Shown in pieces: positions 1 through 64,000 of a stretch of 64,000 nt of DNA. Both the position numbers and the translations under genes were made by a program. Source of the stretch: an uncultured Gemmatimonadota bacterium (GTDB taxonomy: Bacteria > JAAXHH01); contig OX638340.1 in the NCBI GenBank assembly GCA_951812955.1, forward strand, positions 1,856,001-1,920,000. The letters are read 5' to 3'. The first letter of the stretch is position 1; every line of letters starts with the position of its first letter. Below the pieces are notes generated by a model. It saw nothing but the letters and a program-made list of their open reading frames with translations. It did not search any database and was not told the origin of the DNA.

Positions 1-2142
1 CCCGAGATCGAGCTCGTTGTCCGGTTGAGAGGTACAGAATCCGCGTGGCTGGTCGATCTCGGCAACACAATCTACTATGAACGCAAAGTCATCTGGGCGG
101 GATCGGACCTGTTCAGGATGTTCAGTTTTCCACTGGTCGCGGGCGACCCGGGCACCGCGCTGGCAGAACCGTATTCGATGGTGATCACCGAGGAATTGGC
201 AGACAAGTATTTCGGCGCCGAAGAAGCCATTGGCAAAGCAGTCAATCTCGACAATCGCTGGGACTTCACGGTGACGGGCGTCATGAAGAACATTCCTACC
301 AATTCTCACATGCGTCCAGACATGTTCGTATCCTATAGCACAATGATTGCGATACAGGCCTCCTGGGACCTGGAAGACTGGGAGTACCACCGAAACCTGT
401 ACACCTACATCCGGCTCCGCGAGCATGTGTCACCGGATGATCTGGAAGCGAAATTGCCGGCATTTCTGGAACGTCACGCGGGTGACCAGTACCGGGAGGC
501 GGGCATCAGCCTGCGGCCGTCGCTCCAGCCCCTGGTGGACATCCACCTCTATTCTAACCGGGAGAGTGAGCACGAACCCAACGGCGATATCCGGTACGTG
601 GCCCTCTTCATGGCCATCGCGTTCCTGATCCTTATTATCGCATGCATCAATTTCATCAACCTGGCCACGGCCCGTTCCGAGATGCGCGCCAGGGAAGTCG
701 GTGTGAGAAAGGTACTGGGCGCGAATCGGATCCAGTTGATCCGCCAGTTCCTGGGAGAATCGGTCCTCATGGCAGGTCTCGCCGCGATCGTTGCGGTAAT
801 ACTGGTCCATCTCGCCTTGCCTGCCGTGAACGATATCGCGGGGAAACAACTCGCGCTGCCGCTTGCTGACTGGACCGTGCTGGCCGCGCTGGCCCTCGGT
901 ACGACCTTGATCGGATTAACCGCCGGCAGTTATCCCGCGGCATACCTGTCGGGATTTCTTCCCGCCGTAGTAATGAAAGGCAACCCGGAGACGGGAAAGA
1001 AAGGCCTGGGGATGCGGCAGGCACTGGTGGTGATACAGTTCTCCATGTCCATCTTCCTGCTGGTCAGTACGGCCATCATCCATGATCAGCTCGATTACAT
1101 CCAGACCAAGCGGCTGGGTTTCAACAAAGAGCACGTTATGGTCGTCCCCATAACAGGTTCCCCGCAACTGCCAAATACGCCTGTCCTGAAGCAGCGCCTG
1201 TCGGAATTGCCCGGTGTCGTGGGTATCGCAACGACCACCGGCGTGCCAGGCATGCGGGTTATGCCTATCCTGGAGGTACGTCCCGAAGGAATGCGGCCTG
1301 AGGATCACCTGATGATGGCCACGCTGCACGTGGACGAGCACTTCCTGGACGTCATGAACATCGATCTCGTCGCTGGCCGGAACTTTTCATCGGACTGGGG
1401 TACGGATACGACCAGGGGGATCCTGATGAACGAGACGGCCGTCCGGTACCTGGACTGGGGAGCGCCCGACGACGCCATCGGCAGGCAAATCGAGCGGCTC
1501 AACTACAACAGGACGAAAGGCCGTGTGATCGGCGTGGTTCGGGATTTCCACCTGCGGACCATACACGAAGAGATCGAACCCGCATTGATCATGACCAGCA
1601 CCTATCACATTTTCGTCCTGATTCGAATCCAGCCCGAGGGAATCTCTGACACCATTGCACACATCGAGGAAATATGGAGGGATGTGGATCCCAGGTTTCC
1701 GCTGGATTATACCTTCCTGGACGAGGATTTCGACGCGCTGTACCGGACCGACCAGCAGCTTGGCGAGATCTTCGCGGTCTTCGCGTTTCTCGCGATCTTC
1801 GTGGCCTGCCTTGGACTCCTGGGTCTGGCTTCCTTTTCCATCCAGCAACGCACCCGCGAGATCGGAATCCGCAAAGTAGTCGGTTCATCGGTTTCCAGTA
1901 TCGTGTTGCTCCTGTCGAAGGATTTTATGAAGTACGTGCTCCTGGCGAACCTGATCGCCTGGCCGCTGACCTACTTCGTCATGAACAACTGGCTGCAGAA
2001 CTACGCCTACGCCGCGGAACTTCGATTCGAGTGGTTTATGGCCGGCGGTGTTTTTGCCCTGGTCATTGCCTGGTTGACGATCGGTGCGCATGCCCTCGCT
2101 GCGTCGCGTAGGAATCCGGTGAACGCGTTGCGGCAGGGGTGA
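1..2142 (+). CDS. Duplicated-FtsX ABC-type permease (MacB/ADOP-like), 5' end cut by window edge
   Basis: Frame 1 is open from base 1. PEIELVVRLRGTES aligns with PEIELFARVRGTTS about 85 aa into the 801-aa paralog at 20017-22422, so the TTG at 25 is not the start. Two FtsX modules are present: ACINFINLATARSEMRAREVGVRKVLGA and FSIQQRTREIGIRKVVG. Confidence 0.9.
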   Translation, partial: PEIELVVRLRGTESAWLVDLGNTIYYERKVIWAGSDLFRMFSFPLVAGDPGTALAEPYSMVITEELADKYFGAEEAIGKAVNLDNRWDFTVTGVMKNIPTNSHMRPDMFVSYSTMIAIQASWDLEDWEYHRNLYTYIRLREHVSPDDLEAKLPAFLERHAGDQYREAGISLRPSLQPLVDIHLYSNRESEHEPNGDIRYVALFMAIAFLILIIACINFINLATARSEMRAREVGVRKVLGANRIQLIRQFLGESVLMAGLAAIVAVILVHLALPAVNDIAGKQLALPLADWTVLAALALGTTLIGLTAGSYPAAYLSGFLPAVVMKGNPETGKKGLGMRQALVVIQFSMSIFLLVSTAIIHDQLDYIQTKRLGFNKEHVMVVPITGSPQLPNTPVLKQRLSELPGVVGIATTTGVPGMRVMPILEVRPEGMRPEDHLMMATLHVDEHFLDVMNIDLVAGRNFSSDWGTDTTRGILMNETAVRYLDWGAPDDAIGRQIERLNYNRTKGRVIGVVRDFHLRTIHEEIEPALIMTSTYHIFVLIRIQPEGISDTIAHIEEIWRDVDPRFPLDYTFLDEDFDALYRTDQQLGEIFAVFAFLAIFVACLGLLGLASFSIQQRTREIGIRKVVGSSVSSIVLLLSKDFMKYVLLANLIAWPLTYFVMNNWLQNYAYAAELRFEWFMAGGVFALVIAWLTIGAHALAASRRNPVNALRQG

Positions 2143-2184
2143 TTTCGAGGTTGGAGGATTAAACGGCTGGAGATCGATTGGGAA

Positions 2185-2535
2185 ATGTCCGATTACCAGA
2201 ACGCGAAACTGATCGTCTTATCCATCCTGGAGATTTCAAAGGACGCGATCCACATTCATATAGGATTGATCGTGTTTTTTGCAGCGGTGGTCCTATGGAA
2301 AAAAGGCTCGGTTGAAGGTCGTTGTCTGATCCCGGTCGTAATTGTTGCATCCTTGATGGAAATGCTCGATCTACGAGATCTCTATATCCAATCTGGCTCT
2401 TTACACATCGCTGCCCTTACAGCAAGTGTACACGATTTACTCAATACATTATTCTGGCCGGTGGTCATCGTAGCACTTGCCTGGATGAGTAATCTGAATG
2501 ATCACCGTACAGGCAGGAAACGCTTTGGAGCATAG
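2185..2535 (+). CDS. Hypothetical small membrane protein
   Basis: 116-aa ORF with three hydrophobic stretches (IHIGLIVFFAAVVLW, LIPVVIVASLMEML, LFWPVVIVALAWM). No family recognised. Locally AT-richer than the flanks. Confidence 0.4.
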   Translation: MSDYQNAKLIVLSILEISKDAIHIHIGLIVFFAAVVLWKKGSVEGRCLIPVVIVASLMEMLDLRDLYIQSGSLHIAALTASVHDLLNTLFWPVVIVALAWMSNLNDHRTGRKRFGA

Positions 2536-2700
2536 TTGTGGATTGGGTACGTGATTTCTATTCCAGGCAACACATCGCGCTTGCTCATGCGTAGTTCGTC
2601 TCAAAAAGGGCACGCAATCCAGTCATTGAGCATGTAGTGCATCCGCTCAGTATCCAAAGTAAGTCCTTCCCACCACGATTACCCCCAATCAAAGGCGCAA

Positions 2701-5106
2701 ATGGTTTTCCATTACCTCAGAATCGCCCTACGTAACATGATCCGGCAGCCTGGCTACGCCGGCATCAACATCCTCGGACTGGCGATCGGCATCACCTGCT
2801 GTATGCTGATTTTGCTGTATATCCGGAACGAACTGAGCTACGACCGTTTCCATGATCATGCCGATCGGATCTACCGTGTAGTAAACGGCAATTCCGCCCG
2901 CACGCCACCCGCAGTGGGACCGGCGTTCAAAGAACTGTTCCTGGAGGTAGAGGAATATGCCCGGATGCGGGGCACAGCCAATATCTGGATGATGGCCTAT
3001 GGGGACAATGCCTTCTTTGAAAGCGATGTCTTCAGGGCAAGCAGAGGCGTTTTCAAGGTCTTTTCTTTTCCGCTTGTACGGGGAAATCCACAAACCGCAC
3101 TGGACGACTATGCGCATCCGGAACAAACTGTCGTCATCAGCGAAACTATGGCGACTAAACTCTTCGGTGACGAAAATCCCATGGGCAAGCTGATCCGCGC
3201 GGACGATGAGGAAGACCTTCGTGTGACCGGTGTGATGAAAGCTGTGCCGTCCAATTCCCACTTCGCCGTCGAATATCTGGTTTGTGAGCGTCTCGATGTT
3301 GGAAATCTCAGCGAGCGTTACGCAACGAACTGGTTTGCTGCGGTGCATTTCACCTACGTTCTGCTGTCAGAGGGAACAGACCCCAGTGAATTGGAGAATA
3401 AAATCGCCAGATGGGCAGATACCTTTGAACCGCTGATGCGGCTCAAGGCGCGAGGCCTGCCCTTCACTCCCCGGCTACAGCCAATGACCGACATCCATCT
3501 GCGGTCGCACCTGGAAGAGGATATGGCAAGCAACAGCGATATCAGCTACATCTACATCTTTTCGGTCGTAGCGTTTTTTGTCGTTCTGATCGCCTGTATC
3601 AACTTCATGAATCTGGCCACGGCGCGGGCTACCATCCGGGCTAGAGAAGTGGCCATTCGGAAAACAACAGGCGCTTCGCGGACCGAGTTGATCATACAAT
3701 ACATGGGCGAGTCCATGATGTCGGCCGGGTTGGCCTTTGTAGTTGCCATGGCCCTCTTTATCGCCATCCTGCCCTGGTTCAATACGCTGGTGGGAAAGGC
3801 GTTTCAGATCAGTTACCTTGACAGTCCGGAGATGTTGCTCTGGATGATGGGCATAACGTTGTTTGTGGGACTGTTGTCCGGCAGTTATCCTGCGCTGTTT
3901 ATATCCAGGATTCATCCGGCAGGGATTTTCAGGGGTGAATTGACAAGCGGAACCACGGGTTCCACACTGCGCAAGAGCCTTGTGGTGGCGCAGTTCACGC
4001 TATCGATTCTGCTGATTATCAGTACGGCTATTGTGTATCAACAGCTGGATCACATGCAAAGTAAACAACTGGGATTCGATAAGGACCAGGTCGTGGTAAT
4101 CCCACTTATCGGAGGTGTGGAGCGGGATTTCAATGCCTTCAAGGCCCGGCTTTCCCAGAGTCCACATATTCAGCGTGTTACTCGATCTGTATTGATGCCG
4201 GGACGTATGGCCAGTTCCGTTCAAATGCCCGCCTTTGCAACACGTCTGGCAGATCAGCCTGAAGAGAAAATGGTCAGGATTCCCGCCCTGTTTGTTTCTG
4301 CCGATTTCGAAGAAACCCTTGGTCTCAGATTGCTTTCCGGACGTCCATTTTCCAGCGAACTGAACGATGATTCGAACAACGCGGTGATCCTTAACCGGGC
4401 CGCGGTTGAACGATTGGGGCTGACCACACCGGAGGAAGTCGCAGGACTTCATATACGTTACATAGGGAGCTCTCCAATCAGGATCATAGGCGTCGTAGAG
4501 GATTTCCATATGCAGAGCGTTCATAGTGCGGCAGGGCCGGTACAGCTGAGGTTCATGAACCGCGGTGGCGGCGGCCAGGCGGCGATACGATTACAGGCGC
4601 AGAATATACCGGATGGGATTGATGCGATTGAAGACACATGGGCTTCGATATTCCCCGACTACCCGTTAGCGTATTCGTTTCTGGATGAAGATTTCGAGCG
4701 ATTGTACGTGTCGGAACGACAGACCGGCAATCTGCTCGGGGCATTCAGCTTTCTAGCCATCTTCATTGCGTGTCTGGGCCTGTTCGGCCTTGCTGCGTTC
4801 ACCACCCGTCAGCAAACCAAAGAGGTCGGTATTCACAAAGTAATGGGGGCTTCGGTGACTCGTATCGTCTTTATGCTTTCAAAGGATTTTCTCAAGCTGG
4901 TAGCGATTGCCGTACCGGTCGCCTGGGTCCTGGCTTACTGGGCCATGAGCAACTGGCTGCAGAACTTCGCGTATCGGGTCGATATCGGCCCCGCGTGGTT
5001 CCTGATCGCCGCTTTCCTGGCACTGGCCATCGCACTGGCTACAGTCAGTTTCAAGGCGGTAACGACTGCGTTGACGAACCCGGTGGAGAGCCTGCGGTCA
5101 GAATAG
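2701..5106 (+). CDS. Duplicated-FtsX ABC-type permease (MacB/ADOP-like)
   Basis: 801 aa. N-terminal TM (INILGLAIGITCCMLILLYI), two periplasmic domains and two FtsX modules (ACINFMNLATARATIRAREVAIRKTTGA; FTTRQQTKEVGIHKVMGA). Same architecture as 1-2142 and 20017-22422 but more divergent. Confidence 0.9.
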   Translation: MVFHYLRIALRNMIRQPGYAGINILGLAIGITCCMLILLYIRNELSYDRFHDHADRIYRVVNGNSARTPPAVGPAFKELFLEVEEYARMRGTANIWMMAYGDNAFFESDVFRASRGVFKVFSFPLVRGNPQTALDDYAHPEQTVVISETMATKLFGDENPMGKLIRADDEEDLRVTGVMKAVPSNSHFAVEYLVCERLDVGNLSERYATNWFAAVHFTYVLLSEGTDPSELENKIARWADTFEPLMRLKARGLPFTPRLQPMTDIHLRSHLEEDMASNSDISYIYIFSVVAFFVVLIACINFMNLATARATIRAREVAIRKTTGASRTELIIQYMGESMMSAGLAFVVAMALFIAILPWFNTLVGKAFQISYLDSPEMLLWMMGITLFVGLLSGSYPALFISRIHPAGIFRGELTSGTTGSTLRKSLVVAQFTLSILLIISTAIVYQQLDHMQSKQLGFDKDQVVVIPLIGGVERDFNAFKARLSQSPHIQRVTRSVLMPGRMASSVQMPAFATRLADQPEEKMVRIPALFVSADFEETLGLRLLSGRPFSSELNDDSNNAVILNRAAVERLGLTTPEEVAGLHIRYIGSSPIRIIGVVEDFHMQSVHSAAGPVQLRFMNRGGGGQAAIRLQAQNIPDGIDAIEDTWASIFPDYPLAYSFLDEDFERLYVSERQTGNLLGAFSFLAIFIACLGLFGLAAFTTRQQTKEVGIHKVMGASVTRIVFMLSKDFLKLVAIAVPVAWVLAYWAMSNWLQNFAYRVDIGPAWFLIAAFLALAIALATVSFKAVTTALTNPVESLRSE

Positions 5107-5136
5107 GGAAGGTAGTCTGACAAGGCGGCCTGATAG

Positions 5137-6003
5137 ATGAACATTACTTTTCTCGGAACAGCGGCCGCGCCATCGATGCCGATCCCTTTCTGCGTCTGCG
5201 AGGTCTGTTCGGAAGCCAGAAGGGTTGGCGGCAAGAACCTCCGCCGGAGATCGTCGTTGGTAATCAACGATGATCTGCTGGTGGACATCGGTCCGGACAT
5301 CGCGGCCGCGTCATTCCAACAACAAATCTCGCTCGCCGGCATCGGCATATGCCTTCAAACGCACCCGCACGCGGACCATCTGGATATAGGATTTCTCCTC
5401 TCTAGACATACCGAATACGGGACGGAAGTCTCCGGCGACCTGTTGCTTGCTGGCTCAGATGAAACACTGCGCGTGATCGATGATTTTGTGAGTAAACAAA
5501 GTGCGTACGGGAGCATTTTCGATTCGGAAACACAGTCTGCGTTGAAGTTGAAACTTCTATCCCTTACGCCTTTTGAAGCATACAGTATAGATGGATACCA
5601 CATTACCGGATTTCCCGCCAGTCACGGCAACGATCAGGGGTTTCTACTATATTCAATTGTGCAGGGAGACCACGCCGTGTTCTATGGCACCGACACGTCG
5701 GTGCTGTCCGAAGAGGTCTGGGAACACCTTCAGCAGGAACGCACCATGTTTGACGTGGTCATACTCGATCACACCTACGGAATCGGTTTTGAATCCAGGC
5801 CGGCGGACCATCTGGCGTCGAAGGATGTTGCCGCCCACACGGATCGATTCCGCGAATGCGGATTGCTTAAGGACAACGGCTTGGTGTACGCGACTCACCT
5901 GTCTCATGAAGGGAACCTGGTGCACGATGAGTTGGATGAATACGCCAGGAATTTCGGCTATCGAGTGGCCTATGACGGGTTAAGTTTGAAGCTGGATGAC
6001 TGA
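5137..6003 (+). CDS. MBL-fold metallo-hydrolase, PhnP/PqqB-like
   Basis: HxHxDH motif (THPHADHLD). N-terminal CxCxxC (PFCVCEVCSEARR) resembles the PhnP-type structural Zn site. Lies 30 nt after the upstream permease. Confidence 0.8.
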   Translation: MNITFLGTAAAPSMPIPFCVCEVCSEARRVGGKNLRRRSSLVINDDLLVDIGPDIAAASFQQQISLAGIGICLQTHPHADHLDIGFLLSRHTEYGTEVSGDLLLAGSDETLRVIDDFVSKQSAYGSIFDSETQSALKLKLLSLTPFEAYSIDGYHITGFPASHGNDQGFLLYSIVQGDHAVFYGTDTSVLSEEVWEHLQQERTMFDVVILDHTYGIGFESRPADHLASKDVAAHTDRFRECGLLKDNGLVYATHLSHEGNLVHDELDEYARNFGYRVAYDGLSLKLDD

Positions 6004-6078
6004 GTATCGCGCATCTGCGTTGTTCGCGTAACAACCCGGATAACAAATCGTTACTACCTATGGAAAAGACGATTTGAC

Positions 6079-7086
6079 GTGGAATTGGATATGGTATTCG
6101 AGTTGCCGAACCCCGAGTGGCTAAACCGCCAGTATGGTATCTGCTGGGACGGGCAGTACTGCGACATGAGCGGCAACTTTGCCCGTGTAGCCCGGATCGA
6201 GTCGAAGGATGACGGCAAATCGCTCGTCCTACGGATCTCCGACCCCGGTCGCATATCAAAAGAACGGCTGAAACGGGTACACTTGTACCAGACCCACGTG
6301 AATACGCAGGGTGTACGGACGGTCCTTCCGCTGAAGACCCTGGAAGGTGACACCGTTTCCACGACGGTACAGGGAATGACTATGGAGGTCTTTCCATTCA
6401 TCAAGGGGAGATCGCCCCAAAGAGGCAATTCCACGGACATTCGTCGGGTCGGTTGCGAATTAGGCAGACTGCACAGTGCCGGAACCGATTTCTCGCAACT
6501 GTACGACGAGGAAAGTCTGTTTCAAAACCATCTCGCAGTCAACCAGTTGATGGAAGAAGTCCGGGAGAAACGAGAGTCAACCAAGGATAAGATTTTTCAT
6601 GAACAGTTCATCGAGTACGTTGAGGAGACGGAACGCTGGATTGAAGCGATCGAAAGCCGGCGCAGCGGACTGGTTGAAACGGGTCTTCATATGGACACCG
6701 GCCCACAGAACATGATCATCGACAGTGAAGATGAACTCTGGTTTATTGACTGTGCCCATATGGTTAGAGGAAGGCGTGTGTTCGAGATATGCGTTACCCT
6801 GTACTACCTCGACCCCAGTTCTGGTAAACAGTTAGGTGAACCGGCCAGGTATCAACTCGCTGTTGAAAGCGTGGAAGCCGCCTTTCTGGATGGATACACG
6901 GATAACTGCGAACCTCCGTGGAGCGACCAGGAATCGGTGGCACTTGGGATCGAACGCATGCTTATGTTCATCCACGGAGTTACCTACTGGACGGAACGGT
7001 GGGATGAAGATACGGTCCTGAAAGAGTATGGCCGATGGAAAGAGTACCATACCGCCATGAGAGCAGAACTCAATCACATCGTGTAA
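6079..7086 (+). CDS. Phosphotransferase-family kinase (APH/choline-kinase fold)
   Basis: Brenner-type catalytic loop HMDTGPQNMII followed by a metal-binding FIDCAHM segment. About 330 aa, typical of APH/ChoK enzymes. The start could be the ATG at 6091. Confidence 0.7.
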   Translation: MELDMVFELPNPEWLNRQYGICWDGQYCDMSGNFARVARIESKDDGKSLVLRISDPGRISKERLKRVHLYQTHVNTQGVRTVLPLKTLEGDTVSTTVQGMTMEVFPFIKGRSPQRGNSTDIRRVGCELGRLHSAGTDFSQLYDEESLFQNHLAVNQLMEEVREKRESTKDKIFHEQFIEYVEETERWIEAIESRRSGLVETGLHMDTGPQNMIIDSEDELWFIDCAHMVRGRRVFEICVTLYYLDPSSGKQLGEPARYQLAVESVEAAFLDGYTDNCEPPWSDQESVALGIERMLMFIHGVTYWTERWDEDTVLKEYGRWKEYHTAMRAELNHIV

Positions 7087-7148
7087 TACGATTGGAAGAT
7101 CGATACGATGCAGGCAGGATTCACGCCGTGCGATAGAGAAACAACATT

Positions 7149-8054
7149 ATGACACCCATCAATCCAGACTACGTCCGACTGGTGACATCCGATATCGGCA
7201 ACTTCTGGCGGGCATACGACCTGTCGGAAGGCAAAACTACAGAAGAAAAGATCGAAATCTACAATACGGAATACCTGGCTAGAGGTAGCATTGGTCTCCG
7301 GGATTTTGTAGATGCCAGAATCAAGAGCGCCGAAGAGTTGGTCAAGGCTGTTGAGACTATGCCGAAGTTCTATGCTTCTATCAGAGAAAGTTCGAATCGG
7401 GTTCTGGAGATGACAGATCGAATTCGAAGCTATATGCACAACTTCAAGGCCCTTTATGACGATGCGATATTCCCGGACGTGTACTTTCTGATTGGTAGAA
7501 TGAACAGTGGCGGAACAACCTCGCAGAACGGTCTGCTCATAGGGACTGAGATACTATGTCGAACAGACGATACACCCGAAGACGAACTTCCACAGGTGTA
7601 TCGGAAACTTATCAAACCAATAAACTACCTGCCCTATGTGGTTATTCACGAACTCATACATCCCCAGCAGAAGTACAATTTCGAAGGCAACAAGCTCCTG
7701 GGGGGTTCCATAATGGAAGGAGCGGCCGATTTTCTCGGAGAACTTGCCAGCGGAGGACTATTGAACGAGCATCAGCACGAATATGGACGAGTTCACGAAA
7801 CCGAGCTATGGGAAGCGTTTTCTGAAGATATGCTTCAGGATGATTGGAGAAAATGGTTCTATAACTACTCTGATAATACAGGCGATAGGCCTCCCGATAT
7901 GGGATATTACATAGGCTACAAAATATGTGAATCATACTACGAGAAGATGGACGACAAACGGCAGGCCATACGAGACATCCTGGCTGTCAAGGATGCAACA
8001 GACGCACTTCGATTCCTGACAGAAAGTGGATACGGTAAATCGGGCCATCCATGA
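7149..8054 (+). CDS. Putative Zn-dependent protease (DUF2268-like)
   Basis: HExxH motif (VVIHELIHPQQ). About 300 aa and the overall pattern resembles DUF2268 predicted metalloproteases. Confidence 0.6.
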   Translation: MTPINPDYVRLVTSDIGNFWRAYDLSEGKTTEEKIEIYNTEYLARGSIGLRDFVDARIKSAEELVKAVETMPKFYASIRESSNRVLEMTDRIRSYMHNFKALYDDAIFPDVYFLIGRMNSGGTTSQNGLLIGTEILCRTDDTPEDELPQVYRKLIKPINYLPYVVIHELIHPQQKYNFEGNKLLGGSIMEGAADFLGELASGGLLNEHQHEYGRVHETELWEAFSEDMLQDDWRKWFYNYSDNTGDRPPDMGYYIGYKICESYYEKMDDKRQAIRDILAVKDATDALRFLTESGYGKSGHP

Positions 8055-8072
8055 CTTCGACTTGCTCCTTGT

Positions 8073-9215
8073 TTGGCAATGAACGTGCTGCGGAATTGGA
8101 AAGGCAACATGAAATTAAAGTCCAATGAGTCTCTCGATCACCTGGTTCTGCAGCTGGAAGAACAGATCCCTCAGATTATGAGGGAAGCCAACGTTCCTGG
8201 TCTCTCGATCGCGTTGATACAGAATGTGGAAGCGGTTTGGACACATGGCTTCGGCGTAATGAACACGGAAACGCGTCAACCCGTGAAACCGGAAACCATA
8301 TTCGAAGGCTGTTCATTGAGCAAACCGATTTTCGCATATGCCGTGCTTAACCTCTGCGAGACGGGGATTCTGGACTTGGACAAGCCATTGTCCCATTACA
8401 GTCCTGATCCTTATGCGGCCGATGACCCCAGAGTTCAGATGATTACCATGCGACAAGCTCTTGCCCATACTTCCGGTTTACCAAACTGGCGCCCTGACTG
8501 CTGGGATTCAGAAGGATGGAATCCTGAAGGCAAACCTTTGCAAACCTATTTTGAACCCGGCGAACGTTTCAGCTATTCCGGTGAAGGATACATGTACGTG
8601 CAGCATGTGGTTGAGCATATTGCGGGTCAATCCGGCGAGTCTTATATGCAAAACGAGTTGTTCAATCCGGCGGGAATGGAGTTCAGCACGTATCTATGTA
8701 CATCGGATCAAGCCCCTGGTATGGCAACCGGGCATGATGAACACGGGCAACCGGTTAAAAAACAGATGTACAGGTCCATGTGTTCGGCCGCTAGCCTCCA
8801 TTCGACACCTTCGGACGTAGCTAAGATCTTGTGCGCCTGTATGCGACCCCGAACTGGTGCTTCCTGGCACATCAATGCCGAATTGGCGAAGGAAATGGCC
8901 ACCGCCCAGGTCCCGGTAAACGATTCTGCTTCGTGGCATGACAATTGGCCGGATGTCCCGGTAAAGGATGATCCCTTTGTTTCGTGGGGACTCGGTTGGG
9001 CTACTCAATACCATAATGGGCTAAAAGCTATCTGGCATTGGGGAGACAACGGTCCCTTCAAGGCATTTGCATTAGGGTATCCTGAAGAGGGAACAGGTTT
9101 AGTGGCCATGGCCAACGGATCAAATGGTTACAAGCTCTGGTCCGCGTTGTGCAGCATGGCATTGGGCGGAGAGTATCCCTGTATCGACTGGTTGGACCGG
9201 GTGGTGTATAGCTGA
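8073..9215 (+). CDS. Serine hydrolase, beta-lactamase/transpeptidase fold (class C-like/esterase)
   Basis: SxxK nucleophile motif (CSLSKPIF), YSG(E) second motif and WHWGDNG third motif. 380 aa. Start uncertain (alternatives at 8079 and 8109). Confidence 0.8.
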   Translation: MAMNVLRNWKGNMKLKSNESLDHLVLQLEEQIPQIMREANVPGLSIALIQNVEAVWTHGFGVMNTETRQPVKPETIFEGCSLSKPIFAYAVLNLCETGILDLDKPLSHYSPDPYAADDPRVQMITMRQALAHTSGLPNWRPDCWDSEGWNPEGKPLQTYFEPGERFSYSGEGYMYVQHVVEHIAGQSGESYMQNELFNPAGMEFSTYLCTSDQAPGMATGHDEHGQPVKKQMYRSMCSAASLHSTPSDVAKILCACMRPRTGASWHINAELAKEMATAQVPVNDSASWHDNWPDVPVKDDPFVSWGLGWATQYHNGLKAIWHWGDNGPFKAFALGYPEEGTGLVAMANGSNGYKLWSALCSMALGGEYPCIDWLDRVVYS

Positions 9216-9322
9216 TTGCGGGATACTAGTTCGAGACATTGAAGCCTCCGTTTTTGAGCGTAGTGAATTATGCCGTGCTGTAAAGTGGTCTCCAAATACT
9301 GCCTAAATTCAAAGTTGAAACA

Positions 9323-10087
9323 ATGGAAGAATCCCCTGATCGTCCAGTCGCGCTGGTTACAGGCGTGAGCCGAAAAATAGGCATCGGTGCAGCAATCTCT
9401 CTGGCCTTAGCCAAAACAGGTTGGGACGTGGCCACTTCTTACTGGCAACCGTACGATGCTTCCATGCCATGGGGTAGCGACGATACCGAAGCCGGAAAAA
9501 TCACTGATCAGATCCGTGGCTTCTCCGCAAGGACGGTTTCCATTGAAGCCGACCTTTCAGACACCGCGTCACCGAAGCGTATTTTTGATCGTATCGAAAG
9601 TTCACTTGGATCAGTAACCGCTCTAGTTATGGCTCATTGTCATTCGGTAGACAGCAGCATTAAGTCCACCACAATCGAGAGTTTCGATTTGCATTTTACT
9701 GTAAACGCTCGAGCTACATGGCTGCTGATCCGGGAGTTCGGGAGACGTTACCGAAATGAATATGGGCGGGGCCGTGTTATCTCGATAACCAGCGATCATA
9801 CTACGCACAACTTGCCTTACGGGGCCAGCAAAGGAGCCATGGATCGGATCGTCCTCGCGGCAGCGCAGGAATTCAGGGAACTGGGAGTCACGGCAAATGT
9901 TATCAATCCGGGTGGAACAGACACGGGTTGGATGTCGGATGATCTGAAGGAACGCGTACAAAGTGAGACACCGTTGGGCCGAATCGGCTTGCCTGCAGAC
10001 TGTGCCTGTCTTGTCAGTTTCCTCTGTTCCGAAGAGGGTGAATGGATCAACGGCCAGTTAATTTACAGCAATGGCGGTGTTCGGTAA
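9323..10087 (+). CDS. SDR-family oxidoreductase
   Basis: Rossmann motif TGVSRKIGIGAAI and catalytic YGASKGA (YxxxK). 254 aa. Confidence 0.85.
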   Translation: MEESPDRPVALVTGVSRKIGIGAAISLALAKTGWDVATSYWQPYDASMPWGSDDTEAGKITDQIRGFSARTVSIEADLSDTASPKRIFDRIESSLGSVTALVMAHCHSVDSSIKSTTIESFDLHFTVNARATWLLIREFGRRYRNEYGRGRVISITSDHTTHNLPYGASKGAMDRIVLAAAQEFRELGVTANVINPGGTDTGWMSDDLKERVQSETPLGRIGLPADCACLVSFLCSEEGEWINGQLIYSNGGVR

Positions 10088-10216
10088 GGATATGGTCGTT
10101 GAAACAAGCGGCACATGCATTCCGCTTAACAGAAGGGTTTGCGTGGCGGAGATTCACTCTGGGCTCGCAATGCACGAGTTTCCGTAAGAATAAGATCAGT
10201 CCGAGAGGCCCAATGT

Positions 10217-10744
10217 ATGAAATGGGACTATTACCGTCCTCATATAGACCGAAGAGTCCCGGGAAACAAAGTTGACCTGACTCCCTTGTGTAACGAATCC
10301 GAAGTTCGCAGGAACCTGATCCTGGATCTCGCCCGTCCCTTCCGCAACGTCGATCTGGACAAGGTAGCGAGTCCGGAATCGTTGGGATTCATCCTGGGCA
10401 GTGCGGTAGCCCAAAAGCTGAACAGGGGCTTCATTCCATTTCGTAAAGGGGGAGAACTACCCATCCATCGTCAGCACAGGTCGAGGGTCTCTTTTGTAGA
10501 CTATACCAGTGAGCGGAAATCCCTGGAGGTAAACAAAGACCTTATTCAACCTGAGGAACGCATTCTGATCGTGGATGATGTGATAGATACAGGTGCCCAG
10601 GTAACGGCCATGATTAAGTTGATCGAACGTCTACGTGGCGAAGTCGTTGGTGCTTCGGTACTTGTCGCCGACAGGAGCCCGAGAACAGCTCGTCTCATAG
10701 ACAAGTACAACGTACATGCTATCTATATGCCCATCATCGATTAA
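10217..10744 (+). CDS. Type I phosphoribosyltransferase (adenine PRTase-like)
   Basis: PRPP-binding loop ILIVDDVIDTGAQV and APRT-like GFIPFRKGGELP. The ORF opens at 10139, but the ATG at 10217 (MKWDYY) gives a typical length. Confidence 0.75.
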   Translation: MKWDYYRPHIDRRVPGNKVDLTPLCNESEVRRNLILDLARPFRNVDLDKVASPESLGFILGSAVAQKLNRGFIPFRKGGELPIHRQHRSRVSFVDYTSERKSLEVNKDLIQPEERILIVDDVIDTGAQVTAMIKLIERLRGEVVGASVLVADRSPRTARLIDKYNVHAIYMPIID

Positions 10745-10917
10745 ATGGGCACTGCGGAGACGGAGACAAGCCCTTCCGGAAAACCATCTGGTCAAAGGCT
10801 CGGATGAGATTCAGATTGTTAACGTCGTTTCACTTGCATCAACGCAGAGCAGCATCGAAGGCGTAAAACGGATGTCGCAGGCATCTTTAAACAAAAACAT
10901 TCCGCAGGTATCTGAAA

Positions 10918-11367
10918 ATGTCCACCGAATCTGATAAACAGCGCGTATACAACGGTGCGTATGGTTTGTGTCGTGACCCATCAGACCGCTTGCTCCTGGT
11001 TCGTGTAACAAGCGGATTGGCGGATGCCGGACTATGGACATTGCCTGGCGGTGGTATCGAATGGGGAGAGCACCCGGAAGACGCTTTACTTCGGGAATTG
11101 GAAGAAGAGACAGGCATTGTGGATATTGAAAGGTATCGGTTGGCTGCGGTTTATTCCCAGGTGTATGATAATCCGGCATATCGGGCGGACGACTCGGTAC
11201 ATCACATTGGATTGGTCTACGATGTTACGCTCGTAGCGTTCAGCCTCAGGGACGAAAAAGACGGTTCGACTGATCACTGCGAGTGGTTTACCGAAAGTCA
11301 GGCTCGACTATTGCCGCTTGGGCAACTGGGTGAATTTGGCGTCGAACTGGCTTGGCCAAAATCATGA
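10918..11367 (+). CDS. NUDIX hydrolase
   Basis: Canonical Nudix box GGGIEWGEHPEDALLRELEEETG. Confidence 0.85.
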   Translation: MSTESDKQRVYNGAYGLCRDPSDRLLLVRVTSGLADAGLWTLPGGGIEWGEHPEDALLRELEEETGIVDIERYRLAAVYSQVYDNPAYRADDSVHHIGLVYDVTLVAFSLRDEKDGSTDHCEWFTESQARLLPLGQLGEFGVELAWPKS

Positions 11368-11390
11368 TACGCTCACAAAACTAGAATGGC

Positions 11391-11765
11391 GTGAAACAAA
11401 CAGGTGCGCTAATGACACGAGCTCCGATTAAAGAACCCATCGCATTCGAAGACTTCGAAAAACTCGACATTCGGGCCGGTACGATCACTTCGGTCCGGGA
11501 AGTGGCCAATTCGAACAAGCTCATGAAGCTGGTTGTCGACTTCGGTGATCACACCCGTTCAATTCTGGCCGGAATAAAGAAGGAACGTGCAAACCCTCAG
11601 GAAATCGAAGGTAAGCAAGCACTCTTTTTGCTGAACCTGGCCGACAGGAAAATGGCAGGCGAGATTTCGCAGGGAATGCTCTTCGATATCGGCTATGCGG
11701 ACGGACTTACCCCGTGCCTCCTGGTACCCGAAATGCCTGTGCCAGATGGCGCGCGGGCTGGATGA
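11391..11765 (+). CDS. tRNA-binding domain protein (CsaA/EMAP-like)
   Basis: About 120 aa. FEKLDIRAGTITSVREV...KLMKLVVDFGD...ILAGIKK...GEISQGMLF matches the OB-fold tRNA-binding domain pattern. Alternative ATG at 11412. Confidence 0.75.
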   Translation: MKQTGALMTRAPIKEPIAFEDFEKLDIRAGTITSVREVANSNKLMKLVVDFGDHTRSILAGIKKERANPQEIEGKQALFLLNLADRKMAGEISQGMLFDIGYADGLTPCLLVPEMPVPDGARAG

Positions 11766-11846
11766 AAAGTGCCTTCTTGGGATGGTAGGTAGTAAAGATT
11801 GAGATTAGGGTTGTGCCAGTCTGGTCTGGCACCAAGGACGGGCATC

Positions 11847-12650
11847 ATGAATCAACCATTCGATGAAGCGGTAGAGGCCATTATAACCGGGGACGCAGCC
11901 ACCCTGACGAAGCTGTTGGTGGCACATCCCGATCTCATCAAGGCCCGGTCCCGGTCCGATCACAAGGCGACCCTGCTGCACTATGTGGCTGCCAATGGCG
12001 TCAAGGACGAGCTGCAAAAATCGCCGGAGAATGCCGCGGAAATCGCCCGGATACTGCTCGAGGCCGGGGCGGAGGTCGACACCCTCGCCGAAACATACGG
12101 TGGGGGCACGAACCAGACGACGCTATGCCTGCTGGTTTCCAGTATACATCCGGCGGCAGCGGGTGTGCAGCCGGCGCTGGTGCAGGTTTTATGTGATGCG
12201 GGCGCGGCTGTTAACGGAGTCGCTGATGACGGGGCGCCACTGGGAACCGCGTTGCTGTTCAGCTATAGGAAGTCGGTCGATATGCTGGCGAGGTGCGGCG
12301 CGCGCATCGATAATCTGCTTTTCGCCGCCGGCGTGGGCGACCTCGCGAGGGTGAAGTCCTTTCTCCACACAGACGGCCGGCTAAGACCCGAGGGGATGTA
12401 CCATGGGTCCCATCTCCCATCCCCTGCCGATGAGAAGTCACAGGTCGACCTGGCATTCGGCCTGGCCTGCTATCACTTGAGGATCGAAGTGATCCGGTTC
12501 CTCCTTGAAATGGGCGTGGATGTCAATGTTCGTTCGAACATTTTCGGTAGCATGCAAACCGGTCTATACTGGGCAACCCACGGTTTCCATACGGAGGAAG
12601 AGGAGCGCCCTGTCGTTGCGTTTCTGCAGTCACAGGGTGCTACCTCGTAA
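11847..12650 (+). CDS. Ankyrin-repeat protein
   Basis: Repeated ankyrin-like units (ATLLHYVAANGV...IARILLEAGAEVD; ...LVQVLCDAGAAVN; ...VIRFLLEMGVDVN). ATG at 11847 preferred over the TTG at 11799. Confidence 0.65.
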   Translation: MNQPFDEAVEAIITGDAATLTKLLVAHPDLIKARSRSDHKATLLHYVAANGVKDELQKSPENAAEIARILLEAGAEVDTLAETYGGGTNQTTLCLLVSSIHPAAAGVQPALVQVLCDAGAAVNGVADDGAPLGTALLFSYRKSVDMLARCGARIDNLLFAAGVGDLARVKSFLHTDGRLRPEGMYHGSHLPSPADEKSQVDLAFGLACYHLRIEVIRFLLEMGVDVNVRSNIFGSMQTGLYWATHGFHTEEEERPVVAFLQSQGATS

Positions 12651-12748
12651 CTCGGTGGAGTGCTATATCGCAGCACGGCGAAGCAATGTTTTTAGCATGG
12701 CGAGGCTGGTCGATATAAAAACAGCGATTCAGCTTGAATGGAGGCTGT

Positions 12749-14017
12749 ATGACATCCGATACCGTTACCGGCCGCCGCCAGCGTGAGCATGCGCGCTTCG
12801 GGGCCGCAACCCGGCTGGAATCCGATGGCCCGCTGCCACAGCCCTTTCCCCGGGAGATCGGTCCGCGGGCCATGGAGTACCTGGCCGAAGTCGTCGATTC
12901 CGGACTTACCTGCGACATGGTGGGCCGGTTCGAGCGCGCATTTGCCGATGCCAACGGCGTAGCGCACTGCATCGCAACGCCAGGCTGCACGCCGGCCCTG
13001 GCCGTGCTGGCCGCCGCTTTCGACTTTGAGCCGGGTGACGAGATCATTGTCAGCTCGGTCAGCGACTTCGGTACCGTGCAGGGCCTGATCAGCGCCGGTT
13101 TCATTCCCGTGTTCGCCGATACCGCTCCGGGCACGATCAACGTCAGCGCCGAAACGATCGAGTCATGCATTTCCGACCGCACACGCGCGATCCTTGTCGT
13201 ACACCTGAGTGGACTGATCTGCGACATGGACGCCATCAATGAAGTCGCCGCACGCCACGGCCTGGTCGTCTACGAGGACGCCTGCCAGGCAGTATTCGGT
13301 CGGTACAAGGGCCGCTTGGCCGGTACCCTGGCGACGGCTGGAGGCTTTTCTTTTGACGCCGAGAAGACCATGGGTTCCGACGTGGGCGGTTGCATCCTCA
13401 CCGACGACGACGCGTTGGCCGAGCGGGCGCGCTTCATCGGCCATGCCCGCGCCGGTGAGATGGTAGAGCACTTCGGGCGCGTTCACACGGCCAACGGCTT
13501 CGCTCATCGCATGACCCAGTCGACCGCGGCGATCAGCCTGGCCCAGCTTGAAATCATCCAGCCGCAGGTGAAGAAGCGCGATCGCATGATCCGCCTGCTG
13601 AGCTCCCTACTCGACGAGATCCCAGGCGTGTCGGCGTTGCCTATTCCGCAGGAGACCGAGGTGTACTCTTGCTGGATGGCGGGATTCACCATCGACCCGG
13701 AACAGTTCCGATGCGACGTGGAAGAGTTCGGCGCCCAGGTAGCAGCCGGAGGCATCCCCGGAGCCAGCCCGATGCGCTACTATTTGCTGCCCGTAGCCCT
13801 TCCCTTCCTAAACGAAGCAGCCGAGCAGCAGCGCTTCCCCTACTCGCAACCTCCGGCGTCACGCACCTACCGCTACGACGCGGAAAGCTGTCCGAACGCC
13901 CACGGGATACTTGAGCGTTTCATCCGCTGGAGTTCGTTCTGCGACAAGTACGAGCCCCACCACTGCGAGCAGGCAGCCGCCATAGTGCGCCGCGTAGCCG
14001 ACGAGAACCGCAGATGA
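12749..14017 (+). CDS. DegT/DnrJ/EryC1/StrS-family PLP aminotransferase
   Basis: Family pattern includes the PLP-lysine region GGFSFDAEKTMGS. GGAGG lies 4 nt (12745-12748) upstream of the ATG at 12749; the ORF opens at 12734. Confidence 0.8.
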   Translation: MTSDTVTGRRQREHARFGAATRLESDGPLPQPFPREIGPRAMEYLAEVVDSGLTCDMVGRFERAFADANGVAHCIATPGCTPALAVLAAAFDFEPGDEIIVSSVSDFGTVQGLISAGFIPVFADTAPGTINVSAETIESCISDRTRAILVVHLSGLICDMDAINEVAARHGLVVYEDACQAVFGRYKGRLAGTLATAGGFSFDAEKTMGSDVGGCILTDDDALAERARFIGHARAGEMVEHFGRVHTANGFAHRMTQSTAAISLAQLEIIQPQVKKRDRMIRLLSSLLDEIPGVSALPIPQETEVYSCWMAGFTIDPEQFRCDVEEFGAQVAAGGIPGASPMRYYLLPVALPFLNEAAEQQRFPYSQPPASRTYRYDAESCPNAHGILERFIRWSSFCDKYEPHHCEQAAAIVRRVADENRR

Positions 14018-14808
14018 CCAAGAACAGTGGAGAACATTCGGTGGAGAAAGCGCTACAACTGCCCGCCCGCTACTACAGGGCCCTGCCGACTGATCGACCA
14101 GGATTCGAAGAGGTCATTCTTTCGCTCCCATTGAAGAAAACGGCCCTGGTAGGCATGCACTGCTGGAACATCGGCTGCCCGGACGGCCCGTCCGTGGACA
14201 CCGATTTCTGCGTCGGCATGGGCTGGCCCCAGGCATCCCAGGAGGCCGCCCGAATCATGGCCGAGGTCATCCGCCCTGCCATGGACCTTGCCCGTTCGAT
14301 AGGTATGCCCGTCTGCCACGTAGAGACGGATTGGATGGACCGACAGTATCCCCACGTCGAGTCCCGGCGCTCTCGCGACTCGGCACCGATACACCCCAGG
14401 CAGCGCGAGATGCTCGAACGGGCTCACGGCAAAGACTACATGGAGCGTTCCCCACTGGCACAGATGCGGCGGGCCGAAATCGTTTCACCGGTCGGAGACG
14501 AGCCCCTCATGTTCTACTCCGATGTGCTGGACGAGTATCTGAGCGAACGCGGCGTGGATACGCTCATCTATATGGGGTTCGCGGCCGATATGTGCCTGCT
14601 CGGCGCCGAGGGAGGCGCCCGTCCCATGTTGGCTCGCGGATATCGCTGCATCGTGATACGCGACGCGACCGTTGGCGTGGAGTCGCCGGACACCTTCCCG
14701 CAGCGGTTGGCAACCAACTATGGTCTCCACATCTTCGAGTGGACGCTGGGATACGGCTGTACTTTCGCCCAGTTTCAGCACGCTGTCGACGTAATGAGAG
14801 GTGCATAG
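14014..14808 (+). CDS. Isochorismatase-family cysteine hydrolase
   Basis: ATGA start/stop overlap with the upstream aminotransferase. Has ALVGMHCWN and the catalytic-Cys region LIYMGFAADMCLLG typical of isochorismatase-like hydrolases. Confidence 0.7.
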   Translation: MTKNSGEHSVEKALQLPARYYRALPTDRPGFEEVILSLPLKKTALVGMHCWNIGCPDGPSVDTDFCVGMGWPQASQEAARIMAEVIRPAMDLARSIGMPVCHVETDWMDRQYPHVESRRSRDSAPIHPRQREMLERAHGKDYMERSPLAQMRRAEIVSPVGDEPLMFYSDVLDEYLSERGVDTLIYMGFAADMCLLGAEGGARPMLARGYRCIVIRDATVGVESPDTFPQRLATNYGLHIFEWTLGYGCTFAQFQHAVDVMRGA

Positions 14809-14905
14809 CGTCGAGCAGTAAGGCCGAAACATCGAGGTGAAATGTAATCGGTGATGAGATGAACAGCAACGAACCGACGGGCGAAATGGCAAGAGGCGAT
14901 CACCC

Positions 14906-15970
14906 ATGAGTCTGAGCATATGCCCCTGGAAGTACGGCAAGCGCTGGGTTTACTCGATCACCTACGACGAGGCCCTCGCTGACCTGCACCGATTCGCCAT
15001 CCCGATGCACAAGGAATACAGGATTCCTGGCCACGTCGAAGTCGTCGTCGGCCAGTTGGGCGAGATCCGCAAGATCGGAAACTCCAGCTTCAACGGCTTC
15101 CGCCACATGAACGCGGACGAGTTGCGCGACCTGCTCGCTAGAGGCTGGGGCGTGGGCAACCACTCATGGAGCCACGAGATCATCACGCCGGAGACGGTGG
15201 ACCGGGAGATCGGCCAAGCCAAGATGGTGCTGGAAGAAGCACTCGGAGAAGCAATCATCCTGTACTGCTCGCCTGGCGACAACACGAACATGGCGGACCA
15301 TGTCCTCGAGGCCTGCCGCCGCTACGGTTACCTGGGCGCCATGAGCCTGACGGATGCGCTGAATCTGCCTGTGGACGAGCTATTTTGGATCAACCGCACG
15401 GCCCTGCACGACCACTACTACCCACCCTTCTACAGCGCCTTTGACCCGTACCGGAACATCCGCCAGGCCCAGGAGCTGCAGGGCTGGCTCATCGATTACT
15501 GTCACTGCCCTTTGGAGAGGGCCATCCATCCCAACAAGGACTGCTCCGAAGCCCAGCTACGGCAGCGACTGGAGACTGTACTTACCGAGGGGGGTGACGC
15601 GGTCTGGTGCGCGATGCCCGAAGAAGCGCTCAGTTATCACCTGATGCGGCGACATGCCAGGATCGAGATAGTGGCTCTGGGTAATGGAAAAGTGGGTGAT
15701 GATAATGACGAAATGGAAAGTGGCGCGTCTGGAGATGACGACGATGATGCGCGGCGCTATCGCATCGCCCTACCTGAATTGCCCGTGCAGGTACCCTACC
15801 GAAGCCTGACGCTGGAAGTCGGCGTGCCTGCCGCCTGGTGTCGCGACCCCCGTGTGACGGTGGATGGACAGGAACAATCGGCGGAAGCCCTGCGGCCGGG
15901 TGTGCTTCGGGTGACTACGCTCGTGAAGGACGGGACCGAAGTCGAGGTTCGGGAATCTCCACGTCCTTGA
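14906..15970 (+). CDS. Polysaccharide deacetylase (NodB/CE4 family)
   Basis: NodB motifs SITYDEA (TFDD-like) and GNHSWSHE (HSxxH). Contains an acidic low-complexity insert, GDDNDEMESGASGDDDDD. Confidence 0.7.
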   Translation: MSLSICPWKYGKRWVYSITYDEALADLHRFAIPMHKEYRIPGHVEVVVGQLGEIRKIGNSSFNGFRHMNADELRDLLARGWGVGNHSWSHEIITPETVDREIGQAKMVLEEALGEAIILYCSPGDNTNMADHVLEACRRYGYLGAMSLTDALNLPVDELFWINRTALHDHYYPPFYSAFDPYRNIRQAQELQGWLIDYCHCPLERAIHPNKDCSEAQLRQRLETVLTEGGDAVWCAMPEEALSYHLMRRHARIEIVALGNGKVGDDNDEMESGASGDDDDDARRYRIALPELPVQVPYRSLTLEVGVPAAWCRDPRVTVDGQEQSAEALRPGVLRVTTLVKDGTEVEVRESPRP

Positions 15971-16080
15971 CCCTTTAATCCCCAATCCGCAGTTTGGCTC
16001 CTGGCGACGGAACCCGACCCGAGTGGGTCGCATGAATATCTGGCGTTCACACATGAAATCGACCGATATGGGAGGGAAAG

Positions 16081-16470
16081 TTGTCGCGTACGTCATTGGG
16101 TAAAATCTCACCGTTTTGGGTCGTGGACAAATTAGCCCCTTCGGTCGCTTTTTACATAAAATTGGGATTCGAAGTCCGCCACCAGTCACCAGAAGAAGAC
16201 CCGTTCTTTGCAATTGTTGGTCGAGACGACACGCAGATTCTCCTGAAGGAAATCACCGAAGACATCAATCCGCAGCCGAACAGGACACGTCACCCCTGGG
16301 CACGATGGGATGCATTTATCAGCGTCGAGAATCCCGATGCACTGGCGGCGGAGTTTGCCGAGGCCAATGTAAGGTTTGCCAGGGAGCTCGAGGATACCGA
16401 GGAAGGGTTAAGAGGTTTTGAGTTGCGCGACAACGATGGATACATCCTTTTCTTTGGTCGGCCGCGGTAA
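16081..16470 (+). CDS. VOC/glyoxalase/bleomycin-resistance-fold protein
   Basis: 129 aa. C-terminal GFELRDNDGYILFFG is typical of the VOC fold. The TTG start is preceded by GGGAGGG. Confidence 0.75.
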   Translation: MSRTSLGKISPFWVVDKLAPSVAFYIKLGFEVRHQSPEEDPFFAIVGRDDTQILLKEITEDINPQPNRTRHPWARWDAFISVENPDALAAEFAEANVRFARELEDTEEGLRGFELRDNDGYILFFGRPR

Positions 16471-16554
16471 TTTGCCATGACCAACACTGATACTGGTTTT
16501 TCAATAAGGCTATTAGTACTTTCACAAATTCCACTTCCATAGACGAGGATACCA

Positions 16555-17292
16555 ATGGCAATTATGAGGAGTCTCTGCCTGTCGGTCGTGATGTGCTGCC
16601 TACTGTGGAACGTCCAACCATGCGATGCCCAGTCCGCTGAGCGACAGGTCGCACAACGTCTGTTGCTTGAGAACGGAGAGCTAACCGAGATGAAATACCT
16701 GAAATACCTCCCGCCTTCATATGACAGTAACGAAGAGGAATGGCCGCTGCTTTTGTTCCTCCACGGCGCAGGTGAACGTGGAGACGACCTGGAGATGGTT
16801 AAGGTCCACGGTCCGCCGAAAATGATCGCCCAGGGGAGGGATTTCCCTTACGTCGTCATTTCGCCGCAATGCCCGGAGGATGTCTGGTGGTCCATAGAAA
16901 CGCTGCATGCGCTGGTAAACGAAGTCCTCGAGACCCATCGCATCGATAAGTCCAGGATCTATGTGACCGGTCTGAGCATGGGTGGATACGGTTCGTGGGA
17001 GCTGGCGTATACCTATCCTGAAATGTTTACCGCGGTCGCGCCCATTTGCGGGATGGGGGATCCGGAAAAAGCGCATTTGATGAAGGGCATACCGACCTGG
17101 GTCTTCCACGGCGCGAAAGATGAGATCGTGCCACTGGTGCGATCCCAGGAGATGGTTGATGCGCTCGAGGAGGTCGGAGGCAATGTTCGCTTTACAGTTT
17201 ATCCGGAAGCAGGCCATGTTGGGGCCTGGGAAAATGCGTACGACGATCCTGAGTTTTGGGAGTGGCTTTCGGCGCAGAGGCGTGCGGAGTAA
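16555..17292 (+). CDS. Secreted alpha/beta-hydrolase (phospholipase/carboxylesterase family)
   Basis: Signal peptide MAIMRSLCLSVVMCCLLWNVQPCDAQS, nucleophile elbow GLSMGG, FLHGAGERG oxyanion region and a C-terminal His (EAGH). Confidence 0.8.
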   Translation: MAIMRSLCLSVVMCCLLWNVQPCDAQSAERQVAQRLLLENGELTEMKYLKYLPPSYDSNEEEWPLLLFLHGAGERGDDLEMVKVHGPPKMIAQGRDFPYVVISPQCPEDVWWSIETLHALVNEVLETHRIDKSRIYVTGLSMGGYGSWELAYTYPEMFTAVAPICGMGDPEKAHLMKGIPTWVFHGAKDEIVPLVRSQEMVDALEEVGGNVRFTVYPEAGHVGAWENAYDDPEFWEWLSAQRRAE

Positions 17293-17325
17293 CAATAACC
17301 AGGTGTTGAATAGTTCGATTAGCTC

Positions 17326-19845
17326 TCAGCACGACCTCAGAATCGCACCACCCCTCCGCAAAACATCAAATGAATGTTCCCGGCCGCCCACTCTCAACCT
17401 GAACCCACCGTCCTCCCGGCCAACCCGACCCTTCGCAGAACCGCTGCAAAATGCAAGGACCATGACGTCGTCGTCCGTACCCGCCACCAGCCTTGTCGAG
17501 GCCTCGGTTGCATCCGGTAGGAAGCTGACGAGGCTGCCGGCGGCGAGCCCGGAGGGTGCGTAGGGCACCTCCTCTGTCCGCCACTGAAGCCCTTTTCCAA
17601 GCACCGAAATAACCTCCACCAGACTTGATCCCGAGCCTAACCGGGCGCGGTCTCCCTCCAAGCCGCGCAGGTCCACGGGGTTCAGCTTGTAGGACAACTC
17701 GCCACTGCCCGTTTCCGGTCCCAATCCATCTGCCGGATCCACGATGAGCCGGCGTCGGCCCGGGCAGCGGAGGTTGATCAGCGCGATATCGCAGTCCGCG
17801 GAGACTCCGGGCGTCTGGATTGAACCGCCGAAGGCCAATGCGGTATTGGGCTTGACGTAGAACGTGCGCGGTTCTTCCCGAGAAGCGAGTCCCTGCGTGT
17901 CCCGGCCCATCTCGCCGAAGATAACCGGGTCGTCCAGACGACTCGACCTGTCATCAAGAACAATCTCCATCCATGGCTTGCCGCCGCGCCGGTTGAAGCC
18001 GCCCCAAGCGATTTGCACGTCGTGCCACGTGCCTACTTCCACAGTACCCGGCGCTTGTACGGAAACCAGGTTGTTGTTCTGGCTCTGCACATTGAATTGC
18101 AGTTTGCCGTCCGTATCAGCAACCAGGGCGAATGTGTTGACCCCAGTCCCAAGATGCCCGCCGACCCCGTTCCCGGCGTTGAACAGCACCCTGAGGCCGC
18201 TCGCGTGTCCCCGCAACCGGAAACGAAGACGCAGGCGTCCGTCGTTGGCGTTAAACCATGGTTTGGCGTCGTATTGCAGGGCGTCGCCGCCACTTACCCG
18301 AATAAGCGGACTAACGTCCTTTACTACCCTAACGCCGCGTGGGCGACGCCGCAGGGCCACGAGCAGGATAGGATCGTCCCCGCGTGACAGCCAGTATTCG
18401 TGCTCGGTTCGCCGGGAGGAGACGCACAGCCGCTGCCAGTGCTTCATGCGTTTCAGGCCGCCCGGCAAGGCGACGGTCTCGTTCTGGCCGCCCACGCAGG
18501 GCAGGCTGCCGCAAGTCACCGGCTGGGCCTCGAAGGCACTTATGGTACGCAGCAGCGGACTGCCCGCCCACTGAACGTGCAGGCTCATGAAGTTGGCGGC
18601 CAGGCCGCCGGCGTATCCGCTGACGCTTAAAATCGCCGCGTTGGGTTCGTGACCGCTGCGCATCACGACGAATCGGCCCGTGTACATGTCGTAACTACCC
18701 GCCAGCGAAGTCACTTGCCGCGACCTGGTCGAGCGGAAAGCGGGATCGTAATAGCAGTAGGCGTACGGTCCGTAGGAAATCATGCACTCCGCGGTCGAAC
18801 CCTTGACGCCCATTCCGAATCGATACAGCCGACCCAGGCGCGGATCGGAAAGGGCGACATCGCGCAGCCTACCGTCTCCGGCCTCCTGGGCCAGCCTCAG
18901 GAGCACCGGCGAACAATTATCCAGCTGACCGCCTAGTACGACGTTGGAATTGATGGGATAGTACAGCTCGTCGGGGATTTCCCGAGGCGCCGTCCAGTGA
19001 GCGCGGAACCACGCAAGCGGACGACGAAACCGGTCAGGAACCTCGCTCATCAGATCGATACCGGTAACATTGCGCAGCGCATCGGCGAAATGCAGGAGCC
19101 ACAGGTTTTCAAAACCCCAGAAGGTGGGTCCGTCTACGGGCTCGCCACCGGGACCGCAGCCGTGGGGCAGGACGCCGATCCGAAAGCGATCGATAACCGC
19201 CTGCACCCATGCTTCCGCGCGGGGATGCTCACCCAGCAGATGAACCGCGGCTACCCCGAAGTGCCCATAGTCGACGACGGTGTGGTGCCCGCCTGCCTTG
19301 AAGTGCCGTCGTTCGTCCACATACAACCACCAGCGATCCATCAACTCCACGAGACTGTCACGGACCTGACGCTTTTCGGCCTCGAGCAATACTTCGTCCA
19401 TCAGGTCGAGGGCAAGCGCGAAAGCGTGCATGTAGCGGTTGGCAGTGTAGAAGTGCTCCTCCACGTGATCGCCGTGGTCCCAGCCCGCCGCGGCCCGCAG
19501 CCAGGCGCGGGCCCGTCCAAGCCAGCGCGGGTCGTCCGTGAGTCGCCAGGCGAAGGCGTAATTTTCGATCAGGGCCGTGGCCTGCATGGCGGTGTAAAAG
19601 GTAAGGTAGAGTTGGTGATTTGGGTGGGGGCTGTGCATTCGGCGCGGGACCCGTCGCCAAGGCCGCTGACCTGCATACAGCTCGCAGTCGTCCAGAAGTC
19701 TGGAGAGGATGCGGCGGCGAACCGGATCGGCCGGTGGCTTGAACTCGAAACCGGGATCGTCGACTGGCCTGAACAACCGGGGTCTTTCGTGGCGGATAAC
19801 CGAGACACGAGAATGATCCGGCGAGTTGGATTGTATGGCGGTCAT
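17326..19845 (-). CDS. Heparinase II/III-like (polysaccharide lyase-like) protein with C-terminal LamG/concanavalin-like domain
   Basis: 839 aa. The N-terminal alpha/alpha-toroid-like region (YLTFYTAMQATALIENYAFAWRLTDDPRWLGRARAWL...EEHFYTANRYMHAFALALD) resembles DUF4962/heparinase II/III. The C-terminal segment (LRVLFNAGNG...FALVADTDGKLQFNV...GTWHDVQIAWGG) resembles a LamG jelly-roll. Confidence 0.6.
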   Translation of the reverse strand: MTAIQSNSPDHSRVSVIRHERPRLFRPVDDPGFEFKPPADPVRRRILSRLLDDCELYAGQRPWRRVPRRMHSPHPNHQLYLTFYTAMQATALIENYAFAWRLTDDPRWLGRARAWLRAAAGWDHGDHVEEHFYTANRYMHAFALALDLMDEVLLEAEKRQVRDSLVELMDRWWLYVDERRHFKAGGHHTVVDYGHFGVAAVHLLGEHPRAEAWVQAVIDRFRIGVLPHGCGPGGEPVDGPTFWGFENLWLLHFADALRNVTGIDLMSEVPDRFRRPLAWFRAHWTAPREIPDELYYPINSNVVLGGQLDNCSPVLLRLAQEAGDGRLRDVALSDPRLGRLYRFGMGVKGSTAECMISYGPYAYCYYDPAFRSTRSRQVTSLAGSYDMYTGRFVVMRSGHEPNAAILSVSGYAGGLAANFMSLHVQWAGSPLLRTISAFEAQPVTCGSLPCVGGQNETVALPGGLKRMKHWQRLCVSSRRTEHEYWLSRGDDPILLVALRRRPRGVRVVKDVSPLIRVSGGDALQYDAKPWFNANDGRLRLRFRLRGHASGLRVLFNAGNGVGGHLGTGVNTFALVADTDGKLQFNVQSQNNNLVSVQAPGTVEVGTWHDVQIAWGGFNRRGGKPWMEIVLDDRSSRLDDPVIFGEMGRDTQGLASREEPRTFYVKPNTALAFGGSIQTPGVSADCDIALINLRCPGRRRLIVDPADGLGPETGSGELSYKLNPVDLRGLEGDRARLGSGSSLVEVISVLGKGLQWRTEEVPYAPSGLAAGSLVSFLPDATEASTRLVAGTDDDVMVLAFCSGSAKGRVGREDGGFRLRVGGREHSFDVLRRGGAILRSC

Positions 19846-20016
19846 CAGTAGAGATCACGCTCCCGGGGATAGACTTCGTGTACCTGCATTCGAGTTTGTA
19901 ACATGCATTGTGTAACCGTCGACGGCGTGTATCTTGCTTATTATGTACTGCATTCTCCACGACTGAGCAACACCAGCGTGAGATATACGGACGGAACCCT
20001 GTCTGCTTGATGTATC

Positions 20017-22422
20017 ATGCTCCAAAACTACCTCACCATAGCCATTCGCAACCTGCTCAGGTATCCCGCCTACACGCTCATCAACATCGTGGGGCTCGCG
20101 ATCGGCCTGGCGGCCTGCATGCTGATCCTGCGCTACGTCTGGGACGAGATGAGCTACGATCGGTATCATCCACACGCAGATCGGGTTTACCGGGTAGTCG
20201 ATGACATAGAAAGCGCGGGGCAGACAGTCCAGACGGCGGGATCTCCTTTGGGGTGGGGGCCCGCTCTGAAGCGTGATTTTCCCGAAATCGAGCTTTTCGC
20301 CCGGGTGCGGGGCACGACATCCGTCTGGTTTATCATGCATGAAGAGAAACGTTACTATGAGAAAAAGGTCATCTGGGCGGATGCGGCTCTGCTCGACATG
20401 TTTTCCATCCCCTTTGTCGCCGGCAATCCCCGTACCGCGCTGACCGAACCGTATTCGATCGTGATCTCGGAGGATATGGCCTTCAAGTATTTCGGTGGCG
20501 AGGACCCCATGGGGAAAGTCCTCAGGGGGGACAATGTCTGGGATTTCACGGTGACCGGCGTCATGCGCAACATACCGGCCAATTCCCATCTGCGTCCTGA
20601 TATGATCATGTCCCTTGTGACACGGAATGCCATTTTTGCAAATGACCTCGATGAATGGGAGATGCACGAGAATCGTTATACTTACATCAGGCTGCATGAA
20701 AACGCCTCTCCGGATGCCCTGGAAGCTCAGCTGCCCGCCTTCGTGGAACGAAATAAAACCGGGCGGTTCCGTGATTCGAGCAAAGTGTTGAGACCGTCTC
20801 TGCAGCCCCTGGTGGACATTCACCTCCATTCGCACAGGGACAGCGAGCTCGAGCCCAACGGAGACATCCGCTACGTAACGCTCTTCATGATTATCGCCTT
20901 CCTGATTCCTATCATCGCCTGCATCAACTTCGTGAACCTGGCCACGGCACGATCGGCCATGCGCGCCAGGGAGGTGGGCGTACGCAAGGTTATGGGGGCC
21001 AATCGCCCGCAGCTACTGGGGCAGTTCCTGGGCGAAGCCGTCGTCATGGCGGGACTTGCCATGATCGTCGCGGTCGCGCTTGTACATCTAGCCCTGCCCG
21101 GCGTAAACGTGCTGGCCGGCAAGCAACTGGATTTTGCTCTTTCGGACGGCTGGGTGTTGGGAGCGCTGATCGCTGGAACCATCGTTATCGCAATGGCTGC
21201 CGGTAGCTATCCCGCAACCTACCTATCTGGTTTCCTGCCCACCGATGTACTGAAAGGGAATCTGAAGTCAGGAACGCAAGGCATGGGATTGCGGCGGACC
21301 CTGGTGGTGATCCAGTTCGTCATGTCCATCTTTCTGCTGGTCAGCACCGCCGTCATCTACGACCAGCTCGAGTACATCCAGGACATGAGGCTCGGTTTCA
21401 ATAAAGAGCATGTAATGGTGATCCCGATTACCGGCCAGGCTCAGCGCGAAAACACCCCGGTGCTGAGACAACGCGTCGCGCAGTTGCCCGGCGTGGTAGG
21501 GATAGCGACGACCGATGGCGTCCCGGGCGAACTCTCACCGCGGATTATGGCCGTCCGTTCCGATGAGATGAGCCCCGAGGACAACCTGATTGTGTCTGTG
21601 TTCTCCTCAGATGATCAGTTCCTGGAGGTCATGGAAATCGGCCTGGTGGCAGGCCGGAACTTTCAGGCCGAGTGGGGCAGGGATACAACCATGGTAGTCC
21701 TGCTGAACGAGACCGCTGCCCGTAAGCTGGGTTGGGATGCGCCGCCCGACGCAATAGGTATGCTTGTGGAATGGATCGAGTACCGCGGTACGAAGGGACG
21801 CGTCCGGGGTGTTGTGGAGGATTTTCATCTGCAATCGATTCATGAGGAAATCGAACCGATCGTATACATACACTATCCCATCGACTTCAGCGACATACTC
21901 ATCCGAATCAGGCCGGAAAACGTACCGGATACCATCACACGGATCCAGGAAGTGTGGCGGGAAGTCGAACCCCTGTATCCTCTGGCATATACGTTTCTCG
22001 ACGAAGATTTCGACAGCCTCTACCGTGCCGAACGCCAACTGGGTACGGTATTCGCGGTCTTCGCCTTTCTCGCGATCTTCGTGGCGTGCCTGGGCCTGCT
22101 TGGACTGGCTTCCTTCTCCATCCAGCAGCGGACCAGGGAGATTGGAATCCGCAAGGTACTCGGCGCTACCGTTTCGGACATCGTCCTGCTGCTCTCAAAG
22201 GATTTCATGAAGTATGTACTACTGGCCAATGTGATCGCCTGGCCCCTGGCATACCTTGCCATGGCACAATGGCTGCAGAACTATGCCTATGCGGCGGAAA
22301 TCAACTTTGCGTGGTTTATCGCGGGAGGCCTCGTTGCGGTCGCCATCGCCTGGCTTACGATCGGGGCGCACGCGCTGGCCGCCGCGGGCAGAAACCCGGT
22401 TAACGCACTAAGGCAGGGGTGA
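20017..22422 (+). CDS. Duplicated-FtsX ABC-type permease (MacB/ADOP-like), close paralog of 1-2142
   Basis: 801 aa with two FtsX modules (ACINFVNLATARSAMRAREVGVRKVMGA; FSIQQRTREIGIRKVLGA). The C-terminus AWLTIGAHALAAAGRNPVNALRQG is nearly identical to that of 1-2142. Confidence 0.9.
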   Translation: MLQNYLTIAIRNLLRYPAYTLINIVGLAIGLAACMLILRYVWDEMSYDRYHPHADRVYRVVDDIESAGQTVQTAGSPLGWGPALKRDFPEIELFARVRGTTSVWFIMHEEKRYYEKKVIWADAALLDMFSIPFVAGNPRTALTEPYSIVISEDMAFKYFGGEDPMGKVLRGDNVWDFTVTGVMRNIPANSHLRPDMIMSLVTRNAIFANDLDEWEMHENRYTYIRLHENASPDALEAQLPAFVERNKTGRFRDSSKVLRPSLQPLVDIHLHSHRDSELEPNGDIRYVTLFMIIAFLIPIIACINFVNLATARSAMRAREVGVRKVMGANRPQLLGQFLGEAVVMAGLAMIVAVALVHLALPGVNVLAGKQLDFALSDGWVLGALIAGTIVIAMAAGSYPATYLSGFLPTDVLKGNLKSGTQGMGLRRTLVVIQFVMSIFLLVSTAVIYDQLEYIQDMRLGFNKEHVMVIPITGQAQRENTPVLRQRVAQLPGVVGIATTDGVPGELSPRIMAVRSDEMSPEDNLIVSVFSSDDQFLEVMEIGLVAGRNFQAEWGRDTTMVVLLNETAARKLGWDAPPDAIGMLVEWIEYRGTKGRVRGVVEDFHLQSIHEEIEPIVYIHYPIDFSDILIRIRPENVPDTITRIQEVWREVEPLYPLAYTFLDEDFDSLYRAERQLGTVFAVFAFLAIFVACLGLLGLASFSIQQRTREIGIRKVLGATVSDIVLLLSKDFMKYVLLANVIAWPLAYLAMAQWLQNYAYAAEINFAWFIAGGLVAVAIAWLTIGAHALAAAGRNPVNALRQG

Positions 22423-22433
22423 TTTCGCGGAAA

Positions 22434-23024
22434 TTACACGACGTTCCGAGACTGGGTATCCGAGGCGTTCCAGCAAGTCTCGATCACATTAAAATCAGGT
22501 CGGGACAGGACAACGTAGGAAGGGAGTCCCAACTGTTTCCACATCGCGAATGGGTCCTGGCGAGTAATGCGGCTCACATACAGGCTCAGAACGGTCCCAT
22601 GGGTAATGAGCGCCAGGTCTTCTTGCGGAAATCGTTCTAACAGTCCGTCGACGGACTTTGAGAATCTTCTGTACGCTGTATCCGCGGTCTCCTCGCCAAA
22701 AACCAGCTCCGCAGGTTGAGCGTAGAAACGGCTGATCGACTGCTCAAAGCACTCCTTCTCCAGGAAACCGACACTCCTACGCTCATGTTCCTGCAATCCC
22801 TCGATGACTTCTACCGGAACATTCAGTCTGTGCGCTGAAATATTGGCTGTTTCTATGGCTTTAGGTTCGTTGCTACTGAATATCATATCCAGATTATACG
22901 GTCCCAGTTTCTCAGCCAAGATCCGGGAGCGGACTTGACCTTCTTCAGACAAACGCCATTCCCTGGAAGGAACCGCAGGATCGATCTCAGGCAACGAATG
23001 CTTCACCAGAACCAGTACCGGCAT
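22434..23024 (-). CDS. Histidine phosphatase-family protein (PGAM/SixA-like)
   Basis: N-terminal LVLVKHSLPE (RHG-like with the catalytic His kept), SSNEPKAIETA and a distal LITHGTV. AAGGAGG lies 10 nt upstream of the ATG. Confidence 0.65.
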   Translation of the reverse strand: MPVLVLVKHSLPEIDPAVPSREWRLSEEGQVRSRILAEKLGPYNLDMIFSSNEPKAIETANISAHRLNVPVEVIEGLQEHERRSVGFLEKECFEQSISRFYAQPAELVFGEETADTAYRRFSKSVDGLLERFPQEDLALITHGTVLSLYVSRITRQDPFAMWKQLGLPSYVVLSRPDFNVIETCWNASDTQSRNVV

Positions 23025-23046
23025 CCTTTCGGTACCTCCTTCTATA

Positions 23047-24153
23047 CTACGGCGTATTCACCGGAAAGTGCTTGATCATTCTGATGATCTTCAACTCTGT
23101 TCCCGACGGCATCTCCGAACTACCATGGTGCAGTTGTCGAAAGCCGTTTTTCTCGTAGAACTCCACGGCTGCAAGCGAAGAATTGAGTACGATACGCTCC
23201 GCGCCTGCGCGCATGGCCTGGCATTCCGCTGTTCTGTAAAGTGCCGAACCGACTCCTTTTTTACTCGCCCTGCCGGAAACGAAAACCGCGGCATTGTACT
23301 CAGTACCCTTTGCCCGATGCACCTCGGAGAATCCCAGTAATCCCGTGGCATCTTCGGCCACATAGATTGTCGCTCCCTGCGCAACGGCACCAAGGTACTT
23401 CTCTCGAGATATCGGAGCGATCCACTCCTCGAGAACCTCCATGGCGTAGTAAGGTCCGCAATGGGATCTTATCGATTCTTCGTGTATGATTGCTAGTTCG
23501 TCAAAGTCGGCCTCAGTCGCGCGGCGGACACAGTAGGAGCGTTTAGCCATTTCGACCATCTGCGTGAGTGCGCGGGGATGCTGGTGGTTTTCGAGCGCTT
23601 TTAAAACCCGTGCGGAAGCGTCCTCCGGTGCTTCGGCGGAAGTATCCACCTCGACGTCATAGACCGCGTACCTGTGCACCTGTTCGTACTGGTTTCTCGC
23701 CAGGCCTATAGTCCGATCTCCCCTCGCGACTTCCCTTCGTTCCAATTCATCGAGCGGACAGAAAACCTTCACAAACAGCACATCGAAAGGGCTGAGAATT
23801 TTCACACGATGACGTAACAGATCCAGGACATCGAACTCTTGCCCTGCCGGCAGATGCTGAGGTGGAGCGATAACATCGTCGACGATCACATTGTTACCGC
23901 TGCGGGCCAAGGCCGCGATGCACTCCGCAAACCCCATCTCGAAGTAACGGATGTCGGGGACCAACCCGCGCTTGATCTGTTTGCGCGAAGGAATCTCGTC
24001 GAACAGGTTGATGGAAAAATAGAGGAACGGTTCCTGCAGCACGTCGAGCAACGCCTCAGCCAGCGTCGTCTTCCCAGCGCTCGACGATCCATTGAGATAA
24101 ATCACACTGCCGCTGCGACTAGGGGTTTTCAAGTGCTCAACGTGGGATTTCAT
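23047..24153 (-). CDS. Fusion protein: chloramphenicol-phosphotransferase-like P-loop kinase + GNAT acetyltransferase
   Basis: The N-terminal half matches the CPT family (IYLNGSSSAGKTTLAEAL...VIVDDV...). The C-terminal ~160 aa is GNAT (AAVFVSGRASKKGVGSALY...FYEKNGF). The ORF opens at 24177 (TTG), but the ATG at 24153 forms an ATGA overlap with the upstream stop. Confidence 0.75.
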   Translation of the reverse strand: MKSHVEHLKTPSRSGSVIYLNGSSSAGKTTLAEALLDVLQEPFLYFSINLFDEIPSRKQIKRGLVPDIRYFEMGFAECIAALARSGNNVIVDDVIAPPQHLPAGQEFDVLDLLRHRVKILSPFDVLFVKVFCPLDELERREVARGDRTIGLARNQYEQVHRYAVYDVEVDTSAEAPEDASARVLKALENHQHPRALTQMVEMAKRSYCVRRATEADFDELAIIHEESIRSHCGPYYAMEVLEEWIAPISREKYLGAVAQGATIYVAEDATGLLGFSEVHRAKGTEYNAAVFVSGRASKKGVGSALYRTAECQAMRAGAERIVLNSSLAAVEFYEKNGFRQLHHGSSEMPSGTELKIIRMIKHFPVNTP

Positions 24154-24761
24154 TCTGAAGTCCATTCGCTGGGCCAACTTCCGAGTCGTCGTTCAAAGTA
24201 CAGTTCTAAACCGTCCTCTTCATCAATATGTGAGCCGATTTCCCGAAATCCCATCGACCGAGCCATGCCCAGGGATGGGATGTTACCTGGGTTGATAGAC
24301 AGGACGAAACAACGTTGACCATGTTCTTCATACGCCCATTTCATCAACGCAAGCGCCGCTTCGTTGGCGATGCCCCGTCTGCGGAAGGGTTCTCCAATTT
24401 CGTAGCCGAGTTCTACCCCATCTGCCGCTACATTTCGCAGATCCTCGGGACCGGGCTCGGAGTGGAAGCCGATCCGACCACACATAGTCTGTGACTGTTG
24501 AATGACTATGGCCCGCAACAACCAGGGCTGTACCTCTGGACTGGCATTGAGTTGTCTTAGCCGATTTCGTAAAGTACGGGTGTTGAGAACAAGGTCTATC
24601 GGAATCTTAAAGCCGGCGATCTTCTCTGCCAGCAGTTGATTCCGGGCTATCAACGCTTCCAGCAGTCGCGGGGCCATCGGAACCAATTCCAGCCGACGTG
24701 AGGTAATGATGTGGATTATTGGCTGTTCTCCGTTCGTCACCAGTGTTACAGAGAGGAACAA
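24150..24761 (-). CDS. GNAT N-acetyltransferase (RimJ/RimL-like)
   Basis: ITSRRLELVPMAP N-terminus typical of the RimL-like subfamily, plus GYEIGEPFRRRGIANEAALALMKWAYE. The exact start is uncertain (TTG at 24761). Confidence 0.75.
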   Translation of the reverse strand: MFLSVTLVTNGEQPIIHIITSRRLELVPMAPRLLEALIARNQLLAEKIAGFKIPIDLVLNTRTLRNRLRQLNASPEVQPWLLRAIVIQQSQTMCGRIGFHSEPGPEDLRNVAADGVELGYEIGEPFRRRGIANEAALALMKWAYEEHGQRCFVLSINPGNIPSLGMARSMGFREIGSHIDEEDGLELYFERRLGSWPSEWTSE

Positions 24762-24826
24762 TTAGACCGATGCCGTAAGTATAATGGCAGCACGCGTCCG
24801 TTACCAACCATTCCCTGCCGATCCGC

Positions 24827-26245
24827 CTACTCCCTGATTCCACACGCCTCGTCCGTCAGCACGTCGTAGTGATGTATGTACTTGACGCCGTCGATCACGA
24901 GCCGATCGGTTTGTGGTAGATCCTCCTCCCACGTCATTTCGACTCCCTGCAAATGGGGTGGCTTCTCCCGCTTGCCCCAGTGATTGCCGTTGTAGCGCCG
25001 GAACAGCAGCGTGCGGCCAGCGCGGGTGACGTACGCCATGACCAACACCGCTCGTTCGGACGTATCTTCGTCGATATCGAAAACCCGCATGCATTCGAAT
25101 GTCCGATCGCCGATGCACACCGTGTAGAGGCCCTGTGAAAACACCAGCGGCGCATCCGATTTCTTAATGAACGTTCCATCCGGTTGTTCCGTCAGGTAAT
25201 CCCGGTCTTCGACCAGACGGGGCGTCATCCCGAAATCCCATCCAAAGTCCTCGTCCAGGCAGGTCAGAAGTTCCCTGGTTCCATCGGATTTCATGCTCTC
25301 GACGGCCAGCCAATGCACCTCCGTCTCTTCCAGGCGGCCCCAGACCCGGGTATGGCGATCCCTCGTTTCCGGATCATGGTTGAGCGTTAGGAGACCCTCC
25401 CGGTCTGGACGGCGTTGTTCATCCATCTCGATCTCTACGCATGGTCTTCCGTGTATGATGGCGCGCCGCGTTGCAACCATGTCCTTGACCTCGGTTAACT
25501 TCCAGGCCGAACCATCCCGCGTAGGCTCGTAATCCGCCCATCGGACCTGATCACCGATTTCGGGTACGATGAACCACCAGGACAGCTCCCGAAGATCTAT
25601 GGAAAATGGAGTTGCCGTACTTATCTCGATGGATATATCGGGCCGGTAATTGGGAAAGGGTACAGTCGTAGCTTTTGTGTCGTCGCTCATGGCCATGCTC
25701 CTTCTATTGGTGGTTACACCCAGTTCGATTCGAACCATGTCCCGTCCGTGAGACAGCCGCCGCTCGATGGTTCCCGGTGGGCAGCGATGACGGGCCGCAA
25801 TTTCCGCTATGCTCAATCCATCCAGGTAGAACGACCTCAGGGCCGCTTGTTCCTTATCGGGCACGTGATCGAAGGCTTCGACCACATCCTTCGCTGCCCG
25901 CCGTTGACGGGCCGTCGGCACACCGAATCGATTAATCATCGTTGCCAGTTCCTCGGAATCGACGAAGCGCTCTCGCCGTTGTGTAGAGCGCATGAAGTCG
26001 ACGCAGCGGTTGCGCGCAACCTGGTACAGCCAGGCGCGCACGTTTCTCGGTGATCGAACACGCAACCCCAACCAGGCATGAACGAGCGTCTCCTGTAGCA
26101 CGTCCTCTACCGCCTCCACCGACCCGATACGATCCCGGATCAATGCGGCCAGAGATCGCTCGTAGCGCCGGATCAGGGCCACGAAGGCCCGTTCGTCGCC
26201 GGTCCGGATCTGTTGAACAAGTACCTGGTCACTGAGGAACCCCAT
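24827..26245 (-). CDS. ECF-type sigma-70 factor with ~280-aa C-terminal extension of unknown function
   Basis: Region 2 (FVALIRRYERSL...DVLQETLVHAWL...WLYQVARNRCVDFMR) and region 4 (FYLDGLSIAEIAARHRCPPGTIERRLSHGR) lie within the first ~185 aa. The remaining ~285 aa are soluble with no TM segment and no family I recognise. Confidence 0.8.
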   Translation of the reverse strand: MGFLSDQVLVQQIRTGDERAFVALIRRYERSLAALIRDRIGSVEAVEDVLQETLVHAWLGLRVRSPRNVRAWLYQVARNRCVDFMRSTQRRERFVDSEELATMINRFGVPTARQRRAAKDVVEAFDHVPDKEQAALRSFYLDGLSIAEIAARHRCPPGTIERRLSHGRDMVRIELGVTTNRRSMAMSDDTKATTVPFPNYRPDISIEISTATPFSIDLRELSWWFIVPEIGDQVRWADYEPTRDGSAWKLTEVKDMVATRRAIIHGRPCVEIEMDEQRRPDREGLLTLNHDPETRDRHTRVWGRLEETEVHWLAVESMKSDGTRELLTCLDEDFGWDFGMTPRLVEDRDYLTEQPDGTFIKKSDAPLVFSQGLYTVCIGDRTFECMRVFDIDEDTSERAVLVMAYVTRAGRTLLFRRYNGNHWGKREKPPHLQGVEMTWEEDLPQTDRLVIDGVKYIHHYDVLTDEACGIRE

Positions 26246-26425
26246 TAGATCGTTCTCCCTTCATCTAACAGGGCGATGTTGGCGGGGGAAAGGTTCACGG
26301 AGTTTGGAAAAGGTGACTACGTGGAGTATTGGAATGAAGCCATGAGGTACGGTCAGTTTGGCTTCTTCTGACTGAGGTGGAATAGGCTTCGTATCAGCTT
26401 ACCCCAGGATGAAAGACCAGCGAAC

Positions 26426-26785
26426 TCACCCAGATCCTGCTACAGGCCAATCAGCACCAGCCCCTGGTCCGATAACATGCCAATGCATGTGTGGCGTAAC
26501 TCCTGGCGCCGCCGCATTGGCACGCACATAGAATCCCCTGCCATCCAGCAGACCGGTGGACTTTGCAGTCTGCTGGACAGCACGCACCATGGAAGAGAGC
26601 AGATCCCCATCCAGGGCGGCCTCATCCATAAGCCCAGCAACGTGGGTTTTAGGTACCACTACCACATGGACCTGGGCTACGGGTCGCGGGTGGCGGAACG
26701 CCAATACCAGATTGTCCTCATAAATCCGTTTCACGTCGAGCTTTCCTGAGAATACATCCTCGCAATACCAATCTCGTCGCGCCAT
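26426..26785 (-). CDS. HIT-family protein
   Basis: Histidine-triad motif HMHWHVI. 119 aa. Confidence 0.85.
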   Translation of the reverse strand: MARRDWYCEDVFSGKLDVKRIYEDNLVLAFRHPRPVAQVHVVVVPKTHVAGLMDEAALDGDLLSSMVRAVQQTAKSTGLLDGRGFYVRANAAAPGVTPHMHWHVIGPGAGADWPVAGSG

Positions 26786-26832
26786 ATACTTCCCACTTTC
26801 CCGAACCTAAGGTGCAGACACTTGGATCGCCT

Positions 26833-26871
26833 TAATCATAATCATTAGATGTAACACTGATTAGATGTTAA
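26833..26871. promoter_or_regulatory. AT-rich repeat cluster in the HIT/GNAT divergent intergenic region
   Basis: (TAATCA)x2 at 26833-26844, then ATTAGATGT exact at 26844-26852 and 26860-26868 (16-nt period). Confidence 0.3.
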
Positions 26872-26947
26872 TTTACATTAAAACCAGGAATCCCGTTTAA
26901 GGTTTTATATAGCAATATTCCAGACTAGCCATATTGGATTCAACACC

Positions 26948-27427
26948 ATGCGGAACAAACAGGAATTGATTCGAATCGAACCCCTTGAGACGAAACATCA
27001 TTGCGGGATCCTCGAAATCGTAGAGCGTCTCCCCGAGTGGTTTGACGAAACCGCACGAACAAAGTCTGTCCCCACCGACTTGCGGCATCAGCTCGGTTAT
27101 GTAGCCGTCTCAAATCATAGGGTGGTCGGATTTGTCACCCTATACGTTACAGAGGGTCGGTTGCATATCGGCTGGCTTGGGGTCGAAAAGGAGTTACAGC
27201 GGCAGGGACTGGGCAGTCGGCTTTTGGGAGCGGCGGAATCGAAAGCTCTACAGATGGATATAGACCAACTCGCAACATATACGCTGGGTGACAGCGTCAC
27301 GTACCAACCCTACGAGGTGACGCGGAATTTCTACTGGAAGCACGGATTCAAGGTCTACAAGCGATCCAGGACAGACAACCCCGGATGCCCTGAAGAAATC
27401 TGGATCTCGAAGCAGGTCAAACCATGA
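26948..27427 (+). CDS. GNAT N-acetyltransferase
   Basis: Acetyl-CoA-binding motif VEKELQRQGLGSRLL and C-terminal FYWKHGF. 159 aa. Confidence 0.75.
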   Translation: MRNKQELIRIEPLETKHHCGILEIVERLPEWFDETARTKSVPTDLRHQLGYVAVSNHRVVGFVTLYVTEGRLHIGWLGVEKELQRQGLGSRLLGAAESKALQMDIDQLATYTLGDSVTYQPYEVTRNFYWKHGFKVYKRSRTDNPGCPEEIWISKQVKP

Positions 27428-27539
27428 AATGCATCCACCAAAGCGTTCATTGGTAGAAACGAAAAGACGAAACTCGGCATTTCGGAAGCCTGCGTCTCGC
27501 GAAGAATGTAATTGAACAGGTGTTTTCCCGGAGTTCAGC

Positions 27540-28346
27540 GTGGACCGTGACGTAATCCAATACTACGAAGAGCTTGAGAACGAATCCGATCGCCTGGATA
27601 GGGGTACCGCCCGGTTGGAAAGCGAAAAGACCAGGGAGATCCTTCGGGAATACCTCCCCGCACCGCCGGGTCGCATCCTCGACGTGGGCGGCGGTCCGGG
27701 CGCTTACGCCTTCTGGCTGGCAGAGCAGTCCTATGAAGTCCATTTGGTGGACATTGTCCCGCTCCACATCGAGCAGGCAAAGGAACGCGATAAAGACGGA
27801 ATCTTGAAAAGCGCGGAAATCGGCGATGCCAGAAACCTGGACTTCGAGACTGATTCCATGGACGCGGTCCTTCTATTGGGACCGCTGTACCACCTTCCCG
27901 AGCGGCCGGACAGGCTCGCGGCGCTTGAGGAATCCCTTCGCGTGCTGAAACCGGAGGGAGTCCTTTTCTGTGTAGCCATTTCCAGGTTCGCTTCGCTCCT
28001 GGACGGTATGAGAAAGGGATACCTGTTCGATCCGGTGTTTTCCAGGATAGTCCTGAAAGACCTGGTCGAAGGGCGCCACGAAAACCCGGACATGGATCCA
28101 CGCTACTTCACCACGGCCTGCTTCCATCGGCCTGAAGAACTCGAAGAAGAGATCACGGACGCGGGGTTCGAACTGTTAAAGACGTCAGGCCTGGAAGGGC
28201 CGGCGTGGCTTCTCGGCGATTTCGACGACCTGTGGGCAGACGAGACCAAGCGCAAGGAATTGCTCACTTTCCTGAAGCTGGTCGAGACGGAAACCTCGCT
28301 CATCGGCGTGAGCGCGCACATCCTTTCAGTAGCGAAAGCGCCTTGA
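27540..28346 (+). CDS. Class I SAM-dependent methyltransferase
   Basis: Motif I ILDVGGGPGAYA, followed by VDIVP and LKPEGVL motifs. Confidence 0.8.
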   Translation: MDRDVIQYYEELENESDRLDRGTARLESEKTREILREYLPAPPGRILDVGGGPGAYAFWLAEQSYEVHLVDIVPLHIEQAKERDKDGILKSAEIGDARNLDFETDSMDAVLLLGPLYHLPERPDRLAALEESLRVLKPEGVLFCVAISRFASLLDGMRKGYLFDPVFSRIVLKDLVEGRHENPDMDPRYFTTACFHRPEELEEEITDAGFELLKTSGLEGPAWLLGDFDDLWADETKRKELLTFLKLVETETSLIGVSAHILSVAKAP

Positions 28347-28415
28347 ATGTGCTGGCATCCCGTGAAGTGTTCTAAACTACCTTAACGTGCCGTCCGTTTC
28401 TTAGAGACCAAAACC

Positions 28416-29108
28416 TTGTCCATCTCAGCAATCTCATTCGATGGCGACATGACACTTTGGGACTTTCAGAAGGTCATGCGCCATTCATTAAAAAAAGCTC
28501 TGGCAGCACTTCGCGGGCTGGTTCCGACCCAACGCGCTGTGGACCTTTCCGTGGAGGAAATGATTGCGATTCGCGGTGAGGTCGAAGAAGAAGTGAAGGG
28601 CAGGATCTGGAACCACGAGGAAATCAGGCGGCTCTCCTTCGAGCGGACACTCGAAATCATCGGCCGCCCGGATCGTGAAATCGCTGCCTATCTCAATAAG
28701 GTATACCTGAAACACCGTTTCGAAGACATCGAATTGTATCCCGACGTCATCCCTACTTTCGATGAACTGGCACCTCATTACAAGCTGGGTCTGCTGTCAA
28801 ACGGAAACAGTTATCCGGAACGCTGTGGGTTGGAGGCACGTTTTGCCTTTGTCATCTTCTCGCAGGATGTACAAATTAGGAAACCAGACCGGAGAATCTT
28901 CGAGATAACCGCGCAGAAAGCGGGCTGCCCATTGGAGGAGCTGTTGCACGTAGGGGATTCTCTGAAAAACGACGTCGCTGGGGCGAATGCAGCAGGCGCA
29001 CGATCGGTCTGGTTGAATCGCGACAGTCAGGCAAGTCACTCTGGGTTCGCGGCGGAATTTGAAATCGCTACATTGGCCGACCTTCCAGCAGTTCTGGAAA
29101 ATGACTGA
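28416..29108 (+). CDS. HAD-superfamily hydrolase
   Basis: DxD motif FDGDMTLWD, a LLSNG motif and C-terminal GDSLKNDV. Confidence 0.8.
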   Translation: MSISAISFDGDMTLWDFQKVMRHSLKKALAALRGLVPTQRAVDLSVEEMIAIRGEVEEEVKGRIWNHEEIRRLSFERTLEIIGRPDREIAAYLNKVYLKHRFEDIELYPDVIPTFDELAPHYKLGLLSNGNSYPERCGLEARFAFVIFSQDVQIRKPDRRIFEITAQKAGCPLEELLHVGDSLKNDVAGANAAGARSVWLNRDSQASHSGFAAEFEIATLADLPAVLEND

Positions 29109-29180
29109 TTTGGGGCAGATTGTTCAAATCACGCTTGGAAGTACAGATATGCACAATTGGGTATCGGAAAGGAGCTTCAT

Positions 29181-29972
29181 ATGATCATCCACAAACTGGT
29201 CGCAGCCACTTGCATGATCGGTCTGGGAATGTACGGCTGTTCCTCTTCAGAGATTCCTGAGGACCCGCCGGTCCAGACCGAGCAGGTCGCATGGGGATAC
29301 GGTGACGAGAACGGACCGGACGTCTGGGGCCAGTTAAGCCCGGATTTCGCCTTATGTGCCGAGGGATCGCTGCAATCTCCGATCGACCTTGCGAATGCCA
29401 CGTCGTCGGAACTTCCCGAAATCGTCTTCAACTATAGTCCGTCGGCGGTGAATATCCACCATAACGGCCACACGATTGAAGTGGCGCCCACCGGGGAAAA
29501 CTCGATTGAGATCGATGGTGTACGTTACGCGCTTCTGCAGTTCCATTTCCACGCTCCGAGCGAGCACTCGGTGGACGGCCGGTTATTCGACATGGAAATG
29601 CACCTCGTGCACCGGAACGAAGAAGGCACCCTGGCAGTTATCGGAGTTCTGATCGAGCAGGGCGCCGACAATGCGACGTTCGGTCCCCTGTGGACGAATA
29701 TGCCGGACACGCCCGGCGTAACGAACAGCGTAGAGAACGCCACCGTTGATGCCGGCGACTTGCTGCCGGGCGACAGGCAGACCTATCGCTATGACGGCTC
29801 GTTGACTACACCGCCGTGTTCAGAAGGTGTCAAATGGAACGTGCTGACAACGCCCATTGAACTGTCCGAACCGCAGATCGCCGCTTTCAAAGCAGTTGTC
29901 CATGACAACAATCGGCCGGTACAGCCGCTGAATGAGCGTGAACTGCTTTCGGATGGTGCTGGAGAAGGCTAG
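29181..29972 (+). CDS. Alpha-class carbonic anhydrase, probable lipoprotein
   Basis: QSPIDL, zinc ligands in QFHFHAPSEH and EMHLVH, and GSLTTPPCSEGV. Lipobox-like LGMYGC. AAGGAG lies 6 nt upstream of the ATG at 29181; the ORF opens at 29157. Confidence 0.9.
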   Translation: MIIHKLVAATCMIGLGMYGCSSSEIPEDPPVQTEQVAWGYGDENGPDVWGQLSPDFALCAEGSLQSPIDLANATSSELPEIVFNYSPSAVNIHHNGHTIEVAPTGENSIEIDGVRYALLQFHFHAPSEHSVDGRLFDMEMHLVHRNEEGTLAVIGVLIEQGADNATFGPLWTNMPDTPGVTNSVENATVDAGDLLPGDRQTYRYDGSLTTPPCSEGVKWNVLTTPIELSEPQIAAFKAVVHDNNRPVQPLNERELLSDGAGEG

Positions 29973-30077
29973 GCCAGCAAGAATATCAGTCGAGGGGGAG
30001 AAACACTTTCTTTGGTTTGGAACGGGCCGAGGAAAACGGCTGTTGTCGTCGGCCCGCTTCTCCTTCAGCGTACCTTC

Positions 30078-30155
30078 TCAGCCCCGCCCCGTTGCAGCGC
30101 GGTCTCGAAATCAGCCCCGCCCCGCCAGCGGAATCCCGTACCGCTGCAGCGTGGT
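30078..30155. repeat. Degenerate echo of the MFS gene 3' end
   Basis: TCAGCCCCGCCCCG is exact at 30078-30091 and at 30111-30124, the latter containing the real stop. The flanking TTGCAGCGCGGT (30092-30103) resembles CTGCAGCGTGGT (30144-30155). Confidence 0.6.
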
Positions 30156-31415
30156 AATGAGCGTCGGGCGACCGAGGCGGATCCGGCCGTCGTTCAGCAG
30201 GTAGGAAAACAGATAGCCCGCACCGAGCATGATAATCCCTATGAGGAAACAGTACATGACTGCGCGATCGGGATAGACGTCTTTCAGGTACCCCACGTAC
30301 AGCGGACCGAAGATCCCCGCGGCGGCCCACGCGGTCAGCACCGCGCCGTAGATGGTGGACATCTTCTTCGTGCCGAACACGTCGAGGACGAAGGAAGGCA
30401 TGGTGGCGAAACCGCCGCCGAAGCAGAGCAGCACGTAGCAGACCAGCGCGGAGAAGACCCAGGGGTTCGTCTCGGTCATGAGTATGCCGAAGACTACCAT
30501 CTGGCTGCCGAGCAACACCCTGAAAACCGTAACCCTTCCGAACCGGTCGGACAGCAGTCCCCAGAACAGCCGCCCCAGTCCGTTGCAGATCGAGCTGACC
30601 GCGATGAGGGTAGCCCCGTACTCGGCCAGCATGGTGGGTTCGATTGAATCATCCGCCAGGCCCCAGATCTCCTGCAGAATTTCCGACTGGAAGCTGACGA
30701 CAGATATCCCGGCCGCAATGTTGAAGAAAAATACGATCCACATGAAGACGAACTGCGTCGTACCCAGGTAGGCGCGGGCGTACTTCGGTTCGTCGGCCTC
30801 ATCGGGATCGGTCGCGGTAGTCGACGGACCCGTGGGATCCGGCGGCGGGTCGGTCAGCGCCAGGCTGCAGGGGATGAGAATCAGGGCAAAGATGATACCG
30901 AGCCAGAAGAAGACTTCTGGCAATGCGCCCGCGGTCCGGACGATGAGGAAGGGCGCAAGGCCCTTGCTAAGCAGGAACGCCCCCACGCCGAATCCCATGA
31001 CGACGATCCCGGTAGCCAGGCCCTTGCGATCCGGAAACCACTTGGCCACGGTGGCGACCGGCGTGACGTACCCCAGCCCGATGCCCGCGCCGCCAATCAC
31101 TCCGTAGCCGAGATAGAACAACGGGATACTGTTCATCTCAAGTGCCAGGCCCGAGACCAGGTAACCGCACGCGAACAGGAAGCTGCCTATAAGGGCGAGT
31201 TTGCGCGGTCCCATCTTCGGCAGCATATTCCCGGCCCAGGCTGCCGATACGCCGAGGGTAAAGATGGCGATGCTGAAGGCCCAGGCCGTCTCGGTGTGGG
31301 TCCAACCGATCTGGCGCACCAGTATCGTCTGGAAGAAACTCCAGGCGTATACCGTGCCGAAGCAGACCTGCAGCGCCGTGCAGAAGAGCGCGATGGCGCT
31401 TCGGGGAATGCGCAT
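30111..31415 (-). CDS. MFS transporter, oxalate/formate antiporter (OFA)-like
   Basis: N-terminus ALFCTALQVCFGTVYAWSFFQ is typical of the OFA subfamily, with about 12 hydrophobic segments. AGGAGG lies 9 nt upstream of the ATG at 31415 and overlaps the upstream stop; the ORF opens at 31463. Confidence 0.8.
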   Translation of the reverse strand: MRIPRSAIALFCTALQVCFGTVYAWSFFQTILVRQIGWTHTETAWAFSIAIFTLGVSAAWAGNMLPKMGPRKLALIGSFLFACGYLVSGLALEMNSIPLFYLGYGVIGGAGIGLGYVTPVATVAKWFPDRKGLATGIVVMGFGVGAFLLSKGLAPFLIVRTAGALPEVFFWLGIIFALILIPCSLALTDPPPDPTGPSTTATDPDEADEPKYARAYLGTTQFVFMWIVFFFNIAAGISVVSFQSEILQEIWGLADDSIEPTMLAEYGATLIAVSSICNGLGRLFWGLLSDRFGRVTVFRVLLGSQMVVFGILMTETNPWVFSALVCYVLLCFGGGFATMPSFVLDVFGTKKMSTIYGAVLTAWAAAGIFGPLYVGYLKDVYPDRAVMYCFLIGIIMLGAGYLFSYLLNDGRIRLGRPTLITTLQRYGIPLAGRG

Positions 31416-31428
31416 CGCTTTTATCCTC

Positions 31429-32169
31429 CTACCGTGCCTTCTCCGGCGGCGCGCCGGGCGCACTGGAGTCGGGCGACTGATCGGAGATGTGGCGGAAGAG
31501 ACGGGCCAGATCGCCTACTTCGTCGTCCCGTCCAAGGAGATCGTCCGCCGAGGCTTCCGTTTCCTTGTTGCCCGCGATATTGACGGCGTAGGCGAGTAGC
31601 TCCGCGAGGGGTTTTGCTGCGAGATTGACGAGCCAGATCGAAGCAAGAACGCCCACGACGAGGAATATGCAAATGAGGATTACCTGCTGGCCGATGGCGC
31701 GCTGGATCTTGAGGGCGACCTCATCCTGGTCCATGCCTACGTGCACCGTGCCCGCCACGCCCGCCAGGATGGGACTGCCGACCTCCAGGAAATCACCCAG
31801 GCCGGGGATGCTTCGCTCCACGGGCTCGAGATTCGAATGATCGCTCGCGAGAATCTGCTCGGGTATGCCGGGCACGAAGGTATGGGCGAGATACTCGCCG
31901 TCCTCACTGGTGATGTAGATGTACCGGATACCCTGAATTTCTACGAACTGATCGATCATCGATTGCAGCGTCGCCAGGTTTCGGTTGAGCAGGATGTCGA
32001 CGCTGGCGTCAGCAACGCTCTTGGCGATGTTCTGACTGTTAGACTCGTATTCCGCCGTCAGTTGTGTATCTACGGTGTATATGCACAGGGCCGAGGTGGA
32101 GAGGACGATGACGCCGAAGAGCAGAAAGATCCCGAAACGGGTGCGCTGGAACAGTTTTTGTATTTTCAT
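31429..32169 (-). CDS. Membrane sensor-like protein: extracytoplasmic domain + TM + HAMP, no output domain
   Basis: TM1 (FGIFLLFGVIVLSTSALCIY), a ~140-aa periplasmic domain (IRYIYITSEDGEYLAHTF), TM2 and a HAMP-like segment (AAKPLAELLAYAVNIAGN...GRDDEVGDLARLFRHI). The protein ends about 20 aa later. Confidence 0.7.
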   Translation of the reverse strand: MKIQKLFQRTRFGIFLLFGVIVLSTSALCIYTVDTQLTAEYESNSQNIAKSVADASVDILLNRNLATLQSMIDQFVEIQGIRYIYITSEDGEYLAHTFVPGIPEQILASDHSNLEPVERSIPGLGDFLEVGSPILAGVAGTVHVGMDQDEVALKIQRAIGQQVILICIFLVVGVLASIWLVNLAAKPLAELLAYAVNIAGNKETEASADDLLGRDDEVGDLARLFRHISDQSPDSSAPGAPPEKAR

Positions 32170-32170
32170 G

Positions 32171-33550
32171 TCAGGAAAGCCAGCTTTGCCAGTCGTCCAG
32201 AGTAACGAACCGGCCCTCTTCTACGACGGTATAGTAGACGGTTTGCAGCCCCTGCCGGCGGTCAGGACCGAAGGAGACCCGCTCGCTGATCCCGAGATCG
32301 TAGTTTTCGACCGAGAACACCGCATCCTCCAACCCGTCCCTTTCTGGATTTCCTCCCAGGCGCCGCAGGATCTCGGTCATCAGCTTGGCGTCCAGAAAAC
32401 CCTCGAGACTGACGAAACTCTGCGGAAACGGGCTGTATGCCTCCTTGACGAGTTCCTCGGGAACTGCGGGATCATAGCGTTCCATCAGTTCGCGATATTC
32501 CTGCACTGCGGGAATGGACGTGTCCTCGTAGCTCGGGACCACCTGGGAGTTGACGAGATAACGTGAGTAGGTCTCCACGTCCTCTCCCAGATCGCCGAGC
32601 AATTGGAGCATGTTCTCGCTTCCCACGAATGAAAGGTTGGCGATGGGAACCCGCAGGTCGCGGTCGACGGCGTCGCGTGCGAAGGCCGCGCAGGCCGCGT
32701 ACGACCCGATGCAGATGACGGCGTCCGGAGAATTCGCCTTGAGGATTTCCACCTGTTCCCGCATGCTGCCCGTGAATCGCTGGCCCCTGCGGTAGGTCGC
32801 TTCGCCCGCGAGTCGTTCGCCGTGCCTGTCGAGTGCCGCCCGTACCCCGGCCCAGCCGCTTCTGCCGTAGGCATCCGCCTGGTAGAATACGCCGATTTTC
32901 CTTTTGCCCGCGGCGAGGAAATTGTTCACGAGTCCGGCTGTCTCCTGCCGGTAGGAAGCCCGGAGGTTGAAGGCGAAATCACCATACGGCGGTTCCCGCT
33001 GGGGCTGGGCGCCGGTGAAAGGGAAGAAAAGGTAGACCTGCTCATCCTGGAACTTCTTCAGAAGAGGAAGCACGCGCGTTACGGTCGGCGTGCCCACGTA
33101 CCCGAAGAGCAGGAACACGTTGTCCTCGAGCATGAGATTCATGGTGTTCCGTACACAGGGATCCGGCTGGTACCCGTCGTCGTATAGCTTCAGGGTGATC
33201 TTGCGACCCGCTACACCTCCGTTGTCGTTGACGTAGTTGAAATACGCCATCGCCCCGCGGTACAACTCGCTTCCAAGGCCCCTGGAAGGACCCGAAAAGG
33301 CGGCCGACATGCCCAGGACGATTTCATCGTCCGTGGCGCCTTCAAAGCCGGTTTCGATTTCCTGTGCTGAGACCATGTTCGCTCCTCCCAGTACGGTATC
33401 GGCGCCCCTCCAGCCCGCGCCGGAAACCGCCAACAATCCCGCGAGGCCTCGGCGCAGCATGGTCCTTCGCGTTAACAACGGCAAAGGAGACTCGGGTTTT
33501 TTCCCGGATTGACCGTTACCGTCACGCACATTCATACGTTTCCTCGTCAT
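32171..33550 (-). CDS. Type I periplasmic binding protein (Leu/Ile/Val-binding family), Tat-type signal
   Basis: Twin-arginine region LTRRTMLRRGLAGLLAVSGAG. The mature part has a Peripla_BP_6-like pattern (IVLGMSAAFSGPSRGLG...YDDGYQP...). Its stop lies 1 nt from the next start. Confidence 0.8.
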   Translation of the reverse strand: MTRKRMNVRDGNGQSGKKPESPLPLLTRRTMLRRGLAGLLAVSGAGWRGADTVLGGANMVSAQEIETGFEGATDDEIVLGMSAAFSGPSRGLGSELYRGAMAYFNYVNDNGGVAGRKITLKLYDDGYQPDPCVRNTMNLMLEDNVFLLFGYVGTPTVTRVLPLLKKFQDEQVYLFFPFTGAQPQREPPYGDFAFNLRASYRQETAGLVNNFLAAGKRKIGVFYQADAYGRSGWAGVRAALDRHGERLAGEATYRRGQRFTGSMREQVEILKANSPDAVICIGSYAACAAFARDAVDRDLRVPIANLSFVGSENMLQLLGDLGEDVETYSRYLVNSQVVPSYEDTSIPAVQEYRELMERYDPAVPEELVKEAYSPFPQSFVSLEGFLDAKLMTEILRRLGGNPERDGLEDAVFSVENYDLGISERVSFGPDRRQGLQTVYYTVVEEGRFVTLDDWQSWLS

Positions 33551-33566
33551 CTCATGAGCCGCAAAT

Positions 33567-33598
33567 AGTCTGCCAACCGTAAATTACGGCAGTCTGTC
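33567..33598 (-). promoter_or_regulatory. Palindrome CCGTAAATTACGG flanked by AGTCTG direct repeats upstream of the PBP gene
   Basis: Perfect 6+1+6 palindrome at 33577-33589, which is 27-39 nt upstream of the start codon at 33550. AGTCTG occurs at 33567 and 33591. Confidence 0.3.
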
Positions 33599-33732
33599 AG
33601 CCACGACCTGGCTGAAATGTTGACTAAACCGGAAACCGCTGAATTGAAGTCTGATATTCGAAATGTAGTGATTGTTACCGCGTCAGATGCAGTTGTGTTG
33701 AATCAAAATGATAAAACCGGAACAACTTCGTT

Positions 33733-33778
33733 GCAAGGTATTTTTGTGTCCTTGCTCAAGGTCCCGCGGGACTTTGAG
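33733..33778 (-). terminator. Two adjacent hairpins downstream of the aminotransferase gene
   Basis: Inverted repeat CTCAAGGTCCCG/CGGGACTTTGAG (33755-33778, one mismatch) and GCAAGG/CCTTGC (33733-33738 / 33750-33755). No clear U-tract on the minus strand. Confidence 0.3.
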
Positions 33779-33834
33779 CCGCTTCAATATCGAATAGGAT
33801 ACGCAATATCTTCTTTGAAATTCAACCGGCGAAA

Positions 33835-35289
33835 TCAATCCTCTGCAGGGCCGTATCCGCTGTAAGGTTCCGGAAGACCCTTACTCGCCACATCTTCCAT
33901 CACATCGCAGAAGTAATCCAGCTCGGGCAACGTAGTGTACAGATTCGACGAGATACGGACCCACCGCCGGCTGGAGTCCGTCCTGTCGTAACGGCCCCGG
34001 GACGTCTGGATCTGATGTTCATCCCATAGATAGTCTCGCATCCCGGTCGGATCAACCCCATCAATCCCGACCCCGGCAATACAGCAACTCATTTCAGGGG
34101 CCGTCGGCGTGTATACTTGAATCCTCGGATGCGTCTGAAGCCGTTCCGCCCAGTGGTTCTTCAGATACCGGAGCCGTTCTTCCTTGCGTTTCGATCCAAT
34201 GGCGTTGTGGAAGGCGAGGGCTTCGCCGATGGCAAGAAACGGCGCATGGGACAGGGTTCCGACGGACTCGTATTTCAGCATGCTTGTTCTGGGGTTGTAA
34301 CGGCGGCTCCTGGCCGGACCGTACAACGGCTCTATCTTCTCAACGTGATCGCGTTTCATGTAAAGCATCCCGGTCCCTTTCGGCGCGCTGAGCCACTTGT
34401 GCAGACTCGTACCGTAATAATCGCAACCCAGTTCCGAGACCTTGAAGTCTAGTTGGCCGACCGCATGGGCGCCGTCCACGACGACTTCGATACCGTACCG
34501 GTGCGCCAGGTCGCAGATACGCCGGACCGGGAACACCTGTCCGGTGGTATAGGTGATGTGGGACACGAGGATCAATCGCGTCTTCGGTGTGATGGCGCGC
34601 TCGAAGATCCCCACCAGGTCGTCCAGCGACTGTGCGGGCAGCGGCACCGGCGCCTGAACCAGCTTGATCCCCTCCTGCTTTTCCCGGTTCCTCAAGGCGC
34701 TCACCATGGAAGAGTAATCATGCGTCGTGGTAAGTACCTCGTCTCCCGGGTTCAGGGGAATGCCGTACAGGACCGTCTTGAGCGCCTCGGTCGTATTGCG
34801 TACGAGGGCGATTTCATCGGGACTGCTCCCGAAGAGGCGCGCCAGGGACCTCTTCACGGTACTCTCCTGGTCTCTGGCCTTTTGAACGTACAGGCCGTAC
34901 GGTCCCTGTTCCTGTTCCCATATGTACCGCACAACCGCTTCCGTGACGACGCGGGGCGACGGGCAGGTATAGCCGTTGTCCAGGTTGATCAGGCTTCGGT
35001 TCACGGTAAAGGCCTGCTTGACTTCGCTCCAGAGCCCTTCGTCACGGGCGGCCTGCTGCGGCGTCAGGTCCGAGATTTCGCTTACCGCCGCCTCGACTCC
35101 CCGGAACGAAGCGGGACCGAGGAACGTTGCCAGCCCTGCGGTCATGCCGGCGGTTTTCAGGAAGTGACGCCGTTCCATGGCATTCGGGCGTTCCACGGGA
35201 CGGTCGTTTTCTTCGAGACGGTCGTTTTCTTCGTTTTGCGGTCTCATCGTGCTTCTCCTTTTCCGGGCCGTTTCTGCCATCCCGGTCAT
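33835..35289 (-). CDS. Class V aminotransferase/cysteine-desulfurase-like PLP enzyme with Tat signal
   Basis: Tat motif ERRHFLKTAGMTAGLATFLG. PLP-lysine region YGTSLHKWLSAPKGTG and DGAHAVG. Start ambiguous (M1, M15 or M38). Confidence 0.8.
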   Translation of the reverse strand: MTGMAETARKRRSTMRPQNEENDRLEENDRPVERPNAMERRHFLKTAGMTAGLATFLGPASFRGVEAAVSEISDLTPQQAARDEGLWSEVKQAFTVNRSLINLDNGYTCPSPRVVTEAVVRYIWEQEQGPYGLYVQKARDQESTVKRSLARLFGSSPDEIALVRNTTEALKTVLYGIPLNPGDEVLTTTHDYSSMVSALRNREKQEGIKLVQAPVPLPAQSLDDLVGIFERAITPKTRLILVSHITYTTGQVFPVRRICDLAHRYGIEVVVDGAHAVGQLDFKVSELGCDYYGTSLHKWLSAPKGTGMLYMKRDHVEKIEPLYGPARSRRYNPRTSMLKYESVGTLSHAPFLAIGEALAFHNAIGSKRKEERLRYLKNHWAERLQTHPRIQVYTPTAPEMSCCIAGVGIDGVDPTGMRDYLWDEHQIQTSRGRYDRTDSSRRWVRISSNLYTTLPELDYFCDVMEDVASKGLPEPYSGYGPAED

Positions 35290-35340
35290 CCAATGAGGTA
35301 TTCAGCGAAATGAGTGCTACTGACTCAATGAAAAGTGTCC

Positions 35341-35368
35341 TTGACTCGCATCCTACTGTTTTTAAACT
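35341..35368 (+). promoter_or_regulatory. Candidate sigma-70-type promoter TTGACT-N16-TAAACT
   Basis: Hexamers at 35341-35346 and 35363-35368, about 200 nt upstream of the methyltransferase gene at 35571. Confidence 0.3.
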
Positions 35369-35570
35369 GATGACATCGGACCCGCTCGACGGATAGAAGA
35401 ACCGGGAAACCCGCTTCCCCTTACCTTTTTACACCGTGACCCCATATAAACTTGTGAAAAACATGGCTTCAAGCGCAGCATCCCGTCAGGTCAACGTTTA
35501 CACCGATTTCATTAACGACGAATCGAAGTGATCTGCCCGTCCAGATGTTAACCAGGAAAGAGAATCATCC

Positions 35571-36254
35571 ATGAACCCAAGCCTGCGACAGAGCATGAAC
35601 GAGTATTACGATGAACGAGCGGCCGAGTTCGACGAGATCTACACACTGGGCAAGCCGCCTGGTACGGTCACAGATCCGGAGCTATACAAAAAAGAGGCCC
35701 GGTCGCTGGCGCATCTCGTCCGGGTACACTGTCGCGGCAGCATCCTCGATATTCCCTGCGGAACGGGCTACTGGCTTCAGTTCTACGCCGCAAACTGTTC
35801 GGCGATCACGCTCGTGGACCAGTCGGAGAACATGCTGCGGGAAGGAAGAGAAAAAGCGCGCAAGCATGGCGTCGAGCCAATCACCACGTTCGTGGAGGCC
35901 GATGCCCTTGAAGTGCCGTTGGAAGACCGGTCATTCGATACCGTCCTGGTGGGCTTCTTCCTCAGTCACGTCACGGATAGCCAGATTGCGCTGTTTTTCA
36001 ATACACTGCGAAACCTGCTGAAACCGGACGGCCGCATGCTCATCCTGGACTCCAACTGGACCCGCTACCGCGGATCACGGCCCAAGGAAGGGACCACGTT
36101 GCGTACGCTCAATGACGGACGTAAATTCGAGATCTACAAGCGGTACTTTGAAGGGACCGATTTCGACCGGATGTCGGAGACCTGCGGAATGGATTTCACC
36201 GTGCGGCACGACGGCAAGCTTTACCTCGGCGTCACAGGCACGCTGCGTGATTGA
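35571..36254 (+). CDS. Class I SAM-dependent methyltransferase
   Basis: Motif I ILDIPCGTGYW, followed by LVDQSENML and LKPDGRMLILD. Confidence 0.8.
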   Translation: MNPSLRQSMNEYYDERAAEFDEIYTLGKPPGTVTDPELYKKEARSLAHLVRVHCRGSILDIPCGTGYWLQFYAANCSAITLVDQSENMLREGREKARKHGVEPITTFVEADALEVPLEDRSFDTVLVGFFLSHVTDSQIALFFNTLRNLLKPDGRMLILDSNWTRYRGSRPKEGTTLRTLNDGRKFEIYKRYFEGTDFDRMSETCGMDFTVRHDGKLYLGVTGTLRD

Positions 36255-36262
36255 ATCAGATT

Positions 36263-36973
36263 ATGCGAATCAAGCCAGTACCTGAAAAGCTGAAACCGGA
36301 GAACCTGAATCGGGCAACCATCGCCTATTACAACCTGCGGCAGGTTCATGGCGACATGCCTCACAGGATCCCAAGGGGGCCCTCGCCTGATCTGCCTGAC
36401 GAACAAGCCAGGATGATCCGGGAATCTCGGGAGGCCATGCGGGGCCGAAGGGTACTCGAGGTAGCGAGCGGTACGGGATCGGCGTCCAGGGAAATCGCGG
36501 TGACCGCAGTGTCTGTCACGGGCGTGGAGATCGCTTCCAATATGTTGAGCATCGCTAAAGAAAGCGATAACCCGTCCAACGTAAGTTACCTGGCTGGCGA
36601 CGCATTCGACCTTGAATCCATAGCGTCAGGTGAGCGCTTCGACGGTGGATTCGCATCTGGGTTTATGCACACCTGTCCTTCCTCGAGGTATTTGGAATTC
36701 CTGGATGGTTTTCACGGGCGGCTCGAGAAGGGCTCTACCGTATTCATGCGGTCGTCCAGACCGACAAGTCCTGATGCGGTAAGCAGGCTTTTCCGGGTTG
36801 AAGGTCACGCGGACCAGTTCATGACACGGCAGTTGTCCGATGGCTCCGAATATGTCATGGTCGAGAACGATCCGACCGAAGACGAACTCAGGCGCATATT
36901 CGAACCCCTGTCGAAGAACCTCATGGTGCATATCGGAAACTACTGGTGGTGGATCAGGTACGAACTGCCCTGA
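36263..36973 (+). CDS. Class I SAM-dependent methyltransferase
   Basis: Motif I VLEVASGTGSAS, followed by GVEIASNML. The ORF opens at a TTG at 36251 that overlaps the upstream stop; the ATG at 36263 is preferred. Confidence 0.7.
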   Translation: MRIKPVPEKLKPENLNRATIAYYNLRQVHGDMPHRIPRGPSPDLPDEQARMIRESREAMRGRRVLEVASGTGSASREIAVTAVSVTGVEIASNMLSIAKESDNPSNVSYLAGDAFDLESIASGERFDGGFASGFMHTCPSSRYLEFLDGFHGRLEKGSTVFMRSSRPTSPDAVSRLFRVEGHADQFMTRQLSDGSEYVMVENDPTEDELRRIFEPLSKNLMVHIGNYWWWIRYELP

Positions 36974-36982
36974 GGCGGCTTC

Positions 36983-37864
36983 ATGCATGAGATCGTGCAA
37001 CATGATCACGCGCAAGATCTCCTCACGCTTTCCGGACCCTGCCTGGAATCACGCGAGAGCGAGAACAACCTGCCTCTGGGCCTTGCGCATACGCTGGCCA
37101 GGGATCCCCGGTACTTCGGCGATGATCCACCACTGCTCCTGAGCATACTGGAAAACGGCATTCCCGTCGGCGTAGCGGTCAGGACGCCGCCGCGTAAAAT
37201 CGTCCTGAGCCGATTCGATGCCGAAATCGAAGCGGCCGTGAACCGGCTAGTCAAACACCTGCGCAGCAATCCAATGATGGTTCCCGGCATCGTCGGACCG
37301 GAACGGGAATCACAGTGTTTCGCGGACCGCTGGTCGGAAGCCATTCCCGGACTTGCCGCAACGATTTCCACTCGGTTGCGGGTATTCGAGGCGCGCAGAA
37401 TTGTCGACGTGCCTCTTGCGCCGGGCTGCCTGCGCCGGGCCGGGATGGAGGACCTTCCGTTAATGTCCGAGTGGATCGAGGGCTTCGCCCGGGAAGCGTT
37501 AGGAGAAAAATCCGATCCCGGCAAGGCGCTGGACAAAGCGGAGAAATACATTGAAGAAAGGAATCTGTTCGTCTGGGACCATGGGGGACCGGTATCGATT
37601 GCCAGGGAATCCCGGCCCATGAAGCACGGCACGGTGATCTCGCTGGTGTACACGCCACCGGAACGCCGCGATCGGGGCTACGCGACTTCGTGCGTATACC
37701 GGTTGACGAAGAAACTGCTTGCGGGACGGTATCAGTTCTGTAGCCTGTTTACCGATCTGGCGAATCCGACCTCCAACCACATCTATCCGAGGGTCGGTTA
37801 CGTACCCTTAGGCGATACTTTGGAATTCGATTTTGATCACGCGGCAGGACCTACCGAACGCTGA
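36983..37864 (+). CDS. GNAT-family acetyltransferase (two-lobed, COG3393-like)
   Basis: C-terminal GNAT core (LVYTPPERRDRGYATSCVYRLTKKLL...IYPRVGY) preceded by a ~150-aa N-terminal lobe. Confidence 0.6.
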   Translation: MHEIVQHDHAQDLLTLSGPCLESRESENNLPLGLAHTLARDPRYFGDDPPLLLSILENGIPVGVAVRTPPRKIVLSRFDAEIEAAVNRLVKHLRSNPMMVPGIVGPERESQCFADRWSEAIPGLAATISTRLRVFEARRIVDVPLAPGCLRRAGMEDLPLMSEWIEGFAREALGEKSDPGKALDKAEKYIEERNLFVWDHGGPVSIARESRPMKHGTVISLVYTPPERRDRGYATSCVYRLTKKLLAGRYQFCSLFTDLANPTSNHIYPRVGYVPLGDTLEFDFDHAAGPTER

Positions 37865-37950
37865 CCCTGTGCCTGCATCGCGCCATTTAGCGCCACAAAA
37901 CGAGCGTCTACCGCACGGCGAAGATCACTGAGTTCATAGGAGTACTGGTT

Positions 37951-38787
37951 ATGGGATATCAACTAAATGAGCAGCAACTCGCTTTCTTTGACACCTTCGG
38001 ATACCTGGGGTTTCCAGGTCTGCTTGATGATCGTATCGACGAGATCATCAACGACTTCGAGGAGGTCTGGGCAAGTCGCGGGGGCGGCCATCACGGGCGG
38101 CCCCATGACGGTAAGGAGCGCTCCTGTATTGTACCGTTCATTGACCAGCAAGAACGGCTTTCCAGCCTGCTGGACGACGACCGGATCAGGGGCATCGCGA
38201 CCAGTCTGTTGGGCGATGACTTCAACTATATGGGCAGCGATGGCAACTACTACGCTGGAGATACCCGGTGGCACTCCGATGGATGGCACCCTGAAACACT
38301 GCACATAAAGATCGCCTTTTACCTGGACGAATTAACACGGGACACCGGCTGTCTGCGGGTCATTCCCGGCAGCCACAAGCGGGATGACGCCTATGCGGAT
38401 TCACTGCAGCAGCATGTCGGAGAGAGTTCGTCCGTGTGGGATACGGACCCGCGGGATGTGCCTGCGATGGCGCTGGAGACCCGTCCGGGCGACATCGTCT
38501 GTTTCAATCACAATACCAAGCACGCCTCATTCGGCGGCGGCGGGCACCGGCGCATGTTTACCATGAACCTGTGTCAGCGCTATCCCGAGCATCGCCTCCA
38601 GGAACTGCGCGATTACATCAGCGGCGGAGCCCGTTTCTGGTTGGACGAAGCATACGGTGAGGCGATGATCCGCACCGCTACTCCGGATCGCAAGCGTCAC
38701 CTGGAGCAGGTCATGGCCAACGACGATCACTTGCCGGAGTTGAGCCGCCAGGCCAGGGAAAGCATGAGCGAACCGTCAAGGGGCTGA
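37951..38787 (+). CDS. Phytanoyl-CoA dioxygenase (PhyH)-family Fe(II)/2-oxoglutarate oxygenase
   Basis: HxD facial-triad motif (RWHSDGW), a distal His (NHNTKHAS) and LRVIPGSHK. Confidence 0.75.
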   Translation: MGYQLNEQQLAFFDTFGYLGFPGLLDDRIDEIINDFEEVWASRGGGHHGRPHDGKERSCIVPFIDQQERLSSLLDDDRIRGIATSLLGDDFNYMGSDGNYYAGDTRWHSDGWHPETLHIKIAFYLDELTRDTGCLRVIPGSHKRDDAYADSLQQHVGESSSVWDTDPRDVPAMALETRPGDIVCFNHNTKHASFGGGGHRRMFTMNLCQRYPEHRLQELRDYISGGARFWLDEAYGEAMIRTATPDRKRHLEQVMANDDHLPELSRQARESMSEPSRG

Positions 38788-38877
38788 TCTCGCAGCTCGT
38801 TCGTCGACTAACCAGTTAGAATGAACGGCCAGTATACGTGGCGGTACACTGGGTATTCGTTGCGCGCACGCCTCAGT

Positions 38878-39732
38878 TCAGGTCATCTTCCATTTCGTGT
38901 CGGGAATATCGCCGTGCTGGACGCGCCGCTCCAGTATGGGCGTCTGACGCAACTCGCGAATCAGTTCGATCAGGCCGTTGATGGCGGCCTCCAGGAACTT
39001 TTCTCCCTTCTCTTTCGTCGCTTTGGTGGCATCCCCCATGACCCCGCTGGGCGATATCGAACTCCAGTAGGGCACCATGCGGGCGTCGGATCCCTCGGGA
39101 TGCCCGCTGGCCAGGAGATCGGTCTTAAAACTGTTTGGCAGGGGACTCCTGTTGTCCACAGCCTTGTCCATTTCAACCAGATCGGGCTTGAGGGCAAGGT
39201 ATAGAGACGTCTCGTATTCCCCTCCATGAGACGTGCCGCCATAGTCCGAGTCGCGTAACGCCTTGCCCACCTCCCTTGCCTGCCTCAGTCCCCAGTGGTT
39301 GGCGCTGGCGCACAGTATCTTCCCTTCGAAATCGATGACGGTAAGGCGGGCGGCCAGGTCGAGGGGCGAGGTGTTGCTTCCGTGGCCGTTGATGATCAGG
39401 ATGCGCTTGAAGCCGTGATAGGCCAAACTGCTGCACACGTCCCGGACGTAGTTGATGAAGGTGTCCCACCGAATGGTGATCGTCCCGTGGAAATCCATGT
39501 GATGGGGACTGTAACCGTGGGTCACCGGAGGGGCGAGCACGACCTCCTCCGGTATGCGTGCCGCGGCCCGCCGGCAGATCTCCGTCGCCAGGACCACGTC
39601 CACGTCCACGGGCAGATGGGGACCGTGGTCCTCGTAGGTCGCCACCGGGAGGAGTGCGACCCGGTCCTGGGCGGCCGCGTCCCTTATCTCGTTCCAGATC
39701 ATCTCCGAGTAGTCGTACTTGACCGACGCCAT
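38878..39732 (-). CDS. Creatininase-fold amidohydrolase
   Basis: Motifs YEDHGPHLPVDVD, ILIINGHGSN and SHGGEYETS. AGGAGG lies 5 nt upstream of the ATG at 39732. Confidence 0.8.
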   Translation of the reverse strand: MASVKYDYSEMIWNEIRDAAAQDRVALLPVATYEDHGPHLPVDVDVVLATEICRRAAARIPEEVVLAPPVTHGYSPHHMDFHGTITIRWDTFINYVRDVCSSLAYHGFKRILIINGHGSNTSPLDLAARLTVIDFEGKILCASANHWGLRQAREVGKALRDSDYGGTSHGGEYETSLYLALKPDLVEMDKAVDNRSPLPNSFKTDLLASGHPEGSDARMVPYWSSISPSGVMGDATKATKEKGEKFLEAAINGLIELIRELRQTPILERRVQHGDIPDTKWKMT

Positions 39733-39815
39733 CAAGGCCTCCTTTTCACTGGTTCTTTCACCTTTACGGGTTCAGGTTATACTACCGTTACGCTTGCTTG
39801 TACATGCTTTTCATA

Positions 39816-41063
39816 TCAGATCAACTCCATGTATTTCAGCGACTTGCGGTATAGATCCAACGTCTCGTCGTATTGGGCGTGACGACCCTCGGCAACGATC
39901 TGTTTTCCCGCGACCGAGACGGATCTCACCGCCCGCGGCGTGGCGCCGAAGAGGATGGCGTCAGGAGCGTGATCGGGATCCATGGCAGCAATGGATGGAT
40001 CGTCGGGATCCAGGTGGACATGATCATCCCGCCAGGATTCATCCAGACCGCAGGCCGCGTATCCCAGTCTCGTAGCCGCGTCAAGCAGCACCTGCGCCTC
40101 AGCCACTGTATGCCGCTTCTCCAGCCGTGACCGCTCGTCCAGCTCCACGGCCCGGATTTCCTCGAAGGCGTTCTCGCATGAGTGGCTGTCCACGCCCACG
40201 CAGAGGTGGGTTCCGGCCCTGAGCAGCTCGGCCGCGGGCGGGAGCCCATCGCCGAGATCTCTTTCCGTGGTACGACAGATGCACACCATGCACTTGTAGT
40301 CTCCCAGCGCTTCGATTTCACCTTCATCGAGATGCGTGGCGTGCACGGCCACGAACCGCGGGGACAAGACACCTTCATTGGTAAGTAACGCGACGGGCGT
40401 GGTCCCGTATTCAGACCTGCATGCTGCAAGCTCGGCCCGTTGTTCGCAGACGTGCATGTGGTATGGAAGTTCATGTTCTTCGGCGTAGGCCGACAGAATG
40501 CGGATATCGGGGAGGGGCACGGCCCGAATGCTGTGGGCGGCCACGGCCACGGAGACGTCGGAATCATCCGCGTAGCGCGATCTCAGCACATCGAGATCCC
40601 TTAACACGTCATCGATCGACGGGTCGATGAACCGTTTCTGCGCCGGTACCGCGGACCGCCGGTAACCTGCTCTCAGGTAGGCGGTACGGATCAGGCAGAT
40701 ACGCAGGCCGACATCCCTGGCAGCACGCACGACTGCATCCGCCAGTTCGGTGCGGTCTGCATAGGGACGCCCCCCGGGACCATGATGCACGTAATGGAAC
40801 TCACCGACGGCCGTAACCCCGGACATCGCAAGTTCGGTATAGGCGAACCGCGCGATCGCGTACAGGTCATCCGGTCGGAGCCTTTCGACCAACCGGTACA
40901 TCTCGTCCCGCCAGCCCCAGAACGTGCCCGCGCGGGTCGCGCGGCGCTGGGTCCGCCCACGAAGCGCACGCTGGAAAGCGTGGGAATGGGCCGTAGCGAG
41001 ACCGGGCATGACCCAGTGGCCTTCTTCGTATTGAACGGAAGGCAGGTTATTCCCGGAATTCAT
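39816..41063 (-). CDS. hutF: Formimidoylglutamate deiminase
   Basis: HutF-specific blocks: HSHAFQRALRG, FWGWRDEMYR, GEFHYVHH, AAHSIRAV, HMHVCEQ, AVHATH, ERDLGDG and GVDSH. ATGA overlap with hutI. The N-terminus looks about 30-40 aa shorter than the Pseudomonas HutF I recall. Confidence 0.8.
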   Translation of the reverse strand: MNSGNNLPSVQYEEGHWVMPGLATAHSHAFQRALRGRTQRRATRAGTFWGWRDEMYRLVERLRPDDLYAIARFAYTELAMSGVTAVGEFHYVHHGPGGRPYADRTELADAVVRAARDVGLRICLIRTAYLRAGYRRSAVPAQKRFIDPSIDDVLRDLDVLRSRYADDSDVSVAVAAHSIRAVPLPDIRILSAYAEEHELPYHMHVCEQRAELAACRSEYGTTPVALLTNEGVLSPRFVAVHATHLDEGEIEALGDYKCMVCICRTTERDLGDGLPPAAELLRAGTHLCVGVDSHSCENAFEEIRAVELDERSRLEKRHTVAEAQVLLDAATRLGYAACGLDESWRDDHVHLDPDDPSIAAMDPDHAPDAILFGATPRAVRSVSVAGKQIVAEGRHAQYDETLDLYRKSLKYMELI

Positions 41064-42343
41064 GGGTTCAACACCTGCCCGTTCTTGATCACGGTATGCA
41101 CCGGGTTTCCGCCAAAGAAATAGGGTATGTGGCGGTAATCGGCCTCGTTCAGAATCAGTATATCGGCCCGCTTGCCGACTTCAATGGAACCGGTCCGGTC
41201 CCCCTGGCCGATGGCGAAAGCCGCGTTGATGGTGGATGCGTTCAGCGCTTCCGCGGGGGTGAACCGCTGGTACCTGCAGGCTATGGCCATGACCGTGGGC
41301 ATGGATGGACAGGGTGCCGAACCGGGATTGAGGTCGGTGGCGAGGGCTACGACGGCGCCGGCTTCCATCATTGCCCGCCCATCGGCGTAATCTGCCATAC
41401 CTAGGTTGAAGTTCACCGCCGGTAGCAGGACGGCGATCGTGTCCGAGCGGGCCAGCGATTCGATCGCCTCCCGGCCCGTCACATCGAGGTGGTCCACCGA
41501 GGCGGCGCCGAGTTCCATGGCCATGGCGACTCCGCCGAAATCGTTGAACTGGTCCACGTGCATCTTCGCTTTCAAACCGGCATCAATCCCGGCCTCCAGC
41601 ACCCGCCGGGACTGGGCGAGATCGAATGCGTGGTCTTCGCAGAACACGTCGACGTGCAAGGGAACTTCGCGATCCGAGAAGCGCGAGGACTGGTACCAGG
41701 CCGCCGCTTCCGGCAGGATCTTCTCGATCACGCACCGTGTATACGCTTCGGAATCTCCCTCGAATTCCGGTGGCACCGCGTGAGCGCCCAAAAAAGTGGG
41801 CACGATGTCGCAGGGATGGTCCCGGTCTAGCTGTTCGATGACACGCAGCATCTTCAGTTCGTCGGGAGCGCTCAGACCGTAACCGGTCTTGATCTCCACG
41901 GTCGTTGTGCCCAGTGCGAGCATCTCGTCGAGACGGGTGGAAGCGGACGATACGAGTTCGTCCACGGTTGCGGCCCGCGTGTACCGGACCGTATTCACAA
42001 TTCCCCCGCCTGCAGCCATGATCTCCAGGTAGGAAGCCCCCTTGATCCGCATCTCGAATTCCGCGGCGCGGGCTCCGCCGAAGACCGTGTGGGTGTGGGC
42101 GTCTACGAAACCGGGACAGAGGGATCTCCCACGGCAATCTATCGTGCGCTTGCCCGCGTACCTGCCATCCAGGTCCTCGGCCGGTCCGACCGCCGCGATC
42201 ACCCCGGCCTCTACCGCCACCGACCCGTGCTCGATCATGTGCACCGAGGCCATGTCCGAACCGCGCCGAGGTGTCCCGGGCGACCGTGGCGTGCAGGTCA
42301 CGACCTGATCCGCGTTGTGGAGGTAAAGATCGACGGGTTTCAT
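41060..42343 (-). CDS. hutI: Imidazolonepropionase
   Basis: PGFVDAHTHTVFGG and GGGI motifs, and the overall amidohydrolase pattern of HutI. Sits in hut context. Confidence 0.9.
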   Translation of the reverse strand: MKPVDLYLHNADQVVTCTPRSPGTPRRGSDMASVHMIEHGSVAVEAGVIAAVGPAEDLDGRYAGKRTIDCRGRSLCPGFVDAHTHTVFGGARAAEFEMRIKGASYLEIMAAGGGIVNTVRYTRAATVDELVSSASTRLDEMLALGTTTVEIKTGYGLSAPDELKMLRVIEQLDRDHPCDIVPTFLGAHAVPPEFEGDSEAYTRCVIEKILPEAAAWYQSSRFSDREVPLHVDVFCEDHAFDLAQSRRVLEAGIDAGLKAKMHVDQFNDFGGVAMAMELGAASVDHLDVTGREAIESLARSDTIAVLLPAVNFNLGMADYADGRAMMEAGAVVALATDLNPGSAPCPSMPTVMAIACRYQRFTPAEALNASTINAAFAIGQGDRTGSIEVGKRADILILNEADYRHIPYFFGGNPVHTVIKNGQVLNP

Positions 42344-42408
42344 ATGCCCGCTCGATGAAAGATGGGTGGTCTTGTCGGTCTCGGAGGTTTCATTGCGGCG
42401 CCGGCGTT

Positions 42409-42444
42409 AAAATGTCAAAAGAAAGGGCCCGAAGCTCGTTGCCC
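42409..42444 (-). terminator. Hairpin plus U-rich tract between hutH and hutI (possible attenuator or partial terminator)
   Basis: Minus strand reads GGGCAACGAGCUUCGGGCCC, with GGGC/GCCC and CGA/UCG pairings, followed by UUUCUUUUGACAUUUU. Starts 15 nt after the hutH stop. Confidence 0.3.
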
Positions 42445-42459
42445 AACTTGCGGTACGTC

Positions 42460-44049
42460 TCAGTCCAGCGTCGGACCCGGAATCTCCAACTTCTCCCCGA
42501 CCGCACCGACCACGTCCCCCCGTGCGACCAGACCACGCATGATTTCGATCAGCGGCGCAAGCGGTACGTCGCGGTCCAGGAAGGGCACGTGCCGGCGGAT
42601 CATTCGGTACGCCGCGCCGGTCCCCCGTCCCATTCCATCCGGCGTGACGCCCGGTTCCCGGCACCTGAAATCGATGGCCTGTGCCGCGTCAATCAGTTCT
42701 ATGGCAACGATGGTCTCTACGTTTTCCAGGACCTGTTGCGTATGATGCACCGACGCCGCACCCATGCTCACGTGATCTTCCGTATTCGCGCCGCTCGGTA
42801 TCGAGTCCGCGCTGGCCGGGTGGGCCAGCACCTTGTTCTCCGACGCAAGGGCCGCCGCCGTGTACTGGGTGAGCATCAACCCGCTTTCCAGTCCGCCATG
42901 GTCCGTGAGGAACATGGGCAGGATGCCGCCGTTGGAGTCGGCGTCTACGAGCCGGGCCGTACGCCGCTCGCTCATGTTGCCCATGTCTACGATCGACAGC
43001 TTCATGCTGTCCATCGCCACGGCGATGGGTTCGCCGTGGAAGTTGCCCGCGCTGATGATCTCCGTGTCTTCGGGATCATCCCCGGCGAAGACCAGGGGAT
43101 TGTCGTTCGCGGAGTTCAGCTCGATGTTGATCATCCAGCGGGCGTAATCGATCGTGTCCCGGACCGCTCCGTGCACCTGGGGGACGCAGCGCAACGTGTA
43201 GGGATCCTGTACGTTGCCGGGATCGTCGGAACGGAGCAAACGGCTGCCGTGCAGCATGTCCCTCAGGAAGGCCGCGCAGGCGACCTGCCTGGGATGGGGA
43301 CGGATGGCGTGCACGCGGGCGTCGTACGCACGGTCGGTGCCGATCAGCGCTTCCAGGGTCATGGCGGCCGCGATGTCCGCCGTAAGCGCGAGATTTGTGG
43401 CCCGGTGTACCAGCAGGGCGCCGAGTCCCGCCATGAGGGTCGTGCCGTTTGTGAGGGCCAACCCCTCCTTCGCCCCCAGGATAACCGGTTCAAGCCCCGC
43501 CTTCCGGAGGGCCGTTGCGCCGTCGAGACGGCGGGAACGGTACATGGCCTCACCTTCTCCGATCAGCACCAGGGACATGTGCGCCAGGGTCGCCAGGTCT
43601 CCACTTGCGCCAAGGGAACCCCGGCCGGGGATGCAGGGGTGCACGCCCTCGTTGAGCATGTCCACCATCAGCTGGACGACTTCGGGCCGGATGCCCGAAT
43701 AGCCCATGGCGAGCGTATTGGCCCGGACGATCAGCATGGCGCGTACGGTCTCCTCGTCCAGTTCGGGCCCTGCACCGGCCGCGTGGCTTCTTATCAGATT
43801 GAGTTGCAATTCGGCGACCTGTTCGGAAGAGATCAGCTTGTCCTTGAATCGGCCGAAACCGGTGGTGATCCCGTAGGCGATCCGGCCCTCCGAGACCAAT
43901 CGATCCACCACTTCCCGGGAGCGTTTCATGCCGGGGAGGGCATCGGGGTGTATTGCGACGGGGCGGCCCTTCGAGACGGCGACCACCTCGTCGATGGTGA
44001 GATTGTAACCCGTGAGAGGCAGGACATCCTGGGAACGATCCATATCCAA
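42460..44049 (-). CDS. hutH: Histidine ammonia-lyase
   Basis: MIO-forming GSLGASGDLA motif, about 530 aa, hut context. Confidence 0.95.
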   Translation of the reverse strand: MDMDRSQDVLPLTGYNLTIDEVVAVSKGRPVAIHPDALPGMKRSREVVDRLVSEGRIAYGITTGFGRFKDKLISSEQVAELQLNLIRSHAAGAGPELDEETVRAMLIVRANTLAMGYSGIRPEVVQLMVDMLNEGVHPCIPGRGSLGASGDLATLAHMSLVLIGEGEAMYRSRRLDGATALRKAGLEPVILGAKEGLALTNGTTLMAGLGALLVHRATNLALTADIAAAMTLEALIGTDRAYDARVHAIRPHPRQVACAAFLRDMLHGSRLLRSDDPGNVQDPYTLRCVPQVHGAVRDTIDYARWMINIELNSANDNPLVFAGDDPEDTEIISAGNFHGEPIAVAMDSMKLSIVDMGNMSERRTARLVDADSNGGILPMFLTDHGGLESGLMLTQYTAAALASENKVLAHPASADSIPSGANTEDHVSMGAASVHHTQQVLENVETIVAIELIDAAQAIDFRCREPGVTPDGMGRGTGAAYRMIRRHVPFLDRDVPLAPLIEIMRGLVARGDVVGAVGEKLEIPGPTLD

Positions 44050-44065
44050 CCGATTCCTTCCGGGT

Positions 44066-45715
44066 TCAGTCCATCATGGGGATCTTCACGCCACGGGCTT
44101 TCGCAACTGCCTCGGCCTCTTCGTAACCGGCGTCGACGTGCCGGGCCACGCCCATGCCCGGATCGTTGGTGAGCACACGCTCCAGGCGCGCGGCCGCCTC
44201 CGGTGTGCCGTCGGCGACGATGACCTGTCCGGCGTGCAGGCTGTATCCGATGCCCACGCCGCCGCCGTGATGGTAACTCACCCAGGTGGCTCCGCTGGCC
44301 GTATTGATGAGCGCGTTCAGCACGGGCCAGTCCGCGATGGCGTCCGACCCGTCTTTCATGGCCTCGGTTTCGCGGTTCGGGCTGGCGACGGACCCGCTGT
44401 CCAGGTGATCCCGGCCGATGACGATGGGCACACTGATCTCGCCCGAGGCAACCAGTTCGTTGAATTTGAGCCCGGCCCTGGCCCGCTCCCCGTAACCCAG
44501 CCAGCAGATTCGGGCCGGCAGCCCCTGGAATTCCACGTGCCGCCGGGCCATCGTGATCCAGCGGAACAGGTGGTCGTCCTCGGGAAACAGTTCGAGGACG
44601 GCCTGGTCCGTCCGGTAGATATCCTCGGGATCCCCCGAGAGGGCGACCCAGCGAAAGGGCCCCCTGCCTTCGCAGAACAGGGGCCGGATGTAGGCCGGCA
44701 CGAAACCGGGATAGTCGAAGGCCTCTTTCAGCCCGTTGTCGTATGCGCGTTGCCGGAGGTTGTTGCCGTAGTCGAAAACCACGGCCCCTCGCTTCTGCCA
44801 TTCGAGCAGGGTCCGTACGTGCACAGTCATGGATGCGATCGAGCGTTCCTGGTATGCGTCCGGATCGCGGTCGCGCAGCATTGCCGCCTCGTCAGGCGAC
44901 AGACCTGCGGGTATATAACCGTATAGCGGATCGTGGGCCGCGGTCTGATCGGTAACTACGTCGGGCGCCAATCCCCGGTCCAGCAGTTCGGGAAGTACCT
45001 CCGCGGCGTTACCGATCAGGGCGATCGACCGGGCTTCACCCGCGCTGAGTGCCTCGTTCACCCAGGTCAGCGCCAGGTCGAGGTTTTCCGCCACGGTATC
45101 CACCTGGCGCAGTTCGAGGCGCCGCCGCGCCCGCCGGGGATCCACCTCCACCAGCAGGCCCACGCCGCCGTTCATGGTGATGGCCAGCGCCTGGGCGCCG
45201 CCCATCTCTCCCAGGCCGGCCGTGACTACGAGCTTTCCCGCCAGGCTGCCCCATCCTTGCTTGCGGGCCAGCGCGCCGAAGGTCTCGTAGGTGCCCTGCA
45301 GGATGCCCTGCGTTCCGATGTATATCCAGCTTCCGGCCGTCATCTGGCCGTACATGATCAGGCCTTCGCGCTCCCAGGTATCGAAGTGCTCCTGTGTGGC
45401 CCAGGCCGGTACCATGTTGGAGTTTGCGATCAGAACGCGCGGCGCGTCTGCATGGGTGCGAAAAACCGCCACGGGTTTGCCCGACTGCACCATGAGGGTT
45501 TCGTCGGGTTCCAGGTCGCGCAGGGCGCGCAGTATGGCGTCGAAGGCTTCCCAGTTCCGGGCGGCCTTTCCCCTGCCGCCATACACGACAAGGTTGTCAG
45601 GATCGAAAGCGACCAGGGGGTCCAGGTTGTTCTGGATCATGCGGTAGGCCGCTTCGATGAGCCAGTTCTTACAACTCAGCTTCGTCCCCGTGGGGGCTTT
45701 CACGTTTCGTTTCAC
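44066..45715 (-). CDS. hutU: Urocanate hydratase
   Basis: Near-full-length match to HutU as I recall it: [66 protein letters not shown] start at 45715. Confidence 0.95.
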
Positions 45716-45808
45716 ACCTGAACTTACGCGTTCCTTTCACGGTTCTTCCACTCTTCGTGGGCTAAACCTGAACTTACGCGTTCCTTTCACGGTTCTTCCA
45801 CTCTTCGT
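45716..45808. repeat. Exact 43-bp direct duplication (45716-45758 and 45766-45808) separated by 7 nt
   Basis: The two copies are identical base for base when read from the sequence. The right copy holds the last 32 nt of coding sequence, the stop codon and 8 downstream nt of the RraA-like gene. The left copy abuts the hutU GTG start. Confidence 0.95.
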
Positions 45809-46448
45809 AGATGAAATCTGGGCTGGTGATCATGTCGAAATGGGACCGCTCCCAGGTCCTGATTTCCCCCGCCTTTCTCAGCGTGTCTGCCGCGATGTCG
45901 AGGGGGATCTTCACCACGCCGTCGACGTCGGCGAGCAACAGGTCGCCGGTCTGAACCAGCAACTGGCCGGCGACGAGGGGACGGCCGACTGCCCGCACGT
46001 TGAAGGGACCGTGGCCCGATACCGTGCCGATGCCCCATATGGGCAGTCCCGCCCCCCGGATTCCCTCGAGATCGCGCACGCAGCCTTCGACAACGGCGCC
46101 CACCACGCCGAGCTTTCGGTGGATATGCGCCATGCCGTCACCGAAAAGGGCGGCACGCTTTGGGCGGGTGTCGACGTCCTTCATCACCGCGATCTTGGGA
46201 CCCGGTGTCTCGTTGAGCACGTCGTAGTAGTCGGACCAGTTCATGTTGGGGGGAGTGGGGTCCAGCGGCGTGACCTCGGAAGTCACGGCATACCCGACCA
46301 CGGTGCCGAATTCGGGCGTCAGGTACTGTATCTCCGGTCCGGTGTAATCGTCATTGGAAACGCCCTGTACTTTTTCTACGGCGTTGTATACCGTGGCCGA
46401 GTCGAATTCGGCCAGTCCGGTCAATACGGCGTTGTCCACGCGGGTCAT
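45774..46448 (-). CDS. RraA-family protein (HMG/CHA aldolase / oxaloacetate decarboxylase-like)
   Basis: 224 aa. FDSATVYNAVEKV, GAVVEGCVRDLEGI and the VSGHGP region fit the longer class II aldolase-type RraA family. Confidence 0.8.
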   Translation of the reverse strand: MTRVDNAVLTGLAEFDSATVYNAVEKVQGVSNDDYTGPEIQYLTPEFGTVVGYAVTSEVTPLDPTPPNMNWSDYYDVLNETPGPKIAVMKDVDTRPKRAALFGDGMAHIHRKLGVVGAVVEGCVRDLEGIRGAGLPIWGIGTVSGHGPFNVRAVGRPLVAGQLLVQTGDLLLADVDGVVKIPLDIAADTLRKAGEIRTWERSHFDMITSPDFIYEEWKNRERNA

Positions 46449-46769
46449 TCAGGTAACTCCTTTAATTGAAGAAAGAACAGATATTTGACGTATATAAAAC
46501 CGTCGCTGAGGGGAAGGTGAGTCGAGCGCTGTGCCTCGTAGGCTATAATCGATACGGGATGATCAAAAATCAAGGGAATTACGGAACTTACACCGCGTAA
46601 TCCACGGCCACCCGCGTCAGCAATTTGACCTGGTCCTCTCACCAAGTCGAATGAATCAATCGTTCGACGTAAATGCGTTGACACAGGCACGTACTTGTGT
46701 CATTTTCTCCTGGCAAAGCCAACTTCAATGGCGTGTCAGAACAAGAACCGTATTCAGGAGGTTTTTTTT

Positions 46770-47330
46770 ATGCTTCGCATTACCCGTTTATTCAGTGTAC
46801 TGGCGCTTTCCGCGGCTTTCGTGGCCATGGGTAGCGGCGCCGTCGACGCTCAGACGACCATGCCTTCGGGCGAAGACAGTGCGGACATGGGCCGTGGCAT
46901 GGTGGAAGTATCGTTGATGGGCGGCAAGGTGTCCATCGACTACGGCCGTCCGGAAATGAAGGGCCGGGATATGCTGGCCATGGCGCCTGATGGATTCGTC
47001 TGGCGCTTCGGCAGCAACAAATCCACCACCTTCACTACGGAAGCCGATCTTATGTTCGGCGACCAGTCGCTGGCCAAGGGTTCCTACAGCGCGTGGATCA
47101 AGCACGTCGAAGGCGATTCCTGGACGCTCATTTTCAATAGCGAAGTGGGGATCTGGGGCGCACCCGGCGCCAGTCGGGAGAACGACGTGCTGGAAGTACC
47201 GCTGACCTACACCGTGGAAGATGAGATGGTCGAACGGCTCACCGTGAGACTCATGGTCATGGAAGACAAGGGTTTCGTGGGAGTCGGGTGGGGTACCCAC
47301 CGCCTGATTGTCAGTTTCTCGGCCAAGTAG
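46770..47330 (+). CDS. Secreted DUF2911-family protein
   Basis: AGGAGG lies 8 nt upstream of the ATG at 46770. Signal peptide LFSVLALSAAFVAMGSGAVDAQ. Has GGKVSIDYGRPEMKGRDM..VWRFGSNKSTTFT...GSYSAWIKHVEGDSWTLIFN. Confidence 0.75.
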   Translation: MLRITRLFSVLALSAAFVAMGSGAVDAQTTMPSGEDSADMGRGMVEVSLMGGKVSIDYGRPEMKGRDMLAMAPDGFVWRFGSNKSTTFTTEADLMFGDQSLAKGSYSAWIKHVEGDSWTLIFNSEVGIWGAPGASRENDVLEVPLTYTVEDEMVERLTVRLMVMEDKGFVGVGWGTHRLIVSFSAK

Positions 47331-47359
47331 CTGCCGCGGCAAACGCGCGATGTAATCGT

Positions 47360-47396
47360 AAAAGGGACAGGTGCAATTCGCCTGTCCCTTTTCTTT
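47360..47396. terminator. Bidirectional rho-independent terminator between convergent genes
   Basis: Perfect 8-bp stem GGGACAGG (47364-47371) / CCTGTCCC (47381-47388) with a 9-nt loop. Flanked by AAAA on the left and TTTTCTTT on the right. The T-tract overlaps the stop codon of the minus-strand gene. Confidence 0.75.
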
Positions 47397-48453
47397 ACCA
47401 GTTTTCAGGATTCAAGCCGACGCGGATTCCCGCTTCTTCGATCTGCCGCCAGGTGGTATCGTCGATGCTGATCCCTTCACGGCGCCGTTCCTCCGCCAGC
47501 CTGAATTCCGGTTCTCCCGGAACGAGAATCTCTTCGAATCCCGGCGCGGTCCGGCTGGATTTCACGTGCCGGATCAATCCCTCGATCTCCTGGTAGTACC
47601 AGTCCAGGTCCGAGAAGAACGAAATATCGAAGACGGTGAAGAGCACGCCGTTGCTTTCCACGATCTGTTCGCCCTGCGCGCAACCCTGTCCGCTCAGCGC
47701 ACCGCCCAGGACCTCCACCATCAAACCCAGGCTGTAACCCTTATGGGCGACGATTCCGCCCATGGGCAGGATGGCGCCGTTGGGGGGCGGTCCCTTGATG
47801 ACCGTGGGATCCGTGGTGGAGTTGCCTTCGTGGTCGATCAACCATCCTTCCGGAACCCGCACCCCCTTGTTCGCGGCGACCCGGACCTTCCCTTCGGCGA
47901 CGACGGAGGTAGTCAGGTCCACCATGATGGGATCGGCGTCTCGACGGGGCGCCGAAAAGGCGATTGGGTTGGTGCTGATTCGTCCGTCGATACCGCCAAA
48001 AGGCGGAATCTGGCGTCCGAAGCGGCCCGCGTTGACGAAGGCCAGCCCGATCAGACCTTCCCGGGCCGCCATGAGGGGATAGGCGCCTACGCGGCCCACG
48101 TGGCTCGTACGCCGGAGCGTAACCGTGGCCGTGCCGTGCTTACGTGCTTTCTTCATGGCGAGCCGCATGGCGATGGTGCCGCCAACCTGGCCGAGGGCGC
48201 CGCCGTTGTCCACCAGGGCCGTGCAGGGACTTTCTCTCACGATGCCCACGTCGGCCCGGGCCTTGAATCGTCCCTCGTCCATAATGGCCTTGACGTACTC
48301 CGGTATCCGAATGGCGCCGTGGGAATCATGGCCGAAGAGATTCGAGTCCACGAGGTGGTCCACGACGCTGCGGGCATCGTCCTCGGTACAGCCGGCCGCT
48401 TCCAGCACCTCGCAACCGATGCGATGGAGTTTATCGGGGGTAATTACGGGCAT
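47395..48453 (-). CDS. Ldh2-family (malate/L-lactate/sulfolactate dehydrogenase type 2) oxidoreductase
   Basis: FGHDSHGAIRIPEYV, ALGQVGG and RRTSHVGRVGAY are typical of the Ldh_2 family. Confidence 0.8.
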   Translation of the reverse strand: MPVITPDKLHRIGCEVLEAAGCTEDDARSVVDHLVDSNLFGHDSHGAIRIPEYVKAIMDEGRFKARADVGIVRESPCTALVDNGGALGQVGGTIAMRLAMKKARKHGTATVTLRRTSHVGRVGAYPLMAAREGLIGLAFVNAGRFGRQIPPFGGIDGRISTNPIAFSAPRRDADPIMVDLTTSVVAEGKVRVAANKGVRVPEGWLIDHEGNSTTDPTVIKGPPPNGAILPMGGIVAHKGYSLGLMVEVLGGALSGQGCAQGEQIVESNGVLFTVFDISFFSDLDWYYQEIEGLIRHVKSSRTAPGFEEILVPGEPEFRLAEERRREGISIDDTTWRQIEEAGIRVGLNPENW

Positions 48454-48535
48454 TGTCTTCCTTTCCAGGTCTTACGTGTGTACCGACTCTTCAAACGCGC
48501 GATCTGCAACCCGCGGGCGAATGAAACCGGTCGGG

Positions 48536-49570
48536 TCAGGTTCTGTATTTCTCCAGTTTCTTCTGTAATCCCGGCCGTTCGAGCACAGCCCTGTTCACCA
48601 CGTAGGGCGGCTCTTCGCCCCTGGAGACGGCCAGGGCCGCCTTGACGCAGTCGTGGCCGATATCACGAAACAGCTCATGGGTCCAGCACGACGCGTGGGG
48701 CGCCAGGATGACATTCGGGAGCGTGAGCAGCTCATCATCGGGATCGGGCGGCTCCCGTTCGAAGACATCGATGGCCGCGCCCTTGATCCAACCGTCCCGC
48801 AGGGCCCGGGTCAGCGCTTCCTGGTCGACGATCGCGCCACGGGCCGTGTTGACCAGGAAGGCGTCCTCCCTCATGAGGCGCAGTTCCCGCGCGCCGATCA
48901 GGTGCCGGGTGTGTTCGTTCAACGGGCAGTGGATGGTCACGAACGTGCTGCGCCGCAACAGGGTCTCACGGTCCACCAGTACAACGCCCAGTTGCGCGGC
49001 CTCTTCCGCGGACACCGCCGGATCGCTGATGAGGACTTCGGACGGCTCGAAGGGCGCCAGCATGCGCACCACCTCGCGGCCGATCATGCCCATGCCAATC
49101 AGGCCGACCACGCGGCCGCGGATCTCGCATCCCATGTGATCGAACCGGACACCCCAGTCGTCATTCCGTACGATGGCGTCCTTAATCGTCACCCGGTGGC
49201 AGAGTCCGAGCATCAGGGCCATCGTGGCGCTGGCCACGGGCCTCCGGGTGGCCTCCGGAGTGATGGTAATCATGACGTCCGCGTCTGTCGCCGCAGCGAG
49301 ATCGATCATGTCGTAGCCCACGCCGGTTCGCGCGATGAGCGCCAGGCGTTCGACGCCCGCGAAGCTTTCACGCGTGTAGGCCTGTCCCATGGATACGACC
49401 ACGTCGAAGTCTGAAAGCTGATCCGGGGTGACGGGACTCCGGTCTTCGGCAAGGTACGCGTGAGAGACTCCGGCCTTGTCCAGCAGGTCGACTCCGAAAT
49501 CGTCGAACACGACCCCGCCGTCTGGACCCAGCAGGTCGGCGACCAGGGCTACGCGGAATTCATCGGTCAT
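48536..49570 (-). CDS. D-isomer-specific 2-hydroxyacid dehydrogenase, NAD-binding
   Basis: GLIGMGMIGREV Rossmann motif and the catalytic triad context NTARG, DVFEREP, APHAS. Confidence 0.85.
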   Translation of the reverse strand: MTDEFRVALVADLLGPDGGVVFDDFGVDLLDKAGVSHAYLAEDRSPVTPDQLSDFDVVVSMGQAYTRESFAGVERLALIARTGVGYDMIDLAAATDADVMITITPEATRRPVASATMALMLGLCHRVTIKDAIVRNDDWGVRFDHMGCEIRGRVVGLIGMGMIGREVVRMLAPFEPSEVLISDPAVSAEEAAQLGVVLVDRETLLRRSTFVTIHCPLNEHTRHLIGARELRLMREDAFLVNTARGAIVDQEALTRALRDGWIKGAAIDVFEREPPDPDDELLTLPNVILAPHASCWTHELFRDIGHDCVKAALAVSRGEEPPYVVNRAVLERPGLQKKLEKYRT

Positions 49571-49598
49571 ATAATGTGTTCCAGGATTGCGGTGCGTG

Positions 49599-51656
49599 TC
49601 AGAACAGGATCTGGGACGTCGACTTGGCGATCAAGACCAGGGAGACGGCCGCCATGCCGATCAGCCCAAGGCCGCACCCGTACCCGGCGAGGATCACCGG
49701 CGCGTAGGCGCGCCATCGTTTCTCTCCGTAGCGCCGTCCGAAATAGAACCTTCCCAGCATGGCGCCGATGAACGTGGGCAGCGTGTAGTGAATCCACGCG
49801 CCCGTGCCCAGTCCGGCCACCAGGCCGTAGAAAAGCAGCGGCGGCGCTTTGAGCAGGCTCAGCACCCCGTACAGCGCGAACGTGAACCCCATTCCGGCGC
49901 CGATATACTCCCAGCGGATCAGTTGCCCGATCACGTCTGAGCCGCCCGGCAGGGTAGACTTGATCCAGATCGTCTCCATCGTGGCCTGCAGCGGCCACAT
50001 CTTCTCGACGAAAGGATAGGCCGCGGACGGTATGGGCGCCAGTTTCCAGATCAGGGCGTAGAACACGAAACTGAATACGATAAGCAGTATCAGGCTCAAT
50101 ATATAGAGTTTGACCAGGCTTGGAAATCGCGTTCGGGTGAGTTCCAGCTGCCGGAAAGTCGCCACGACGCCGCTGTGATCGAAGAGGGGAACCGGGGCGA
50201 ACCAGATCGCCACCCCCTTGTAGCCCGACAGGTAGAAGGACCCCTCTCTGGCGTAGGGGAAGGATGACCCGTAGGGAGAGCCCGTCAAACCTATCATGCG
50301 GGCGCCGATGTAGGAGAAAAAAGGCGTCCACAGAAACCCGAACACCACGGAGATCCACACGGGAAACGCCGGTTCAAGGTAGTAGACCAGGGCAATAAAG
50401 CACAGGGTCGAAACCACCCAGAGCGCGATGGGGATGGGCAGCCTGAAATCACCCCTTTCCGGCGGCGGTTTGCGGGGGCCCTGCCCGCCGGACGCCCCAT
50501 CCGGGTCTCTCCTCAACGCGCGGGCGAAGGCGACCAGGCCGATCAGGCCGATGACCAGCGAAGTGCCGATGGAAGAAAAACTCAGCCAGAAGTCGATGGT
50601 GTTGTTGATGGAGGTGGGTATGGTGCTCATCCCCGGCGTCCAACTGTGCAACAGGCCGAAGTGGTAGAGGAGCGGATTGGCAATAAAGGTGATGACGAAG
50701 GAACTGATGAAGGTGCCGACCACGATCCAGAAGGGCAGGACGAATCCCACCAGGAGGGTGGCCATGTCCGTTCCGATGCCGATGGGCGACGCGGGCAGCA
50801 CGTCCCGGAACCGCGGCGTGAAGTCCGCGAAGGGAATGGGGAAGACCTCCACACCCTTGGTCAGCACCACGCCGGAAATGGTGGGGACGACGACATATAA
50901 TATGCCCCAGCCCAGTCCGATCATGGCGCCGACGGTGAACATTCGCCATCGCCAGGTCTCTTCCCCCGCCGACGATTCGGCCAGGGCGGTAGCGCCGGCC
51001 GCCTGCACGGGCGCCAGGGGGAAGGGCAGGCGTTCGGTGTCGGCCGTAATCCGGAAGAGCACGTATCCCAGGGAGAGCGCGTTGACCAGGCCGAGGATGG
51101 ACACGAGGACGGCCAGGAGAATGGGCTCCAGCCACTCCATGGAGAAGAGGGTCCGGGTGATCAACGAATCGGCACCCCGGGGCGGGGAAACCCACTGTGG
51201 AAGAAGCTGGGCCAGGCCGTCCGCCTGGGGAGACTGGATCAGGTACTGGAACCAGATCATCTTGGCGAAGGGCGCGCCGTGCACCGACGACCCGGCCGCC
51301 ATACCGCTGGCGCCCAGTCCCGTGGCCGCAAGCCCGGCGGCAAGCCAGTAGAGGATGATGGCTTCCTGAGGCTTGAGCTTTATAAACAGGCGCTTGCCGA
51401 TCTCGATGAACATGATGATGGTGACCCATTCCGCGGCGCCCGCGAAACTCTTGCCCGTCACCAGTTCCAGGTAGATCGCGCCGGGGAGCATGACCAGCCC
51501 CACGAAGAAGGCGGCCCAGATGATGCGGCTGCTGAACCCGTCCTCGTAGGGCAGGTTGTCCGGAACGATCTGCCACCGGTCATCCTGTTCGGCTCCGGTG
51601 GGAATCGCTTCCCGATCCCGCTGTTCGTGCTGCTCGCGTCTGTTTTCGTCGCTCAT
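49599..51656 (-). CDS. Polytopic membrane protein of unknown function (putative transporter, possibly OPT-superfamily-like)
   Basis: 685 aa with at least 14 hydrophobic segments and an acidic N-terminal tail. The LPFPLAPVQAAGATA segment loosely recalls the OPT LxFPSGxAxA motif. Architecture is similar to 57513-59507. Confidence 0.75.
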   Translation of the reverse strand: MSDENRREQHEQRDREAIPTGAEQDDRWQIVPDNLPYEDGFSSRIIWAAFFVGLVMLPGAIYLELVTGKSFAGAAEWVTIIMFIEIGKRLFIKLKPQEAIILYWLAAGLAATGLGASGMAAGSSVHGAPFAKMIWFQYLIQSPQADGLAQLLPQWVSPPRGADSLITRTLFSMEWLEPILLAVLVSILGLVNALSLGYVLFRITADTERLPFPLAPVQAAGATALAESSAGEETWRWRMFTVGAMIGLGWGILYVVVPTISGVVLTKGVEVFPIPFADFTPRFRDVLPASPIGIGTDMATLLVGFVLPFWIVVGTFISSFVITFIANPLLYHFGLLHSWTPGMSTIPTSINNTIDFWLSFSSIGTSLVIGLIGLVAFARALRRDPDGASGGQGPRKPPPERGDFRLPIPIALWVVSTLCFIALVYYLEPAFPVWISVVFGFLWTPFFSYIGARMIGLTGSPYGSSFPYAREGSFYLSGYKGVAIWFAPVPLFDHSGVVATFRQLELTRTRFPSLVKLYILSLILLIVFSFVFYALIWKLAPIPSAAYPFVEKMWPLQATMETIWIKSTLPGGSDVIGQLIRWEYIGAGMGFTFALYGVLSLLKAPPLLFYGLVAGLGTGAWIHYTLPTFIGAMLGRFYFGRRYGEKRWRAYAPVILAGYGCGLGLIGMAAVSLVLIAKSTSQILF

Positions 51657-51756
51657 GGATTACACTCGGCCCCGGCCCGGTACCTACCTATTCGCTCTTC
51701 CAATCTTCACTCCCCGATCACTGCTTATAATGCGCCATACGCGCCCATTCTCCCGC

Positions 51757-52914
51757 CTACTCCGCCCTGATATAGTTGCCCGCCTTGTCCCAGTCCGGCC
51801 GCGTCAGGCCGTTCAGGTCCCATACCACCTGTCCGGCGCGCACGGTCAGCAGGCATCGCAGCCGCCGGTCGCCGCGCATGCGGGCGAGGCCCGAATCGAC
51901 GAAGCCGAATTCCCCGTATTCCAGTTCCAGCACGGCGACGTCCGCCTCCGCGCCGATGCTCAGGGTACCCAGTTCCGGCCGCCGTATGGTCCGGGCGGGA
52001 TTGCGCGTGGAGCGCATGACCACGTCCTCCAGGGTCATCCCCATGTTCAGGCATTTCGACATGGTCGTGATCATGCTCGCGTTCGGCATAAGGGCACTGT
52101 ACTTGTGGAAATCCGTGCTGACCGTATCCGGCAGGAAGCCCTGCTCGATGGCCGGCACGGCGATGCGGAACCAGAAGCTGCCGCCGCCGTGGCCCAGATC
52201 GAACAGGATGCCCTTGTCCCGCGCCTCCCGGACGTAGTCGTTCACCCTGCCGCGATGGTCCAGCAAGGGGATGTGCTGTGCGTACAGGTGGGTGTGTATG
52301 TCGCCCGGACTCAGTTTCTTCAGCAGCAGGTCCCGGTAGCTGCGGTTCGGCTTCGGTGCGAAATCGATCATGGCAATGGCGCCGCTCCGCCGGGCCGCCT
52401 CGACGGCGCCGTCGACCGCCTCCCACCCCGGTCCGTTGAAATGGGCGGTCTTGGATCCCACGACGTGTTCCGGATACCTGCTGATCATGTCCGCGCAGGG
52501 CACGGGGTCCATCTCCGACACGTCCTGTTCCACGGCGCCTTCCATACCGGCGCCCACGATGTTGATCAGGGCCAGCACCCGGGTTATGGACTCGGCGATG
52601 ACCGTGTCCTTGAAGTCTTCGAATTTCTTCCACCCGGCGCCCCCTGTATCGAGCACCGTGGTCACGCCGTTGGGGAGCACGTGGGCATCGGGGAACACCC
52701 ATCCCCGGTAGCCGCCATAGGCGTGCATGTGGATGTCGATCAGGCCAGGCGTGACGTAATGGCCGTGGACGCGGGCGACCTGTCTCCCGTGCTCCGCCGG
52801 GATGTCGTGTCCAACCGCCGCAATCAGTCCGTCGTTGACGGCGACGTCCCGGCTATCGTTGATGCCGTTTTGGGGATCGATGACCTGTCCGCCCTTGATT
52901 ATGAGATCGTACAT
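51757..52914 (-). CDS. Amidohydrolase-superfamily metallohydrolase (dihydroorotase-like, COG3964/PRK09237-like)
   Basis: PGLIDIHMHAY metal motif, DLGHGGGSFWF, VSTDFH and MSKCLNMGMTLEDVV blocks. AGGAG lies between the upstream stop and the ATG. Confidence 0.8.
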   Translation of the reverse strand: MYDLIIKGGQVIDPQNGINDSRDVAVNDGLIAAVGHDIPAEHGRQVARVHGHYVTPGLIDIHMHAYGGYRGWVFPDAHVLPNGVTTVLDTGGAGWKKFEDFKDTVIAESITRVLALINIVGAGMEGAVEQDVSEMDPVPCADMISRYPEHVVGSKTAHFNGPGWEAVDGAVEAARRSGAIAMIDFAPKPNRSYRDLLLKKLSPGDIHTHLYAQHIPLLDHRGRVNDYVREARDKGILFDLGHGGGSFWFRIAVPAIEQGFLPDTVSTDFHKYSALMPNASMITTMSKCLNMGMTLEDVVMRSTRNPARTIRRPELGTLSIGAEADVAVLELEYGEFGFVDSGLARMRGDRRLRCLLTVRAGQVVWDLNGLTRPDWDKAGNYIRAE

Positions 52915-52924
52915 CGCTGCTCCT

Positions 52925-55900
52925 TCAGGTCAATTGCGGCGCTTCCGCGGGCGCTCGTTCCTCGACTTTCCGGTACTGGTCCTTGATGGACTCGGAAAGG
53001 GTACGCCACACGAGGAAACGTTTCCGCAGCACGGTGAAGAACCGGCGGTTGATGGTCTGCCACTGCGCAAGGTCCCCGCTGCGCCGGCGGATTGCGATCA
53101 TGATCCGGTACAGGCTTTCACCCGGTACGGGCTCCAGTTCCAGCGCCACGTCCTGGCTGATGGCGAGATCGTAGGGCGCGAGCCATACCGTCGCAGATAC
53201 ACGGTAGCCTTCTATAGGCCGGGCCGGTACCACGTCATGCGCCGTTCCCTCCGCGACGAAATCCTCGGCCGAACTGTCCTCGTGGGTCTGGAAAATGTGT
53301 GCCAGGTATCCCGCCAGCGGATAGGCCTCCGGGATGGTGACGGTAAAGGGAAACTCGAAGCGCCAGTCGTCGCCGTCGGGCGTTGGTGGCGCCCAGCGCC
53401 GGGTCACGTCCTCCACCGTCATGTCCGCGGCCTTTTTGGCCGGGTAGAGGGTGGACAGGAACACGACGACCATGACGACCACCGTCGCGTATACGGTCGA
53501 CAACGAGGAATAGTTCAGCGACAGGCCGCCCAGCAGGTCCCACTGCGACAGGCCCATGGTGATGATCTGGCCGGTGAGGTACCCGAACACAGCGCCTAGG
53601 GTGGCGAATACGGCCGCTTCGGCGATGAACAGCGCGGCAACGTGGTTCGGCGCCAGGCCCACGGCGCTGTATACGCCGATCTCCCGGAACCGTTCGAACA
53701 CGGCGCCCATCATGGTGTTCAGAACCAGGAACGCCGCGATGAGCACCGGGATGATCAGGTTGGCCAGGCCCGAGACCGAAGTGGCGCCAAGGGAGCTGTA
53801 GACCTTCACCTCGTCTTCCGTTCCGACAAACACGGCCAGGAGGACCCGTGACATGAAGGCCTCCACGGAATCGCGGAGTTGATCGCCATCCGCGAACCCC
53901 GTGATCGCCACGGACCGCGTGGATCCGTTCAGGTCGAGGGTCTGGCGGTAGGGCAGGACCAGCACGTTGCGGGATGGCAGGTGTTCGGAGGCCTGGATCG
54001 TTGACATGAATACCTCCACGTCCATTTCGGTCAACGAACGGGTCATGGAAAAACTGGCGGGCATGATGCTTTCGTCGTCCATGTCCCGGTAGGCGTCCAG
54101 GCCATCGGATTCGAGCAGTCCGATCACGGTATAGCGGCCGCCCAGGATCTCCACGACCGCCGTACCTACGTCCTCGGGCTCCACGTCCAGCCTTTCGGCC
54201 AGTTCCGTGGGCAGCAGACACACCGCCCTTTCGTCAGGACCGAACCATCGCCCGCCCGGTACCAGGTAGCGGTCCAGCCCGGAAATGGCCGGTTCGTCGG
54301 CGTGAAGTCCGAGCAGGGACTGTACCGTGGTGGAGGTTCCCCGGCCCGGCGCCCGCAGGTCTATGTAGGGGCTGGTGAGATCCTCGGGCTCGTACCACGA
54401 CCTGGGCACGACCTCGGCCTGCGCTTTGAAGGCGTTTTCCACGTAGGGCAGGAAAGAAGAGGGCAGCGAGTGCCACGACAGGTTGCGCATGAGGACGCCG
54501 TCGTACGGGGGGGCGTTCTCGCGGTCCAGCGTATAGAACTGGATGCCGGTCCTGAAGGAGGTGAAGGAAAGCACGGTAAAGGTCAGCAGGGTCAGCGTCA
54601 CCGCCGTCAGAGCCGTGCGCAGCTTCCGCTTGCGAAGGTTCGAAATCCCGAGCGATATGGCCACCGCCGTGGCGCTCAGCCGGCCGATGTCCGCCTCGTG
54701 AAGGCCGGCCGCCGACCGGGTCAGGTTCTTCATCTCCGTGTCGAACCGCGTGACGATCATGGTAATGATAATCAGCGCCATGGCCAGGATGATGAAGGCG
54801 AGGAAAACCATGTAGGGCGTCAGGCTGAGTTGAAAGGCCGGATGCACGTTCTGCAGCAACAAAAAGACCGCCGCGAAGATCACGCCCACCGCGAGCAGCC
54901 GCTTGCGAATGTCCGGGAACCCGAAGAACAGTCGCTCGAGGAAGAAGCAGAAGGGTACCAGCAGCATGAAGTAGAAAACGATGCCGTCCACCGTGTCGTC
55001 CGCGGCGTACCGTACATCGGGATAGGCGCGGGCCTCGTAGCCCCACGCTTCCCTCGACCGGGCCACGAAGGCATCGTAGCGGCGGTCTTCCAGGGCTTCC
55101 CGCGCCGCCCGAAGCGCCTGCGTGCTTTCTTCATGCAACTCGGCTGCCCGGGCGTTCGTCACGCCGTGGTCCTCCAGTTTCATCAGCCGCGCCCTGTTGA
55201 GCGACCACAGGTCCAGGGCGCTCTGGTAGAAGGGATAGAGAATCGGCCCCCGGTCCGCCGTGAAGCCTTGTCCCTGTGCCAGGGCCATGACGTCGTCGGA
55301 GATGCTTTCCGGCGGATCGTCGAGCCAGGACTCCGGCGTATTGGTCAGCAGGTACTTGACGCCCCGGGGACCCGCGCTCATGAACATCTTGACGCGGTCC
55401 TCGGGCTTTGCGAAGACCACCGCGGCGTTGGTCATCCAGTTGCCGAAGAAACTCTGGTCTTCCACGAAGGCCGCCCCGTACTTTCGCAGTGGGCTGTTGT
55501 CCCGTCCGAGCACGGTCAGGTTGTCGAGAGCGACGAAGACGCCGGGATCGACGATATCGAAGAGGTTGATCTCCTCGCACGGAAAGAGGACCTGTATGGT
55601 ATTGTTCACCTTGGACGAATTCGGCACCGCGAGAGGGAAGGTGGCGTCGCCCTCCTCCCCCAGGTCCGGCGCGTACACGACCCTGCCTGTGTCGTCCAGG
55701 CCATAGCTGCGAACCTCGGTCGGGCCCTTGGAGTCGCGGACCATGGAAAAACGGAAGTAACCCATCGAATCCGCGTGGGTGACCATGAACCCCCGCACGC
55801 CGCTGTGGCTCTGGTAGCCCGGCTCGTAGACGACCAGGGCATCGGATACCGGGGTGTTGGGCTTGAAGAAATCCACGGTGCGGTCGAACTCGAGGACCCG

Positions 55901-57511
55901 GCCCTCGATGTCGCGGCCGTCGTCTTTCAGCCGAATGGACTCGTCCACGTCGAAGGCCTCGGGGTCCGACAGCATGGCCGGCAGCAAGGTGCCGATGGTC
56001 CTGATCTGCCGGACCAGGTTGGGGAAATCGACGTGCTCGACCCGGTCGACAGGCGTATCGATCAGCAGCCTGTTGTCGTTCACCGTGGAGAAGGTCATGC
56101 CATGCAGCCCCGCGAGCGTGACCATCTCATGATCGAAGGCTGGACCCGCGGGCATGTAGCTTTCCTGGGACCTGAGCGAAGGCGTCAGCGTATTGAGGTA
56201 GGCCGTCCGGCTGTCCTCCCGATCGTACACGCCGGCCTTGCGTGCGTAATTCATGTACCGGTCCGCATAGGGTTCGTACAGTATATCCAGATTCGAGGCG
56301 AAGAAGATGTAATCGCCGTAGCTGAACAGCCCGACCTGGTCCATCCGGCTGGTCAGGTCCAGACCCAGGAAAAGCGTGAAGGGGATCCGGTCCGCCTCAG
56401 GTATGCGTTCCAGGAAAAAATCGTCCGTCCGATAGTGGCGGTCCAAGAAGTCGTTTATGCCCTGCATGCCGTGGAAATGGGCGGACGTGGCCAGAAACAG
56501 CACGGTGTATCCGGGAGGATGGGCGCGGAACACGTCCAGCAGTTCCAGCATCGCCGCGATGCCGCCCGCGCTCTCGGCGCCCGGGGCCTGTCCGGGTACG
56601 ACCGACATGGCGTCATAGAATGCCGACAACACGACGACGCGGTCCTTCCACTTTTCTGTCCCGTCGCCGCCGGGAATCGGTTCGTCCCGACCCTGTATCC
56701 ACCCCATGACGTTCCAGGTTTCAGCCCGTTCCCACGACATGCGACCCCGGATCGTCACGTCGATGTTGCCGGGTCCTTCGGACCGGGCGGCCTGCAGCAC
56801 CTTCGCCGCGTGGGGATCGGGAATCCAGAACCGCGGGACGTCTGCGGGCACGTCCAGGATCTTGCGCTGGGCCTGGTTGTTGGTCACCGCGCCCGGACCG
56901 CTGTCGTAGAACAGGATAGCCTGCGCGCCCAGCATCCGCGCGTTGAGATACTGGTCTCGCCCGTCGAAATCGATCAGGACGATGCTTCCCTCGATCTCTT
57001 TCCCGTTGAAGGCCTGGAATTCGCCCCGGCGTCCATAGTGCAGTGGGCCTTTGATGCCGTTGGGAAAGGAATTCAGCCGGACCAGATTGGGCCAGAACTG
57101 GTACACCGGGATTTCGGTTTCAACTGAATCGTGCAGGGTAAGCGTGAACCCGTGGTCGACCGGCGAGGAAACGGTGAAGGTATCGATGGTTACTTCGGAC
57201 AGTCCCCCTGCATGGAACGCGTCGACCACGTACTCCATGGCCGCGCGGTTCCCCGGGTAGCCCACGACGCGCGACGGATGTGCGCTCATCGACCGGACGT
57301 GGGCCTCGACGCCCTCCACGGTCACGATTTCGGAGACTTCTTCCCAGGTCACTGGAGCTTCTTCGAGGGGCCTGGGAGTCACGTCATCGGGAAGCGAGAC
57401 GAACCTCAGGATCACGTGCTCCGTGACCCAGGCCGGACCGGCCACGGCCACGGCGAGGAAGAGCAGGACGCCCACGACAAGAAAGAAAGTTCCGAAAATC
57501 CGAGAATACAC
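52925..57511 (-). CDS. Giant membrane protein: N-terminal TM + PA/M28-peptidase-like ectodomain (degenerate active site) + beta-sandwich region + 3 TM + FtsX/MacB-type permease module + C-terminal cytoplasmic domain
   Basis: 1528 aa with a GTG start 1 nt after the upstream stop. PA-like segment GKEIEGSIVLIDFDGR..ARMLGAQAILFY. M28-like blocks VVVLSAFYDAM, PGAESAGGIAAMLEL and VLFLATSAHFHGMQG. FtsX TM RKRKLRTALTAVTLTLLTF and FtsX core NTMMGAVFERFREIGVYSAVGLAPNHVAALFIAEA. Confidence 0.8.
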   Translation of the reverse strand: MYSRIFGTFFLVVGVLLFLAVAVAGPAWVTEHVILRFVSLPDDVTPRPLEEAPVTWEEVSEIVTVEGVEAHVRSMSAHPSRVVGYPGNRAAMEYVVDAFHAGGLSEVTIDTFTVSSPVDHGFTLTLHDSVETEIPVYQFWPNLVRLNSFPNGIKGPLHYGRRGEFQAFNGKEIEGSIVLIDFDGRDQYLNARMLGAQAILFYDSGPGAVTNNQAQRKILDVPADVPRFWIPDPHAAKVLQAARSEGPGNIDVTIRGRMSWERAETWNVMGWIQGRDEPIPGGDGTEKWKDRVVVLSAFYDAMSVVPGQAPGAESAGGIAAMLELLDVFRAHPPGYTVLFLATSAHFHGMQGINDFLDRHYRTDDFFLERIPEADRIPFTLFLGLDLTSRMDQVGLFSYGDYIFFASNLDILYEPYADRYMNYARKAGVYDREDSRTAYLNTLTPSLRSQESYMPAGPAFDHEMVTLAGLHGMTFSTVNDNRLLIDTPVDRVEHVDFPNLVRQIRTIGTLLPAMLSDPEAFDVDESIRLKDDGRDIEGRVLEFDRTVDFFKPNTPVSDALVVYEPGYQSHSGVRGFMVTHADSMGYFRFSMVRDSKGPTEVRSYGLDDTGRVVYAPDLGEEGDATFPLAVPNSSKVNNTIQVLFPCEEINLFDIVDPGVFVALDNLTVLGRDNSPLRKYGAAFVEDQSFFGNWMTNAAVVFAKPEDRVKMFMSAGPRGVKYLLTNTPESWLDDPPESISDDVMALAQGQGFTADRGPILYPFYQSALDLWSLNRARLMKLEDHGVTNARAAELHEESTQALRAAREALEDRRYDAFVARSREAWGYEARAYPDVRYAADDTVDGIVFYFMLLVPFCFFLERLFFGFPDIRKRLLAVGVIFAAVFLLLQNVHPAFQLSLTPYMVFLAFIILAMALIIITMIVTRFDTEMKNLTRSAAGLHEADIGRLSATAVAISLGISNLRKRKLRTALTAVTLTLLTFTVLSFTSFRTGIQFYTLDRENAPPYDGVLMRNLSWHSLPSSFLPYVENAFKAQAEVVPRSWYEPEDLTSPYIDLRAPGRGTSTTVQSLLGLHADEPAISGLDRYLVPGGRWFGPDERAVCLLPTELAERLDVEPEDVGTAVVEILGGRYTVIGLLESDGLDAYRDMDDESIMPASFSMTRSLTEMDVEVFMSTIQASEHLPSRNVLVLPYRQTLDLNGSTRSVAITGFADGDQLRDSVEAFMSRVLLAVFVGTEDEVKVYSSLGATSVSGLANLIIPVLIAAFLVLNTMMGAVFERFREIGVYSAVGLAPNHVAALFIAEAAVFATLGAVFGYLTGQIITMGLSQWDLLGGLSLNYSSLSTVYATVVVMVVVFLSTLYPAKKAADMTVEDVTRRWAPPTPDGDDWRFEFPFTVTIPEAYPLAGYLAHIFQTHEDSSAEDFVAEGTAHDVVPARPIEGYRVSATVWLAPYDLAISQDVALELEPVPGESLYRIMIAIRRRSGDLAQWQTINRRFFTVLRKRFLVWRTLSESIKDQYRKVEERAPAEAPQLT

Positions 57512-57512
57512 G

Positions 57513-59507
57513 TCAGTCTATCCCGTAGATATGATGCCCCGCGTGGGGGAACCATATGTAATCAACGAACATGGAGATGACCACGCCGGTAGCCACACCG
57601 AAGATAAGGCCCAGGAAGAAGGGCTGACCCTTTCGGTACAGCTCGATACCGCCGACCCACATCATGATGCTCTTGATGACCCAGCAAACGAACATGGACG
57701 ACACGATAGCGCGTGCGGGCCACGAGTAGGAAAGGAAGAAACCGAGGGGATGCAGCGGCCAGCCGGGCAGCCGGGCCCTCAGGGTCATGAGCAGGAACAT
57801 GAGCCAGCCGCCCACCATGAAGAACATGAGGCGGGCCGTGTCCGGTCCGAAGGGATCCCGCATCTTGGTGAGCGTTTCGTTGTAGGGGATGGTCGATCCG
57901 ATCCTTCCGAACCACCATCCGTTGGTGAACTGCCGCGTGCCCTGGTCGAATCCCAGGTAGATCGTCCAGATCAGCGCGATCACCACGCCGATCACCGCGG
58001 CGGACAGGACTGTCCAGCCCAGTCCACGGTGCCAGCGCGCACCGATCTCTGAAAGCTTGGCCACCTGCATGAAGGCGGGCATGAAGGTCGATTTGATCTC
58101 GCTGACGGGTCCATAGGTCTGGGCCATCGCCGTCATGGTGGACATGGACAGGTTCGCCGACCCGACCGAGTAGAATACGAGCACCTGGGCGATCATGGGC
58201 GAACGCACGTAGGGCAGCCCGGCTTCGGCGATGATGCGGGAGACGCCGATATAGATGACGAAGACGCCCGCGAGGAGGAACACGGCAATGGGCACGCTCA
58301 TGCCCAGCTGGTTCAGCCACACGATCCCGTAGACGAACCCGCCGAGAAAGCCGAAGACGGCGACCCGGTAGGGCAGCATCTCATCGGAGTCGTCCAGGTC
58401 CGATCTGCGGCCGAACGCATGGGAGAACACCGCGCGGATGTGAAACCTGGCCCGCCACAGCCCCCAGGCTACGAACACGATGAAGGCGCCCATGTTCTGC
58501 CAGTCCAGCATGGGGTGGATTGACGTGTAGTTGTCCCTGCCAGGTATGTCGTAACCGATCCGTTGTGCGATGCCTACCTGGATGATCCCGATCATGTAGA
58601 ACACCCAGAACCCGGCCAGCACGTCCAGGTTGACGAAGTAGGAAATACCGAGGATGGCTGGCCGGAAGTTGATCTCCAGCGGAGGGAATCCTTCGCCGAA
58701 GACAATGGGCGGCGCCGACCCGAAATAGGGAAACTGGGGCACGACCGGTGTGAAGTATCCGATAATGTTGTACATCATCACGCAGAAAGGGATGGAAAAG
58801 CCGATCCAGAAACGTTTCTCGGTCATAAATTCCGGGATGCGTCCCGACGATTCCATGCCTCGCGTCAAGGCGAGGGGGATCTGCATCATGGGGAATACCA
58901 GTTTCTCGTGTTCGACCCACTGTCTTCTGAGGATCACCACGAGACACAGCCCCATGAAGATGATCGGTACGATGAAGGTCAGCCACCAGAACAGGGGAAT
59001 GCCCCACACGCTCCAGGGTATGGACTCACCGGGCGGGATACCGTCGACGAACCAGGTCAGCGCATTGCCCTGGTTGGTGACGTTCGCCCAGGGTTTCAAA
59101 TAGGGATAAAAGTATTCTGCCCACTGGTTCTCGGGCGTCGCCAGGAGATTCGGCGCCATGAGCGTGGAGATAAACGGGGCGCCCATGCCGTTGGTCGACA
59201 GCCCGGAAGCCGCCATGCCCATGGCCAGGGGGATGACGAACTCGTGGGACGTCAGGGCCCAGTCTTTCTTCCACCGGGCCAGTATCACGTTGAACAGGAT
59301 GAGATACGCAAAGGCCAGGAACAACGCACCGATGTGAAGATGGTCCGCGCCGAGTTGAGACGAGGCCATGGTGTACTGAAAATAGGGGACGATCAGGGAA
59401 ATCAGGACGACGCTCGTCAGGCCCAGGAGGATGGATCTCGGCGTAATGATCCGGGTCGCGGTCGTCGGGCCGGCGGAAGAGGATACACTTTGCTGGGCTG
59501 AGGCCAT
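57513..59507 (-). CDS. Polytopic membrane protein of unknown function (putative transporter)
   Basis: About 664 aa from the ATG at 59507; the ORF opens at a TTG at 59615 inside the likely promoter. At least 14 hydrophobic segments. The C-terminal WPLHPLGFFLSYSW...GGIELYRKGQPFFLGLIFG parallels the C-terminus of 49599-51656. Confidence 0.75.
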   Translation of the reverse strand: MASAQQSVSSSAGPTTATRIITPRSILLGLTSVVLISLIVPYFQYTMASSQLGADHLHIGALFLAFAYLILFNVILARWKKDWALTSHEFVIPLAMGMAASGLSTNGMGAPFISTLMAPNLLATPENQWAEYFYPYLKPWANVTNQGNALTWFVDGIPPGESIPWSVWGIPLFWWLTFIVPIIFMGLCLVVILRRQWVEHEKLVFPMMQIPLALTRGMESSGRIPEFMTEKRFWIGFSIPFCVMMYNIIGYFTPVVPQFPYFGSAPPIVFGEGFPPLEINFRPAILGISYFVNLDVLAGFWVFYMIGIIQVGIAQRIGYDIPGRDNYTSIHPMLDWQNMGAFIVFVAWGLWRARFHIRAVFSHAFGRRSDLDDSDEMLPYRVAVFGFLGGFVYGIVWLNQLGMSVPIAVFLLAGVFVIYIGVSRIIAEAGLPYVRSPMIAQVLVFYSVGSANLSMSTMTAMAQTYGPVSEIKSTFMPAFMQVAKLSEIGARWHRGLGWTVLSAAVIGVVIALIWTIYLGFDQGTRQFTNGWWFGRIGSTIPYNETLTKMRDPFGPDTARLMFFMVGGWLMFLLMTLRARLPGWPLHPLGFFLSYSWPARAIVSSMFVCWVIKSIMMWVGGIELYRKGQPFFLGLIFGVATGVVISMFVDYIWFPHAGHHIYGID

Positions 59508-59576
59508 GGAAAGGGCCGGATTGTGATACTTGCGGTGACTGAAATACGGTAATGAATCTAGTCTGCGGGTCCAGAA

Positions 59577-59605
59577 TATGTAAAATGGCAGACGGTATAA
59601 GTCAA
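59577..59605 (-). promoter_or_regulatory. Candidate promoter TTGACT-N17-TACATA for the large minus-strand operon
   Basis: Read on the minus strand: -35 at 59605-59600 and -10-like at 59582-59577, about 70 nt upstream of the ATG at 59507. Back to back with the plus-strand promoter. Confidence 0.25.
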
Positions 59606-59660
59606 AGAAAAACAAAGTTCCATGAGGTCCTGAGCCACCATCGGCCAGACCTTTTCGTTG

Positions 59661-59689
59661 TTGACACGATTCCGGTTTGCGGGGATATT
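59661..59689 (+). promoter_or_regulatory. Candidate sigma-70-type promoter TTGACA-N17-GATATT for the RND exporter gene
   Basis: Perfect -35 hexamer at 59661-59666 and -10-like GATATT at 59684-59689, about 40 nt upstream of the GTG at 59730. Confidence 0.4.
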
Positions 59690-59729
59690 TCCATACCTTG
59701 ATGTACCCGTTTCATACGAGGGATTTACA

Positions 59730-62270
59730 GTGAAGGCCGAAACGAGAGCCGCCATAGACCGCTTGCTGAACAGGTACATCGCCTTCATCTGCCGCCATCC
59801 GGCGAAGATCCTCCTGGGTGCGCTGCTGACCGCATTGCTCTCCGCGCATTTCGCATCCAGGCTTCAGCTTAAAACCGACTTCGTGGAACTGCTCCCGGAA
59901 GGCTACCGGAGCGTCGACGACATTCACCGGATCACGGAGCGCGTCGGCGGCATCGGCAACCTGACCGTCGTCATTGAAACGGAAGACCTGACTTCGGCAC
60001 AGCGGTTCGCCGACGACCTCGCCGGCAGGATCCATTCCGATCTTCCCGAGGGGTATATCCGGTATATCGAGTACCGGGTGGACGAGGAGAAGCGCTTCTA
60101 CGAAGACCACAAATATCTGTATGCGGATCTGGAGGACCTGGAAGAGATCCAGAACCGCCTGAGCCGACAGATCCTGAAGACGAAACTGGAGCAGAACCCC
60201 CTCTTCGTTTCCGAGGAAGACCTCGGGCTGGAAACGGAAGACGAACCGTTTACCTTGAGCGATCTGGAAGAGAAGTACGAAAAGAAAGCGGGGGAGAAGC
60301 TGGACAAGTGGGTCGACGGCTATTTCACGGGGCACGACGAGCAGGGGCAGTTTCTCGTCATGGTCCTGAAACCCTTCGGTTCGTCGACCGGCGTTTCCTT
60401 TTCGCGGGACCTGTGCGAACGGGTACTCGCCATCGTAGAAGGGCTTGACCCCCCGTCATACCATCCATCGCTGAAAGTGGGCCTCACCGGCAAGTACCGC
60501 CTGATCCTGGACCAGTACTCTTCCGTCCAGCGGGAGATCTTCTCGTCCGCCGCCTTCACACTGACCCTGGTGGCCCTGGTCATCTTCCTCTACTTCCGCA
60601 CCATCGTCCCGGTCATCAACATCACGCTGGTCGTGGTCGTCGGCATACTCTGGACGTTCTGCCTGACCTATTTCCGCATTGGCTACCTCAACATGCAGAC
60701 CGCCTTCCTGGGCGCCATCATCATTGGGAACGGCATCAACTACGGCCTGATCCTCATGGCCAGGTACAAGGAAGAAAGGCTGCAGGGAGCGGACGCCCTT
60801 GAAGGCGTGCAGATCGCCTTTCGGAATACGATTACCGCGACGGTCACAAGCGCGGCGTCCACGGGCCTCGCATACGGCACGCTCATGATCACTGATTTTC
60901 GCGGCTTCAATCACTTCGGGTTCATCGGCGGCCTCGGCATGCTGCTGTGTTGGATTTCCACCTTTTCTATCATGCCGGCGCTGCTGATGCTGTGGGACCG
61001 CACCCGTTTCGGGCGGAAGACCTGGACGCGGAAGGTCTCGCGGGGCGGGTCGCTGACCCATCTCGCCAACCTGGTGCAAAAGGCGCCGCAGGCCGTGGTG
61101 GGCACGAGTATCTCCCTGGTCGTGCTGGGTACCGCCCTCCTGGTGTGGTGGCTTCCGAATTCCTTCGAATACGACTTCTCGAAACTGCGAAACGAACCGC
61201 GGGGCGATACTTACGAGCGGATCCTCAACCACCGCGTAAACGCCCTGTTCGGTATATCGCAGTCTCCCGCGGTTATCCTCGCGGACCGCCTGGACCAGGT
61301 CCCGGGCATCCGGCGCGCCGTGCTGGACAAGAAAGAAGCGGAGAAAGAGGGTCCCAAACCGACCATCGACCGGGTGCGAACCATCTTCGATCTGCTGCCG
61401 GAGGACCAGGAAGACAAGATCGACGTGCTCTGGGACATAGATTACATGCTGGACACCAATCCGCCCGACGAACTTGGCATACCGCCCGACCAGCTCGAAA
61501 GGATCAACGCGTTCCGAGAGAACCTGAGCCTGGATGAAATCACCGTTGATGACCTGCCCCAGGCGCTCACGCGTCCCTTCGAGGAGCGGGACGGGACAGT
61601 GGGCAGGCTCGTCTACGTCTACCCGAGGTCGGACGCCGGACTCTGGAACGGCAGGAACCTGATCCGGTTCGCGGAAGTCGTCCGTTCCAACCGCCTGCCA
61701 GACGATGAAGTCATCTATTCCTCCGGTGAGGCCGTGGTATTCGCCGACATGCTGAAGGCCGTGGACCGCGACGGCCCCATTGCCACGGTCGCCTGCTTCG
61801 TGGGCGTTATCGCGCTACTCTTACTGGCATTCCGCAGCGTCCACGCGTCGGTCGTGATCCTGGCTTCCCTGCTGGGCGGCATGCTGGTCATGGGCGGCGT
61901 CATCGCCGTCTTCGACATCAAGGTGAATTTCTTCAACTTCATCGTCATACCCACTACGCTGGGGATCGGCGTGGACTACAGCGTGAACCTGTATCAACGC
62001 TACCGCCTTGACGGACGCGGTTCCATACGTAATATGGTACAGCATACAGGCGCGGCCCTGGTCATGTGTTCGTCCACGACGCTGATCGGTTACACTTCTC
62101 TCATGCTCACGTCCAACCGGGGCCTGCATTCCTTCGGCATCATGGCCAACGTGGGAGAGATCGCCACGCTGGCAACGGCCCTGGTCGCGCTGCCCGCCTA
62201 TCTGCTTATTATGGAAAAGCGGATGAGGAACAAGGCGCCTGGAACGCGGAGTCCGGTTCACGCCGCTTGA
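59730..62270 (+). CDS. RND-superfamily exporter, MMPL/COG1033-type (HpnN-like architecture)
   Basis: Two 6-TM bundles, each preceded by a large loop, with SSD-like blocks (FLGAIIIGNGINYGLILMARYKEE; TTLGIGVDYSVNLYQRY). GTG at 59730 is preceded by GAGGGA and lies downstream of a TTGACA-N17-GATATT promoter. The ORF opens at 59658. Confidence 0.8.
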   Translation: MKAETRAAIDRLLNRYIAFICRHPAKILLGALLTALLSAHFASRLQLKTDFVELLPEGYRSVDDIHRITERVGGIGNLTVVIETEDLTSAQRFADDLAGRIHSDLPEGYIRYIEYRVDEEKRFYEDHKYLYADLEDLEEIQNRLSRQILKTKLEQNPLFVSEEDLGLETEDEPFTLSDLEEKYEKKAGEKLDKWVDGYFTGHDEQGQFLVMVLKPFGSSTGVSFSRDLCERVLAIVEGLDPPSYHPSLKVGLTGKYRLILDQYSSVQREIFSSAAFTLTLVALVIFLYFRTIVPVINITLVVVVGILWTFCLTYFRIGYLNMQTAFLGAIIIGNGINYGLILMARYKEERLQGADALEGVQIAFRNTITATVTSAASTGLAYGTLMITDFRGFNHFGFIGGLGMLLCWISTFSIMPALLMLWDRTRFGRKTWTRKVSRGGSLTHLANLVQKAPQAVVGTSISLVVLGTALLVWWLPNSFEYDFSKLRNEPRGDTYERILNHRVNALFGISQSPAVILADRLDQVPGIRRAVLDKKEAEKEGPKPTIDRVRTIFDLLPEDQEDKIDVLWDIDYMLDTNPPDELGIPPDQLERINAFRENLSLDEITVDDLPQALTRPFEERDGTVGRLVYVYPRSDAGLWNGRNLIRFAEVVRSNRLPDDEVIYSSGEAVVFADMLKAVDRDGPIATVACFVGVIALLLLAFRSVHASVVILASLLGGMLVMGGVIAVFDIKVNFFNFIVIPTTLGIGVDYSVNLYQRYRLDGRGSIRNMVQHTGAALVMCSSTTLIGYTSLMLTSNRGLHSFGIMANVGEIATLATALVALPAYLLIMEKRMRNKAPGTRSPVHAA

Positions 62271-62323
62271 GACCGACTTCTACAGCCCTGCCGTTCGGAA
62301 ATGAGTCGAACAAGGCCGGTTAC

Positions 62324-63958
62324 ATGAACCTTCATGCAGTGGACTACCGCCAGGTGTTGCCGGATCACCTGCTGCATACCTTTCTCGACGATTTCGAGTC
62401 ACTGCGGCACTTCTATACTTACGATCCCCGCGACCCGGACGTCTGGCCGCGCGCGATCGATGCAGTAAGATCCCGGTCAAATCCCCCACCGAGAAAGGCC
62501 GTATCCCGGACGCTCGAGGCGCAGAACGGCCGCTACGGGGCGGACGAAAGCGTCCTCGAAAACGCCCGTGCCCTTGGCGGCGAGGATACCTTCGTGATCT
62601 CCACGGGTCAGCAGACCGGACTATTCACCGGTCCGCTCTATACGATTTACAAGGCCATCACGGCCGTCAAGCTGGCGAAGCGGGTATCGGAAGAAACGGG
62701 CGTGCGGGCCGTACCGGTTTTCTGGATGGCCTCCGACGACCACGACTACGCCGAGATCAACCATGTCCACGTCTGCCGAGCGGACGGGGACGCCTTGCGC
62801 TTTGAACTGAGTCCCGACGACCCCAATGACCGCCGTTCCGCGAGCGACCGCCTGCTTGGACCCGAAATCGCGGCGCTGCTCGAGCAGTTTGCCGATGCCC
62901 TGCCCGATTCGGAATACAGCTCCTCCGCCATCTGCGCGCTTCGGCAGCACTGTACCGCCGGAACTTCGCTTTCCGAAGCCTTTGCCCGGCTGATGACACT
63001 GCTATTTCAGGGACAGGGCCTGGTTCTCGTAGACCCCACCGACCCGGCACTGAAACCCCTTATGAGCCCCGTGTTCGAACAGGAAATCCGCGATCCGCTC
63101 GCATCCACGCGCTCGGTCCTGTCTACTTCAGAAAAACTGTCCGACGCCGGGTTCGATTCCCAGGTCTCCCGTCTCCCCGAGGCGGTAAACCTGTTTCTCT
63201 ACCAGGACGGACAGCGGAACGCCCTGAGCTACGGGAATGGACGGTTCAGCAACCGGGACGGCAGCCTGTCCTTTACGGAACGGGACCTGCTGCGCGTGCT
63301 CGAGGATTCGCCCGAGCGATTCACCCACAACGTCATCACGCGTCCCCTGGTGCAGGACAGCCTGTTTCCGACGCTGACCTATATCGGCGGTCCGGCGGAA
63401 ATCGCCTACTACGGTCAGCTTGGCGGAGTCTATCGCCAGTTCGGTCTGCCTTTCCCCGTGGTCTATCCCCGCGCTTCCCACACGCTGGTGGGCGCCAGGA
63501 CCGCCCGGATACTGGAGAAGCACGGCCTCACGATCTCCCATTTCGTCCAGGGGATAGAGTCCGTGGTCGACCGGAAACTGCGGGACGACATGCCGGTACA
63601 TATCACCGAGGGACTTCGTGCCGCCCGTGGCGACGCGGAAGCCCATTACCGGAACCTGAAGGGACACGTGACGGCGCTCGACCCCGGGTTGAGCCGGATC
63701 GTGGACGCTTCGGAAAGAAAGACCAACTTCGCCCTGGGCAAGCTGGAGGAAAAGACCCTCCGGGCCATGAAGAGAGCGGACGGAGTCATGCGCGGCCAGA
63801 TCATGCGGGCGGACCGCATGATCTATCCCAACGGTCATCTCCAGGAACGGGTGGCCAACATCTGGCAGTACGTCGCCCTCTACGGAGTCGATGTCATGAA
63901 GACACTCTTCGAAGCCACGGATGAAACGGACTTCAGGCACAGGATAACCCCGCTATGA
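62324..63958 (+). CDS. bshC: Bacillithiol biosynthesis cysteine-adding enzyme
   Basis: STGQQTGLFTGPLYTIYK and PVFWMASDDHDYAEINHVH closely match the B. subtilis BshC blocks I recall. The 630-aa ORF from 62066 overlaps the upstream gene, so the ATG at 62324 is preferred. Confidence 0.85.
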   Translation: MNLHAVDYRQVLPDHLLHTFLDDFESLRHFYTYDPRDPDVWPRAIDAVRSRSNPPPRKAVSRTLEAQNGRYGADESVLENARALGGEDTFVISTGQQTGLFTGPLYTIYKAITAVKLAKRVSEETGVRAVPVFWMASDDHDYAEINHVHVCRADGDALRFELSPDDPNDRRSASDRLLGPEIAALLEQFADALPDSEYSSSAICALRQHCTAGTSLSEAFARLMTLLFQGQGLVLVDPTDPALKPLMSPVFEQEIRDPLASTRSVLSTSEKLSDAGFDSQVSRLPEAVNLFLYQDGQRNALSYGNGRFSNRDGSLSFTERDLLRVLEDSPERFTHNVITRPLVQDSLFPTLTYIGGPAEIAYYGQLGGVYRQFGLPFPVVYPRASHTLVGARTARILEKHGLTISHFVQGIESVVDRKLRDDMPVHITEGLRAARGDAEAHYRNLKGHVTALDPGLSRIVDASERKTNFALGKLEEKTLRAMKRADGVMRGQIMRADRMIYPNGHLQERVANIWQYVALYGVDVMKTLFEATDETDFRHRITPL

Positions 63959-64000
63959 AACTCGACGTCCTGGCCGTATCCCCGCATCCGGATGACGTGG
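63955..64000 (+). CDS. bshB: PIG-L/LmbE-family deacetylase, 3' end beyond window (probable bacillithiol deacetylase)
   Basis: Only 15 codons are visible (MKLDVLAVSPHPDDV), and they carry the LmbE PHPDD motif. ATGA overlap with the bshC stop. Confidence 0.55.
   Translation, partial: MKLDVLAVSPHPDDV

What the first reader, a model, noticed from the sequence alone, without database searches (positions are those of the whole stretch)
57513..59507. Two architecture-matched ~700-aa polytopic proteins bracket the giant gene (second copy at 49599-51656)
Both proteins have at least 14 hydrophobic segments and a hydrophobic-FP motif after an early TM (KLVFPMMQIPLAL versus RLPFPLAPVQAAG). Their C-termini are similar (WVIKSIMMWVGGIELYRKGQPFFLGLIFGVATG versus GAMLGRFYFGRRYGEKRWRAYAPVILAGYGCG). 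They look like distant paralogs. The FP motif is vaguely reminiscent of OPT oligopeptide transporters, but I cannot place them in a family. One copy is translationally abutted to the giant gene (1-nt spacer).
Basis: partly seen in the sequence, partly recalled or inferred. Interest (0 to 1): 0.5.

Follow-up and report, generated by a model that had tools for sequence, protein, structure and literature searches.

The report
Two OPT-type transporters with giant partner
The two ~700-residue membrane proteins are real, anciently diverged relatives in the OPT oligopeptide/metal-chelate transporter superfamily, and they are inherited with the 1,528-residue peptidase-like/MacB-like membrane protein as a conserved, undescribed gene module in many uncultured bacteria.

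Summary
Protein A (57513-59507, minus strand, 664 aa) matches Pfam DUF6785+DUF6784. Protein B (49599-51656, minus strand, 685 aa) matches no Pfam model.

- **Homology:** family profiles of A and B align end to end (hhalign E 6e-8 to 9e-8, 560 columns).
- **Sequence bridges:** relatives of both A and B pass Pfam's OPT threshold over their full length.

So both are divergent OPT-superfamily transporters. I infer that they are proton-driven elevator-type importers.

The larger result is the gene context. A-type, B-type and the giant protein travel together. The giant combines a PA/M28-like ectodomain, a MacB periplasmic domain, an FtsX membrane domain and a conserved cytoplasmic tail.
- 50 of 54 well-flanked loci carry all three genes, in six different gene orders.
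- Several paralogous trios occur per genome.
- Trios also occur around bona fide Pfam-OPT members.

The giant's M28 catalytic Glu-Glu is replaced by His-aromatic, and no ABC ATPase lies near any giant. The best reading is a substrate-capture plus import module for peptide-like compounds. The mechanism is inferred, not shown.

The parts
57513..59507 (-). Protein A, 664 aa: OPT-superfamily transporter of the DUF6785+DUF6784 clade
   Evidence: - Pfam DUF6785 3.5e-110 and DUF6784 4.4e-22.
- AlphaFold model pLDDT 87.
- hhalign to the OPT-positive tier E 1.3e-16.
58890..58907 (-). E-K-L-V-F-P motif of A (residues 201-206)
   Evidence: Aligned to ERLPFP of B by BLASTP and hhalign and to EKLPFP of the OPT-positive tier.
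52925..57511 (-). Giant protein, 1528 aa. Order of parts: N-terminal TM; PA/M28-like ectodomain; 3 TM; FtsX TM1; MacB periplasmic core domain; FtsX TM2-4; conserved cytoplasmic C-terminal domain
   Evidence: - Pfam PA, Peptidase_M28, MacB_PCD and FtsX.
- Topology from hydropathy scan.
- PDB profile hits to the PA+M28 aminopeptidase 2ek8 and to YtrF/MacB/LolC.
- Conservation by segment.
56474..56620 (-). Degenerate M28 metal/catalytic site (residues 298-346): F298, E313, H345, F346
   Evidence: Alignment to the active aminopeptidase 2ek8 maps position 298 to the His ligand, E313 to the bridging Asp, and H345-F346 to the catalytic Glu-Glu.
53777..54616 (-). FtsX TM1 plus MacB-like periplasmic core domain (residues 966-1245)
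   Evidence: Pfam MacB_PCD 3.2e-6, 28 bits against a cut-off of 27.
53417..53776 (-). FtsX TM2-4 with invariant coupling-helix motif ERFREIGVYSxVGLAP (residues 1246-1365)
   Evidence: Pfam FtsX 1.5e-13. This is the most conserved part of the giant.
52928..53446 (-). Cytoplasmic C-terminal domain of the giant (residues 1356-1528): no known family, 34 invariant positions
   Evidence: No Pfam hit. Conservation.
51757..52914 (-). Amidohydrolase/deacetylase-family metallohydrolase, 385 aa. Present in the operon only in this lineage.
   Evidence: Pfam Amidohydro_1/3. NCBIfam PRK09237 6.9e-110, 367 bits, just under its cut-off of 371. Found only in the A-G-amid-B gene-order class.
49599..51656 (-). 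Protein B, 685 aa: OPT-superfamily transporter of an unnamed clade next to Pfam OPT
   Evidence: - No Pfam hit itself.
- 1342 homologues, some named 'peptide transporter'.
- P0115 passes Pfam OPT, as do 6 of 10 second-tier relatives.
- Foldseek to HvYS1 E 5e-8.
51018..51035 (-). E-R-L-P-F-P motif of B (residues 208-213)
   Evidence: E208, L210 and P213 are invariant in the B family.
48536..49570 (-). D-2-hydroxyacid dehydrogenase, 344 aa, 28 nt downstream of B
   Evidence: Pfam 2-Hacid_dh_C 9.6e-55. Conserved after B in the close lineage.
47395..48453 (-). Ldh_2-family dehydrogenase; probable continuation of the operon
   Evidence: Pfam Ldh_2 1.5e-105. Same position in L001.
59555..59584 (-). 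Promoter-like -35/-10 pair upstream of the A start codon
   Evidence: TTTACA-18-TAGATT, a consensus scan only.

Best explanation
A and B are two anciently diverged paralogs of the OPT (oligopeptide transporter / Yellow-Stripe-like) superfamily. A belongs to the clade Pfam calls DUF6785+DUF6784. B belongs to an unnamed clade immediately next to Pfam OPT.

Each is predicted to have the two-domain fold of barley YS1 (transport core plus scaffold). By inference, each works as a proton-motive-force-driven, elevator-type importer.

They are not two independent transporters that happen to flank a large gene. Together with the giant protein they form a conserved module. The giant places a PA/M28-like domain and a MacB-type periplasmic core domain outside the cytoplasmic membrane. 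It is anchored by eight TM helices, four of which form an FtsX-type bundle.

Proposed mechanism:
1. The giant's ectodomains capture peptide-like, nitrogen-containing organic substrates in the periplasm. They may also process them by non-canonical chemistry.
2. The giant hands these substrates to the OPT-type partners.
3. A and B carry them across the membrane, either as two specificities or as a heterodimer.
4. In this lineage, the co-operonic amidohydrolase/deacetylase and dehydrogenases then break the substrates down.

Shown: homology, fold, and gene linkage. Inferred: direction of transport, energy source, substrate class, and physical contact between the three proteins.
For: Homology and fold:
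- hhalign A family vs B family: probability 94-95%, E 6e-8 to 9e-8, 560 collinear columns, well above shuffle controls.
- hhalign A family vs the OPT-positive tier: probability 98.8%, E 1.3e-16.
- Both models hit only HvYS1: Foldseek E 8e-9 and 5e-8, TM-score 0.55-0.69, with the next hits at TM about 0.1.
- Pfam OPT is passed over the full length by P0115, by 6 of 10 second-tier relatives, and by both transporters of trio L092, including the DUF6785 one.

Gene linkage:
- Of 54 B-centred loci with at least 9 kb on each side, 52 carry an A, 51 a giant and 50 both.
- The 49 complete trios show six gene orders.
- Pairwise distances of A, B and the giant correlate at r = 0.89-0.97.
- One genome carries two trios that are only 40/70/51% identical to each other (A/B/giant). 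Trios of the same class in different genomes are 92-98% identical. This points to an ancient duplication of the whole module.
- Giants in distant lineages sit next to B-type, A-type or both.
- 54 of 79 metagenomic loci centred on OPT-tier proteins carry a giant, usually in the order A-G-OPT.

Import of peptide-like compounds:
- Characterised OPT members are proton symporters for peptides or metal chelates, and prokaryotic OPT genes often sit next to peptidase genes (PMC3061005; PMC9691689).
- The operon here continues into an amidohydrolase/deacetylase, two dehydrogenases, an RraA-like aldolase, and hutU/hutH.
Against: - No experiment exists on any member. Substrate, direction of transport and energy source all rest on family analogy.
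- Contexts of other family members point elsewhere: sulfatases, GFO/IDH/MocA oxidoreductases, a GH20 glycosidase, NHL and FG-GAP proteins. The substrate may therefore be non-peptidic in many lineages.
- The M28-like site lacks the catalytic Glu-Glu, so 'processing' is doubtful.
- The FtsX coupling helix is invariant. In all characterised relatives this helix docks an ATPase, and the proposed mechanism does not use one.
- Some DUF6785 proteins and a few B proteins stand alone, so the transporters can evidently work without the giant.
- Physical contact between the three proteins has not been tested.
Confidence: 0.55

Rival explanations
1. This is an ordinary nutrient operon with independent parts. 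The giant is an active membrane-anchored aminopeptidase that trims extracellular peptides. A and B are two stand-alone peptide symporters of different specificity that take up the products. There is no complex and no hand-off.
For: - Pfam Peptidase_M28 and PA hits; the giant profile matches the active aminopeptidases 2ek8 and YwaD.
- NCBI names such as 'M28 family peptidase' and 'peptide transporter'.
- OPT genes next to peptidase genes are common in prokaryotes (PMC3061005).
- Stand-alone DUF6785 proteins exist.
Against: - The catalytic Glu-Glu is replaced by an invariant His plus an aromatic residue. Two of the His ligands are not conserved across about 120 giants.
- This reading leaves the most conserved parts of the giant without a role: the FtsX bundle, the coupling helix and the cytoplasmic tail.
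- The linkage survives six gene orders and giant divergence down to 22-30% identity. That is more than co-regulation usually preserves.
Confidence: 0.2
2. This is a MacB/LolCDE/FtsEX-like mechanotransmission machine. The giant pairs with an ABC ATPase encoded elsewhere. It uses ATP hydrolysis to drive its periplasmic domains, for example to extract, expel or activate an envelope substrate. The OPT-type proteins recycle or export the associated small molecules.
For: - The FtsX domain and periplasmic core domain match YtrF, MacB, LolC and LolF.
- The coupling-helix motif E-R-x-R-E-I...G-L-x-P is invariant or nearly so.
- From general knowledge, every characterised member of this fold works with a nucleotide-binding domain.
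- Several giants per genome could share one ATPase acting in trans.
Against: - No ORF with Walker A plus the ABC signature lies next to any giant. This covers 83 genome loci (up to 10 kb of flank on each side), 79 metagenome loci, and the 64-kb window.
- The giant has no fused nucleotide-binding domain.
- Characterised OPT members are importers.
- The same window holds three ADOP-like duplicated FtsX permeases that also lack an ATPase, so orphan permeases are common in these genomes.
Confidence: 0.15
3. A and B are unrelated polytopic proteins. Their resemblance comes from hydrophobic composition, and their position around the giant is coincidental.
For: Pairwise BLASTP is weak (E 0.004). Plain HMM searches of each family profile do not find the other protein in the window.
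Against: - The end-to-end profile alignment is far above the reversed and shuffled controls.
- Both share a fold that is unique in the PDB.
- There are sequence bridges through Pfam OPT.
- 50 of 54 well-flanked loci keep the trio.
Confidence: 0.01

Closest known systems
OPT superfamily (Pfam PF03169, TC 2.A.67), including barley Yellow Stripe 1 (PDB 7wsr/7wst)
   Same: - Same fold for both A and B.
- Same length class and helix count.
- End-to-end profile homology.
- Conserved E-[KR]-L-x-F-P motif.
- Relatives of both pass the Pfam OPT threshold.
   Different: - The window proteins themselves do not reach the PF03169 threshold.
- Identity to HvYS1 is 12-14%.
- I found no OPT member reported with a dedicated accessory protein.
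- The NPG and KIPPR motifs of the fungal/plant peptide clade are absent.
- The substrate is unknown.
Pfam DUF6785 + DUF6784 (uncharacterised)
   Same: A is a full-length member (3.5e-110 and 4.4e-22).
   Different: - Pfam lists these as two families of unknown function. Here they are shown to be the N- and C-terminal parts of one OPT-fold transporter.
- B is not a member.
- More distant DUF6785 members stand alone or in convergent pairs near sulfatase and oxidoreductase genes, without a giant.
MacB / LolCDE / FtsEX / YtrF (type VII ABC transporters, mechanotransmission)
   Same: The giant's C-terminal half has the FtsX four-helix bundle, with the periplasmic core domain between TM1 and TM2 and a conserved coupling helix.
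   Different: - No fused or neighbouring ATPase.
- Four extra TM helices.
- An 800-residue PA/M28-like ectodomain.
- A conserved 170-residue cytoplasmic tail of unknown fold.
ADOP family duplicated orphan permeases (TIGR03434)
   Same: FtsX-type permeases without an adjacent ATPase in related phyla. The giant gives a weak match (E 4.7e-5). Three ADOP-like genes lie in the same window.
   Different: - The giant has one detectable FtsX repeat, not two. Its N-terminal TM2-4 shows no similarity to the FtsX bundle.
- ADOP proteins lack the M28-like domain.
- To my knowledge ADOP proteins are not linked to OPT-type genes.
Nicalin / nicastrin (catalytically inactive M28-like ectodomains in membrane complexes)
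   Same: An M28-like ectodomain with a disrupted catalytic site, attached to a multi-pass membrane assembly. Nicalin is the best single-sequence PDB match (E 0.05; profile E 3e-6).
   Different: Those proteins are eukaryotic, have a single TM helix and have different partners. The resemblance may be convergent loss of activity rather than shared function.
TRAP transporters (analogy only, from general knowledge)
   Same: An elevator-type secondary transporter that depends on an extracytoplasmic substrate-capture component and an extra membrane subunit.
   Different: No sequence or fold relationship. The capture component here would be membrane-integral and M28/MacB-like rather than a soluble binding protein.

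Membership tests
OPT superfamily (PF03169 / TC 2.A.67) | The protein itself scores above the Pfam PF03169 gathering threshold | tested here: not met
   A hits only DUF6785/DUF6784. B hits nothing above E = 0.09.
OPT superfamily (PF03169 / TC 2.A.67) | Homology to PF03169 members shown by profile comparison or through intermediate sequences, collinear over the full length | tested here: met
   - B profile finds second-tier relatives at E 1e-64 to 1e-92, and 6 of 10 of these pass PF03169 over the full length.
- P0115 of the B family passes with 28.7 bits against a cut-off of 25.8.
- A-family profile vs that tier: hhalign E 1.3e-16 over 555 columns.
- A DUF6785 protein in trio L092 passes PF03169 with 38.3 bits.
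OPT superfamily (PF03169 / TC 2.A.67) | YS1-type fold (transport core plus scaffold), otherwise unique among solved structures | tested here: met
OPT superfamily (PF03169 / TC 2.A.67) | About 16 transmembrane or hairpin helices in a protein of 600-750 aa | tested here: met
   The models have 14 (A) and 15 (B) long helices plus short hairpin helices. Hydropathy gives 12 and 16 segments.
OPT superfamily (PF03169 / TC 2.A.67) | Proton-coupled uptake of oligopeptides or metal chelates | not testable with these tools
   Needs transport assays.
OPT peptide-transporter clade (fungal/plant PT) | NPG and KIPPR motifs (Koh et al. 2002, as cited in PMC3061005) | tested here: not met
   Neither motif is present in A or B. 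B has only N327-P328-L.
Pfam DUF6785 + DUF6784 | Matches to both models above threshold | tested here: met
   Met for A: 369 and 79 bits. Not met for B.
M28 metallopeptidase (giant protein) | Pfam Peptidase_M28 match above threshold, with a PA domain insert | tested here: met
   M28 30.2 bits against a cut-off of 21.3. PA 21.9 bits, just under its cut-off of 23.9. Profile hit to the PA+M28 aminopeptidase 2ek8 at E 4e-17.
M28 metallopeptidase (giant protein) | Co-catalytic zinc site: His, bridging Asp, Glu-Glu, Asp, His | tested here: not met
   - Glu-Glu is replaced by H345-F346. The His is invariant in close giants and present in 34 of 43 distant ones.
- The first His position is F, Y or H.
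- The bridging Asp is Glu.
- The last His position is mostly Ser; this last mapping is my own motif reading, not covered by the printed alignment.

MacB-type (type VII) ABC transporter (giant protein) | FtsX four-helix bundle with a periplasmic core domain between TM1 and TM2 | tested here: met
   Pfam FtsX 51 bits and MacB_PCD 28 bits. PDB hits to YtrF, MacB, LolC and LolF. Topology.
MacB-type (type VII) ABC transporter (giant protein) | Cognate nucleotide-binding domain, either fused or encoded in the same operon | tested here: not met
   No fused domain. No ORF with Walker A plus the ABC signature next to any giant in 83 + 79 loci or in the window. An ATPase encoded elsewhere in the genome cannot be excluded.

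The most novel reading that the evidence does not exclude
The trio is a new class of multi-component secondary transporter. A MacB-fold membrane protein with no ATPase is mechanically coupled to one or two OPT-type elevator transporters. In one version, the giant acts as an obligatory membrane-integral substrate receptor or gate for the OPT partners, a TRAP-like logic built from unrelated parts. In the other, the proton-driven elevator movement of the OPT partners powers the giant's periplasmic domains in place of ATP hydrolysis.
Probability: 0.2. Interest if true: 0.85.

Novelty: new variant of a known kind. Interest (0 to 1): 0.6.

Why it matters
- **Bacterial OPT transporters are little studied.** The only OPT-type structure these PDB searches recovered is a plant iron-chelate transporter.
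- **Two Pfam domains of unknown function get an identity.** DUF6785 and DUF6784 turn out to be the two parts of an OPT-fold transporter. A large unnamed sister family (about 1,000 cluster representatives) also joins the superfamily.
- **OPT-type transporters gain a conserved partner.** It is a 1,500-residue protein that fuses a peptidase-like ectodomain lacking its catalytic glutamates to a MacB-type module with no ATPase. I found no paper that describes this fusion or names either DUF.
- **Possible mechanistic novelty.** If the three proteins work as one machine, it would be the first accessory-dependent OPT system and the first MacB-fold protein working without a nucleotide-binding partner.
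- **Ecological reach.** Genomes of Latescibacterota and Gemmatimonadota, including MAGs whose isolate names suggest a sponge origin, carry several copies of the module. It may be a major route for taking up dissolved organic nitrogen in these uncultured groups.

Tried and rejected
- Sequence searches of both family profiles against the PDB found nothing, even at E <= 10. Only fold comparison made the link.
- NCBIfam gave no useful hit for A or B.
- The afdb50 fold library was not available.
- The first shuffle-control script timed out. It was rerun successfully.
- I tested whether the giant's N-terminal half is a degenerate second FtsX repeat, which would make it ADOP-like, because its layout (TM1, ectodomain, TM2-4) mirrors the FtsX layout. 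hhalign of the two TM blocks showed no similarity (E 0.19). The idea is unsupported.
- I looked for an ABC ATPase near the module with a Walker A plus signature-motif scan. The only hits were four unrelated ORFs, in L009 and in three loci without a giant. A regex can miss divergent ATPases.
- The search for related loci failed with the 52-sequence OPT-tier alignment because it had no conserved stretch. It found nothing with the single protein P0306. A three-sequence alignment worked.
- The roughly 4-kb insert between B and A in one gene-order class encodes NHL-repeat proteins on the opposite strand and is not a conserved fourth component.
- Literature searches for DUF6785, DUF6784, PF20581, PF20580 and an M28-FtsX fusion returned nothing relevant.
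- I did not map the HvYS1 proton-binding aspartates onto A and B, because no residue-level structural alignment was available.
Full report
**1. What is in the sequence**

The minus strand between about 59.5 kb and 47.4 kb carries a tightly packed gene row:

| Gene | Coordinates | Size | Spacer to next gene |
|---|---|---|---|
| A | 59507-57513 | 664 aa | 1 nt |
| Giant | 57511-52925 | 1528 aa | 10 nt |
| Amidohydrolase/deacetylase-family metallohydrolase | 52914-51757 | 385 aa | 100 nt |
| B | 51656-49599 | 685 aa | 28 nt |
| D-2-hydroxyacid dehydrogenase | 49570-48536 | 344 aa | 82 nt |
| Ldh_2-family dehydrogenase | 48453-47395 | 352 aa | - |

Further downstream on the same strand lie an RraA-like gene, hutU and hutH. 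The A/giant junction reads GAC TGA c GTG. A promoter-like site lies upstream of the ATG at 59507, and homologues of A are 664 aa long. An MMPL-family gene is transcribed divergently from 59658.

**2. Are A and B related?**

Direct BLASTP is marginal: E 0.004 and 24% identity over 152 residues, covering the FP motif.

I collected homologues of each protein, built 30-sequence alignments (A1 for the B family, A2 for the A family), and compared the profiles.

Controls on the B alignment:
- Reversing it gives E 0.32 over 29 columns.
- Fourteen shuffles of 25-column blocks give at best E 1.2e-4, and none aligns more than 159 columns. In most shuffles the top hit is one short stretch of A (about residues 128-150).

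The end-to-end similarity is not a composition effect.

**3. What family?**

A is a full-length match to Pfam DUF6785 (3.5e-110) plus DUF6784 (4.4e-22). B matches no Pfam or NCBIfam model. Neither profile finds any PDB sequence.

*Structure.* AlphaFold models were usable: A has pLDDT 87 and pTM 0.88; B has pLDDT 72 and pTM 0.79.
- By Foldseek against the PDB, each matches only barley Yellow Stripe 1 (7wsr/7wst): E 8e-9 and 5e-8, TM-score 0.55-0.69. The next hits have E above 0.03 and TM about 0.1.

*Sequence bridges.*
- One B-family member, P0115, passes the Pfam OPT gathering score over residues 186-650.
- An exhaustive search with the B profile finds 1056 cluster representatives. Six of ten sampled from its second tier pass Pfam OPT over their full length.
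- The A-family profile aligns to a 52-sequence alignment of that tier at probability 98.8%, E 1.3e-16, 555 columns.
- In a metagenomic trio (L092), the DUF6785/DUF6784 protein itself also passes Pfam OPT (38.3 bits, full length), as does its B-type neighbour.

Both proteins are therefore divergent members of the OPT superfamily.

**4. The giant protein**

Pfam finds PA, Peptidase_M28, MacB_PCD and FtsX. Hydropathy gives this layout:

| Residues | Feature |
|---|---|
| 5-23 | TM helix |
| 24-839 | Ectodomain (PA/M28-like) |
| 840-920 | Three TM helices |
| 921-967 | Short cytoplasmic linker |
| 968-986 | FtsX TM1 |
| 987-1245 | MacB periplasmic core domain |
| 1246-1355 | FtsX TM2-4 |
| 1356-1528 | Cytoplasmic domain with no known family |

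A profile of 32 giants matches the PA+M28 aminopeptidase 2ek8 (E 4e-17) and YtrF, MacB, LolC and LolF.

The printed alignment to the active enzymes shows how the M28 site has changed:
- The first His ligand corresponds to position 298, which is F, Y or H.
- The bridging Asp corresponds to E313.
- The catalytic Glu and the ligand Glu correspond to H345 and F346. The His is invariant in 50 and in 32 close-to-moderate giants and present in 34 of 43 giants at 22-30% identity. The second position is aromatic, almost never Glu.
- The position I take to be the last His ligand is mostly Ser. This mapping is my own motif reading and is not covered by the printed alignment.

The canonical two-zinc catalytic site is therefore absent across the family. 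The best single-sequence PDB match is Nicalin, an inactive M28 relative.

The FtsX helices, the coupling helix (ERFREIGVYSxVGLAP) and the C-terminal domain are the most conserved parts. No ATPase is fused. No ORF with Walker A plus the ABC signature lies beside any giant in 83 genome loci, 79 metagenome loci or the window.

**5. Gene linkage**

I fetched 80 loci centred on B homologues from species-representative genomes. They are MAGs labelled Latescibacterota, Gemmatimonadota, Zixibacteria and Handelsmanbacteria, and the closest are 95-98% identical to B. I scored their ORFs with profiles of A, B and the giant.

- Of 54 loci with at least 9 kb on both sides, 52 have an A, 51 a giant and 50 both.
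- The 49 complete trios occur in six orders: AGB 21, GAB 14, BAG 8, ABG 3, GBA 2, BGA 1.
- Pairwise distances correlate between the three families at r = 0.89-0.97.
- Genomes carry more than one trio. In OY730476.1 the two trios are 40/70/51% identical to each other (A/B/giant). Trios of the same class in other genomes are 92-98% identical. The module was duplicated as a unit long ago and its parts have stayed together.
- Starting instead from the giant, distant giants are again next to OPT-type genes: giant, B with a 150-aa insertion, A, A in L088; A-giant-A-giant in L089; giant and B with the insertion in L090.
- Starting from OPT-positive second-tier proteins in metagenomes, 54 of 79 loci carry a giant and 38 an A-like gene. 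Of 39 loci longer than 12 kb, 33 carry a giant. The commonest order is A-giant-OPT, as in this window.

The minimal unit is a giant plus one OPT-type partner. The common form has two different paralogs.

Conversely, DUF6785 proteins at 32-37% identity to A stand alone or in convergent pairs near sulfatase and oxidoreductase genes, and a few B genes lack partners. The transporters are probably autonomous at root.

**6. How it most likely works**

*Shown:* fold, homology and gene linkage.

*Inferred from the family:* HvYS1 is a proton symporter with an elevator-type core and scaffold, and it forms a homodimer. Prokaryotic OPT genes commonly sit beside peptidase genes.

I propose that A and B import peptide-like nitrogenous compounds using the proton-motive force. 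The giant's periplasmic PA/M28-like and MacB core domains would capture the substrate, and perhaps modify it non-canonically, before passing it on. In this lineage the product would feed the adjacent amidohydrolase/deacetylase and dehydrogenases.

HvYS1 dimerises through its scaffold domain, so an A-B heterodimer is conceivable. This is untested.

My confidence by step:

| Claim | Confidence |
|---|---|
| A and B are OPT-superfamily homologues | about 0.97 |
| A, B and the giant are functionally linked | about 0.85 |
| They import using the proton-motive force | about 0.6 |
| The substrate is peptide-like | about 0.45 |
| The three proteins form a physical complex | about 0.4 |

*Unexplained:* the invariant coupling helix and the conserved cytoplasmic tail. 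These keep open the ATPase-in-trans rival and the more novel idea of ATP-independent coupling between the MacB-fold protein and the OPT partners.

**7. Novelty**

Both transporters belong to a known superfamily, and A to a catalogued DUF, so they are not categorically new. Three things appear to be undescribed:
- the identification of DUF6785/DUF6784 and the B family as OPT-fold transporters;
- the conserved partnership with the PA/M28-like-MacB/FtsX giant;
- the absence of both the peptidase catalytic residues and an ATPase.

Full-text searches for the DUF names, the Pfam accessions and an M28-FtsX fusion found no relevant paper. I rate it a new variant of a known kind, of moderate to high interest to people working on transport and on the physiology of uncultured bacteria.

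Noticed in passing
window 25-2142 (+), 2701-5106 (+), 20017-22422 (+): Three further large permeases of 700-800 aa carry MacB_PCD and FtsX domains (two matched stretches of FtsX, MacB_PCD or both), resembling the ADOP 'duplicated orphan permease' family. The motif scan found no ABC ATPase ORF anywhere in the 64 kb.
   Followed up: partly
L088 13304-15769; L090 12858-15341; proteins P0241-P0247, P0253, P0265: A 'long' variant of the B family (811-1083 aa) carries an insertion of about 150 residues or more between profile positions about 555 and 557, just before the last helices. The inserted sequence looks like a soluble, possibly beta-rich domain.
   Followed up: partly
L089 1-12545: One 8-Mb genome has a tandem A-giant-A-giant arrangement with no B-type gene. 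The giant can therefore pair with the DUF6785 type alone.
   Followed up: partly
L085/L086 10001-13964; L087 10001-14060: Distant DUF6785+DUF6784 paralogs occur as convergent gene pairs among sulfatase, GFO/IDH/MocA oxidoreductase, xylose-isomerase-like and PhyH genes, without a giant. One such pair is in a 3,912,450-bp contig, apparently the same genome as OY762445.1, which holds the closest relative of this window. This hints at non-peptide substrates for part of the family.
   Followed up: no
window 52928-53446 (-), giant residues 1356-1528: The giant's cytoplasmic C-terminal domain has 34 invariant positions across 32 diverse homologues but matches no Pfam family or PDB sequence. It sits where a partner for the FtsX coupling helix might be expected.
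   Followed up: partly
window 39816-45715 (-): A histidine-utilisation-like block lies just downstream of the operon: hutH (42460-44049), hutU (44066-45715) and two amidohydrolases (39816-41063, 41060-42343).
   Followed up: no
window 6000-12000: G+C falls to about 0.50-0.52 here, against 0.57-0.65 in most of the rest of the window. The region holds an APH-family phosphotransferase and a beta-lactamase-fold gene, so it may be an acquired segment.
   Followed up: no
window 59508-59615 (-): The ORF of A extends 36 codons upstream to a TTG. Homologue lengths and a promoter-like site inside the extension indicate that this stretch is not translated.
   Followed up: yes
L039 12106-15975 (-): In one gene-order class, B and A are separated by about 4 kb. 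This stretch encodes two NHL-repeat beta-propeller proteins and one unknown ORF on the opposite strand.
   Followed up: partly
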